Assembly: GCA_951804945.1 (NCBI GenBank)
Contig: OX638153.1
Span: 60,078,001 to 60,142,000, forward strand
Origin: Podarcis cretensis
Lineage: Eukaryota
Direction: 5' to 3'
Length of the DNA: 64,000 bases
Shown here piece after piece: positions 1 through 64,000 of this stretch. The stretch's first letter is position 1; every line of letters begins with the position of its first letter. A program made the translations under genes and the position numbers. The notes under the pieces are model-generated. The model did no database searches. It saw only the letters and a list, made by a program, of their open reading frames with translations, and had not been told where the DNA came from.

Positions 1-965
1 TGAGATTGCAAAGAGGAAACATGATCGTTCCACCATGCCGAGCTGTTAGAGCTGCAATGTGCAAATTTTGTAGGGAGAAGAATATGGGAACGTAACGACC
101 TTAGCACTTGGAGATAATTCAAAACATGTTTTAAGATCTATTGTTATTCTCCATAATAATAGACTTGCTGAGAGCAGAAGGGGCTATCTCATTGCATGTA
201 AAGCACAGCATATTTCTGTTAATTCTTGGATTACCACCATTTGTCACAACTGTTTGGAAGAACTACTTTGAAACTAGCCCTCTCCAGATGTCCTTTTCTA
301 AACATGTAAAGGAGTCAGTGGGAACGTTTGGAGTTAGCCCCACCTCTTTGATGATGGTGATGATGATGAAGAAGATGACGCACATGCCAGCAATGCTCCA
401 CAGTCAATGCAACATAGGCTTGATCAGAACAAGGCCACTTCAATATGTGTAGGGTTTTCTCCATTGAGACAGAAACCCTGACCAGTTAGGGTTCACATTC
501 TCATGTGAGAAACCCTACATGTGTAGAAGATGTCCAGCTTCAGGCTAAGTCAACTGCACACCTTTCATTTTTATGCTTTTAAAATTTTATTAAATTTTAT
601 TTTATTTTTATTGTTGTAAGTCTTCCTGGGTGATGCCAATGCATTAAGAAAGAAAGGGGTATCCTAAGTAAGTAGCCAGAAAATTGAGAAGCTTGCTTCA
701 AAACACATCCTCAGTTCTCTGAAGGAGAAGCATCAGAAAAGCAAAATATTCTTATCTTTTTCTGAATGTGAATCTTTCAGAGAACTGTAGGTAGGACCAG
801 GGAGTCATCTTTTCCTAAAACATGGATGATGCACAAGTCCTCTGGAACTCTTTGGTCCACATCCCTCTTTCTGCACTGGGCAATGAGGAATGAAGAACCC
901 TGCCTTAGGAAGGGACTGATCTAGCCCAAGTGGATTAGTTCTGTGTCTATCCTGCCCTTCATCTA

Positions 966-1027
966 AGGAGTTTGAGGCAGCAAAGTCACCAATGAGAGGA
1001 GTTTGAGGCAGCAAAGTCACCAATGAG
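966..1027. repeat. 31-bp tandem duplication
   Basis: aggagtttgaggcagcaaagtcaccaatgag x2. Confidence 0.9.
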
Positions 1028-2212
1028 AGTAGGGAATTAAACCTGGGCCTTTCCAATCATTTATTTGACATCCTGATTACTACACTAGTTTGATGTCCTC
1101 TGTTCTCTTCTCAGTCTGTGATTTGATGTTTTTTATTAACTAAATCAAGTATTCAGGATAAATAAGGATCTTCTGCAGACTCTAACACAACGTTGGTCAT
1201 TACCCACATTCTGTGTAACAAATTGACCACCTTGTAGCTATAAATATTCAGGCAAGCGTGGCAATATAATCTCCATTAACAACACAGAGAGATAGGCAAT
1301 GAAATTGCCTCTTAGATGTACAAGCATGAAATTCCAGAGGAGAACAAGATAAAGAAACAAGTGTCAATGTAATTATGAAGAAGACCTCCAACTAATGGCT
1401 GTGAAGGGCACATTAGCAGTACACAATGAGGAAGTAATACGGTGCCAAGGGGCTTTCTATAGCCCTAGTCATTTGGTACATTAAATGTATGTCTCTCCAG
1501 TGGCTAGAGTAACAGAAAGATGCCAAGAAGCAGAAAATCCCAAATACAATGAGAATTTGAACTGAATACACTATCAGGGCTGGCGTTTGTTTGCTTTGCT
1601 TGTTTACTCTTCATTGTATCATACAGCAAAGCAGTATACCTGGTGAAAAGTTCTACAATTCATTAGCAAAAGAAGAAGAAAAACACTCTCTGATGTGAGT
1701 TTCATATTTTCCAAAGTCAAAGTATTTGAAACAAGTTGTTTTTGTTAAAAACAACATGACTGAATTTGTTTAAAACCAGCCAAATGGGAATGTTAAAGGC
1801 TGCCTACACAATATACCGTTAAAGTACATTCAAAACACATTCTTTCCCCCAAAGGATCCTGAGCGCTACAGTTTACCTCTCATAGAGTTACAATTCCCAG
1901 CAGCTCTTTAAATAACTACAGTGACCAGAGTTTTTTTGAGGAATGTCTTAAATGTGATTTAAAAGTATAGTATGTACCCAGCCAGAGTAAGGCCTGACTT
2001 CGCACATTGTTAAGACTGTCACTGCTGCTGATGGCATGAATAAGTGGTCATTCCTTAAAGCCCAGTGTAAATGATATATTTTCACTAATCCTAAAATATC
2101 TGAAGGAACAGCTTACTATCCTTATAAAAACTGAGACAAATGTGGCCTTCAGCACATCCTTCTCCAAAAGATGGTGCCAGCAAGGAGGGAGAGAGCATCT
2201 GAACATCTCATA

Positions 2213-2215
<3 letters not shown>

Positions 2216-2247
<32 letters not shown>
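2216..2247. repeat. (CA)n microsatellite
   Basis: Direct reading. Confidence 0.95.
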
Positions 2248-2249
<2 letters not shown>

Positions 2250-2439
2250 CTCCATCCATTGTTCAGGAAACCATTGTCACTGTCCAAGGACATTCCAGCC
2301 AGGCAAATGCACTCAAGGAGGTTGCAGAGCAGGAGTGCAGCCTGGGGAGAGAGTGTGGCTTTGAGAGAGTCCTGAGGGCCAGACATCAGATCTAAGGTTC
2401 CACAGCCCTGTTCTCAGCAGCTTATTTTACAGTTTAGGC

Positions 2440-2758
2440 CAGGGGTCAGCAAACTTTTTCAGCAGGGGGCTGGTCCACTGTCCCTCATACCTTGTGGGGG
2501 GGCCAGACTATATACTGGAAAAAAAGAATGAATTCCTATGCCCCACAAATAACCCAGAGATGCGTTTTAAATAAAAGCACACATCCCACTCATGTAAAAA
2601 CACCAGGCAGGCCCCACAAATAACCCAGAGATGCATTTTAAATAAAAGCACACATTCTACTCATGTAAAAACACACTGATTCCCGGACCGTCTGCGGGCC
2701 GGATTTAGGAGGTGATTGGGCCAAATCCGGCCCCCAGGCCTTAGTTTGCCTACCCATG
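2440..2758. mobile_element. hAT-type MITE with internal ~65 bp tandem duplication
   Basis: Imperfect TIRs CAGGGGTCAGCAAACT / AGTTTGCCTACCCATG; perfect 8-bp TSD GTTTAGGC (2432-2439, 2759-2766). Confidence 0.85.
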
Positions 2759-3103
2759 GTTTAGGCAGCTTCCTATTCACCTTGCCTGAAGCCTCTTTTG
2801 ACTTTGGCAGAGCAAGCCCAGGCTCTTAATGCAGGGCCTGCATCTCCATCAGCTGAGTGACTCAGTCTCATTCCTAGAGCTTCACTCAGCGCTCCTCAGC
2901 CTCCTTGAAGGAAACACCCATGTCTTCCCTTTGTCTGATGAGACGAGATGCTGCATTTGGCCAATTGCTGGCAGAGATTGACAAGAGAATGTCAGCAAGC
3001 CCAACTTCTCATTCAGCCACAGGAGAGAGGCCCCCAGGCTATCATCCCAGACAAGCAGAGTCATGCCCTGCTCCTACCACAAAGTGGGAACGCTCTGCTC
3101 ACT

Positions 3104-3106
<3 letters not shown>

Positions 3107-3147
<41 letters not shown>
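3107..3147. repeat. (AT)n microsatellite
   Basis: Direct reading. Confidence 0.95.
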
Positions 3148-3149
<2 letters not shown>

Positions 3150-4890
3150 ATGCTCGGAGGAATATCCCTGCCTACCATTCAGGGGAGAAGACATACCCTT
3201 TCCATTGGCAACCTAGATCATTCAGAGGGGGGAAGCTGGGCAAGCAGGAAGCGGTTGAAAATAGCAGCTCTCCCTCTCAGAACTTTGCTATTCAAACTCT
3301 CCCATGTTAACTGCATGAAGGGACAGAGGAGAAAGCAGAGGAAAAACCCCAAACTGCTATGAATCTGAACTCTGATACATCTGATTTCAACTTGGGGAAT
3401 GGAATAACAGAGGCTGCACACAGCAGAAGTTAAAATATCATCCTGGATAGCAAAGCAATTTGTGAAGAAGAAGTGGTTGTTGAGAGGTGTCTAGTGGGCA
3501 TTGGAAAGGACAAATACAAGGTATGTTTCATTCAGATCAGACCTATAAACCCCTGGGGAACATGGAAACAAACAGGAAACAAGGCCTACAGTATTTTAAA
3601 AACAAACTGTATTTTTAAAACCAGAATGAATGTGGAAACAGCTGTGTACAAACAGTGAATTCTTGCACAGATTCAAAGGTGGAAAGTTGGTAGATAGCCA
3701 TTGACTGAACAAGATGCAGATGACTAGCTTGTTTAGGAAGCATCTGCTAAGCAAGAACACTGTAGCATGGGATTAAATTAAATGTTCAGATGCCTGACAG
3801 ATGGGTCCTACACTAGAGACAGGCATCATACACACAGGTAGGGATATAAGAAGCTGCTATTTTCTGTTCTGTCTGAATTCATCTCATGAAGCACTGTTTC
3901 TATTCCACTGCAGTTCATCTTCCACCACAAATGACATTATTCATCTCCCTGTCCACAGCGGTGAAATTTTGTAACCTATGTAAATTACATAACTTATTTA
4001 ATTTACATTGCTCTTACATTCTTCCACCCCATTCATTTCAATGCAAAGGAAATGCAATGCAAATAGAGGGGCATAATAAATTGTATATATCATTTGCAGA
4101 CTGAAAGCAATAGCAGCAGCTAGTCGTGATCATATTTTCTGGATTGATTTCCATTCTGGACATGGGACAAAGAAGTGAACACCAGCAATTTCTACCCCTG
4201 TTTTCATCGGAATTCTCTGACATCCCTAACCACAGATGCATGCAAGTGTCAGAGATGCAACTGTTATGCTCTTATCCTACTCAAGCTGAGATAGTATAAT
4301 CATTTATCATTACGCAGAAAGGCATTGGCAGGTGCAGGGAAATTCAAAATGAGCCAGAAGGCAGGTTACAGAGGTAAGGAGCCTCTCCATATGCTGTTGG
4401 AATACAATCCCCATCACCCCTAACCATTGACCATGCCAGGTGGAGCTGATGGGAGCTGGTTTTCAACAACAACAGGTGGACCACAAGTTCCCCATCCCTG
4501 GCTGAACTCAGTTGGATTGTGACGTAAACATGCACAGAACTGGGCTATTAGGCAGATAAATATTTAGTAGAATGAAACTGAATTCAGTGAGTGAATCACA
4601 GAAGGTTAGCCTCTAAAGAGAAGGTCTGTAAATCTGAGATTGCCAAATCAGACTCTGGGTCCAGGAACTGACAGTTCTGTTAGTCTCTGTGAAGATATAT
4701 AGTGAAGTAAAACAAAGGGCATGCCCATAAATATTAATTCTTAAACTGACAGGGCTGTATGGAAGGAGGAAATCATTCTGACTGCCATTCACCAGAGTCT
4801 TGAATATTAAAGTTATACGTTTAATCTACATAAAATGCTGTGTTTGAATGCATTGTATTTAAAATGCTGTAATTGAAGTTTATCTTAGGC

Positions 4891-5211
4891 CAGGCATGGC
4901 CACTGGTGGAGGAAGAGGAGTGCAGGGGGAGCATACCGCCCCCGACAGCGCAACCCCGGTGGGGTGCCATCGCGGCTGCCCACCCCTGTCCTGGGTGCCA
5001 CGCCCCCAGGATGTGCGCCAGCCCCGCCTCCGCCTGCTTTCCACCCCCCGGTCCCAGAGCATGAAGCTCTGCCACTGGGCATGGCCAAACTTGGCCCTCC
5101 AGATGTTTTGGGACTACAATTCCCATCATCCCTGACCACTGGTCCTGTTAGCTAAGGATGATGGGAGTTGTCATCCCAAAACATCTGGAGGGCCAAGTTT
5201 GGCCATGCCTG
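4891..5211. mobile_element. Palindromic hAT MITE interrupted by a second MITE
   Basis: TIR CAGGCATGGCCAAACT / AGTTTGGCCATGCCTG; TSD TCTTAGGC/CCTTAGGC; same family as 17673-17792. Confidence 0.85.
4901..5077. mobile_element. GC-rich hAT-type MITE nested in the left TIR of another MITE
   Basis: Ends CACTGGTGGAG / CTCTGCCACTG; perfect 8-bp TSD GGCATGGC (4893-4900, 5078-5085). Confidence 0.8.
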
Positions 5212-7815
5212 CCTTAGGCAAAAAGGTTCCACTCTGGCAAATGCATCAGAGAAAGCATTTTCCCATTAGAGTGAGATAAGCTACCTGATGACTCATCTCC
5301 AGAGACAGGAGCTGCAGTGCGCTCACAGCAGGAAGCTTGAGAAACTGTGTGTGTGGTTGCTTGGAGATGGCAGGTAGAAGCAGTGGGTTGCAGAGATGTT
5401 CTGCAATGATGAACAAGCTTAGGATTTCCCTCTGGGACCCGAAAGAGGAAAATTTACTGAACCTCATAAAGGACAACCTCATTGCTTGCTTGCTGTGGAT
5501 TGCTTTGTTATTTCGTAACATGTATCACATTGTAAATAGTATTTAAGACTGTTTTGCAGTAAAGCTTGGAAGCGCATTCTTGCAGTGGAAAGAATTCCAG
5601 ATCAGGGATTTCACTGAACAACTCTAACATTGAGCTGCTACCGTGAGTGCTCATCATTCCAGATGCCCAGCAGAATTTCATTCTACTCACCTGCCAGATC
5701 CCAGTGGCTGGGGAAAGAAAAGAACTGAGCTGGTTCTGCTCATTGTACCTGAACAGAGGTGAGGAACTTCAATCCTGGGGGCCAGATGTGACCCTCCACA
5801 CCTTTCTATCTGGCTCTTGAGGCTCAAACTCCACCTGAGACACATCACCTCTATCCAGGCATCATCCCTCACCAGCCCTACGTTTTGCCTGACTAAAATG
5901 TCCCCTTGAACTCTTGGTTGCCTCTTGATGATGCCTCTTGGTTGCCTTGAGGCAGGGTAGAGAGGGGTGTGTGAAGAAGCTGCCCTACTTTACAAAGGTA
6001 AAATTTGCATTAGTTACTTTGCTCATTTTTGCCACACATGGGCCCTGGAAGGCTGCTGCAATGAGAATGTGGCCCTAAGTTTGAAAAAGGGTCCTCACCC
6101 CAGTGCTGGAGCTACAACTTCTTGTCTTTTCTTCCCAAGACACAGACACCCTAAGAGAACTTTCCATCTTAACTGGCAGACATCTCAACTTTCTAAAGGT
6201 TCTCAAACAGCAACAAAATGCAGCTTGCAGTAGAATTGCAGAGGAAAAAAGCAACACACGAAGAAGAAACATTGAGCATCAGAGCAGAAAAGCAAAGGGT
6301 GGGCAGTGTTAATTTGCAACAGAAGGAATTTTTGCATTATATGAATTGTTGTGAGCTGTTCATGGAAGCCACCTTGAGGCTTTGTTAGAAAAGCAGGGTG
6401 AGATTTGGTTTCACTTAATCATCTTGAAACAAGAATGGGAAACGCATCTCCATCACCATATGCCACGCCTACCATGCGGTCTATTATTCTGTGTAAAGGG
6501 ATGGAGTAGTGCTGCAATCTGTCCTGGCATTGTAAAATGGTATATAGCTGTTGTAGCTGAGACTGGCCCTCATTTCTACCAGCACCAACTCCTGGAGTGC
6601 TTTTGCAGGGGAAAAGATTAAATTTAAGGGGAAATGGCTTTATGGTCTCAGATAAAGTCCGTATGAATGCATGACCCTTTCATAATTACAGCATGTTGTG
6701 GGAAACCCATTTAATGTACAGCTGCGCTATAAGGTGCACAGGGTGATAAAGGAACTGAGGACCCTGTTTCCTCTGTTTGGGCTGATGGATTGGACTCCCT
6801 GCCTCCAGGGCTGACTCAGCCAAAGTAAAGGCAGGGGAGGATAAGGGCATGGCAGCGCACTGTTCCATTGGGAGCAAAATTCATCTTGCAGTTTCCTTGA
6901 CAGATGAACTCTGTCCACGATACCAGGACTCAGAGACCGGCGCTCCCTGTTCAACAGAAGACCGCTGCACCAGGGAGGGATTGTCATTGACAGCCATTAA
7001 ACAATAGAGAGTATTGGTTATTTATTTTCTAAATAAATCAGCACACCCTGGAAAGAGGTAATTTAGAGCAGCCCTTCCCGAATCTTGGCTGTTCCTTCAG
7101 CTGCCATCAGGCTCCAGAGAAACAGCAGCAAACTCTCACGCAAACAGCCTATTAAAAAGGCCTGTCAGAGGCACCTTGACCTGCAGACTCGCTCTGGTCC
7201 TCAGCTCCCCAGCAGCCCTCCCCTCACATGATGTATTTCCCTTGCCATTTTTAGAGCTGCATTATGTTCGCTGCAGGAAACAGCCTCTTCCTTCTTATAA
7301 ACACAGGCCTGGGTAACTGACCAGCAGCTCTGCCACTCCACAGCCACTCTCCGCCCATCCATCACATCTTGCTGTCACCCTGGCAACATTTCTCTCGGAT
7401 CGGTCCAGCTCCAGAGATGGCGGGGGGGGGGGAGCAGCCCGATTCCAGCCTGCTGACTAATTCCTTGGAAACTCCTAGATAATACAATGAGAAATTCTTT
7501 CCAGTGGCTTCTAGAATGTCCCTGGAAGGTCACCCAAAGGTTGGTGCAAGGACACGGTGGCTGATTTCCATTCTGTCAGCAGGATTTGGGCAAAGTGCAT
7601 TCATGGGTAAAACCATGTTTGTTTCCTTTTGTACAGGGGTGCCATGCTATGTTCCCAATTAGCTAATTTCTGAGGACCCCCTGTTTTTCAAAAGCCAAGC
7701 CATGGACCTCCTGGACTTTTGAAAATTTTGATAACTTTATGGGAGTTACCTCTGCAAAGCAATGTTTTGAACAAAATGTGGGGTGGCCCCTAATAAGCAA
7801 CGGATTTTAGGTATA

Positions 7816-8045
7816 CAGTGGCACCTTGGGTTAAGTACTTAATTCGTTCCGGAGGTCCGTTCTTAACCTGAAACTGTTCTGAACCTGAGGTGCCACTTTA
7901 GTTAATGGGGCCTCCTGCTGCTGCCACCGATTTCTGTTCTCATCCTGAAGCAAAGTTCTTAACCTGAGGTACTATTTCTGGGTTAGTGGAGTCTGTAACC
8001 TGAAGCGTATGTAACCTGAAGTGTATGTAACCCAAGGTACCACTG
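7816..8045. mobile_element. Tc1/mariner-type MITE
   Basis: TA|CAGTGGCACCTTGGGTTA ... TAACCCAAGGTACCACTG; highly similar to the copy at 57313-57519. Confidence 0.85.
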
Positions 8046-8269
8046 GACTAAAAAAACAGACTAGGGCTGAGCGATACCTGGTTTTCAACATTGTGATGTA
8101 TCAGCAGCTAAACATGGTATTCTGATATATCACGATGCCTGAAATTGGAGATCAGGTGTGGGGATGAGGTAAGCAGCAGCCGCAGAGATCGGATGGGTGC
8201 GGGGAGAAGAGGAAGTGGAATCACCTCCATCACATGGATTGTGTGGGAGGGACAGCCAGTGCTGGCAGT

Positions 8270-8524
8270 CAGGGCCGTAGCTAGGGGGTGGTGAGGTGGG
8301 GCCCTGCCAGGGGCACAGGCGAGGGGTGTGTGCAAAATCGGCTTTAAAATATGCCTATAAATAAAAATATTGATTATTGCCTCATAAGAAAAGGTTTTAA
8401 ATGGAGGGTGAATTGAATGGGGGGGGTTGGAAGAGAGGCGGAAAGAAGAGCTAATTTGTCAGTGGCTGGGGGCGCAATCTGCACAGTTCTGCCAGGGGCG
8501 CAAGATCACCTCGCTACTGCTCTG
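8270..8524. mobile_element. hAT-type MITE
   Basis: TIR CAGGGCCGTAGCTAGG / CCTCGCTACTGCTCTG; degenerate 8-bp TSD CTGGCAGT/GTGGCAGC. Confidence 0.65.
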
Positions 8525-10497
8525 GTGGCAGCTGGTGAAGGTGCAGATCCACAGTGGCTGCTGCTGCTTTCCTGTGGACTGAGAAAAGGTGCTTCACCTC
8601 CATGCCAGGGGAAGGTAGTGCCATGGTGACTTAAAGTGAGGGTGATCAGCTGCCATGTTCTCCCTCATCATGAGGGGAAGGGAGCGCCTCACAATTGGCT
8701 GCCCTGTTTTCCCTCAGTGTGAGGGAAGGCAGCTCAGATCAGCAGCGTTATCAGCTGAGATAATACTGCGATATCAGCGATGCCTTGAAACTGGCTGCGC
8801 TGCTCTCTCATACGAGGAGCAATATATCGCTGCATGTTGCCTGGTCAAAATCATTATCATTGTGTGATTTCAAAACAGATTTTGGCCCAGTATATTGAAA
8901 AATTGCAAGGCGCTAAAACAGACCATAAAATTTGTGATATTACCATGCAGAAATGACAAAAAACTAGTTGGGGGGAGGCAAGGGATGGGGCCGCAGACTC
9001 CCTGGGTGCATTCTGCAGACTCCCAGAGGTCCCCGGACCCCTAATTGGGCACCACTGGTGTACACAACCAAACAGCCAGTGACTTTCACACAAGGATTTG
9101 TCCTTGTAGTGCAGGTTTCTGATTTCTGAAAAAATACAAGATTTTAAATTGCCATGGCATAAAGCGGGGTGGATGGGTGCGGGGGATAGAGACTACTGAC
9201 TAGTTACAGAAGCACCTTGAGCTCATGGAGAGGTGAGATGTACCAGTATTTGAGCTCAAGGAGAAACAAAGTGGGGGTGCAGTAGGAAAAACTGAGAGAA
9301 ATAAAGCAGAATGGGATGAGAAGTTAATGGTATAAATAAGAGCAAAGCCACTTTAAAAAGAGAAAGGCCATAACTCTGTACCATGTTTTGTTCCAAGAAG
9401 TTGGTTGTGAGCAAAAATGTTTTTTGCTGATATTCTAGGGCAGCGATAGCCAATGTGGGGTCCCACAGATGTTCCTAGATTGCAGCTCTTGTCAGCCCCA
9501 TCCAGCATGGCCAATGGGCAGGGTAATGGGAGTTCTAGTTCACAGCAGCTGGAGGGTACCATGTTGACTACATCTGTCCAAGGGCCACCGATCAAAATGT
9601 CTACTTTATGGGAGTTTGCTCTTGTAACCAACACATTTAAAGTGACATGGAAAGCTACTGGTGTCTTCTTCACCACTGAAAACTACTTTGTATGGCAGGA
9701 AAGCATAAATATTATATGCAGTTATTCAGAAGGTGATGAAAACAGAGAACAGCGAGCTGCAAGTTTCTCAGAAACACGTATTTCCTCTTACCTTTGTCCT
9801 TTATATTGTCTGCAGGGATCCTTCACATCCACAATGTATCCGAAACGATTCCCAGGAAGTGGCACGTAATGTTGGTCTGTTTATACTGCAAATTAAATTT
9901 AGCTACCTTCTCTTCTGCATGACAAACAATTCCTTGGGCTTTCGAGCTTCACAGCCTGGGAGCCAAACCATGACTAGGATCTCCCACTCTTAAAAAAAGA
10001 TATTAATAGTAGCTTCTCTCTGCACTGTTTTCTCAGTGTTCAAAATACAGCCGTTACTCCAGGTCATGCTCGTACATGACTTGAGCGGGTGGATGTACAC
10101 AGAGCAGAAGGGTTGCCTCCTTGTTTCTGGTAGGGCTCCTGTGCATTTTACAGCTGCATGACATTCTGCAGGTGAAGCCTTCCCCATCATGCTCCCTAGT
10201 GAGGATGGCTGGACATGTTGACCTTCCTTGTGTTGGCTGGGGATGATGGGAGTTGTAGTCCAATGCCATCTGGAGGACAGCAGGTTGGTGAAGGCCGCTG
10301 TAGAGCAACAGAGCCCTTCAGTTGTAGAAACTTAAATTTCCAGTATGCAACGGAATCCCTTTCAGAAAATAGTGATGATTGAGAGGTTGCCTCCTTGTTG
10401 TTTTTGCTGCAAGAAACTAGCCCAGGTATGCCCCTGGAAATAAATAAATATGCCACTGAGTTACAGCCCTTTCCCAATCATAGGGACCACCTTCTTT

Positions 10498-10544
10498 CAC
10501 TCTTGGTAGTCACCTGAGGCAACACTCTTGGTAGTCACCTGAGG
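10498..10544. repeat. 25-bp period tandem duplication
   Basis: cactcttggtagtcacctgagg x2. Confidence 0.9.
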
Positions 10545-13284
10545 TCCTTCTCTGGATCTCCTGCACCCCGACAATTTAGGCAAGTGGGTACACAGACCAG
10601 GGACTTTTCCAGCCATTGCCTCTGGCCTTTTAACTTACGCAGGTCTGGCCTTCCAGCATTATGTCAAAACATTTTTGTTGTTGTTCAGGAAATTTTTCTT
10701 TTTGTCTGCTGCATTATTTACTGCTTAGCATTCTTTCTTTCCTTCTTCCTGCTGTTGATTTTATTTTTATGATTATTTTTATTGTGTTTCATTGTCTCAT
10801 TGTTTTTACATCTGGTTTTGTGTATGTGTGTGTGATTGTGTGAGCCTGTTTAGATAAATAAATAATGGGCCAAAACAGCCACTTACAAGCCTGATTTGTC
10901 CGTAGACTTTTCATATGCCCTTCTTAAGCATCTGGAGCCAACCATAGACTGTGTATTATATTGCTGCTACTTAAACGGCCCTTTCCTTCACACTTACCTG
11001 TGCTATTTTCACCTGGGATTCAACCACATACCATCAAATCCAGGTTGCACAATTAAAGCCAATTGGGGGTCTTGCGCAACAAACATGCTTCACCGAAAGA
11101 TAGGATGTCTTGTAATAAGGAAAGTGATGGGAAAATGCACTGGAAAACGCTTTGAAGCAACATCATTTTAACTCCTTGCAAACAAATCAGAGTGAATCCT
11201 CTTTAAATAGCCAACATCATCTACCCTTCCTGCAAACAAATCAAGATGGATGCTCAATAGACAGGATATCTGGAAGCACCAGCTAGAGGAATCAGGACTA
11301 TAGTTGCCTCGTGAGAAAGAATGATGGGCAGAAGGACCATGGAGGCAGAAAATACTCTCCAGCCATCTCCAACTTCTTCAAGAGAAGAGAAAGGTGGAGT
11401 CTCTGAAGCAGCATCTGGCAGAGAACCCACCAACTACTGTACACACAGCAAACTAAGCTGTGCATTTTATTGAACAATAAAACACTCACCAGGTCATTTA
11501 CATTTTTATTGGCTGAAATTCCCATCCTTCCTCCCCCCCACTCTGACACATGCAGACACTGTTCTTCCAGTGCTTTCAACAAACTGGTGCCAAATTCAGC
11601 CTAGTTCAGTTTACTGCTTCCATGCAAATTGCAGGGTTCCCCTTGCTCCCCCTAGGGCTGCTGCTGTGTACCTATTAGCCCACCACCACCACTGGGTTCC
11701 TGTACAACTGAATGAATGGCATAAATTCTGTGAATGCTGCCTTGCCAGGCAAGAGAGATGCAGCAATGGGGAAAACTGACTCTGTTGCCTGCTATGCAGC
11801 TGTTGAAAGCACAGAGTCCTTACGTTGGCTGCTGTCACTCAACTCACATCAACCATTTCTCATAGGCCTCCTAACTTCAACCACTTGGTTGAGGCCGGTG
11901 AATGCTGAGTGAGCAGCAGGCAGCTGGGTCCTCATGTACTGTAGTGTGCTTTATGGGAACTGAGCCTCCGACACTGGAGAGCTGTGATCTAACAAGCTGC
12001 TCAGATGTGATTTACGAGCAACCCTCTTTCAGAAGAGGAATAGTCTTAACGGGCTTTTAACAGTCTGTAACTGGGAGGTTGCATGGAGCTTGCATATACA
12101 ACTGGCATGAAATATTCCATATAAAATCAGCCAGCAGCGGCTCCCTGGTGCAGGCATTTCCTACCCTGCTTTGACTCAACGACAACGTGACCTTTTCGCA
12201 CTCCTGTAATTGGATTTTGACGACAGCTTTTACACATCAGCTCTGCCCACCGTCACTAATGTTATTGCAAGCACCCTTAAAAAGCTCTCTGCCCTAAGCC
12301 CTATTCAAAAATTTCTAAAAATAAACCCTTAAAAATAAGGACATTCCCAGCCACCACAAATAAATCGGATTCAACCTGACATGCATTTTCCCCTACAAGC
12401 TTCTTATTGCATTTTCCAGTTTGCACAGTCCAAGGTGAGCAAAGAATCTGTCAAACGAGGAACTGAGAGGGTTGATGAAACATATCTACTGCTTCATCCT
12501 TTAAGTGAACAACTGGGAGACTCTCTTCCTTAAACAAAGTCTCTCTCTGCCCCCCCCACCCCAACTTGGCTTTCTTTCTCCTTTCTTTTCTCTTCCCTTT
12601 TCTCTGGGATGTGGTTTGAGGGTGGGTGGGATGCCGGTTTATCCTCTTCTGGAAAGGATATTGGATGTATGCTTATTTTTTATTTATTGTATTTATATTT
12701 CACCTTTTCCTCCAAGGAACTCAATGCGGCCTTCATTGTTCTTCCCTCTCCCCATTTAATCTCCACAACCGCCCTGTGAGATAGGTTAGGGCTGAAAGGC
12801 TAAAAGGGGATTCTATATTTATACTTGTTTTCACTCAGGCCTTGAGTTTACCTGTCTTAGTCCACACCTTGCACTCTGCCAATCAAAGTTTTGAACTTTT
12901 TTGAATCTGGGCTTATATTCTCTCCAAGCTCAGCATGGAAGATGCATCGGGGGCAAAGATAACTCAGTAGAAGATGCAGTTGTGCCATGTGGATTTTAAA
13001 AGATAGCACAGCAGTGCCAGTGGATTCTGGTACTGAGGAATTTTCTACCCAGTTGCCTGCTCTGCAGAAAGTGATATTTCCTTATCCATCAAGGAACTGA
13101 TATGCTTGGAGACACCCTGATTTGCCTCTCCTGGCCTTGCTGTTCCTGTGCTTTTTCACTAATGGCCAAAGTAGGTGAGCCAGAACTACCAGATGGAAGA
13201 ATTAGAAGTGGTGTAAAGCTGAGCCAAATGTTGAAGGAAGAATATTAACCCCATTTCCCAACCAGTAAACCTCATAAGCCATTT

Positions 13285-13530
13285 CTGTGGTGAAATGCTC
13301 TCCTCAGAGAGTCTTGCCTGGTACCTTCCTTACATATCTTTGGACGCCAGGTAGAAACATTCCTCTTCTCCCAGGCCTTTGGCTAATTAAACCATATATG
13401 ACCTTTTAAACTGTGGTGTGGGGTACTGTTTTTGTTTGTTACTATGTTATGTATTTTTGTGTTTTTATATTGTAAACTGCCCTGTGATCCTTGGTTGAAG
13501 GGTGGTATAGGAATTTACTAAATAATGATA
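13285..13530 (+). mobile_element. LINE (L2-like) 3' end remnant
   Basis: Ends ...tgtaaactgccctgtgatc...ggtggtatag...aaataat; similar tails at ~17960-18410, 48310-48452 (+) and 32935-33190, 47510-47785 (-). Confidence 0.5.
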
Positions 13531-13583
13531 ATAATTTGCCTGACCAGTAACATTAGTTTAGGAACAAAATGGATAAGGATTAT

Positions 13584-13718
13584 TAGTATGTAAATTTGGT
13601 CTGATTTTTTAATTACCAGGAGCCAACATAAAGCAAATAAAGCTACTAGTAGTATGTAAATTTGGTCTGATTTTTTAATTACCAGGAGCCAACATAAAGC
13701 AAATAAAGCCACTAGTAG
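13584..13718. repeat. 66-bp tandem duplication
   Basis: tagtatgtaaatttggtctg...aaagc(t/c)actag x2, one mismatch. Confidence 0.9.
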
Positions 13719-14655
13719 CCATCTTAATTTCTGCTGGCTGAGAATTGACTGAGCCAGTGTGAGGGATTTACACTGCTGTATCTACAGCTGGGTCGGGGTG
13801 AGAGACTTCTACCAGCATAGCCCCAGCTGAGCCCTGGCTCAGCGTGGTGGGGTGGGGGTGAGGGGGTGGGAAACAAGACCGACCAAATCCAAACTGTCAT
13901 CCTGACAGATCTTGGGTTTGGACTGTGCTGTTATTATCCTCAGTACTCAACAGATACACCTTCCTTTGTATAGGAACGAAATCAGTTTTATTTATTGTTT
14001 TACAACTGCTGAATGAGCTAAAGAAAGAGCCACAGTAATGAATCAAAGAATGGGCTTCTTCTCCCAAGACAGCTCGGTTTAAGAAGCAGCTTCTTGGACT
14101 GTAACTCCAGAGAAAGCAAGATCTCCAAAATGCAAGGAGAGATCATCTCAGGGGGGCTAGACAGGCTTGGGCATGTGCAACTGCTGCTTATCCCAAAGCC
14201 TTTAAAAGGCTGGGCCTTACGAAAGAGCTCATCTCACTTAACTCATCATATTGTACATTTCTAACATTTTCTAGAAGACTGCAGTGGCCTGAAATGTTTG
14301 GTGGTTACCCTGAATAATTCTGCCGTTTGTGATCTCCATCCAGATCCAGGCAAGAGAAAGGCCACTTGGTGTCATCTCTCAGGAAGGGATTTCCCATGTC
14401 ATTGACTGTCCCTTCCCCAATGATGTGTTAAGAAATGTCCAAATTTGAATGCTGTCAATAAATTTCAGAAAACTTGAGAGTGATTTTTCCAGAACTGATA
14501 TACTTCCAATTAGCATGAAGAACTGGCTAAGCATTTGGGCTGGGCTAGATATGCCTCAGTGTTCATTGAGTGGCCGTTCATGAGAAACGTGCGGGCTGCC
14601 TTAGGAGACCAAGGTACCACACATAAACACATTGTATGAGCTAAAGAGTCTATAG

Positions 14656-14925
14656 CAGGGGTTGGCAAGGTTTACCTCACCTGGGCCGGTTCACTCCAGT
14701 GGAGATCCCTCCGGCGTCTGTGCAGACACAATTTACAGTGTCTGCACATGCACAGACACAATTTTCAGTGCTGCGGAAGCAAGTCGCCATGCCATGCTGC
14801 ACCGTTTTAGTGCAGCGCATGGGAACTCGCCGAGCGAGCGGCTCAGTTTGGGGGCGACTCGTGGGCTGATTAAACGACCCCTGTGGGCCTCTTGTGGCCC
14901 ATGGGCCTTAGGTTGCCTACCCCTG
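14656..14925. mobile_element. hAT-type MITE
   Basis: TIR CAGGGGTTGGCAA / TTGCCTACCCCTG; perfect 8-bp TSD GTCTATAG (14648-14655, 14926-14933). Confidence 0.85.
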
Positions 14926-16295
14926 GTCTATAGCAGCAGAAAACCTCAGGCTTATACAGGTTTTTCTTTCTTTAGTACTAAAATTGAACTGTCCTGGGTC
15001 CAGCAGTCATAACCCCAAAGCAATGGGACAGTGGGAATAGCCTTGCCATGTTGCACGTGTAAGTTGTTTTAAATGTTTTAAACACTGTGTTTTAATAGTT
15101 GTAATCTGCCATGGGACTTTAGGATGAAGGGCAGGCAGATGATGGTGGTGGTGGTGGTAATAATAATGATGATGGTTATGATGATGCAATGGGTTTACAT
15201 ATTTTCCCTGTCTTGTTAGTATTGCTTAGAATTGCTAAGGAAAAGAGTATGATCCACTGACTTTTGTTGCTGCTGCTGCTGCTGCTGCTGTTCAGATGAG
15301 TGTATCCATAGGAATGATAGAACAAGTAATGTTTGGCTCCTTTAAAAAGGTCAGTTCTTTTCATTAAAAAAATTAATGCAGAAAGTTATAACACAGAGTC
15401 TCCCTCTCTCTCTCTGTCTGTGTGTGTGTGTGTGTGTGTGTATGCATGGTTGTGTGTGTATGTGTTGTTTCTTATCTGTGATAACACAAAAATGAATAAA
15501 CAGGTGATCCTGACATGCGACTATAGTTCAAACTGCATAAACTATTGCAATAAAGGGCCTCATTTAGGAAATCATTTTTCTAATTCAACACTGGGTAAAT
15601 GAGATTTCTCTGCAAAAGAAAGCAGTTGAACAAAACAACTGAGTTGACTTGGAAATGGTTCTTAATCTTCTTACTGGTGCCAGGATCTGGATAGCATGAA
15701 ACTGGGGTAGTGGGCTCAGTAGAATATGGAACATAGTAATATTGCCTAAATTAATATAGTACAGAAGAATGAGTAATGACAAGCAACTGAATATTTTTGT
15801 GGAAAGGCGGATTTTATCTGTGATGTTTTGGAATAAAACGTTTCAGGACCATCTTCAATCTTGTCACTCCTTTGCTTTATTTTAATCACAAACATAGATA
15901 ACTTCTGCATAAATACAGACATGTACGATTCCTTTTTAAAATAACAATGCAGAATGTTATGGTGCAGACTGCGTGTGAATTCTTCATTATCTGTAATGAT
16001 AATGCAAAAACTGGTCAGCAGATGATCATGACATGTGACTCCACTTCGGACTAAACTACTGCAGTAAGTGGGCTGGTTTGGGAAATCAGGTTTCTTGTTG
16101 GGAGGAATCAGATTTCACTGTAAAAGGTACCAGTTGGGGAAACTACATTTTCGTCTTCTGCAATAGCTAGGACAGAGTGAGGCAGCAGGTGATGTGAGGT
16201 AGGAAGCAGTGGCAGGAAGGTGTTGGGGAATCAGCTGGTGTGTGCCATGCGATCTGCTCTGTCTCAAAGAATTATGAGCATTGTAGTTTGTTAAA

Positions 16296-16643
16296 GGGAC
16301 GCGGGTGGCCCTGTGGGTTAAACCACAGAGCCTAGGGCTTGCAGATCAGAAGGTCAGCGGTTTGAATCCCCGTGACGGGGTGAGCTCCCATTGTTCGGTC
16401 CCTGCTCCTGCCCACCTAGCAGTTCGAAAGCACTCCATTGCAAGTAGATAAATAGGTACCGCTCAGGCGGGAAGATAAACAGTGTTTCCATGCACTGCTC
16501 TGGTTCGCCAGAAGCAGCTTAGTCATGCTGGCCACATGACCCGGAAGCTGTACGCCGGCTCCCTCGGCCAGTAAAGTGAGATGAGCGCCGCAACCCCAGA
16601 GTCGGTCACGACTGGACCTAATGGTCAGGGGTCCCTTTACCTT
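16296..16643 (+). mobile_element. Full-length Sauria-type SINE
   Basis: tRNA-derived head with A box (16306-16316) and B box GGTTTGAATCC (16359-16369); ...gtccctttacctt tail; direct repeat TAGTTTGTTAAA(GG) on both flanks as TSD. Confidence 0.85.
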
Positions 16644-17672
16644 TAGTTTGTTAAAGGCTGCTAGGATTGTAACTCTGTGAGGGGTAAACGACAGTGTTCA
16701 TAATTCATTGAAGGTGGGGAATGTGTTTTAAGGGCATATATTTTTATTTATTAGTGTTACACCCCACCTTTCTCTTCCAAGGATTTCAAGGTGGTTCTAC
16801 ATGGTTCTCCTCCACCCCATTTCATCCTCACAACCTGTGAGGCAGGTTAACCTAAAGGATGGTGATTGGCCCAAGGTCACCCAGTCCTAGGTCACTCCCA
16901 GGTCATAGTCCAACGCTCTAACCATTATGCCACACTGGCTGCCCCCCTCCAGATCCTGCGGTCGGTCCACATGACCAGTGTTCTCTGCGGAGATGGCTGC
17001 CAGAGGGGCTGGACTGCCTGGCAGCGAAGGCGCCCACCCGAGGGCCTCCCTGGGCTTCGCAGCAGTTGCTGCTGCTGCTGCCCCCCGTGGGCGCGTCCGT
17101 CCACATTCCCTCGTGAGGTTCCCACATAAATCAGCGCGGGCGGAGCGCCGGGAAGGGCACTTTCTCATCGGGCGCTGCTGACAGGCAACGACAAACAGAC
17201 CGGCCTGAGAATAACCACGGCCCGGGCCGAGTTTACACAAGGGCAGGCGCTGTGTAAATATGGAGCCGGGATGGGAGGGAGGGAGGGAGAGCCAGCGCCG
17301 CCGCCCGCTCCAGGCGAGGTCCTTAGACCCACTGGACGGGATGGGGGGAAAGAGGGGGCACGGGAAGGGAGGGGACGCTCCAATTTATCTCCTCGGGGGG
17401 CTGGGGGAGACAATGCCCCGACGGCTGTGGCCACGGAAGTGCAATGCATTAAAATCCAATGGGGCTCACAGGCCGTGGGGACACGATCCAGCCCAAAGCA
17501 AAGGGCTTCAATCCGGCCTGGTCCATGGTCAGGGGTGATGAGAGTTGTGACTCTCCAGACGTTGCTGGACTCCAAGGCTGCCCAACCACTGCTGCGCTTT
17601 CAGGGTGCGATGCTGTGCACGTTTACCTAGGAGTAAGCCCCTCTGAACTGAAGGTCCGGTGAGGTGGTAGAC

Positions 17673-17792
17673 CAGGCATAGGCAAACTCGGCCCTCCAGA
17701 TGTTTTGGGACTACAATACCCACCATCCCTGGCTAGGGGTCATGGGAGTTGTAGTTCCAAAACATCTGGAGGGTCGAGTTTGCCTATGCCTG
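17673..17792. mobile_element. Palindromic hAT MITE (~120 bp)
   Basis: TIR CAGGCATAGGCAAACTCG / CGAGTTTGCCTATGCCTG; TSD TGGTAGAC/TCATAGAC; degenerate relatives at ~4380-4500, 9450-9580, 10235-10300, 30690-30770, 42880-43110, 53950-54075. Confidence 0.8.
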
Positions 17793-17797
17793 TCATA

Positions 17798-17947
17798 GAC
17801 TCCTTCTTTGAAGGTTTTTGAACACAGGTTGGATGGCCATCTGCCATGGATGCTTTTAGTTGAGATTCCTGCATCGCAGAGGGTTAGACTAGATGCCCTG
17901 GGGGGTCCCTTCCAACTGTGCAGTTCTATGATGCTATGATTCTATGA
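17798..17947 (+). mobile_element. CR1 LINE 3' end
   Basis: ggtcccttccaac...(ATTCTATG)n-type tail typical of CR1. Confidence 0.75.
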
Positions 17948-20900
17948 GCTGTGGAATGCCCTCAGGCGACAACAGGTGGAAATGTGCCTTGTTGGTGGTG
18001 GCCCCTGCCCTCTGGAGCGCCCCCGCGCTCCTCGACTGGGAAAGCGCTGGGTGCTTCCGAAGTCCATTAAACACCTCCTCTCTGATTCTACAGCCCTCTA
18101 CTAATGTTGATATACGTTGTTGTTGTTATTGTTGAATAGCCGGATTATTCTCCCTTGGTATAACACGGTCCTTGTTTTGTAACCTTGTCTTATCTAACGA
18201 TTATGTTTTAATCGCTACTTTCCACGCAGCCACATACCCGTGGTTTATTTAATGTTGGTTTTGTTTCATGCCTGCTGTTATTGTTATTGTTGTTATTATT
18301 ATTATTAAAAATGGAACGATTTAAATGTTTCAATGTGCTTTTATTTCTTCCTTCGTAAACCGCTTCTTTTATTTATTTGTAATGGTAAGCGGTATATAAA
18401 ATATAAATAAATAAACTGACTGTCTACAACCTACTTTTGAGTAAACGCGCGTCAGTTCCCGCTTTCAGGGGCAAAGGCTTTTTAAGTATCTGCTTAATTT
18501 CCCAATGAAATCAATGGAAATTCAAAACTCTTCCCTTTGGCCAATGTCTTGCCAACCCTCTGAGTGAATTTTAGTGAGGAACAGTTAAGCCAGTATCAAA
18601 CCGGGGGCTACGCCTGTGTTTCAATCCGCGTCGCCTGCCTTAACTGCTCCAGGGATGCCCGCTAGCAATTGCTCGGACCTCACGTGGAAGTCTTTTAAAT
18701 GCAAGGAGAGAGCAGACTAAGCCAAACGAAATTCGCCAAAGGAAATGCTGCCCTATTCGCTTTTTAAAAACTAACCAAATGAACCAGCTCTGCTCTGGGT
18801 TCCAAGGTGAACAATGCCGGCTGCGAAATCGAGAAGCTAAAGCCCATTAGGCAACCGCTGTCCCGAAAATACAGATACCTGTAATTTAAAAATGATTCTC
18901 TTTTGCCTTCCAGCTTGCATGAACAACATTCACACGTCTACGCACACAATCCGAGAGCGAAGGAGAAAGAGATGGGTGTCCCTTTCCCATAGGAATCTAG
19001 TTGCTTCCAAACCACCAGATTTTCCCGTACCTATTTGCTTGCATGGGAAATCACATTTTGCTGTGGGATACAATCACTGCAACGTTTTAGCATTCCTGCT
19101 TAGATATCTGAAGCAAACACCTAGTGAGAAGTTGTTCCTCCCCAGATAAAGAGTTTAGGTTCGGGTTATAAAAAGTCAAAGGGTCCTGATAAAGCAGCGA
19201 CCCGATCTAATCGGTGTTAAGCATGGTGAAGTCTCACTGTTTTCAACAGGCAATCTTTAAACCTCTTTAAACTGTCGCTTTTGAATCAGTAGGACAAGAA
19301 AGCGCTTAATTTTCTCTCTTCTGGATCGCGCGGATTGTATCGCTCTGACCATTTCTATGCCTTAGTTTATTAATTTCTTCCGCCTTTCCATACCATGTGC
19401 TGAAGGAGGTTTGCAATGAATGTCAGTGGCGCAAATACTAACCAATAAAATAATAAAAATAAAACTAATAAGATTCGTGGACCGGATTTGGAAGGGGGAA
19501 GGAGCTGGAAGATTGAGCGGTCTCTGAAGGTGCGCATGGCTGCATTAGATACGTGGGGCTGTGGGCGCAGAGGTCCCGGGACTGATGGTGGGCGGGGGGC
19601 GCTCAGTCTTCCAAAGGGCGCCCATTTCAGAATTCAGATGACTTGACAGGGCTAAGTCACCCGAACAACTTTTCCAGACCCTGCGTTACTCACAGTTTGC
19701 GCGCCTTAGACAGCAATCCCATGCATACTGACCCAGGGCGAGACTCGAGTCAACACCGAACCCCGTGGGACTTTCTTTCGAGAAAGCATAACATAGGATT
19801 GCAGACACAGAATTAATTTTCCCGCCCTTCCAATTAGGAGGGAAGTTCGAATTCTCGCGGAAGATTTTTGTGAATGGGTAGCAGTTATTTTTAATTAAGT
19901 ACCCCTAGGGCTGCAACGGTAGTCCGGCAAATTAATCCACTGAGAATATTTTGATGAACTAAAAAAATGCCTCAGATTAATTGGTCTACGTCGCGTTTGT
20001 TTTAATGTATCATTACCATAAGACTGCAGGAGGCAAGCGCTATTTTGAAAGAGGCGCTGCCTCCTGCGTGTCAACGAATAAGGGGTGCCTCTTTTTAGGA
20101 GAGAGGTCTGCTCCACACACGTTGGCACATCTAAACAGAAATATAACATATATGTATATATTATATAATGGAAAAATATGACCAGTCGAAAAAACGCCGT
20201 CAGTTTCAAGGGAACTTTTGGCTTCCAAGAAACCCTGCTTAAGATCTACCTTGCCGTCTGCTGGAGAGAAATCGGGGCGACCCTCTGTGCAGCCCTCCAA
20301 GATCGGCTGTTCTCCCCAGATTGTTAGACGGGGAGGGCCGAAAGAATCCTAGCTTTTCTAAGGCCACCTAGTGAGATGCCTCGTCTCGCGTTCCTGGCTT
20401 CCAGGTTTACAGACCCGCGGAAGCTTCCCGAAGCTGATCAAAGGCGCCGAGCTCGCTAAAATGGGGGGACTTGGATGTTGTTTGTTTATTTGCTTGTTTG
20501 TTTCGGGGCCATTAGCAGCCGGACGTGTCGGCTCTGCCGGGTCTTCTCCCCGGCCTGCGGGGCTGATGGAGCCATTAGAGGCCACGAGGGTGGGGGATCC
20601 CTTCTGCGGCGACAGGGCTTCCTGCTCCGGCCGCGGCTCCAACCAACATCCCCCTCGCTTGGGCGGACTCCGGCTCCATCCATTACCTTAATCCCTTGTC
20701 TAAACAGTGCGCAGCGCGGCTGGGACAACAGGCAGCGCTCAAACCAGGAGCGGGCAGCGAAAAAAAGCTAATGGGCTCGAGACAATAACCATTAAGAGCA
20801 GCGCCCTCCGTGTGTTCCCCCACCCCACCCCCCCAAAAAAACCCCGACCCACACCTAGCGCGAGGAGGCGCGCAAAGAGGGAGGCTTGGAGACAAGGGGA

Positions 20901-23900
20901 GCGTGGCTTCTTCCACACCCCTCCCCGTTCAGCCTCAAGAGTTCGGCAAAATGATAGGGTTTTGTTTTTGAAGCAATTTTAAAAGTAGTACGGTTTAAAG
21001 GTTTGAGATCCGAGGTGGAAGAAAGTCGGCGACGCGCATAGATGGGATCCAACAACAAACTCTCCAAGTCCTGGCGAAGAAAACAGAGAGCCTCGTGGCG
21101 CAGATTGGTGCCATTCAAACCAGTGAGAGTGAAGCAGCTGTATTTTAAAAGATGCAACCGATGTGCGCAAGAAGGTCAGAGATATCCGGTGGGATTCAGT
21201 TTCTTTTTATTTAAAAATAAAATATAATTATTAGAATCTCATATATACGTTTTCCTGAAACTCAAAATGCGAGCGTTAATGTCATCTGACTCTCCAAAGA
21301 TGTTCAGAATTTCCAAACAGCATTGAATTTCTAATGCTAGCGTCCTAAGCGGGCCTACAAGGGAGTCGACGTAATGAATCCAAATGCAAACCTCGGTTTC
21401 CTTTGGGACTTCCTTCGAGTATGATCTGGGTCAGGGCGCAAAACAGAAGGGAATATATTACGCAGGCCGTTCAAGTCAGTGCAAATAATAACAGCAACGT
21501 TTACACAGCACTTTTAAAGCGCGATCCTACGCATGTTTGCTACATGAAAGTGATTGCGCTTTATCACTGAAGTACGCTTCCGTGACTCCTACTCCCTAGC
21601 TCTTTAACATGCATGGATCCTTACTGACAGCTGGATATTATTGTCCCCATTTTGCAGATGCGAGACTGACGCTGGGAGAGGGCAGCTGTAAAAAGCCACC
21701 CAGTTAGTTCCTAGCATAGGTGAGAGATGTGCACCAAGGACTTACCTGTTCAACAAATACCAGGCGCGGGTGATCAGAGCTCTGTATTCTTTCAATATCT
21801 GGTTTGTTTGAGAGAGTTTTCGCAAAAAGCCCGAGGTGCTCGACTTGTTTCCCGCTCATTTATCCCTTCAAAACATTTATCCAGGCCTACACGAAACAGC
21901 AGGAGGAACCCAGCGCAGGGCCTAGCGCGCAAAGAACACCATCTGAAGGGCCAGGATAGCCCCCCGGGCCTGTGGAAAGAGAAACTTTGCCAGGAAGAAG
22001 AAACAGCTCTTCTCAAAGATGAAGGGAGTGGTTACAGCCGAGCCTTGGTTTGGAAAGAGCCTGGAGGTGCCGAGGAGAAGGGTAAGCGGAGGAGAAGGAA
22101 AGGGGGCCCGGGGGCGCAAACTCCAGCCCAAACCACCCGAGCAGGGTGCTGTCCTTTCTGCAGCCTGGGCTTACTCTCTGCAGTCCTCGACGGAAACCAT
22201 CCAAGTTTCCACAACCCCCCCGCCCCCCTCTCCAGATTGTCCCAGGCGAGAAAGACGCATTATTAATTTTACGAGTACTTTCAAAATACCTCCTCTGCAC
22301 GTCTCCTCGCTGCGGTCGACGGCGCGGTTACAAAGGACGTTTGCCGGGCCAGGGCGGTTGTTTTGTTGTTGCCGTCGTTGCTCTCCAAAGGCAATGCAGG
22401 ATTTCTGCTTCAGGCTGCCCGTAGGCAAGCCCCAAGGGGCCCGGCGGGAGAACGCGGCCTGCCCCGCGCGAGTCTCTGCCCAACTGCCTGGGAGCGCGCA
22501 AATCCTCCTGCCCAGATACGGGCCTTTCCGACTGCGTTATGCTGGCCTGGCCCGGCGGAGCTGAACAATCCGGCTGTTCCAGCAACATTTCAAGAAACCT
22601 TTTCCCCCAACTGTGTGGTGGCAGTCAGAGACAGCAAGCCCACCATAACGGGGTCCTGCGTTCGGTTGGGAAAGACCCACTGGCCAGACCTTCTTTCCCC
22701 ATCCCATGGCGGGCTGCTTGGCTTGGACGCCTTCCTCCACCCTGTCCCCAGACCCCGGCAAATGAGGACCAGGTAGCCCTGAGCAAGACGGCCTCCCTCA
22801 GCAAGCAGGAGGAGAACCAGCGGGATCTGGGCTGGAGTAGGTTAGTCTTGGCCGAGGACGGAACCAGGAGGGGCCAAACCGCGAGCCTTTGTGCGGCGAT
22901 AAAGTGCACATTTTAGGTCTCCCCAGGAGATGCTATCTGGATGGATATACTCCAGTGAAAGAGAAACAACAAAGAAACTCGCGGCACCGGATTAAAGGCT
23001 AACGCATTTATTGAAGTCTAAATCTCCTTGGGCCAGAACCCACTTCCTTAGATGCACAAAGTGGTTTCCTAAGTGGATAAGTATATATAGGCTGAACGCA
23101 GAGAAAGGCGCGGGGGCAGGGAGAGATTGTCGCGGGGAGTTGAGCTTAGATTTTTTGGAAAGGGAGACCAGAAGGTCAAGCAAGAAGCAGTGGTAAGTGG
23201 GTCACGGTCCTATCCAGAATACAGATGACTGCCGTGCGCCAGCCCGTATTAACTCGGGCAACGCTCTTCGGGGACCAAACAACAGTAGCCGTGCCCGCCA
23301 TGGATCCTTGCTCTGCGCCGCCTTCTAACGCGATGCCTTCTGTCGTCTGCCAACAATGCCCCGCTGCTATTGGCTTGAGCCAGATGGGTCAGTCTTCGCG
23401 CAAGAGAACGAACGGACACAATCCAGATACTAAAAAAGGGGAATATCCTCAAACCAGGGAGAGCGTTTAAATCCCCACGAAAATGCTGCGGAAAACCTCA
23501 AGGATCTCCACATACTGAGGACGACGCTTCAAATGTTGTTCCCGGCATAAAGCTGCAATAATCGAAATTAATTAGCTAATTTGACGCTGTGGACCATCTC
23601 GGAAGTGGTCAGTTGGCTTCAGAAGTTAATTAGATGCTCTAAATGAGGTGTCAATTGATAGAGTAAAATCATTTTACACCATCGATCTCCAAATGACTAT
23701 TCATCACCAGGCACAAGCTGCTTGGATAGGGTATTCATTTGACCAAGTCCTGATGCCCAGGGACGGCTAACCTTATCCGGCCCGCGGGCCGCATTGACGA
23801 CCAGGCCTCCCTCCGAAGGCTACATGCCAACGATGTATTCGCTGTGCTTGCTTTGACACATCTGCTGCTGTTTTGCATTGCCACGTCTTTTGTTGTGTGC

Positions 23901-25624
23901 CTGTAGGTTAATAAAAAAACAACCACAGCATTTATTTATTTTTGCATACACCCCCCCCCATCGGCTTCTTGGGCGTCTCGGCGTCTCCGTGGTGAAGACC
24001 CAAGTCCCAGAAAGTTTTTGGCCACAATGAAAGTATTCCCGCGTTCAAGGTCCACGGGGTACTTTTGCGTTTGTTGCAACCAGTTAAAAGGGCTTTATAA
24101 CTTGTCCCGCGAACTAGGCTGTTTTCTCACTCAATCTGCTGCTGTAGATTTTCAGCCGATCCTAGGCCTGTTTACTGAAAAGGAAATAGCGCTGTTGTTC
24201 AACTGAACTTTAAGTATTCTTCGGGCTGCCGCCCAAGCAGCAAATCTAAATTGTCAGGAAATATCTGGCTCGAGAGTTGATCGCGTTGGCTTCCACAATA
24301 ATGCGCTGCGGACAAAAGGTAGGTGCAGATTGCTGTGCCCGTGTCTCCTGGTTAGTTCGTCTACTCCATTGAGTTCAGTTAGGAGACATTCCCGGTCGAG
24401 TGTGTGCAGAATTGCAGACACGTAAATGCTAAAGTTTTTCCTTATCCGATGGTAATATCTACAAGTTTTGCAATAAACGTTTATATTGCAATAAACGTTT
24501 ATATTGAAGAAATAATAGAATATCATGCAACCTTGCAGTAAACTAATTTCACCGTGAACTAATCGCACTGCAAGCTTATCGTTATTTATTTGCATCAAAT
24601 CTATTTAGAGGAATTGTTTAGTCAACGTTCCATTTTTATTTTTTATTTTTAGCCTTGAAAAATCTGTTCCACACCTTCACCTCTAATCTTTCAGTCCTTA
24701 AAGGAAGGAGGGTCTTCGGCGTTTCTTGGGCTCCATCAAAACACACAAATGGAGGGGCTGTGAAGCCTCCTTGCCTCATAACAAAATTTCTTGACAGGCC
24801 GGCAAAAACCGAGGCAGTCGCAAACCTCGTACAATAAAAGAGTGTCTTCCGTTTATATTGCACAGACACCGAATATGAATGCTACATCGATGGTTGGATT
24901 GACTAAGCGATCACCGCCTGATAACAAGCGGGCACATAAAAATCCGTTGGTTTCAACGGGAACATTAACTTTTTCGGATTGAAACCTCGTAGCTTATCCG
25001 AGCCGAGGCCACCCTCGAGGGGAAACCCCTTGCCCAAGAGTCCCCTAATAAAAGATAAAAGCCTTCTTTAATCTGTTATTGAGTGGAAAGGGAACTTCCA
25101 CTGGGTTACCGCACTACTTACAGTGGTCAGCAGTCCCCGTCCCCCCCGCCCAAGAAATCAGGAGCAGTGACTTGATGGCTTCTTATATTTGTTTGGGGGG
25201 GGACCGGGGCCTGGGAACAATCCACCCCCCTTACCGGGCTCTCCGGCAGAGCCTCCCTAAGCTGCCCTTTGCCACCCCTGTTACTATTCCCCAGAGAGGA
25301 CGGAGGGACCGGCGCTTAGGGACAGTGAAGGAGTTTCGCACGAATTTCAGAAATGGTCATTGATACTAATCACGAAACCCTTTTGATCGCTTTTATTTTA
25401 AGAGAGCTCCCCGGAAGAGCCAGAGTGGTCTACCTTCTTTTGGGTTCCCTGAAAGACAGACAGAAGCGCTCGCCGGAGCCCAACAAAAACGCACACCTTT
25501 TCCTCGCGAATGTCCCCGGGGAGCCACTATAAGAAGAAATAAAGAAAATTAAGATGCAGGAGGAAAAAACGAAACTCAAGAGCCATTTTAACTAACCACA
25601 GACACATAATAGGAGCAAGAAATA

Positions 25625-25667
<43 letters not shown>
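25625..25667. repeat. (AAT)n microsatellite upstream of NKX2-3
   Basis: Direct reading. Confidence 0.95.
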
Positions 25668-26808
25668 TCCCAGTACGTAAGATCACGAGCTTAGCTTTGA
25701 AATGCCGCTTTCGCAGACTGTTTTATATCCATGTTATACAAGCCATCCAAGGTGGTGGCCATAACCACACATTGCAATAATACTCGCCTCTGGATATTAC
25801 CTGGATAATATTACTGCAACCTATTACTACTATTATTGCTACCTATTATTACTACTTCTACTAAACTCATGCATATCTCGTCCTAGGCCCACATTGGTAA
25901 TGCTGCGTCCTAGGGTTTGTCTTGCCAAAGGTATGTGAAAGACCTGCTTCTCCTCTCGGGCAGGTGACCGCCGGAAGAGACTTGGTGCTCCCTCCACAGG
26001 CCAGTTGCCAAGCGGATGTTGAATGTTATATTGGACAGATTATCTTGGCCCTGTCCCTATATTTACTGCGCCCCGCGACAGGACATCTCACCCCACGCAC
26101 CCCGCGCGCACACCTTCCCGCGTTTCCTTGGTCCCATTTGCCCCAAGAAAGGCGAGTTTCCTCTTGGGCCCTTTCCCCAAGGAGTTCCTTTTCTTTCAAT
26201 TCCTCCGAAGTTTAAAAAAAGAAAAACCGCGAGTGGTAAGTCCCCAAGGGACGAGATGGAGGTAGATCCGGAACCAGAGGAAGGGAAGGCATTGTCAGCG
26301 CTGTTGTCCAGGGAAAGGCGGAGCGGGGGGGTTGTCTAGCCATGGGGAGGGGTTGTGGGCTACCTCGGTTCGGACTCCCCCGTGGCGCGGATTTTTCTCC
26401 GCCTCCTCTCGCCCCCGACGGCTGTGCGCCAACCTGTGTGACCCGACGGCGTGGGCGCCTCGCGTAGCCTGCCTGTGCAGCCCAGCCTGCAGATTTCTCT
26501 TTCCGGCAGGGTCTCTCTGTGTGTGTGTCACTTAGGGGGCCGGCTCTAGGCTCCCCCGCCTTCCAATGGGGGCGCAGCCCGCGCCCCAGCCCGGCCCCTC
26601 CTCGCCGTGACGCGCCCGCCCTGGCCGCAGAGGCGGCTCCGAGTCCAGAGGCTGCAGCTGGTCGGCGCAGAGGCTGCGACTGCAAAGGCGGAGCGGCAGC
26701 CTTCCCTTCGCATGGACGCCCCTTAGCCGGGCTTGGCTGGCAGGGCGCGGCGCTCCTGCACCCAAGCCGGCTCGCTCCCCTCTTTCCCACGCACCCGCCC
26801 CCCTCCCA

Positions 26809-29579
26809 ATGATGCTCCCCAGCCCCGCCACCTCCACCCCCTTCTCGGTCAAGGATATTCTGAAACTGGAGCAGCAGAGTCTCGGGGGCTCCCTCGAGCC
26901 GCCCTTCCCCGTCGCCGCCGCCGCCGCCTCCTGCCTGCTGGGGTGCCGCAGCTTCTCCGACGGGGAGGACGACGACGAAGACGACGAGAAGCTGCCCTTC
27001 CTCAGCTCCATGGCGGCGACGGGGAAGAGCGCCGCGGATGGGGGGCTTTCCCCAGGGAGCTACGTGCAGGCGGTGCTGCGGGGCACCTGCGAGCCCAAGG
27101 CCCTGGCGGGAGAGGGAGAACCGGTGCTGGATTCCGGAGCCGGTGAGTACCAGCGAGAGCGGGATCAGGACCCCAAAAGGGAGGCATTATTGGGGAATCG
27201 TAGGGCCAGGCGGGCGCCCAAGTCCCTCTCGGAACGCGGAGCGATTCCCAATCTTTCACATTGCCAGGATAACTAATTCCGAAAGTTTCTCCTTCTGGAT
27301 CGCAGCGTGGTTGCGCGTGTGTGGCTTGGAACCACCGTTTCTCCAGCCAGATGGGATGCTGAAAGTGGGACACGCGACATCCGCGTCTCCAGGAGCACGT
27401 CGGTAACGGTCCAGCGCTGCTCAGAAGTGCTTGGGCACCGCCAAACCCAAGTCGCTTAGGCGGACGCCTCTTCCCTCCGCTGCAAAATATTTGTGGCTCC
27501 AACTAACAAAGAATAAGAGGATAAGTCCCTTGGAACTTTGAAAGACTTACTTCCGAGTAAACGTGCTTAGGCTGCTGTCCGCTCTACGCGTCTCTGAGCC
27601 TAAGCCTCCCTGAACACAACGGGACTTGCCATTGGGTAAAATGCACCGGACTGGGTGGTCACACTGCAGCCCTCTTCGTCTCGGATGTAAAATCTTGCTC
27701 AGTTAGTCCCGCTTCCCCATTGCAAGTTTGCCTCGGAGTGCCTCCTAATGCCCCTTACTTGAGAGCAGGTCCTGTGGACCTGGCTTACAAGAAAGCGTCC
27801 TCGGTTCAGCCGGAGACTTAGGCAGAAAGGGGACGACACGTTTGGCCACGCCGAGCCATCCACATCCCCAAACAGGCAAGGAACCGCTCTGAGGCCCAGC
27901 CTCGCAGCCTTGGTGGTCTGGCGGCCAGGAGAGCCGCCTTGGTGGAATGATGGTGCCGCTGGCTCCAGGCCCCCCTTAGGAAAGCCCCCAGGGTGAGGTG
28001 GAGCGGAGTGGGGCGGTCAAAGCGCGAGGGGATCTAGTTGGGGACCCTTCGCACCAAGGTTTTGTCCGAGGCGCGGCAAGCAAAGCTCTTGCTTGCGCTG
28101 TCAATCAGTAACGGGCCTGGCCTGGCTTCCCTCCCTCCCTGGAAGGGAGGAGATCGTGTTCGCACTGCGGGATCTTTGGGGGCATAAAGACTACCGTCTG
28201 CTTCCTAAATGGGCATAAATCCATTTCCCAAGTCCTTGCTTCCTTCCGGCTGCCGTAAGCAGTCCTGGTGGCACAAGGGGAAAACACACACACTTCGCTC
28301 CCGCAAGTTTTTCTCGAGTTGGCTGAGCTCCTGCAGAATGCCAGGCGGCGCTGGCTCCTTCGTTTGCAAGGCCGGGAAGCAGCGGCCATATTCCGTTGCG
28401 GAAGACTCAACTTTCTATATAATAATAGTAATACTATTACTATTAAAAATACTTGGCAAACCGTGTTTCTAACTTGCTCCGCCTTTCGAATTACAGGCGC
28501 GCTTTTCTGCTGCAGGCTTATTTTGCGGAAGAATAGTTTTGGGGTTGTTGCAGCTGTGTCTTTATGCCCTTTAAGGCTGCGGTTATACGCAGCCTTAACC
28601 TTAACCTGGGCGTAAGTCCCACTGAACAGAGCGGGACACTTCTGGGTTACCCTGCCTAGGAGTGCCCTGTAAGACACCGACGGAATTATCTTGTGACCTA
28701 GCATTCGGTGCATCAAAAAAGAAAACGAAAACAGATGTCGGCCCTTCCAGGTGCCCGCGCAGCGTGTTCTCTCCTCTCCCTTTAAATAATGTATTAATCT
28801 GTCTTGAGAAATGCGTAAATGAGAGGTTTCTGCAAGGTGATAAGGGGTGTGGGGGTGTCAATGTGTTGTACCGGTCCCTTGTACCACGAGCGAGCGCAGC
28901 ACGCAGCTCCCCGGTTCTTGACTGGAGCATCTCTCTCCGTTCCCCGTCCTCTGCAGGGAAGGAGCCCACGGAGGAGTCGTCGGAGCGGCCCAAGGCGCGC
29001 GGCCGGAGGAAGCCTCGGGTGCTCTTCTCGCAAGCGCAGGTCTTCGAGCTGGAGCGGCGCTTCCAGCAGCAGCGCTACCTGTCGGCCCCCGAGCGCGAGT
29101 TGCTGGCCAGCAGCCTCAAGCTCACGTCCACGCAGGTGAAGATCTGGTTCCAGAACCGACGCTACAAGTGCAAGCGGCAGCGGCAGGACAAGGCCCTCGA
29201 CCTGGGCGGCCCGACGGCGGGGATGCCTCCGCCCTCGCAGCAGCCTCCGCCTCCGCCGCGCAGGGTGGCCGTGCCCGTGCTGGTGAGGGACGGCAAGCCC
29301 TGCCTGGGCGGCTCGCAGGCCTACAGCGCGCCCTACAACGCCGCCGCCGCCGCCGCCTATCCTTATAATGGATTCCCCAACTACGCCTACGGCGGTTCCC
29401 CCGCGGCTGCTTACGGGGCCGGCTACGGCTGCAGCTACCCGGCGGCCAACAGCGGGGGCCCGTCGGTGCCGCCGCCTGCGGGGCCCTACATGAACATGGG
29501 CGGCTTCGCGGGCGGCGCGCAGCCCTTGCACCAGGGTCCCGCGGGGCCTTCCTGTAGTCAGGGCATCCGAGCTTGGTAG
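26809..29579 (+). CDS. NKX2-3: Homeobox protein Nkx-2.3; join(26809..27142,28957..29579), 318 aa
   Basis: TN/eh1 motif [13 protein letters not shown] in exon 1; phase-1 GT-AG intron (G|gtgagt at 27143, ctgcag|GG at 28956); NK2 homeodomain [20 protein letters not shown]...[13 protein letters not shown] (29004-29183, Tyr54); NK2-[17 protein letters not shown]; Tyr-rich region; C-terminal GIRAW; F14 and LASSLKL fit NKX2-3 rather than NKX2-5; synteny with SLC25A28/ENTPD7/COX15. Confidence 0.96.
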
Positions 29580-30141
29580 CCCCGGCCCGGCCGACGGAGA
29601 GATCGAGCAGCGAGCGCGGTTCAGAGCCACGAGCCAAGTCCCCGGTAGCTGGCTGGGGCCCGGCGAGGCAGGCGGGCAGCCGGAGAAGCGGCGCTTCCTC
29701 GGACGGGGAGACCCGGCGACCACGCAAGAAAGTGCGCCGCGCTAGCACAGGGAGCGGCTCCATCCTCCACCCTCAGTACCTTGCCAGCCGACAGCCAGCC
29801 GGGCTGCAGTCCACGCTGCTAAACGGCCTCGATCGCCACGCGGCGGCACTGGCTCTGCTGGACACTCTTCCCATTCATTTAGACTCTCTTCCCTCACTCC
29901 CGGCGGAGTGCCCGCAGCCCAAGCTCTCCTGGGGAAAGGGGCGCGGCGGGAGACTCCGCGCCAAGGCCGAGCAGGGACGGGGACGGGGGGAGGCCAGGCT
30001 CGGCCAGAAAGCAGCTTCGCTTGTACAAAGCCAAAGCCGGGGGGGAGGCCGCCGAGAGCCACCCCTTGTTGTTGTTGTTGTTGTTGTTGTATCTTAAAAG
30101 TGTATCGATGTAGCCACCGCTGCAAGGAAGTTAAACGATCC

Positions 30142-30147
30142 AATAAA
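30142..30147 (+). terminator. Probable NKX2-3 polyadenylation signal (AATAAA)
   Basis: First AATAAA after the NKX2-3 stop, ~560 nt downstream. Confidence 0.6.
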
Positions 30148-31713
30148 CCAGGTGCAATATCCATCGCAGGCTTCGCGCTGGCGGGGCGGGAAAGACAGGC
30201 GAAAGAGCGAGCGAGATCTGGGTTCCTCCTCTGGCCTAAGCGTCCCTTCCAGGTAGAGCTCCTCTCCTGTTGCGCAGGTTCTAAACAAACCACGCTGCGC
30301 ACCTCAAATGCGCAAGTGTTGCAGGAAAAGTCGAAGCCACAGAGCCGCTTTGCCATCATAGACGGCTGTCTCTGAAGCTTCTCCCTCCTTCCTCCTCTCT
30401 TCCTTCGACGGCACCCATTTCCCCCTGCGGTGCAACAGAGTCCACCTCAGATCCATGCAGCTTCTAACTGTGGGACAGTTATTCCTCCTAACCCAGCAGC
30501 CGAGGTAGATTCATGCCGCCTCCAGCAACCTGGAGGCACGGAAAGTGGGGGGTGTAATCCGGCCTATCTTAATCCGGAGTCAGTTCCTCCGGAGGGCAGG
30601 CAAGCCCAAAGGAAACCCGCCCTGTCAGGACCCGGAGCTGCTTCAAGTAGCTCGAAGGCCGCGAGGGCTGCGGAGCGTGCGGCTCTCCAGACGCGGCTGG
30701 ACTACAACTCCGAGCACGATGGGAGTTGGAGTCCTGCAACCTCCGTAGCCCGCAGGCTCCCGCTTCCTGAAGGGAGAAGGCAGGCCCGTTAGCCCGTCGA
30801 CGGGCGTTGGAAGAGTCGCCCAAGGTCCCCCCTCCGCCTCCCTCCGCCTCCAGCACCTCCGTGGCCTCGGCTCTCCTAGCATTTGGAGGCGCCGCGAGAG
30901 GGCGGGCTGCGCGGCCGGGTACCTGCCCGCGGCCGGAGGTGCCTCCTTCCCTCGGGCCTTTAATAGGTGGCCAGCCGGCCGCTGTAATCCCCTTGTCCCG
31001 GGCGGGCGGGCGGGCGGGCGGGGAGAGGGTGCCAAGGGGCTGAATGGGGCAGCGCGCGGCGCCGAGAGGCCCATTGTGGCGGCCGGGCCGGCTCTGAAAG
31101 GAAGCGCCTGGAAGCGGCGCTTACTGGATTGGGGGACAAAAGGCGGGCCGAGGGGGGCTCCGGACAAAGGGCGAGATTGACGGCCCGCGCTGCCTCCCCC
31201 GCTGCGCCCGGGAGGGCGGGGGAGCTGCGGTTTTGTTCCCCTTTTTTATCCCGGGGGGCGAGCGGGGGATTAGGAGGCGCAGTTCAATGTCGGATCCGCC
31301 CCCGCCCTGAGTCGGGGTCGAGGAAGGTGGGGAAGCGGGGCAGAAGCAGACAGAGAGTGTCTATTCCCCCCCCCCCCCCCAGGAAAGGAAAAGCGCTGCT
31401 GTGTGACTCAGGCCTGACGTGAAGAAATGTGCCTGGGTTACTTAGTGGTTGGGAAAAGGTACTCTGCACATGCTTGAAAGACGCCTCGCCGTCAGTTGTG
31501 CTTTGGCCCCGCCCCTCCGCGATGCCCTCGAGTCATCTTTACCTCCCTTGCTGCGGGATAGATGGGGTAGCCTTCACCAAAGGCACCGCCGAGGACCTCC
31601 CCTCTCGGTCTGCCCGTGCTGGGGACCCAGCTCACTGGGACGGGCAAGGCACGTGGGGAGTGTGTGCCCGCCCATTCCTTGCTTCAAAGCGGGGTTGTCT
31701 TTTCCCACGTGAA

Positions 31714-31895
31714 CAGGGGTGCCACATTGAATAAAGTATGGGGAGGGAGTAAGCCCCGCCCCGCATAACCGATCACATGATGTGGTGCACGCACACATTT
31801 GAATGGCAATGCCCATCCATTGGGGGAGGGAGCCTCCTCAAGTATTTTAGGGGGGGGCCGAATACCCCCTCGGCCCCTAGGAGTTGGCTCCTATG
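31714..31895. mobile_element. hAT-type MITE (shorter relative at ~33762-33874)
   Basis: CAGGGGTGCCA / TGGCTCCTATG ends; TSD CACGTGAA/CACATGAA; shares an internal cgatcacatga...catttgaatggcaatg block with the second copy. Confidence 0.7.
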
Positions 31896-32358
31896 CACAT
31901 GAATGGCCGCGAAGAGATTTCTTACTGCTTAGAATAGCCGGACGCAACTGCTGCGCAAAGGGGAGCTGCTTCGAACCTGCGCGAGCTGGGGCGCCTTGCC
32001 CCGCAAGAGACCCTGCGGACTGTAGCCCCGGCGGGGACCGCGAACCAACGGCAGCCGCCGGAGGTGAGCCCTTGGCGGTTAAAATGGTCTGGAACAAGAG
32101 CCTAGCGCCGAAGGTGCCAGGTTAGCTAGAGGCGGCGGCTCCATTAAGGGTCAATGGGGCGCTGCCTCCACACTTGCAACCGGTCCAGAGCGTACAGGTT
32201 TGTGGGTTTTTTTTTGCTTCGGTTCTGTCTACTGTCTGGGCTTCCTGCTTTCTTCCCTGCCTGCTGTAGATGGGCACCACCATCCGCCCGCCACTGAATT
32301 AGTTGGCCAGGAAGACAGAATGAAAAAAGTACAGTAAGTTTGGTGAACATGGAAGAAA

Positions 32359-32372
32359 CCACCAGGGGGCGC
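32359..32372 (+). promoter_or_regulatory. CTCF consensus core CCACCAGGGGGCGC
   Basis: Exact match to the canonical CTCF core, in unique sequence between NKX2-3 and SLC25A28. Confidence 0.65.
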
Positions 32373-32754
32373 ACCCAAATAGACCTCCCGGATACTGTAC
32401 CAGCAGTTTGCTTAATGCTGCCCACGATATTAACTGAAGGAATGAAGGGGCTGGGCGGGGCGGGGGGAGCCATATAATCACAGAGTTGGAAGGGATCCTG
32501 AGGTAAAAAGTCCAATGGGTAAAAAGAGATTGCATTTGCTGCCCACCAGAGGGAAAACTTTTAAGGATCTGCTTATCACTCCGTTGGTGGTGGGGTTACT
32601 GTAGGAGTCGCTTTGCCTCCTTTCTTTAGGTCTTGGCGATCCTGAGGAAGTTGGGGTGATGGGAAAAGAGGCGGTTGTCACTCCCATAACCCTGAATCAC
32701 AGTCTGAGTGTGCTGTGAGGCAGTGACACACATCCCTTTGACCAGATTTTAAAC

Positions 32755-32912
32755 CTCTGTGATGCAATTGATCAGTGCCTCTGGCTATTAACCAAAAGTT
32801 GGTGGTTCCAGCCAACCCAGGAACAGCTGTGGGTGAGATTCTTGCATTGAGGACATTGGACTAGATGACACTCAGGATCCCTTCCAACGCTACTCTATGA
32901 TTCTATGATTCT
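32755..32912 (+). mobile_element. SINE-like element with CR1-derived tail
   Basis: Degenerate tRNA-like head followed by ggactagatga...cccttccaac...ctatgattctatgattct. Confidence 0.55.
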
Positions 32913-35640
32913 ACCCCCTAAAGACGTTGTTAAATAAATAAATAAATTTTTATTTATACCCTGCCCTTCCTGGTTCTGAAAACTGGGCTCAGGGCGGCTA
33001 ACAACAAAATTTAAAACACTTAAGTGATGCAACAAAACAGCATAAAATACTGTACAAAACGTGAATAACAGTAAATTCAGAATTCAAAATCAATTTAGGG
33101 GGAAATCCATCCAATAAACATTAGATGATCACTAGGGCTAGCTGGCTAAATTAGTCCTATTTGGGCCAGCGAGGAGACCAGGGGAGAATTAGACATAAAA
33201 TTTTAAGGAGGAAGGGGACAGAGGAGAGGTAAGGAAGGTTTCTCCTTGAAGGGAGAGGACCAGAAGAGGTGTTGAAGGAAATCAGAAAGTGAGACAAAAG
33301 TTTACTACTGTATTTATTATTAATACATAAACCTGGAATAGAATGGAAGGGAAATAAGGCTGCACTAATTATAATAGAATATGATCCAGATAACAGATCC
33401 TATTCAGCTCATTTCTTCTGCTTTAAGGCAGGGTAGGGAACCTCAGGCCCAGGGGGCAAATGCAGCCCTCCGGGCCTCGCTGTCTTGTCCTCAGAATACA
33501 TCATACCCGGCTTTGCTCTCCAGATGTTGTCTGTATTGAACTGCTCTGACTTGCAGCTGCTCTCTGGAGTTTTGGATGGCTGACATCCTCAATCCCATCT
33601 AGCGATGTTGAGGACTGAACCTGGAGCTTTTACCTGGCACTGCTCTTCTGTCTTTTGCAGCAGCCTGTCAGTAATTAAGCAGGTAAAGTCCTCCCCACCA
33701 TTTACCTTAGTCCCAGGGAAAGAGGGGACAGGGAGACTCCCATTGCCAACCAAATATCTGTCAAGGGGTGCCAACTTGAATAAAATACCCTCATAATCGA
33801 TCACATGACATGCACACACACCATTTGAATGGCAATGGCCATTAACTGGGGGGGGGGGGGAGTTGGTGCCTCTGTTAAGTCACTACTGCAGGATGAGGGA
33901 CTTGGAAGTTATGTACAAATTCCAAGCCACGTCCATAGTTTTCCTGAAAGAATTAGCAAAAGCCATATGCCAGGAATTCCACTAGTGTGCAGGTACTCTG
34001 TTTTTCCTGTTGCCCTGCTACCCAGATCTAAGCCATGGCTTGACTTAGCATTATGTCCATACTGAGGTTCATGGTTTGTCTTGCTCCTGACAATGCACAA
34101 ACTGCAACTAGGGGTTGTTCTTGGCTTACAAATTGTGGTTTTCTTGCAGAAGACAAGCCACAAGGCCAGGCTTGGATAGAACACTAAGCCAAACCATGGC
34201 TTAGTTTCAGGAGTGTGGCAGCAGGATTTCCCACCTGTACCTGCATGCTTATGCATTCTTGTTTATTCATGGTTTGAATTACATGTGAACTGGGCCACAG
34301 AGAAAATTTTCCGCAAAATTAATGTTTACACCACCTCAAAGATTGAGGGGAAATGCCAGTCAGGGAGCACCAGGCTCTTCTCTGCATTGCTGCAACAGGT
34401 GAGCCTTCTTGTCAACTTTTCTTTCCCAGGAAGACAAGAATTTCCTGTCAAAGTCTACCCTTCCAAGACAGGTCAAGTCAGCAAGAAGCACAGCTAGCAA
34501 AACCATATATGAACAGGCATTTCGAACATAAGATCTATTTGCCCTTTTGGTTCAACTTCACAGCTCTAAAACATCAATTATCTCTTCATCACTCACATAA
34601 CCCTAATGCAACAGAAAGTATGCATTAGGAAATCTAAAATTTGGCTACATCCATCATAAGCCAATGAAGACAGATGTATTGTTTTGAGGTTTCACTTTCC
34701 TTGCTGCAAAAGGCAAAAGGCACACGTAGGAAGCAGACAGGCTTTTCAGTAAGACACTGGCTCAGTCAGAGATTTATATTTGCCTCATTTGTGTATTCTT
34801 CCTTTTCCTAAATGACACATTCCAAATCTTGGGATCAAGAGAAGGAGGAAAGATTGCCACACTTCCCCCCTAAGAAGTAAGATGAAGCCCATTAACACAG
34901 TCATCTTTGTTGCCCATTCAAAGTTAAAAGTTACCTGGAACCTAAGTGCCGTACTTTTGGAGTTCCTGAAACATGGAGGGGCCAGCATCATACGACAAGG
35001 TAAACAGAGAATGCATGCTTTATAACTGCAGATGGTTAAATGGTATTCCCCAATATCACCTGTCTGCCTGTTCTCAAACTACAGCCTGACTCTACTCTTT
35101 CACATTGCTACTCTGTCTGGTGTGATAGAGGATAATAGGAACAAGAACTATTTTTTTTACATATGTACACACATGCACCTGTGTCTTTTCCATCACAGTA
35201 TATATATTACTGGAGGACACTGCAAGCCAGTTGAAAGAACACCCGACTGAGGCAGACACTGCATCTTTTCCCCTGCTACTATAAGAATGTGTGTTTGAGC
35301 TATGTTGGTAGGTAAGAATACTGCTGAAATATATATGGGAGGAACAAGAATCACCTAAAGCTGTCAGTTGTCTGGTGCCGGTATCCTGTAGGAACATAAA
35401 TGCTCTCCAAATATAATGACAATAGAAAGCTGGTTCTTCATGGATATTACTCATACAAGATGCGGCATTATATGATACTAATCTCACTTCTACTCTCCCA
35501 CCTACCACAAGAGGAAACAATTTAGACCATCCTGCTATAGGTTGGGCTAACTTACCTGTAACAAAGCCCTATAGCTGCTAAAAAGAGAGCAAGAGATAAG
35601 GAGAATAATAGCAAACAAGGGCTGTGACGATAAAGCAGAC

Positions 35641-35646
35641 TTTATT
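35641..35646 (-). terminator. Probable SLC25A28 polyadenylation signal
   Basis: TTTATT on + (AATAAA on -) ~415 nt past the stop codon. Confidence 0.6.
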
Positions 35647-36060
35647 GGAGGTGCCAAGGGCCACAACAATCAAAGCCTTCCCAGAGAGCATGAGGTTTGT
35701 GTGTGTGCTACTAGACAACAGCTCAGCTAACACTTCCCCTGCCTCCATCACCACGTTGTCGTAACAGCAACCCGTTCAGGGTATGCAGGTCATCACCCCA
35801 AGTTCCAGTGTGCTCACGGTAGCTCATGGTAGTCTCCACCTCTTTTAAGGGAATACAACTTTTGGGGCAAGGGAGATGCTTGTTAGGTGACAGGCTGGAA
35901 AAGGGCAGGCCAAGCTGCTGCTCATTGTGTACTATCCATTTGGGAGAAGGATGATGGGCTGTGCAAAATGCAGCAGCAGGCAAGAGGCGGCATCGTTATT
36001 CCAAAGGCTTGCTTGTCATCTGAGTCTGGCACCAGCCAATCCAGCGGGTGGAGTCATATT

Positions 36061-39000
36061 TCACTTCCCGGCCAAGCGTTCCTCCTTTCGCTTGGTAAGG
36101 ATGTATTTGAAGAACTCATACACAGACCAGGCAATGGCTGTGGAGGGCATCTGGTAAATGACACGTGCTTGTACCCCTCGAAAATAGGCAGTCAGCCCAC
36201 CCACGCGGTACACCGTCCTGAATGCATGAGCCATGCCTGTAATGTGCCCACTGATGTTGGTATTCAGTGCCAGGGCCTCCTGGGTATTCAGCAGTGTCTT
36301 GCAAACGTCCAATGGGGTGGTGGCAGCAGCAGCAATGGCCCCTGCACAGGCCCCTGCCACCATATGGGAACTAGGGTTGTACTGTCTGTGAGGATTGAGG
36401 TGTTCCTGCAAAGATTCATATGCCATGAAGTGGATGGCCTGGAAGGGGATGTTCATAGTCAGCTGAGTGGTGTAGCTTCGGTAGAAAGCTCCTGGCCCTT
36501 CATTGCACCATACAGCACGTACACAGTCTGTTGCTCGCTGGTATGGAGAGTTGTACATCTGCATTCTCTGCTTTACCACTGATCACAAGATGACAGCAGC
36601 AGCCCAGCCATGGAGACGAGAGAAGGGCAGGGAGGAGCAAAGAAAAAATGTATAAGTAAGTGCAGTGATCTGAACAGTGTGCATTCTACATAAACACTTT
36701 AATAGATTCAGGGGCCCCTGCATCCCTCAAACTTGCCTCAGTGTGATCTATCTACCCACCCAACAAATCCTGCAGAACTCCACAACTCATGAAAAAACAG
36801 TAATGCCCCAATTCTGGAATTGTGAGACACCAAGTAAAACGGGGGTTACTGAAATGTGATCTGATTATGCCTACACAATGTAGGGAACACAAATATGAAA
36901 GACAAGTTGCAATATTGTTTTTATGTCATTTTTCAACACCAAGAGCAAGGGCAGACACACAAATACCTTCTTTGCTTCAGCCAAAGTTTTGTCCACCACC
37001 CACCCGCTGCATCCAAAGAACCCTTGTAGCAGGTAAGGCTGCATGTCTGAACTGTATCACAAGCAACATGAAAGCACCCCCTGGTGACAAGAAGGGAGCA
37101 GCACAAGCTGCATGAAAGTTGCAGGACTGCTGGGAAGCAACATTACCTTCTGCTGGGTTCATGGCTGCATCATGAAGCAATGTTGCCACACAGCCTGCTG
37201 CGCCTGCAAAACAAGGACTATTACATGTGAAAAGTGGGAAGAAGACCTAAGGAGCTCTCACAATGTGCCACCGGAGGAGTGTATGCGAGCAAATAGGGAC
37301 ACCCCCCTCCCCAAGAGAGAATGAAAGTTCATTGAGAAGTTAGCATCAGTTTTCAGAAAGGGAATATCAGAAATATTCAAGGCTTCAGTGCAGGCAATAT
37401 TTATCATATTAATCTCGACCCACATTGGAAGGATTGGGGGGGGGGTCAGAAGACTAAGACTGCAATCCTAACTCCACTTACCTGGGAGTAAGTCCACTGA
37501 ATTAAATAGGACTTACTTCTGAGTAAACATGGTTAGGATTGCACTGTAAATTATCTATCATCTTTAATTCCTAGAGCAGAGAAGAGCCAAGACCGTCTTG
37601 CAGCTATTTAGGATTCTTGCAGCTATTTAGGATTCTTCCGCCATCCTGCTACACATCCAACAAGCTTCAGTCAGGTGAGTTAGTTCCAAAATTCTAGGAT
37701 CTCCAGCTAATTGGGTCTTCCTATTATCTGTCCAGACTATCAGAGATGAAGGAGCCTCAGAAGCATGCTAGTGTGAAAAAGTAAATATAAGCAGACCAGA
37801 CTCTACAACACGTTACAGCAAGCTTGGGGTTCTCCCCACTCAAAAATGAGGATGCTAAAAGGACAAATGTAAGAGCAGATACGAACATGAACATATCTGG
37901 GACAGCTGCTTCAAAGGAAGAGCACTATATAAAGTCAAAATGAAATACAAACAGCAACACACCCATTCTTCTATCATATTTCAAACTATCTTCACAATAC
38001 AGAAAGTTTGTCTGCTCTGGTGGAAACTGCAGCTATCTGCCCCATATTCCCACAATCCCTTCTCATTCACGAATTCCTTTCAAAAGTCAATGAGAAATCC
38101 TACATTCCTAATTATCATAGTTAGATAATGCTTGGAGTGAAGCAGAACACAGCATCAGGGAAGAATGTCAATAGTAAATAGGATTCAGAAGTTAGCAATA
38201 TTACAGCAGTAAGAAAGAAGACAGGAGTGCCTGGCGTGCTCTGGTCCATGGGGTCACGGACACGACTAAACAAGAAGAAGAAGAAGAAAGAACCAGGCAT
38301 CCAGTTCTTCATTTCACTAACAGTCCTAGCTGGGAACATAGGGACCCTCAGGGTGGGGCAAGGAGGCAAGAAGGGACAATACCGTTGGCCACGTGACTAT
38401 TGCCCCCAGCATGGATAATGTCGGTAAGTGTCTTTTTCAACTTTTCGTAGCAGGCGAAATACAAGGCATGAGCAGGGCCTGCCCCTGTGGCTGTGATGTT
38501 CAATCCACGCATGGGTCGCCAGATCCCTTCAGTCCGCACGATCCGCCACAGGGCCTCCAGCACATTCCGGTAGCGAGCAGCAGGTTCCGGTTGCAGGCTC
38601 TGCATCCTTGTCTGCCAGCGCAGGGAGGGGAGCAGGTTAGATATGCCAAGGGACTTAGCCTAGTAAGCGCTCCACACCCAGCTCTCCCAACCCAGGACAC
38701 TCCTTCCTTTCAGAGCCATTCAGCTGCATTTGATGGCTGCACACAAATGAGTGCTCGCAGGCGACCTTTGTAGGTGTCTGCAGATCACCAGAGGGCCTTC
38801 GCGTCTGCCAGGACTCTACCGTATGTACAACACCCCCACACACACCTTACCCCTTTCTCCCAACCCCATGACTGAGACCAAATATTTCTGGAACCAGGTC
38901 GGTCGCTTTGGCGGCAAAAGTGAAGGCCTGAAACGTGATCAAGGAAACCGATCTTGCTTCTTGTCAACTAGTGGCGGCAACACATAACTCTCCTGTCAAG

Positions 39001-39620
39001 TGATCGTTCGTTGGCACCTCTGCCATTAGCCAGCAAAAGAGCCGAGAACGTGTTTGATCCATCCCTCCCCGAAGTCGTTAGCTCCATCGCATTCATCGGG
39101 GGACACATCCTTCGCCTTTCTGTCAACTCTGCCCCCCCCCTTTTTGCTAAATTCGGATCTAGTCGGACCGTCCGGTGATGCGGATTAAAGTGCAACACTA
39201 ATGAAGATCGTGTGCCGGTTAAACGCTCTCAGGTCCTGCCCAGGGAGCCCCGCGTCTCGTCTCGTCTCCCCCCGACTCCCGCCAGCACCCGCCCTGCTCC
39301 CGGAGGCGCGAGAGCAGCTCGGCGCCCGTGCTCACCTTGACACAGTCCACCGGGTACATGAGGCTGTGCTCCAGCACCCCCGCCACAGCCCCTGCGAGCA
39401 TGTGGGTGGAGGCGGCGGAGCCCCGCGGGAGGGCCTCGTAGTCCGGCTCCGGGCCGGCCTCCGTGTCCGTGCCAGTCCCTCCCGCCCCGCCACCCCCCGC
39501 GGGCCACGCCCAACCCGCCCCTCCACCGTCGCCCCCGCCCAGCAGCAGGAGGAGCTGGCGGCCCGGCTCTGCCCCACCGCGCTGCCCGGGCCCCGCCGCG
39601 CCGCCCGCCCCGAGCTCCAT
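36061..39620 (-). CDS. SLC25A28: Mitoferrin-2 (mitochondrial iron carrier); complement(join(36061..36578,37147..37203,38383..38611,39336..39620)), 362 aa
   Basis: MELG start in strong Kozak context (GCCATGG); [24 protein letters not shown]|TRMQSLQP; carrier signatures [24 protein letters not shown]; ends [10 protein letters not shown]; all GT-AG junctions in frame (285+229+57+518=1089 nt). Confidence 0.97.
37461..37543. mobile_element. ~85-bp palindromic non-autonomous repeat (multi-copy family)
   Basis: TGCAATCCTAAC...GTTAGGATTGCA inverted ends with central gagtaagtcc-actgaa-ggacttactt; relatives at ~19710-19803, 27500-27575, 28587-28667, 41746-41818, 50895-50978, 55136-55224. Confidence 0.65.
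38220..38286 (+). mobile_element. RTE/BovB LINE extreme 3' fragment in SLC25A28 intron 2
   Basis: cctggcgtgctctggtccatggggtcacggacacgact resembles the BovB 3' end, with a (GAA)n tail and AAGAAAGAA on both flanks. Confidence 0.65.
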
Positions 39621-39629
39621 GGCACCGCC

Positions 39630-40520
39630 GTCGAGTCCGTTGCGGGCTGCACACTCGGTCCTGCGGCTCCCGCTCTGTCCGTCCCGCCCATGGATGTCAC
39701 TCATTGGCCGCGGACGGTTTTCGCGCCGCCCCGAGCCAATGTCCATTGGTAGGCTGCGACTCACGCTCTCTTCCATTGGCTAACGTCCGTCCTGTCTCCC
39801 GCCTATCCAGAGAGGATATTGGGCAATACCTCTTTGACCTTTCGTTCGTTCCTCACCCGATTGGCTACTTTTCCGCTTTATTCGAGATACGTGAGGAAAA
39901 GGAGAAAGGTATTGGCTACGATGCCTGCCGTTCAAACTGACAGGCTTGTAATAAGGCTGCGCAGTTTTCTATGGTGCGTGGGGTTTGTTTGTGGATGTTG
40001 GTTGGCTTGCTTTCAGTGATGACGTTGCCGTGGGAAGAATATGCCTGTACATTGGTGGACCAAACATGCAGTGTGAGAGTTGACTGGGGGCTGCGAATGG
40101 GCAACAGGGCGCCTGCGCGTTCCGGCGAAGACGAGGCCCACAAAAAAAAAAAGGAGGTGTACGTTGAAAAGCCACCCTTGGGCCTACGAATTGGGCAATA
40201 TACGCATGACGTAACGAAAACCCGCCCGAATAGCCCTCGCCGGGTTGGCCCAGAGCTTGTGACGTGTTGGAAATTACTGAATGACACTTGAGGAGAGTAT
40301 CGGGTCCCGTCCTGGAAAGCGCGGCGTGCCCTTCGGAAAGCGCAGCTGGTTGGCTGCCCGCCGCGGGAGGCGGAGCCCAGGCCGACTCGGTTCCGTTGCG
40401 TCAACCTTACCCGAGCTCTGCCATTGGCTGCCGCCCAGCCCGGTCGCCCTGGGGACGTGGCTGGAGCAAAGGGCCGACGAAGTCGTGGCGCCGGACGGCG
40501 AGCGCGGGGCGAAGGAAGCG
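39630..40520. promoter_or_regulatory. CpG-island bidirectional promoter shared by SLC25A28 (-) and ENTPD7 (+), including the probable non-coding ENTPD7 exon 1 ending at 40520
   Basis: Head-to-head genes; CpG-rich; ten CCAAT/ATTGG pentamers, CRE-like TGACGT sites and GC boxes; strong donor G|gtaagt at 40521; next acceptor ttttcag at 40777. Confidence 0.8.
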
Positions 40521-40871
40521 GTAAGTCGGGCTCTCCGGGGAAGCGGGGGGAATGAGCGCTGCCTGTGTGGAAGGGGAACCGCGGCACTGCCGGGCGGAGG
40601 AGCCTGCTCTGCGGCCAGAGGCGCGCCTCTCTCTCTGTGAAGCTGATCTCAGCATGGGATGAAATGTGGAGCATTAATTGACGGACCAATTTTGTGGCCC
40701 TTTCAGGGGGTAGAGGCGGGAAGGTCGTCGGCGCTGATCCCTGGTTTAACCACTCCGTCTCTTCCTTCCTTTTTCAGGGTCCAGGATCATCCCGCAACTT
40801 GGAGGAGCCGAAAGAGATGCTACTTCCTCCTGGGACCCGCACTGGAAGCTGACAGACTGCGGGGCGAGCAC

Positions 40872-43800
40872 ATGGCCAGGTGAGGTGATGGGATCGCGGG
40901 TCCCACTACGAATTGCCCACACGGTCTCCTTTGCCAGCTTCCTCCTCCTCCTCCTCCTCCTCCTCGTCGTACCCCGTGGGCGTGGGCTGCTTCCCGGCTG
41001 CTAGGCAGGGCGGTGGCGACCTTGATGCCACTGGAAGAGCAGGTGCGCTGTGGGAGCCTTGGGGCCTGGAGTTTGAGACCCCTGACCCACAAGCGCAGGG
41101 GGAGACCAACAAAGAAATGGAAGGATCTCAACAAAGAACTCTTGATCTGAAAACCAGATATAGCCCAGCACTGATCTGGGTTCGAGGTTGCTTGTTGATT
41201 GGCATGGCTTTGGGACAGGGGTTTTGCATTTAGAACAGCTTTGCTGCAGGGATTCTTCCTGAAAGCTTTGGCGTTGCCTTTTGATTTGTGCTCATGGCAC
41301 GATCTTCTCTTGCCGCTCAGAGATTGGGATACACACAGCGTTATCTACCCTTCTCTTCTGCTCCCTTTCCCCTGATGACCCTAGTTACAGTGACGCTGTC
41401 AGCCTCTTCCCTTGCTCCCTCTGTGAGGCTGGTATGTCTTAAAAACCTCTGCTGTTACAGCCAACCTGGCTAGCAGCCACTTAAGTTCAAAGATCACAGC
41501 TTGGTGCTAATCGGTGCAGGGTAGAAGGGCAGCCTGAGTGTTTCCACGTGGTCTCTGCAGAGTATCTGTGATTGTTTCCCAGCACTTTAACCCCATTATT
41601 ATTCAAGTCCCAAATGAATGGTTGGGAAAGGGGAAGTGGGAACGAAGAACAGAGTAGCAGAGGCTCACCTGCAAGTTAGGAAAGATTGAAAATGTGCAAT
41701 GCACCCATCGTGTGTGCCCTTCCACAAAGATGTGTTAATGATTATGGCTGCAATCCCAGGGAGTAAGCCCAGTGAATATAGTAGGATGTACTTCTGAATG
41801 AACATGCATAGGCTTGCATTGTTGGTGATTAATTGCAAACTATTGCTAGCTGACTCTGTTGGCTTGTTTAGATGCAAGGTTGCCAATGCCGTTAAAATGT
41901 CCTTTTAAGACTGCAGTACTCCGTACTCACATGGGTCCCATCTGCTCCTTGTTACATTCCCAGCTGCTTTAGAAGAAGGATCCTCCTGTACCAAACTTCC
42001 AGCTGTAGGCTATGCTGGTTTAGCTGTGTATGTTGGAAGCTTCAGCACTTGGATTTCTAAGATCATTTTGTTGGCAAGGACCTGTGGATGACTGATGAGG
42101 CTTTGCTAGACGTTTAACAACTGTTTAATCTGATTTTCCCCTTCTTCCAGGATCAGTTTTTCCTGTCTGTGTCCAGCATCTTGGCACTTCACAGTGCCTT
42201 CAGTGAGCCTTTGTCTCCGTCAGCGGCTGGGCCTGCTGGGCCTCTTAGTTGCAGCCAGTATTTTGCTGTTTGTGGGAATCACAAATCTATGGCATTGGAA
42301 AACTAGTTCTCGGGACTGGAAGTCTGAAAGGTGGGTGAATGTGACTGCACTGGCATGAAGCATGCTGGGATAAGACAAAAAGATGCTTTCAAAGGAGTCA
42401 GTCAACTTCCATTGCTTGTATTTCCAAGTTAGCTAAGCTTTAGCAAAGCATTCTAAATTAATTGCTTCTGAAATGGCTTGTTCATATAGGCGAAAAGGCC
42501 ACTTTGTACCCTACAAAACGCTTAGAGAGATTAGTTAAGAATACGGCACAGTACTGCTCTGAGACAGCTAGGGCAGCCAACAGACTTCTGAAAAACAGTA
42601 TGTTCTAAAGTAAGGTACAGCAGCACAAAATACCTTTTTTGCACATCTTTGTGAGATAAAGCCAGATATAATTATTTTTTTTCCTGCTCTAAAATAGAGG
42701 AGAGCTGCAGGAAATGAAATGGGTTTAAGGAAGCAATTGTCCAGCAAGACAAATTAGTTTATGCATGAAATAAAACCAACCCTAAAGGAAAGTGCTACGC
42801 TGTATGGCGTATATTAGGTGTCTTCAGGGTCAGAAAGTACTGTGTGCCTTTTAATCAAAGCTAAGATTATTCTGTACTTTGGGTGTTGTTGGACTCCCAG
42901 ATCCCATCATGCCTAGCCAACATGACCAATAGCTGGGGATGATGGGAACTGAAGTTCATCAACATATGGAGAGCCAAGGGTAGCTACCCCTGCTCTAGAT
43001 GTTGGACTACAAGGCTCATTGTTCCTGACAATTTACAATGGTCACTGTTACTAACAGGAGCTGGGAGTCCTAACACCACCTGGTGGGGGGGGACAGGTTC
43101 CTCACCCTTGCTATACATGCTACACATAATGTAGAATCTGGTTTCCTGGGGAAAGGGGGGGGGAGGGGAGAGTTAGTGGCACCAAACAAGGTGGCAGTTT
43201 CTATGGCACACAAAGTCCTTCTATCCCCCTCCTTTCCCCTCTGTTCTTCTACGATCTTGGTCTTGGGTTACAAAATTGGGCATATATTTCTGCATTTTTT
43301 GTGTAACACAAATATAGCAGTAGAAAGGGAGATGCTTGATGGAAAAAACTGCAGAGGAAATGGCAGGGCGTATTTCACAGTTCCCATCCAACAACAAAAT
43401 GGGAGTGATGGGAAGAAGCCACATGGACTGAGTTCAGCTGGCATTTCCCCACCAACAAAGGCTGAAGCCCTTTTAAGCTGGAGGGGGAGGAGGAAGATGC
43501 TGTGCTAGTCCTGCTGGGCAGTGCTTTCACAGGGCTTCTGTTGGCGCTCTTCATTTAGTGAAATGTTGGGAATGAAGGACTGTCAGCGTGTCAACATAGG
43601 AACCCAAGGTTTAACTGCTGGGAAGTCCCAAATTTTGCCCTTAAATGATTCCCAACCCACACATATAATGCTCTTCAGTATGTTTGCACAGGGACTGGCA
43701 ATTCTGCTGCCAATTGGTGTTCTGCAATTGGAAAGTGTGAGGTATCTGGCACAGAAGCAGTTGCTTGAACTGGTTTGCCCACCACCTTTTACACAGTCCC

Positions 43801-44980
43801 TCTTTGGGTATTCAGGCTTCACATGTAAGCAAAAATGTGAGGAGAAGCTGGAGAACTGTGCTGCCAACCCCTCTCCACAGCATCATCTGTACAAAGTTCA
43901 GAGCTTTCTCTCTCTCTCTCTTTCTCTCTCTGTGTGTGAAGTCCTGATTTAGCAGACTTCTAAATCGCACAAGGAACTGCCATGAGGAGAAGAGGCTTCC
44001 CACTTCAGACACCTCACTTTTCCCTATACCCACTCCTCTTAAGATGAGTAAAATTTCAAAATGACTAGATGTGTGAGTTGAAGTATTAACACCAGTCTGC
44101 TGTTCCTAAAGAAAGGAAGTTGTCAATAAATATAACACCAGAGAGATAGGAAAGCATAAAAGACAACAAGCAACTCGTAAAGAAAACAAAAGGTAAAAAC
44201 AACAACAACAAAACTTCTTAACATTACTAACTGGTTCTTCATTGGTGCTAAATATGCTGGGCAGATTACTAAGAATTAAAAATTACTAAACTAGGAAGTA
44301 ATTATTTACATTTCTGTTCATAAGATGACAAGGAACAGTTCTTTAAGTCAAGGATGAAAGCTGATGATTTTCCATAGGCAATACTGCCTGTCCCCCAGAT
44401 GTATCTTAAGAAATGAGGGGATAGTTTTAAGATTCTAAGTTAGGATCCCCCAATCTGAACCAGACTTCTCATGGTCTGCTGGAAAATGACAGTACTTCTT
44501 CTGAAGCCATAATTTTATTTGATATGCTAAAGAGGGTCTCTCCAGCTGCGGTTCTTTATAAGATTAACAAGTCTAGACTTGTTGATGTTATCACTTTAAA
44601 ATGGGCCATTAAGATAAAGGTAGGGTAAATGTTTTGGCAAAAGCCAGCTATTTGCATTTGACAACCACCTTAAACAAGTCATTTTCAGACCAAAGGAGAG
44701 ATTGGTAATTACTTTTAAATTCACATTTCCTCTAAACTATACATTCACATTGTATACATTCTCTCAGCTTCCCTTATGGCTGGTAGCAACTTGCCTTTAA
44801 TTTTAAAAGGGCATTTCTGCTGCAGCTTTTGTTTGCATAATATCCAGTAACATCCAGCATTTATTTGCATAACATCCTGCAGTAATTATATTTATTAATT
44901 ATGGAATGTATATCCTGCTTTTCTTTCATCGTGGAACTCAAGGTGGCATATATAGGAATCCAAGGTGAGCCCATCCTGGC

Positions 44981-45029
<49 letters not shown>

Positions 45030-48000
45030 CCCTGCTCATCTGGCTGGGTTACCCCAGCCATTCATCAGATGCACACCAGCTTACCTTCAGCAGGTTCATT
45101 GCTGGACTTGGGACCAATGCTTGTGCCTCTTCTTTCAAGAGCAGAGCTGATCCTACAAGATGCATTTAGCTGCATGGCTTTTATTTTTTCAATGTGATGT
45201 GGATTGGACAGAACTTTCTTGTTGGGACAGACTACCAATTACTGTACTCAAATAATGTGACATTCAATGGCTCCTCTAGAACTCAGACCCTGATAAACTT
45301 CTTGTCCCACCTGACACAGTTCAGAGGGCCTGGCACTGCCTCAGCCATGGTAGTCCTACCACATGGCAGGCCTTGGGTCTTCCTGCTTCTCCTCTTCCTT
45401 TGCCCTTTCCTCCTTCCATGAATGCTGATTAACAGATGTAAACAAAGACTGATATAGTGGCTTATGCCTCAACTTTTGTGACCTGACCTGTCTGTGATAG
45501 GTCTGGCTTCTCCTCCCTCTTGGATTAGATGCAATTGTATCTGTGCATCTCTTGGCTCCTGTGTCCATGGGGAAATCCAACTGGAATACTTGGGGTGGTG
45601 CGTGGCATTTGTGAGAGCTGCTGCTCTAGCTGAGTGCCCAGGGAATCTATGCCCTCTTCTGCAAAAGTCAGGATGTTGGAACATTTGGCCCTGTGGCAGT
45701 TGGCCGTGGGATGGCCTTCTTCAAACCCTTGCTTTGTTCCACCGCTGCTGCTGCTGGGTGGGGGAAGCAGCAGAGGCTGTGCTGACTGAGCCAGAATTTC
45801 CTTCAGTGCAAGAAAGGGGAGCAGGATCAATAAAAACTGTGGTGGCATGAATTCTCTGTCTAATGGATCTGCAAAACCCACTAATTTGGTTAGCTTTCTT
45901 CTTAATGGCTGGACATGGTGTGGTCTCTCAGTCCTGTTTTCTGATTGCACCGATGAAATGGCACAAAGTGGGTAGGTTGGGATGTCTGCTTCAGTTCTCT
46001 GGTTCCTGGGGAGCTGAATCCAGTGCCTAAGGGGATTCCAATAACTTTCATCTGGTTTCTAGAAGGGGGAACGAGAGCCTCCGCAGGGACTAGATGCACA
46101 TGCTGGGTCAGCATCGCTTGAAGCATTTATGGAGAAGTGATATAGGCATTTTGTGTTCCTGTAATTCCTGTTATTGCTGTAGTGCAATAATAGACAGCCT
46201 CTGAAAGAGCAGAGCAGGCGTTTTATGGAATGCTGGATCTGCCTTTTTATTTTCTTTTAGGGGTGTGAAGACTGGTCTGGTCTCTAACTCTTAACTCCAA
46301 ATCTTCCTCATTCCCCTTGCAGGTACCTGGAACGGTTTCATACCTTGGAGGCAACGGACACAAATAACCCATCTCTGAATTACGGGGTGGTTATTGATTG
46401 CGGGAGCAGCGGGTCCCGAGTCTTTGTATACTTTTGGCCACCACACAATGGGAATCCGCACGACCTGCTGGACATCCGGCAGATGCGAGACCGTAACGGC
46501 CAGCCTGTTGTCAAGAAGATCAAGCCAGGTTTGGATATTTCCAAATGCCTTTTTTGTTGGTGGCTGTGAACCCACAAGCACCAAGCACCTGGAGGTGGGC
46601 AGAGTTGTTCTGTAGAGATGGCAGCTGAGGGAATATTCCCTTTTCATTGTACAGGGATCTCTACTCTGGCAGCCACTCCAGACAAAGCTAGTGACTACAT
46701 CAGGCCGCTGCTCAGCTTTGCTGCTGCCTATGTGCCCAGTACCAAGCACAAGGAGACTCCCCTCTACATTTTGTGTACTGCAGGAATGAGACTGCTGCCT
46801 GACTGGTGAGTGAGCTATATTTTTCCAAGACCTGAGCAGAGTAGGCTTGGGACTGGGGAGCAGGAAGTGCCGGGCCTCTTGGAGCTACAGATGGACTTGC
46901 ATCCTGAAGTGGAAAGGGACAGGGTGTGGGGTGTATCTTCACTGTAGCAGTCAAATACAACATTTCCTGTTTCCTAGAGTGGACACACAGGGGAATGTTG
47001 CTCCAGACAGGGAGGATTTCCTGTCATACCTGCTCTGGAGCATCCTCCCCCTGTGTGCGACCAGGTAGATGGGTGTGACCCTAGCAGACCCTATAAAAGG
47101 GCCAGTCACGCAGCCATCTTCCTCTTTTGCTGCTCTTTTGCGACTCCTCTGCTGGCTCTTAGCCAGCAGCACATGGCTCATTCTTACAGAGGATGGAAGC
47201 CACAAGGTAGAAAGTCTGAGGCCTAGCTCAGACTTCTTTTCTCTACAACTGTAACTGTGACTACAAAATAAAGCCTGCCTTCAGGACAATACTGTGAACT
47301 GAATGTAAGTAAACTTTATCATTACTTTTAAAAGAAGACTGTCATGTCATTATTCTTTTTATGAGGGAACTAAAGGGGAAATTTACCAGGAACAATCCAA
47401 TCTGGACAAGCCAGACTGGATTGCTCAATTCAAATGATTCTAACAAATCCATCAACTAGCTTACAGCAATGTGCAAGGGAATGTGCTCTGCTACTACTAC
47501 TAATAGTAATAATTTATTATTTCTACCCGCCCATCTGGCTGGGTTTCCCCACCCACTCTGGGTGGCTTTCAACAGAACATTAAAAACAGAATAAAACTTC
47601 AGACATTAAAAACTTCCCTAAACAGGGCTGCCTTCAGATGTCAAGGTGTTCCACTGGGTGGGCACCACTACCGAGAAGGCCCTCTTCCTGGTTCCCTGTA
47701 ACCTCACTTCTTGCAGTGAGGGAACCGCCAGAAGGCCCTCGGCGCTGGACCTCATTGTCCGGGCTGAACGATGGGGGTGGAGACTAGCTCACTAACGTGA
47801 GTGAGGAAGGATAATATTTAATCAATATATCCTCTCCTACTATCCACAACATTCCCACACAGGGTTCCCTAACTTGATAGTGAGCAATGGGTCATCTCCA
47901 CCCCAGGTGGACTAAAAATTAAGTCCTGCTTTTGAAGTTGTTGTGGGTGTTGGCAAATTTGTGGCAGGAAAGAGACCAAGTGAAAAGGGTGACTTGCACA

Positions 48001-48460
48001 GGGAGACAAAAGGATGGGATTTTGAAATGAGGTCAAGTCTGCTGTTTAGACATCTTGACCATTCGGCAAAGGAGCAGTGGAGAGGGGGGTCATTATATTT
48101 CAGTACAAAGAAAGGGAAGTTGCTCAGTTTGTCTGCTTGTGGATCTTCACAGGCAGCAGACGGCCATCCTGGCAGACCTGGTGAAGGATGTGCCCTTGGA
48201 ATTTGATTTCCTCTTCTCAGAATCACAGGCAGAAGTGATCTCTGGGAAGCAAGAAGGTAGGTGTTGGGCCAGAAAGGCTCGCTCACTCCATCATCACTGT
48301 GATGAGGCTGCATTTTAATGTTTCAATATTTTAATGCTGTATTTTAATCTTGTTTTTAAGTTGTATTCATTCAACTTGTTTTTATTATTGCTTGTTAGCT
48401 GCCCTGAGCCCGGCCTTGGCTGGGGCGGGCGATGTATAAATAAATAAATAAATTATTATT

Positions 48461-48493
<33 letters not shown>

Positions 48494-51400
48494 TTAGGGA
48501 GTTTGGCAAAGGGTGAAGGGAGAGAGGGGGGAAGGTAGGTAGTGAGGCAGCACTGCGCAGGATCTGGGGGCTTAGCTAGCTGTTACACCAGCTTAACTTG
48601 CTGTTGGCGGTGCCTGTCCCTTGGGGTTGTTCCCTCCCCTCAAACTTCACAGGGTGCTACTCAAGTCCTGTACCTTCAAGGAACCCAAAACTGCTTTTGA
48701 TTCTCTTTCTCCCCCACCCCCACCCCCCAATTTCCCAGGAGTCTATTCTTGGATAGGCATCAACTTTGTATTGGGAAGATTTGACCACGAAGAAGGTGAG
48801 ACTGCGGGAAAGGGACAGTGGAGTTGAATGGGTAGGTAGAAGTTTTCTCTTTTGGCTCAGTTCCCTCTTGAGGGAGGGAATCTCCAGCACAGTTTGCTCG
48901 ATTCCCAGCAGGAATGGAGATTTGGCTTTCCCACATGACCTGAACTAAGGCCCCTTCCCATTCTGCAGTTTAGCAGGAGTGAAGGTGAGCAAGAGAGACT
49001 AGAGCGGATCCCCACTTCTTCCCTAACTTCTGCCCCCCCCCCGCCCCCCAAACCCTAGACATTTCTAGTGTTCAGCCTAAGAAGTATGGGGATGTGCCAT
49101 CTTCCATCTCCATTGCTTTGGAAACTCACTCTTTCTCTTTCTCTTTCTCTTTCTCTTTCTCTTTCTCTTTCTCTTTCTCTTTCTCTCCCTCCCTCTGGGA
49201 TTGTAGAGGAAGATGCAGTGATTTCTGTGACCCTGGCTGGCCAGGAAGAAACCCTGGTGCGAAAGAGGACTGTTGGGATCCTTGACATGGGAGGTGCCTC
49301 TCTGCAAATCGCCTATGAGGTGCCGACTTCCACGTCCTTCTCTTCCCCGCAGGAGGTGTGTAGTTTGGGAAGGAAATATGTGCTATGGTCCAGGTTGGGC
49401 ACTGTTTCTTACTCCTGCTCTCCCCCCCCCCCCCCGCCACTCTCCCCTCTGCTACCGACAGGAGGAAGCTGCCAAGAGCCTGCTTGCTGATTTCAACCTT
49501 GGCTGTGACATGCAACACACGAAGCACGTGTACCGAGTCTACGTCAGCACCTTCCTGGGCTTTGGGGGCAACTACGCCCGGCAGCGCTATGAAGAGCTGG
49601 TGCTGAATCAGACCACCACCCGCAACAGGTGATGTCCTCATGCTGCCAGGTTTCAAAAGGTCTGGCTAAAGGCAGCTCTGGATTCCACTGCCCCCAGGAG
49701 TTCAAGGTGTGGCATCCTGGGAGAGGGTGTGTGTTTATTTGTAGGAGGCAGGCTCCCTGAGTGATGAGATCAATGGGAGAAGTTTTTGATGGTCCGTATG
49801 CATACCTCTAGCCTGTTTCGGGGTGGCACAGAAGAACTCACTGATCATAACTTGCCGCTGGGGATGTCTGTGTTTTCCCAACCCTGAAGCTTACGCTCTC
49901 GTTGCAGGTTGCAGGGTGAGCAGCTTGGCGCAAATGCTGGGGTGCCCGTCTTGGACCCCTGCCTGCCTGTGGGACTGGAGGATGTTGTGGAGCATGGCGG
50001 ACAGACCCTGCACATCAAGGGCCAGGGGGACTGGCAGTCGTGCGCGAAGCAAGTGCGCCTCCTGCTGGCGGGAGACAACAGAACCACGGTGTCTCTGCGC
50101 AACACCTATCAGGCACCAATTGACTTTGTTAACAGCGAATTCTATGGGTTCTCTGAATTCTACTACTGCACCGAAGATGTGCTGCGCCTGGGAGGACTGT
50201 ACCACATGCCCACGTTCACACGCGCTGCCCAGGTGACTCTAGAATATGTGATCACTTTGCCAGGATAGGGGGTGTTGTTTCTGTGCCCACTCATGTCTTT
50301 TGCCTCCTTCCAGGATTTTTGCAGCCTGAGCTGGTCCTTATTGACCCAGAGGTTCCGAGACCACCTATACTCAGCACATGCAGATCTGCACCGTGTCAAG
50401 TAAGAATACATTCTTCCTTTTCACAGAGAATGTGCTTGGTCCTCAACTCTTCTTCCATGGACGGTGAAGGGGTGGGGGTAAGATTGCCCCCCAGCAGTCT
50501 TCTCAACTGATGAGCCTCAGTCCAGCGTATTTGTGATTGAGTCTCTATGCTCTGCTTGCAGGTACCAGTGCTTTAAATCAGCATGGATGCACCAAGTCCT
50601 ACACGAAGGCTTTCATTTCCCCAAGGATTATTCTGGTCTGCGCACAGCCCAGTTGGTGTATGATCGTGAGGTACAATGGACACTGGGAGCCATTCTCTAT
50701 AAAACTCGCTTTCTGCCACTCAGGTAACCTAAATTGCTGCCCACTACATGTTTTCTCATCTTAAGAGTGGTAGAGTTCTTTTGCTTACTTCAGAATCAGT
50801 CTTTCAAACAAGGTCTTCAGTAAAGAACTGGACCATGGCACTTGACTAGGAGTAAAATGCCTGTTTTCTAGCCCTAATTAGAGTGTTCAGTCATCTTAAT
50901 ATGTGAACTTGGGAGTAAGCCTCACAGAGTTCAACATGAGGAGGGCTTACTCTCAATAAGTATGCATAGGATTGAGCTTGAAACATGGAGGAGTTGAGTA
51001 CTCTGTGTTTAGTCTGAAGTTGCATTTTTTTAAACTTGAGAAAGCAAGTGATCTGCCAGCAGTGCTTTTCTGAAAAAAAACAGAGGAGAAAGCAGAGGCA
51101 TGCAGAGACCTGGTATGTTTTTAAGAGGTACCTAAAGGAGAGACATTAAATGCACCCTCAATGAAGCACAGAGCCTGCGTGAAAAGGAAGTTGATCCTTT
51201 ATCAGTAGGCAACATGCTGTCTTAAACCGTTAAAAAACTAAACCTATGTTTTTGACACCTCTCATCTATTTACAAATGGTCTGTAGGGCATAGGCCTGAG
51301 AAAAGCCAGGTATTTGGGAATCATACTTAACTGCAGTATCTGGAATGCTTCTGTCTGCTAGTTGCAAGAGATTCAAGCTTAGCGCAGCTTCACATTTTAA

Positions 51401-51658
51401 CTTCAGACTGATTTTTCTTTGTTTTTCAGGGATCTCCGCCAGGAGAGCATCCACCAACCTCGCAGCCCTTGGCTCCGTCTCTCCTTTGTTTATAACCACT
51501 ACCTTTTCTTTGTGTGCATTCTTGTGGTGATGCTTGCAATTGGACTCTACCTCTTCCGTCTGCGCCGCATCCACCAGAAGCAGTTGCACGTGGCACAGCT
51601 GGACCTGCTGTGGCTAGCAGAAGTGGTGCCGCTGCCAGCACAGGAGGCAGCCTCCTGA
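40872..51658 (+). CDS. ENTPD7: Ectonucleoside triphosphate diphosphohydrolase 7 (LALP1); join(40872..40879,42151..42330,46323..46528,46655..46805,48153..48256,48739..48795,49207..49355,49462..49628,49908..50232,50314..50399,50562..50723,51430..51658), 607 aa
   Basis: MAR|ISFSCLCPASW N-terminus; apyrase conserved regions DCGSSGSR, LCTAGMRLL, KQEGVYSWIGINF, DMGGASLQ, WTLG; N- and C-terminal TM helices; all GT-AG junctions phase-consistent, total 1824 nt. Confidence 0.96.
44981..45028. repeat. (AAT)n microsatellite
   Basis: Direct reading. Confidence 0.95.
46996..47475 (+). mobile_element. Probable solo LTR in an ENTPD7 intron
   Basis: TG...CA ends with GGGGAA/AGGGAA flanks, TATAAAA (47092-47098), AATAAA (47267-47272) and three short hairpins. 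Confidence 0.5.
49129..49186. repeat. (CTCTTT)n hexamer microsatellite
   Basis: Direct reading; lies just upstream of the ENTPD7 acceptor at 49206. Confidence 0.95.
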
Positions 51659-52469
51659 CAAAAGAACTACCTCTCAGTGAACTCTCTCCATGTCTGCCCT
51701 ATTGGCAGTGGCTTTTAATGGGCCAGAAGCTGTGATTCGCTTGCGGGCTAGTCCAGAATTCTGCAGGACTCCAGTCCAACCCCAGGGCCTAAACAGTGTC
51801 TGCTCAGACTTGCCCCTAACCCAAGCCGCTCAGCCCTAATGGACTCTAAATTTTCCTCCATGGCTGAAATCCCCAGCCACTGTGGGAGAATCACGCTGCA
51901 GGTGCTGTGAGGCAAGGGAAGCTGATCTCTGTTACCCTTGACAGTGGGCAAAAGGCAGCATAGCTGAAAGTGACCAAAGAAACTTGATTTACTCAGGAAG
52001 GGAGGGAGAAGAACCTTGTGTGGCCAAGAACTGGACAGCTCTCCTGCAAAAGGAAAGAAAGTGGTTCTTTCTGGTGCTTTACTATGAGCACGCCCCCCCC
52101 CCTACTTCTGTTGATGTCTGTGAAAGGACCAAAAAAGGAGTCGTGCAAACAGGATTCCTTGAGGGTAAGAAATAACCTTTTTAAAAAACCAAGGCAGATA
52201 TTTTGCTGCCTTCCTTCACACTCCTCCCCACAAATACATTTTGCACAAACTCCTTTCAAATCCCACATTTACCCATCATTCAGTGTGTCTCAGTGCTGTT
52301 GTCCCAGCACTGGGGCTTCCAGCAGTTCCAAGTTTCACAGAAGACCACCTTGAACTGTGGAACGCTGTCTCTGGTACTTGTTTTAACAACACCTAGCCCA
52401 TAAACTCAATCAACTATGGGCTAAGTTAAATTATGAATTTGTTTTCATACTTGAACTCGTTACTGTAGC

Positions 52470-52475
52470 AATAAA
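52470..52475 (+). terminator. Candidate ENTPD7 polyadenylation signal
   Basis: First AATAAA after the stop, followed by T/GT-rich sequence. Confidence 0.5.
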
Positions 52476-52722
52476 TTATGCTGAACTGTGTAAGCAGAGT
52501 TTCTTGATGCTAGTTGTGCTGGAAGCTTTTTGGTTGGTGTAGCTGGTTGGTTTTACTAGCTGTAAAAACCATAATTTCTCACCTGTGCTCAAGAATGAGA
52601 ACCAATCTACAATTGTAGGCCAAAGGAAAAGAACTTGCTTTATTGCTGTATCATCCTGAACACAATAGGGTTACTATCATAAATCCTAGTCTGGAAATTT
52701 GCAGTGGCTTAGTTGCTTACAC

Positions 52723-53044
52723 CAGTGTTTTTCAACCTTTTTTGGGCAAAGGCACACTTGTTTCATGAAAAAAATTACGAGGCACACCACCATTAGAAAA
52801 TGTTAAAAAATTTAACTCTGTGCCTATATTGACTATATATAAAGTAATTCTCTTGAATAGGAATCAAATAAACACAAAGAAAGTATTTTATAATTACTTT
52901 ATTATGAAATAGTAAACAGAAATATGAAAAATTATAAAATACTTTATTTTAAAATCTTTCGAAATTTTCAATTTTTCCCACGGCACACCAGGCAACATCT
53001 CGCGGCACACTAGTGGGCCGCGGAACAGTGGTTGAAAAACACTG
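52723..53044. mobile_element. Young hAT-type MITE between the ENTPD7 and ATP6V0E2 3' ends
   Basis: Perfect 15-bp TIR CAGTGTTTTTCAACC / GGTTGAAAAACACTG; perfect 8-bp TSD GCTTACAC. Confidence 0.9.
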
Positions 53045-53236
53045 GCTTACACCACCTGGATAGTTTACTGAAGTGCTCCTTGTCAGGAAACACAGACCAC
53101 TTTTGATTTTAGCCCAATACCAATTAGATGCTATGGATAGAGGCTGGAGTATTACCCTGGCTGAATTTCAAGCACTTCTGGGCCCCATATCAGATGCCTT
53201 TAACAAAAGACAAAGAAAGATCACATACTAAAAAAA

Positions 53237-53742
53237 TTTATTTTCACGATACCAGTTTACACTCAATAAATACAAATACACAACATTATAAATAATAGTG
53301 GAAGGGGGAATTCTAGGCAAATGCATCCTAGTGCAGCAGCCTCACTGCTAATGGACAAAGATAGGGAGAGAACAGATTTATTGGGTGAGCATCACCATGT
53401 AAAAGTAAGGAAGGTGTCTTGTATCTTGCCCAAGAGGGTGTTCCAGAGCTCCATCAGCAATTATTCAATCTTAGCGTTTATTACAGGACTTTCAAAATGC
53501 AAACATTTTCCCTAACTGCCAAGAGAGGAATATTTAGTTACAACATCAAACCCAAGAGCAGATGCCACCAAGATGCATCAATTAAAACAGGTGGGAGATG
53601 GTTAAACAAGTGAAATGGTCCCTTCATATGTTTGGGTCTTAGCCCTATGCTGTGGGGAAATTTAGAGTGCAAACAAAAGATCCATTGAGTTAGTACTGGA
53701 AAGGACAAGGGGTGGAGCTGTTATCTAGCATCAGAAGGAAGC
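53237..53742 (-). other. ATP6V0E2: Probable non-coding last exon (3' UTR) of ATP6V0E2
   Basis: Donor cag|gtactt at 54236/54235, 28 nt after the stop; strong acceptor tttttctctttttcctag| at 53743; minus-strand AATAAA at 53477-82, 53377-82, 53237-42. Confidence 0.6.
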
Positions 53743-54263
53743 CTAGGAAAAAGAGAAAAAGATTTCTTAGTATTGACCTTACCCCAGCAGGATAGAAGAT
53801 ATCTGGGAACAATCAACCTGTTGCCCTTTCAGTGAGATTTACCATAGCTACCTTTTACATACAATGAGAAAGTGACCTGTCCTATAGAACCACAGAGTGG
53901 CAACACTATTGGAGACAGATTACAGGTACCTTTCTGGTTCTATTGGTTAAGCCAGGGATGGGACCTGTGATTCTCATGTGGCTGGACTATGATCCCTGAC
54001 TGGCTATACTGGCTTGGGCTAATAGGAGTTAGAATCCAATAATATCTAGAGAACCATAAGTTCCCCATCCCTGGGCAATGCCGTTGACATGTGAGTCAGG
54101 CAAGGAACCCGGGATGGGAATCTTTGTAAACTGGAAGCAAATAGATTCCTTGTTCTTACAAGCAATTAATGAGTTGCATCTAATTTATTTGTGTGTTAGT
54201 AAGGTAGGTTAGGTAGCGCTAGATAGAGAAAGTACCTGTTGAATTGGTTGATAGTGGTGCAGT

Positions 54264-55656
54264 TCACTCCCACAGGAAGCGCACATACCAGATGGTCTCA
54301 TTCTTCAGCTGGGGTCCAAACAGCGGGTTGGCCTGGGCCAGGAGTGCTATAAGCCAGCTGCAAGGGAAAGATAGGAAGGAGACATATAAACTGGATCACA
54401 ACTCCTTTTGCACTAGTGCTGAAATACAAAAAGTCATATTTTGCAAGTAACTGCTAGGTCATTTTTGCAAGTAACAGTTATTCATATAAAGAGGACAGTG
54501 TCACTGTAGGAGGGATATACAATCTAGGGAGCAAGGTCTTCTAGTTCTTTAAAGGAGATAAGATCTGCCCTGGTGCATTATGCCTGAGAGTGTGTAGCTT
54601 AGCATAACAGCTGAGCCAGACAGGATGTTAGGGCAGCTAGAACAGTCTAGTGCTTTGGTGTATGATCAGAGATGGTCTAAGGCTTGTTATGGGATGCAAA
54701 ATCCACTACTTGTTCATATATGGGGTCCTGGGAGCATCATGCATGAATGATGCTAGGACATATTGGAAGAGACAGTGTACCATGATCCAAGATTACCCAA
54801 AAGCTTATGAAAGAGAGGCAGGCTGTTATATGCACCTATGCGTAGAATAAGGACCTGGCAACTGTGAAGCAACTTGAGTATCTCCAAGGTGGTATATACA
54901 GGAGAGCTGCTTCTATTTGGGATTCCTACCTAGATTCCCAATATTCATGAAGCAGCCACTTAGATAAAGTTATGAGGGTGGTTGGTTTCCTGCTGGGTAC
55001 AACCCAGCCCTACACCCACAACCCATCTCCCCTATGCAATACTCACAAGAGATAGCAGGAAATGGCTGTAGTCACCAACATGGTAATAATTACTCTGTGA
55101 AGTGAAAAAATGAAAAAGAAAAAAGATTGAGTAAAGCTGCAAGCCTAACCCTACTTACCTGAGAGTAAACCCCACTGAATATATTAGGAATTACTTCTGA
55201 GTAGACATGGATAGGATTGTGCTGAAACAGTCAAGCAGGTCACACAGGAGAAAGGATTCCCAGATCAGGCACTCCTCAACGCTCTTCCTCCCTGCTCCCA
55301 CACCTGGACTCCTATATACCATGTTCATAAGAGAAAAATACCCTAGCCCAGCCCTTTGGCTGCTATACTAGTTTGCAGCCAGGGTCGCTGGTGTTTCCAA
55401 CGCGAGGTAGCACTCATAAATGTGATTCCCCCCCACTTGGCAGTCTGAAGCGATGCAGAGTCCCCTGTTCACAGCATCCGTAGATCAGGCCTCCTTCAAG
55501 GCCAAAGGCGGCTGCGGAGAAGGAAAGCCTGCGAGTGTCGCACCTGCGGGGGAAGCGGGTGCTGGTCCCTGCTAAGATTTTGTGTGTGTCATGTCATCTC
55601 CCAATATATCAATATCTCTATATAGTGATCTTTTTGGATATATAGGTCATTCTCAC

Positions 55657-55687
<31 letters not shown>

Positions 55688-55975
55688 GTCAATCAATCAA
55701 TCAATCAATCAATCATCTATCTAGATATATTCTCAAAGCCTTTAGCAAGGACCACCATCACCCTTCCCTCGCAATTATAGATCACAATGCATATATTGAT
55801 CTATTTGGCGATGACCGAGAGACCTGGCGACGGATCGGGCGGGCGGAGGCTGCGCGGGCGGGGAGCCTCACCCGCGGTTGGGCCCCTTGGGCACGAGCCA
55901 CGGCCCGGCGATTCCCACGAGCCCCCAGAAGACGGAGAAGAGGATGATCGGCAGCGCGAAGCTGTGCGCCGTCAT
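54264..55975 (-). CDS. ATP6V0E2: V-type proton ATPase subunit e (e2-type); complement(join(54264..54357,55047..55094,55872..55975)), 81 aa
   Basis: Spliced translation [81 protein letters not shown]; the MTAHSFALP start and WYVRFLWE end match e2 as I recall it, not e1; canonical GT-AG junctions (104+48+94=246 nt); own CpG island at 55800-56250. Confidence 0.92.
55658..55722. repeat. Compound (TATC)n/(AATC)n microsatellite in ATP6V0E2 intron 1
   Basis: Direct reading. Confidence 0.9.
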
Positions 55976-57312
55976 AGCGAGGCGGGTTGGGAGCGACCGA
56001 CGGGATGAAGGACAAGAGGCCGCCGTCGAAACCGCAAGAAGAGTGAGTCTCCGCTCCTCCCCCTGTCTCTTCCTTCGCTTCTGGTCCGGTCCGCAACCAA
56101 TCAGAACTCCGTGCGCCCCCCCTGGTGTTTCCCCCCCCCCCTTCGCCACCCCGTATTTTGGAGCCTCGGTTCCGAATGGAGCTGCCTGTGTCATACCGCC
56201 CCCTGCTGCCTCGGAGGGTGTATTGCGAGGAGCGGAGAAGGCAGGTCGAATCCTACTAGAGCTGTTGCAGGCATAGGCATCGTATAGGCGTCCACTGGGG
56301 TTGGGGTAGTTGCTCCCTCTAATGATCCATGATCACCAGATTTACAGGTTTCTACTCCCCACCCCCACCCCCGCTCTACAGAAAGGTTATAAAATTTGTA
56401 GACCCAGATATGAACAAAAATGTGCAGGCACCAATCTTCACCTCTATTTTGTGAGAAAACTTACCCCTCCAACCTTTCAGGGTTTCTATCCATTTTAGAC
56501 CATTTCTATACTACTTAAAATATACAAAAAATCCTCTAAGTGGTGTACAGAAAACAAGCTGATCAGAAAATTTTATGAATATGATGTTATGTATAAAAAT
56601 GTTGCATTAGTGCAACTTTACTAATACACAGAAACCAGTATCAGTTCCTTCTCCTTCTGTCACCCATTCCCTCTCAGTATCCTGGCTCTCACTAAGCTCA
56701 TTCATTGGTTTCTAGCTAATGAATGAAGCAATGGATGACATTAAAGAAACTAGATCTAGCCAATTTAATACTTGAGTGAAACACCTGTGTCTCCGCTCTT
56801 GGTTTGGTTTAAAGCATCTTAAGCCGGTCTTCACTGCTGGTGAAGTGAATGCTACCCCACTGAAAACAAGTCAGGTATCCAATACTGGCAAGTAATGTAT
56901 AAAAGAAAAATGTAGCAGTAAAGACAGTAAGTAGTCCATCATCTTTCAAAGTCACATTTCATAGCAAAAAATGTCCCCCCACTCCCCCGCATCTGCAAAC
57001 ACTTTAAAAGATACTCTGCTGACAACCTGCCATAATTATACCAATATTGAAGCAGGCCGGGCTGGGGCTGATTTCATGTTAGGCTCATTTTGCTGAGAGG
57101 CAGCGGTAGGGAACTGCAGTAGTGTAGTACAACTCTGAATTGTAGGGTACATGATAGGGCCTTTTAGGGAAATGAAGCAAAGTGGGAGACTGTGATGTTG
57201 AGTGCAGCAGCACTGCCCAGGAAAGAATTAAGGGCTTCAGCAATGAGTGAAAAGCCATCTACCCATTGTAGCAGGTCAACCCACTGAGAAGGAAAGGGAT
57301 AGATGTGTAATA

Positions 57313-57519
57313 CAGTGGTACCTCGGGTTAAGTACTTAATTCGTTTCAGAGGTCTGTTCTTAACCTGAAACTGTTCTTAACCTGAAGCACCAGTTTAGCT
57401 AATGGGGCTTCCCGCTGCTGCCGTGCCACTGGAACACGATTTCTGTTCTTATCATGAAGCACTATTTTTGGCTTAGTGGAGTGTGTAACCTGAAGCGTAT
57501 GTAACCCGAGGTACCACTG
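57313..57519. mobile_element. Tc1/mariner-type MITE
   Basis: Perfect 18-bp TIR CAGTGGTACCTCGGGTTA / TAACCCGAGGTACCACTG flanked by TA on both sides. Confidence 0.9.
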
Positions 57520-57868
57520 TACAAGTTTCTCAGGGGTCTACCCAAGTTTAGGAAGTCACCTGATCCACCAGAATTGTTATATATGTTCTCTGCTGCTAGT
57601 TATGTTTATTTACTCATTTGCAACATTTACTCTCCCCCTTCCCTCCCCGGAAAAAGTCCTTTGTGGATGGTGATGTTAATGAAACATGTTCCAAATCAAC
57701 CCACTCATGTGCCTGCTTGAAAGCTGCCACAGGCAACTGGTTGGCCACTGAGAACAAGATGATGGACTCGATGGGGCCTTTGGTTTGCTGCAGCAGCTTC
57801 TTATAAAGGTACACTGCATAGGGACGTTGTAAGAACAGTCAATTTTAAAATACTTATTGAGAAACTTT

Positions 57869-57874
57869 TTTATT
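57869..57874 (-). terminator. Candidate COX15 polyadenylation signal
   Basis: TTTATT on + ~530 nt past the COX15 stop. Confidence 0.5.
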
Positions 57875-58405
57875 AAATAAGGAAAGGACTGTGGGTCTTC
57901 TGCATGGTTAAATTACAGTGCACATTTCAATATTCTAATGCAAAAAATTGCACTCAAACCCCATTCTGCTAAAGAAAATCCACCAACTATGCCACCCATC
58001 ACCCTTATAATACAGTTTTGAAATGCCTTCATTTGCTGTTCATCCAAATTTCTAGGCCCACTCACCCCATAATCCATTGTCTATAGCGAGCCTACACAAA
58101 ATGTAAAAGGCTCATGGCTGTAGCCTCATACAGACAGCTCAGCAGGAAGCAAGACACACCTCAAACGACCATCATTCTTGCCAGAGCCCACCTTGTCAAC
58201 ATCACACCTTAAGCAAAGAATGGTGATTCATGTTCACCAAGTTTTGCAACAAAGCACTTCAACTCATGATGTCAAGGTGCTGCTCAGCCTCGCCTTCTGT
58301 TTAAATTAAGGCTTTCAGGAAGAGGAGCATACAACACATGGGGCAAAGGCAGCAACCGTGAACCTTCAGCACTAGCAAAGAGGCTGGCTAAATAGGGAAG
58401 CAGGG

Positions 58406-61400
58406 TTATTTCGGGATCCGCTTCAGTTCATGCATCAGCCACAATGCCACACTGAGCAATACCAGGGAACCTGATTGATGAGTGGCTGCTAAAGGAGTTG
58501 GGACATACAGGAGAAGTGTGCTGATGCCCAGGGTAACCTGCAGAGGAGCAAGAATAAAAGGAAGTTTCAGATGTAAGCAAAGTTTGCTTATCAATGAAAT
58601 GTAGAAGTACAGTATGTGCAACTACATTGTATTCCAATCGCACAGAATTATACACAAGAAGCTTCATAAGCAATTGGTACGGGGATTTTTATATGTTTTG
58701 TCTCTCTCCCACTGTAAATAACTTGCTACAGGATGAGGTAGCTGTCACAGTGCTTCATGATACAATGCTTCCCCATTTGCCATCTCAGTTTAAACCCAGA
58801 AGGCAGAGAAGGGCAGTGACCATAGCACTGTTCAATATTTCCAAAGAAGAGCATGACTGCAGCTCTATTTCCCCCCCCCCTTTGTTCTTCAAAGCCAAAT
58901 AAATAAATAAATAAAAATTGGTCCCCACCAATTTCAGTTTTAACTGCCTGAGACCAGCAACCAAGATAGCATTATCAGTGACAAGAAGGCAGGCACCTAC
59001 CTGGAAGGAAGGGGAAACTTGCCATTCCATCAGAGGACACTACTAAGTGACAATTAAAAGGGTGTTTTAAAGGGCATAGTTAATACCTGGAGGTATGCCA
59101 CAGCCAGTAAGGAAGCAACTGCCATCCTTGTCCTCCGTGGGAGAGGAATCTTCCTGGAAAACAGGTACAGACCTGTAATGGCTGCAACAGAGGAAACTCC
59201 CTAAAGGGAAAAGAGTAAATATCCAGTGAGGGAACCAGAGAAGCTTTGCAATGACAACAAAGAAAGGGCTTAGAAGTGGAGTTGGAAGGGATCTTAAAAG
59301 GTCATCTAGTCCAAAGGCAATGCAGGAACCTCACTACTACAGCATCCCTGACCATCCAGCCTCTGAAAAAGAGTCGATCACTTCTGGGGCAGTCTGCTCC
59401 TCTTTCAAACAACTCATGTCATCATAATGTTGTCCTTAATGTTTAGACTAACCCCGCCCCCTTTTGTAACTTGCACCCTTTAATTAGAGACAGTGGAGAT
59501 GGAAACCAGTACTTTAGGCATGTAAGCAAGTGCTCTACTCTGAGTTAAGAGTGTGCCTTCCCACACTCCCAGTTACACTGCCACCTGGAATGAACACAAA
59601 CCCAAGAACAGCAAACCAATTAAAAAGAGGTGTTATCTAAGAGCATAAAGAGGAAGAAACATACCAGAATCCTGTGATCAAACTGCACGGTTGTGGGATT
59701 CTCAAATATGTTCTTCAACTTTGGGGAAAAGGCAAGGAGGTCATCAGGGATCCAGCGTTCCCCCATCTTGGGAAATGAATTGTATACAAGACCAGCATCC
59801 AGTCCTGCCACAAATGCCCCTAGAGTTCCAGAGAAGAGAGTCTGTCACACCTGGAAGTATGAATGTAATAGAACAAGCCACCTAAAAACCATCACGGTGA
59901 GTGTTTCAGGTTCTTCCCTCAAGGCCACAAAACAGTTCCCAGTGATGTTGTCTGACCAGCATGAAGAGGAAGCATTTCAGTAACCTGGAACTGAAAAAGT
60001 CTAGACCCTCCCAATGGGAAATGAAGCAAGAAACACACATCCCTGACCATGCTGCCTATTGCTTCTCAAAAGAAAGAGATTGGTGCAAAAGTGACAGGGA
60101 CTTTTACCTGAGAGGGCAGTGAGAAAGATCAGGCCTGATGTTCCATGAGCAAACCTTCTTAGGCGCAGGAGTTGACGGGTTTCTGGTAACTGTCAAAACA
60201 GGAGGAGGATCACAAGAATATGTAATGGCCTTTTTATATATTCTAAAGGGAGTATGTGCAAAGGAAACTAGTGTTCCATAGGGTCAGCATATATACACAT
60301 TTCCAATAAGATGCCTGACTGAAGAGGAACTTATTTATTTCTCTCTCAATGGCTAATGCAGCAAGGACTTCTGCTCTTCTCACTCAGCTGTTATGCTGCA
60401 CGGCCCTTAATGGACATGGCTTACATCCAATTATATCTATGAACCCAAATCTACCAAATTTTATAGAAATCACCAGGCGTTCTTGGAAGCAGTCAGATAG
60501 CATCTGCATGCTTGATTTAATCCTGCTGTCAAGTCACCATACCCAAGACCAGATCCACAGGCCCCAGAAGCATCTACTGCCTGGATGTGTAGGGCAAAAG
60601 TGCATGGCAATATCTTCTGTGGCAGGGATGCGGCCTTGCTAGAACTGGGAAAGTTGTGGCAGACTGCACTGTAAGAAATGGAATAGCTCATGCCAGGCTG
60701 AATTCTTCTCAGTCTGCATTTCTCCTGCTATGCTTTCTTAAATAACTACCCTCTTAAGAGGCCATCCTACCAAGTGAACTATGAGAGTGCAGTGTTGTGT
60801 GGGCTCTCCTTTCTTCCCTTTTCGTGTGATGCTCCGAAGCAGTGGCTGTGATCACCATAAAGGGATTTGAAACCCTACCTGAGAAGTGAAACCCTACCTA
60901 ATATGAGAATTGGCAACAGGCGCTAGTTTTGCATGTGATGCAGGAGTGTGTGCCTCCCACTGCAACTTCATTGGCTCCCTCTATGCATGGGAGTGTCAGT
61001 GCTAACAGAGTTCTTGACTGGTAAGCTTTGGTGGTGTTTCCAGGAACGTTATCTCTTTGACATTTCCCAAGATTTGTAATTTTCCTCTTCCAGGCTGAGC
61101 ACATGTAGGATACAGTGGCAGTTTGGTCTGCACAGTGGCAGTGCGCCTCCCTCCAAAGGCGCAATTGGTGTACAGGCTTTCTTGGCCCAACTGGGACTCC
61201 ATACATGCCCCCGGTCTGCCTCACTTTTCACTTACCTTGTGCTGCGGCAGCAGTAATGAAAGTCCAGTCCACAGGCTGTAGCAGTAAAGAACAAGTGCAG
61301 AGCCCAGGTGTGCGGCTAGACGGTACTGACTGACCCGTGGGATATCATGAGAGTCTGGCTTTTCCTCTAATCCACTTTTTACCATATACCAGCCCAATAG

Positions 61401-62856
61401 GCCCTGCCAAAACAAAGAAAAAGTACCATAGAGGCATGAAACTAAGACCACTTTTGCTCCTGCCAATATCATGTACATTCTCTTCCAAGGAACTAAGATC
61501 TAACAACACTCCAAGCACCATGATCTGAAGCTTCTGCTGGGCTTCTGTGCACCAGAGACCTAAGATCACATACAAATCAGCTCCTGAAGCGTGCAAAGGA
61601 TCAATGCCTTTCATGTTCTATCTCAGTTATCTTGGGCAGAGTAATTTAATGAGTCATTTAACAATTTCAAGGTCCCAGTGATCTTTCCCACCTGGAAGCA
61701 GACAAGTCCACAGAGGGCAACGACACGACCCTTCAGGGACCGGTTGAGGTAACCCTTCCTCCAGAAGTAAGCTGCTGGAAGGATGTAAGCCAGTCCAACA
61801 AGCCGTCCCCACATTCGGTGTGAATACTCCATGTACCAGATGAATTTGAACTCTGTCAGCGTCATGTTGTGGTTCAGGCTGTTAAGATTCAGAGAGAAGG
61901 TTTATAAAACAACAACAAACCCTGCAGTAAGGTGTAGTTGCCCATTCCCCTCTTTCCTTGACAAGTTCTATCAAGAAGTAGCATTTAAGATACTCTTTTT
62001 TTCTCATTTCCCTTTTGCTGGGATAGAAGACTAGGCTCCCCCCACGACCACCAATTTAAATTTAGTCTCTAGGAACTTTAGCTCAACCCATGCCTACATT
62101 TTAAATTCTGGGAATTGCTGGTAGTTTTGGAATTCTGCTTCCCACTCCTGCTGTGTCCGAGGAGGCTTCATCTCCCGCACGAGATGCCAGTCAACCATTG
62201 AAAGCCCAGACTCTGTCAGCCTGAAAAGGAAAGAACAGCAATGACATACCACTGGGGGAAGGTGCTATCAATGTGGGATATAATGGTGTGTGCATGTGTA
62301 TCCATCTATCTAGAAAAGCAGAATGAAGACACAATGGGAAAATTTAGACACTGGGGGCAATGCAGATGCAAATTCTGACTACACACAAAACATACCGCAA
62401 AACATACCGGTCATCAATTTGATGCAAATATATATTGTTTATCTACAATGCATTTATAAAATAAGGGTAGACACAGGCATTCAAAGGGCAGAGAGATACC
62501 AGAAGTTAGGTTAGGCCCAAACACTGGCATGACCAAGAGGAAGCAATGCACTTAGGAAGATCTCTGCTGGTTGCAGAAAGATACAATCTATGACAGCTGG
62601 AGAACCATAGTGTCAAGGGTAAATAAAATATAGTAAAGGCTTGAAGAGGAGGTGATAATTTTCCTTACCTAGTGACTCCACCCAACACCACAGCTCCGGC
62701 CACAGTCCCACTGCATATTAGAAGCCAGCGCCCTACAGCCCGGTTGGTCACAGCATTGGGGACAGGTGGTACCACCACTCTGGGATGGGAAGCAACTTCT
62801 GACACTACGCTGTGTTGTGACCGTCTCTGTGGGAGCTGCCACCACCGTTGACATTG
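58406..62856 (-). CDS. COX15: Heme A synthase COX15, 5'-partial (exons 2-9); complement(join(58406..58537,59087..59200,59665..59819,60108..60189,61236..61403,61692..61878,62098..62220,62669..62856))
   Basis: [22 protein letters not shown]|[53 protein letters not shown]...ELKRIPK*; conserved heme-ligand His motifs; GT-AG junctions in frame; exon 1 not identified inside the window. Confidence 0.96.
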
Positions 62857-64000
62857 CTGAAGACAGAGAAGGTAGTGAGGAGGCTGTTTGTAATTATGCC
62901 ACCCCACTAAACATACATTTGCAATTCAAGATATGGAAGAGGAGAATTACTCAAGATGAATGAACTCTCTTTACTGTAAAGAGTTCACACCTGTGTTCAC
63001 TACATCAGAAAGGTTGTATTCAGTGCCAGACATTATTCTACAAAATGCAAGGACAAGGATAAAGGACCAGATCATCAATGGTGCAAGCACAGAAAAACTG
63101 GACAACAGGAATTCACTGAGATGCTCAGCAAAACTTATTTTTATTTTCAATATGTTCATATGTGTCCTGCTTGTGGAATATGCAGAAGCATTTGGCTGGC
63201 CACCATTAGCAGGTTTTCATATGTTATTAAAACGCTGAAAGCATATGGAGGGGAAAGTGTTCATGTTTTTACAGGGCCTGTGTCCATGTAATAAAATGTG
63301 ATGTTATATTCATAACTGTTATTTTATTTGTTTAAAACATGTATACACTACTCTTCATCTAGGTGGGACCAGAGTAGTTCATGGTATAGAACCTTAAAAA
63401 AAAATCCTTTGAAACATTATACCTCTTGTTAAAGTTATAAATAAAGAGAGAGAAAGCCTGCAACTTACACATTTAACTGGTGCACATTTAGCTATACACG
63501 CTTGGCAATTAAAAAAATAATTAAAAAGAGACCAAGTGTCCAAGGAAAAAGACTTTGGCAATCCCAACTGCCATTGAACCTAATGTGTTTTGACTATCTG
63601 TGAATTATGATTTCGGCATGATTCCCAGAATGTAACCCACATAGGTTGAGGGCTTACTGTAGGTATACAAGTGAAATATTTTGGCAGTCACCGAAGCTCC
63701 TAGAGAAACAAGTTTTCAGTCTGCTCCCTTTAACTGTCTGGTTGTGACAGGTGCAGACAATAGAGTCTGTAGTTTTCTTGAATATCCACCCATAATTAGT
63801 GTTCCCCACGTGGAAATGAGGTAGCATTGATTAGCACCTCCCACAGTGCAAAGGATACATAAAGGCGGAAACTCCTGGCATTTTCCCCAGCAGCGTCTCT
63901 TAGCGAGCGTGATAGCAGGTACGCAGCCTGCTCGCAAGGCTAAGAAACGAGGAGCCGCGGGGGGTCGCTTCGTTTTGCAACCATCGGCCGACAGAGGCAT

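Follow-up and report, generated by a model that had tools for sequence, protein, structure and literature searches.

The window, a 64,000-nucleotide stretch of the Podarcis cretensis genome, is read with high confidence as follows: an intact ATP6V0E2 gene (subunit e2 of the V-ATPase) stands beside ENTPD7, in a position likely to be ancestral for jawed vertebrates and within a block that was duplicated, and the gene later moved out of this block in mammals. The window gene is the lizard's ordinary intact ATP6V0E2. It is annotated and its paralogon is already in print (PMC12019251), so that the finding as such is already known; the contribution made here is the mammalian move of e2.

The coding part of the window gene comprises three exons on the minus strand (246 nt including the stop codon, giving a product of 81 aa). 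Exon 1 (55872–55975; 104 nt, codons 1–35) begins with ATG and ends at a GT donor, its best homologs are named e2, and it was matched by Pfam PF05493 when searched alone (25.4 bits, above the cut-off of 25). Exon 2 (55047–55094; 48 nt) has AG/GT ends, keeps the frame, and corresponds in size and place to exon 2 of the e1 gene on C2 of the lizard genome (described below). Exon 3 (54236–54357) contributes 94 coding nt (54357–54264), with the stop codon at 54266–54264, followed by 28 nt of 3' untranslated region and a donor; it scored 21.7 bits against profile positions 44–62 of PF05493, below the cut-off of 25. The donor 28 nt past the stop codon is predicted, on the basis of sequence and of a corresponding intron of e1. 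The two coding introns (777 nt and 689 nt) are both GT-AG and the reading frame holds no internal stops and no frameshifts, so that the marks of a pseudogene are absent. The product was identical at 81 of 81 residues to P0133 (RefSeq 'V-type proton ATPase subunit e 2', Podarcis muralis/Lacerta agilis), and the reading frame is therefore not a chance one. A complete, intron-containing e-subunit gene of 81 aa, as claimed in the original prediction, is thus present.

Downstream, a putative untranslated exon 4 (53237–53741, minus strand) would follow an acceptor at 53742; its start at 53741 and a 3' end at 53237 are likely, judging from splice signals and one of three AATAAA sites (53482, 53382 and 53242). 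An e2 isoform of Rhineura (P0003) has an alternative tail that agrees with the translation of ~53512–53429 at 19 of 28 residues, counted by eye, which lends indirect support to this exon. Upstream, a CpG island (55780–56300; GC 0.64, CpG observed/expected 0.92) covers the promoter and exon 1, and a predicted CCAAT box lies at 56097–56101 on the plus strand, reversed relative to the gene and 126 nt upstream of the ATG; both the gene's own island and the box at 56097 had been anticipated.

The gene encodes subunit e, a small protein of two helices that belongs to the membrane (V0) sector of the V-ATPase; this subunit is required for the pump to work. Hydrophobic stretches were located at approximately residues 1–28 and 34–60, with two hydropathy peaks above 2.0, and the size and the two membrane helices predicted from hydropathy fit a V-ATPase subunit e (~80 residues); a sequon is present at N70. 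At 86–88% identity to mammalian e2, for which structures are solved, the lizard protein would be expected to lie packed on subunit a, as a constant component of the pump.

For assignment to e1 or e2, a tree was built from 43 proteins (25 named e2, 17 named e1 and the window protein) over 81 columns and rooted at the midpoint. The 42 database rows were chosen from several hundred returned as full-length proteins spread over vertebrates, without invertebrate or lamprey rows. The split between e1 and e2 was supported at 100/99, and the window protein fell on the e2 side, not with e1, as had been predicted. There it joined the sauropsid e2 proteins (96/94). The same tetrapod group (92/90), within which the branching was not resolved, also took in e2 from human, mouse, cow, dunnart, echidna, caecilian and frog; ray-finned fish e2 stood next outside it, and cartilaginous fish e2 beyond. 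Over the whole tree 17 of the 40 inner branches were unresolved, with 81 columns only. Shark, skate, gar, bowfin and tetrapod rows occurred on both the e1 and the e2 side (both copies in cartilaginous and bony vertebrates), and e1 and e2 were therefore already separate before sharks and bony fish diverged.

Mammalian e2 is the ortholog of the window gene. Identity of the window protein to mammalian e2 was 69–71 of 81 residues (71/81 for human), as against about 46–56 of 81 for e1, and its best relatives among solved structures (phmmer) were e2 chains (E 2e-47), with e1 chains at 8e-37. It is very unlikely that the reptile gene and mammalian ATP6V0E2 are instead old paralogs that were reciprocally lost. 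Such a history would suit residue 61, which is Ala in sauropsid and ray-finned fish e2 and Leu in mammalian e2 and in e1, and also the tetrapod e2 node, which at 92/90 falls short of starred support and whose inside is unresolved. It is largely refuted, however, by the higher identity of mammalian e2 than of e1 to the window protein, by the position of mammalian e2 alongside that of amphibians and sauropsids, in a tree that follows the order from fish to tetrapods, by a 90% cluster that unites whale e2 with caecilian e2 (accession number 6 from that of COX15), and by the absence of a second e2 from the lizard genome. The further alternative that had been offered originally, a distinct e-subunit paralog, was rejected, mammalian, amphibian and sauropsid e2 forming one group in the tree.

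The neighbours of the gene were identified within the window. An NKX2-3-type homeobox gene lies at 26611–29579 on the plus strand (two open frames; Homeodomain PF00046), its homeodomain matching that of the NKX2-5-type gene on C2 at 87%. It is followed by an SLC25A28-type mitochondrial carrier gene at 36061–39620 on the minus strand (PF00153 in three frames; paralog on C15) and by an ENTPD7-type gene on the plus strand, whose coding exons were seen at 46288–51658 (PF01150, GDA1_CD39, in four frames; stop codon ending at 51658; paralog on C15). On the other side of ATP6V0E2, coding exons of COX15 were seen at 58406–62859 on the minus strand (PF02628; eight exon matches to P0166; stop codon 58408–58406). 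The placement of the gene between ENTPD7 and COX15 was thereby confirmed. Names of the ENTPD7-, COX15-, SLC25A28- and NKX2-3-type genes were taken from Pfam matches and from gene order relative to the table of PMC12019251. No CREBRF-like relic was found in the window at E<1.

The same position has been published for four non-mammals. The legend to Fig. 1A of a 2025 paper (PMC12019251) names atp6v0e1/2 and crebrf/rfl in the NKX2-3/NKX2-5 (NK4) microsynteny, and its Supplementary Data 2 places ATP6V0E2 at 675 bp from ENTPD7 in chicken (chr6) and at 2,228 bp from ENTPD7 in Xenopus (chr7). In gar (LG5) and zebra shark (chr20), the order in that table is entpd7, crebrfl, atp6v0e2, so that e2 is one gene away. 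The human and mouse rows of the table list no e2 at this locus, and the thorny skate and zebrafish rows likewise list none. These four positions agree with the ancestral location that was proposed originally, and leave next to no probability that a 7q36-type site is ancestral and that squamates moved the gene. Nothing in support of such a lizard-specific relocation was found; it is refuted by e2 in the NKX2-3 block of chicken, Xenopus, gar and zebra shark (PMC12019251), and in turtles, a caecilian, frogs, holosteans and rays the source contig of e2 has the size of that of COX15.

This last comparison was used as a proxy for linkage in 23 assignable species, the size of the source contig being compared between e2 and COX15 protein records. 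Sizes were equal in 19 of 19 non-mammals (9 squamates, 2 turtles, 3 amphibians, 2 holosteans and 3 rays) and in none of 4 mammals (echidna, dunnart, pangolin and field mouse), where equal size denotes a shared chromosome or scaffold, not adjacency. Of the 19 non-mammalian e2 values, 9 were picked, by the number that matched, from records that pool 2–3 contigs. Between e1 and COX15, compared as a control, contig sizes were equal in 0 of 8. Species whose e2 records pool species were left out (Anolis sagrei, two Thamnophis, Python, Gopherus evgoodei, lacertids and birds, and likewise Hemitrygon, Mobula hypostoma, Atractosteus and Sarcophilus), as was Capra, for which the e2 and COX15 records derive from different assemblies. 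None of the non-mammalian rows left out contradicts the tally, and Sarcophilus agrees with the dunnart; one bird contig value (152,777,856) is common to e2 and COX15, in a record that does not show the e2 species. The agreement in all the non-mammals tallied and in none of the four mammals accords with the original claim that mammalian e2 moved away.

As a rule of thumb, close accession numbers denote close genes. The gap between the e2 and COX15 accessions was 2–14 in five snakes, a tortoise and a caecilian (6 in the caecilian), 50–78 in three rays, ~700 in Pelobates and 11,752 in echidna. Given the Pelobates gap, COX15 is unsafe as a neighbour outside amniotes and the caecilian, and it may not be the e2 neighbour in frogs. 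On the fish side, evidence independent of PMC12019251 comes from two sturgeon gene models in which e2 is joined to a CREBRF-like bZIP lying downstream, and in the sterlet e2 and the CREBRF-like gene have consecutive accessions on one 293,550-base contig. Across gar, shark and sturgeon, CREBRF or its CREBRF-like counterpart stands next to e1 or e2.

The sister block was sought elsewhere in the lizard genome. With exon 1 or the whole protein as query (12 candidates scored for the whole protein), four e loci were found, namely the window gene, e1 on C2 and two intronless e1 pseudogenes. Of these, only two bear introns, and the window gene is the sole one of e2 type. The matches on C17 and at C5:55.96 Mb were considered as further paralogs (a third ohnolog) and rejected, since they are intronless e1 copies with an in-frame stop (93% and 87% identical to spliced e1). 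The block on C2 holds e1 at 52.300 Mb (+), CREBRF at 52.333 Mb (+), BNIP1 at 52.35 Mb (+), an NKX2-5-type homeobox gene at 52.381 Mb (-) and an STC2-type stanniocalcin gene at 52.44–52.45 Mb (-), with 81 kb between e1 and the homeobox gene; e1 thus lies near an NKX2-5-type gene, as had been stated originally for human 5q35. Relative to each other, the NK4 gene and the e gene are ordered and oriented alike in the two lizard blocks: with NK4 as the starting point, each reads NK4 (+) ... e (-). A third block, on C15, carries stanniocalcin, NKX3-1-type, SLC25A37-type and ENTPD4-type genes; the best match there to an e gene or relic had E 0.095, and no CREBRF match was obtained there. A genome-wide CREBRF-type search returned the C2 gene only.

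NKX2-3 with ATP6V0E2 and NKX2-5 with ATP6V0E1 had been predicted to be sister segments from vertebrate genome duplication. The paralogon stands, and is already published (PMC12019251), but with a correction: in the NK4 tree of that paper nkx2.3/2.6 and nkx2.5/2.5l part at the first duplication round, so that the NKX2-3 segment would have its nearest sister not in the NKX2-5 segment but in that of NKX2-6/SLC25A37/ENTPD4. NKX2-5, NKX2-6 and NKX2-3 are given as one ohnolog family in PMC8040251, in whose supplement, covering three- and four-member families, an ATP6V0E row is absent from the part of the listing that was available. In the lancelet, PMC12019251 places CREBRF, ENTPD4 and BNIP1 adjacent to one another on Chr3, the chromosome of the NK4 gene, with the e gene not listed. 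In the same table gar atp6v0e1 is on the strand opposite to crebrf, unlike in the other species.

The ancestral block would accordingly be pictured as NK4, SLC25A28/37, ENTPD4/7, BNIP1, CREBRF and ATP6V0E. Early in vertebrate history it would have been duplicated, probably in the first round, as taken from PMC12019251. One copy would have retained NKX2-5, BNIP1, CREBRF and e1, and the other NKX2-3, SLC25A28, ENTPD7, a CREBRF-like gene and e2; loss of the CREBRF-like gene in tetrapods would then have made e2 and ENTPD7 neighbours. On the way to mammals, e2 would have left the block with its introns, either by copying and loss of the old gene or by a small translocation, to reach its present place among SSPO, ZNF862, LRRC61 and the GIMAPs. 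Two variants that keep the old position are unlikely: an origin of e1 and e2 in a segmental duplication of the CREBRF-ATP6V0E pair, separate from the doublings of the genome, or more than one move of e2 in mammals. A segmental origin would be compatible with a tree that has no pre-duplication outgroup and with a third block on C15 that lacks an e gene or CREBRF match. It is opposed by the fact that, in sharks as in bony vertebrates, both blocks hold the e/CREBRF pair together with NK4 and further paired families, by the adjacency of CREBRF, ENTPD4 and BNIP1 on the lancelet NK4 chromosome (PMC12019251), and by the single ohnolog family of NKX2-5, NKX2-6 and NKX2-3 (PMC8040251). Duplication of the whole block, followed by departure of e2 in mammals, is the preferred reading.

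In human, ENTPD7 and COX15 presumably abut. Human e2 is located at chr7:149,872,968-149,880,713 (PMC6276090), flanked by ZNF862 and ACTR3C/LRRC61 (PMC8606216), and the location on chromosome 7 that was given originally is confirmed by both sources. The GIMAP cluster marks the human 7q36.1 neighbourhood (gene list of PMC8606216); in the lizard, 18 of 19 GIMAP matches were on C12, where no e match was found. In echidna, e2 is on chr13 and COX15 on chr3 (by size match to the supplement of PMC11710854), and in the dunnart the longest contig of the e2 record (316.8 Mb) is smaller than that of the COX15 record (684.6 Mb). Together with the placental mismatches, these values indicate that e2 and COX15 have come apart in each of the three mammalian lines covered. 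Monotreme gene positions were also sought in the supplements of PMC8081666, where none was present.

Mammalian-type isoforms were used to follow the introns. When 16 such records were compared with full-length human e2, four left the frame or carried an insertion after residue 35, three ended there, one skipped residues 36–51, one broke after 51, four broke at 73–74 and three were uninformative. The breaks at 35/36 and 51/52 are at the lizard intron positions, and the break at 73–74 is also found in a Rhineura isoform; the coincidence with lizard intron positions argues that introns were kept and that the move was made at the DNA level. The relocation of e2 likely happened on the mammalian stem and involved the gene's DNA itself rather than a retrocopy. 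Replacement of the parent gene at the ancestral position by a retrocopy is extremely unlikely, even though the e family makes retrocopies (the two intronless e1 pseudogenes of the lizard genome) and what departed was one small gene, with those around it remaining in place. In the isoforms, which are proteins and not genomic DNA, the breaks and skips fall exactly at 35/36 and 51/52, so that the intron loss expected of a retrocopy is not seen; four more isoforms break at codon 73–74, like the Rhineura isoform, and the human gene spans 7.7 kb for its 81-aa product (PMC6276090).

ATP6V0E2 probably left the NKX2-3 block once, before the split of monotremes and therians, whole and with its introns, its neighbours staying behind. 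We infer both the route of the move and a single event before the monotreme split; a single stem move is the simplest reading, and a break between e2 and COX15 in echidna, or a separate move there, would also fit. A literature search, partly run without the gene name being required (and to that extent weak) and reaching few subscription papers, returned no paper that states the mammalian move, which is nevertheless readable from public annotation.

The case shows how the order of genes in human can conceal a real pair left by genome duplication. If the move took place as proposed, a single gene would have been displaced as DNA at a dated point, and the e1/e2 ohnolog pair would be hidden from human-anchored lists. 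The move might also have placed e2 under new regulation near SSPO, with a bearing on its narrower brain-and-kidney expression in mammals; a review gives mammalian e2 expression as kidney and brain only (PMC6276090). The move would serve as a natural experiment on whether relocation alters the expression of a housekeeping-type gene.

The lizard gene was compared with three known systems. ATP6V0E2 of solved structures (PDB 6vq6_e and 6xbw_e; PF05493) shares with it a length of 81 aa, the same termini and the same sequon, whereas human ATP6V0E2 occupies a 7q36.1-type site and the lizard gene the NKX2-3 block. Lizard ATP6V0E1 has coding exons of 104/48/94 nt with the same intron positions, an intron soon after the stop codon (34 nt in e1 vs 28 nt in e2), and a CpG island with a reversed CCAAT box 126 nt before the ATG; it differs in belonging to a separate clade, in its longer introns and in having Ser at residue 70, and hence no sequon. 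The microsynteny of PMC12019251 is without a squamate, turtle, marsupial or monotreme, and its main text has atp6v0e once, in a legend, with the fate of mammalian e2 not discussed there. Its chicken and frog rows nevertheless show the lizard order of NKX2-3, SLC25A28, ENTPD7 and ATP6V0E2, and its sister block holds CREBRF and ATP6V0E1, as in the lizard.

Introns were predicted just 3' of the stop codon in ATP6V0E2 (e2; window 54235-53742) and in its paralog ATP6V0E1 (e1; G000:C2:52,310,852, in the Podarcis cretensis genome), at 28 nt and 34 nt from the stop, respectively; such an intron appears to be present in both e paralogs. Under the 50-nt rule, an intron this near the stop codon escapes nonsense-mediated decay, and at 28 and 34 nt both introns would be near enough to do so. 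The e2 sequence also holds a candidate internal donor in exon 3, at codon 74, and a candidate second acceptor within exon 4 (window 53515-53429). A break at codon 74 leads to longer C-terminal isoforms in a Rhineura e2 isoform (P0003) and four mammalian e2 models; in P. cretensis e2, a stop directly follows the second exon 4 acceptor. Intron 1 of e2 carries a compound tetranucleotide microsatellite (window 55660-55720).

Promoters of the two genes were examined over 220 nt, and each contained one CCAAT box only, in reversed orientation (e2, window 56097-56101; e1, G000:C2:52,300,177). The box starts exactly 126 nt upstream of the ATG in both, within an identical 8-base context. This likeness was spotted post hoc, and the matching placement may reflect either an old promoter layout held in common or chance.

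Two processed pseudogenes of ATP6V0E1, each with an in-frame stop, were located on C17 (L003, G000:C17:8,969,100-8,969,420; 93% identity to spliced e1) and C5 (L004, G000:C5:55,958,350-55,958,680; 87% identity). Changes common to both suggest that they derive from one common source.

The C15 block, a third paralogous block, was covered over 270 kb without N (G000:C15:42,740,001-43,010,000; loci L025-L044 and L045-L051). The stanniocalcin gene occupies G000:C15 42.779-42.792 Mb there, and the NKX3-1-type gene lies at 42.850 Mb. No NKX2-6 homeobox was found between the two, and none was recovered among the 150 of 182 candidates scored in a genome-wide homeodomain search (E<=1e-18). NKX2-6 is placed at the corresponding site in human, mouse, chicken, frog and gar in the gene-position table of PMC12019251. 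It is possible that NKX2-6 was lost in P. cretensis; the gene is unnamed in the main text of PMC13005343, a paper on squamate gene loss.

NKX2-3 is surrounded by a CpG-rich domain of ~15 kb (window 17001-32500), much broader than the gene itself; CpG-rich domains wider than the gene are usual at developmental regulators. No NKX3-3-type homeobox was seen beside NKX2-3 in the window, in agreement with the NKX3-3 loss in amniotes reported in PMC12019251. A CREBRF-like gene was absent from the 1.6 kb separating ENTPD7 and e2 (window 51659-53236), and is unlisted for chicken and frog in the table of that paper. It is kept after e2 in sturgeon (protein records P0333-P0336), gar and zebra shark, with a bZIP end 64-84% to lizard CREBRF.
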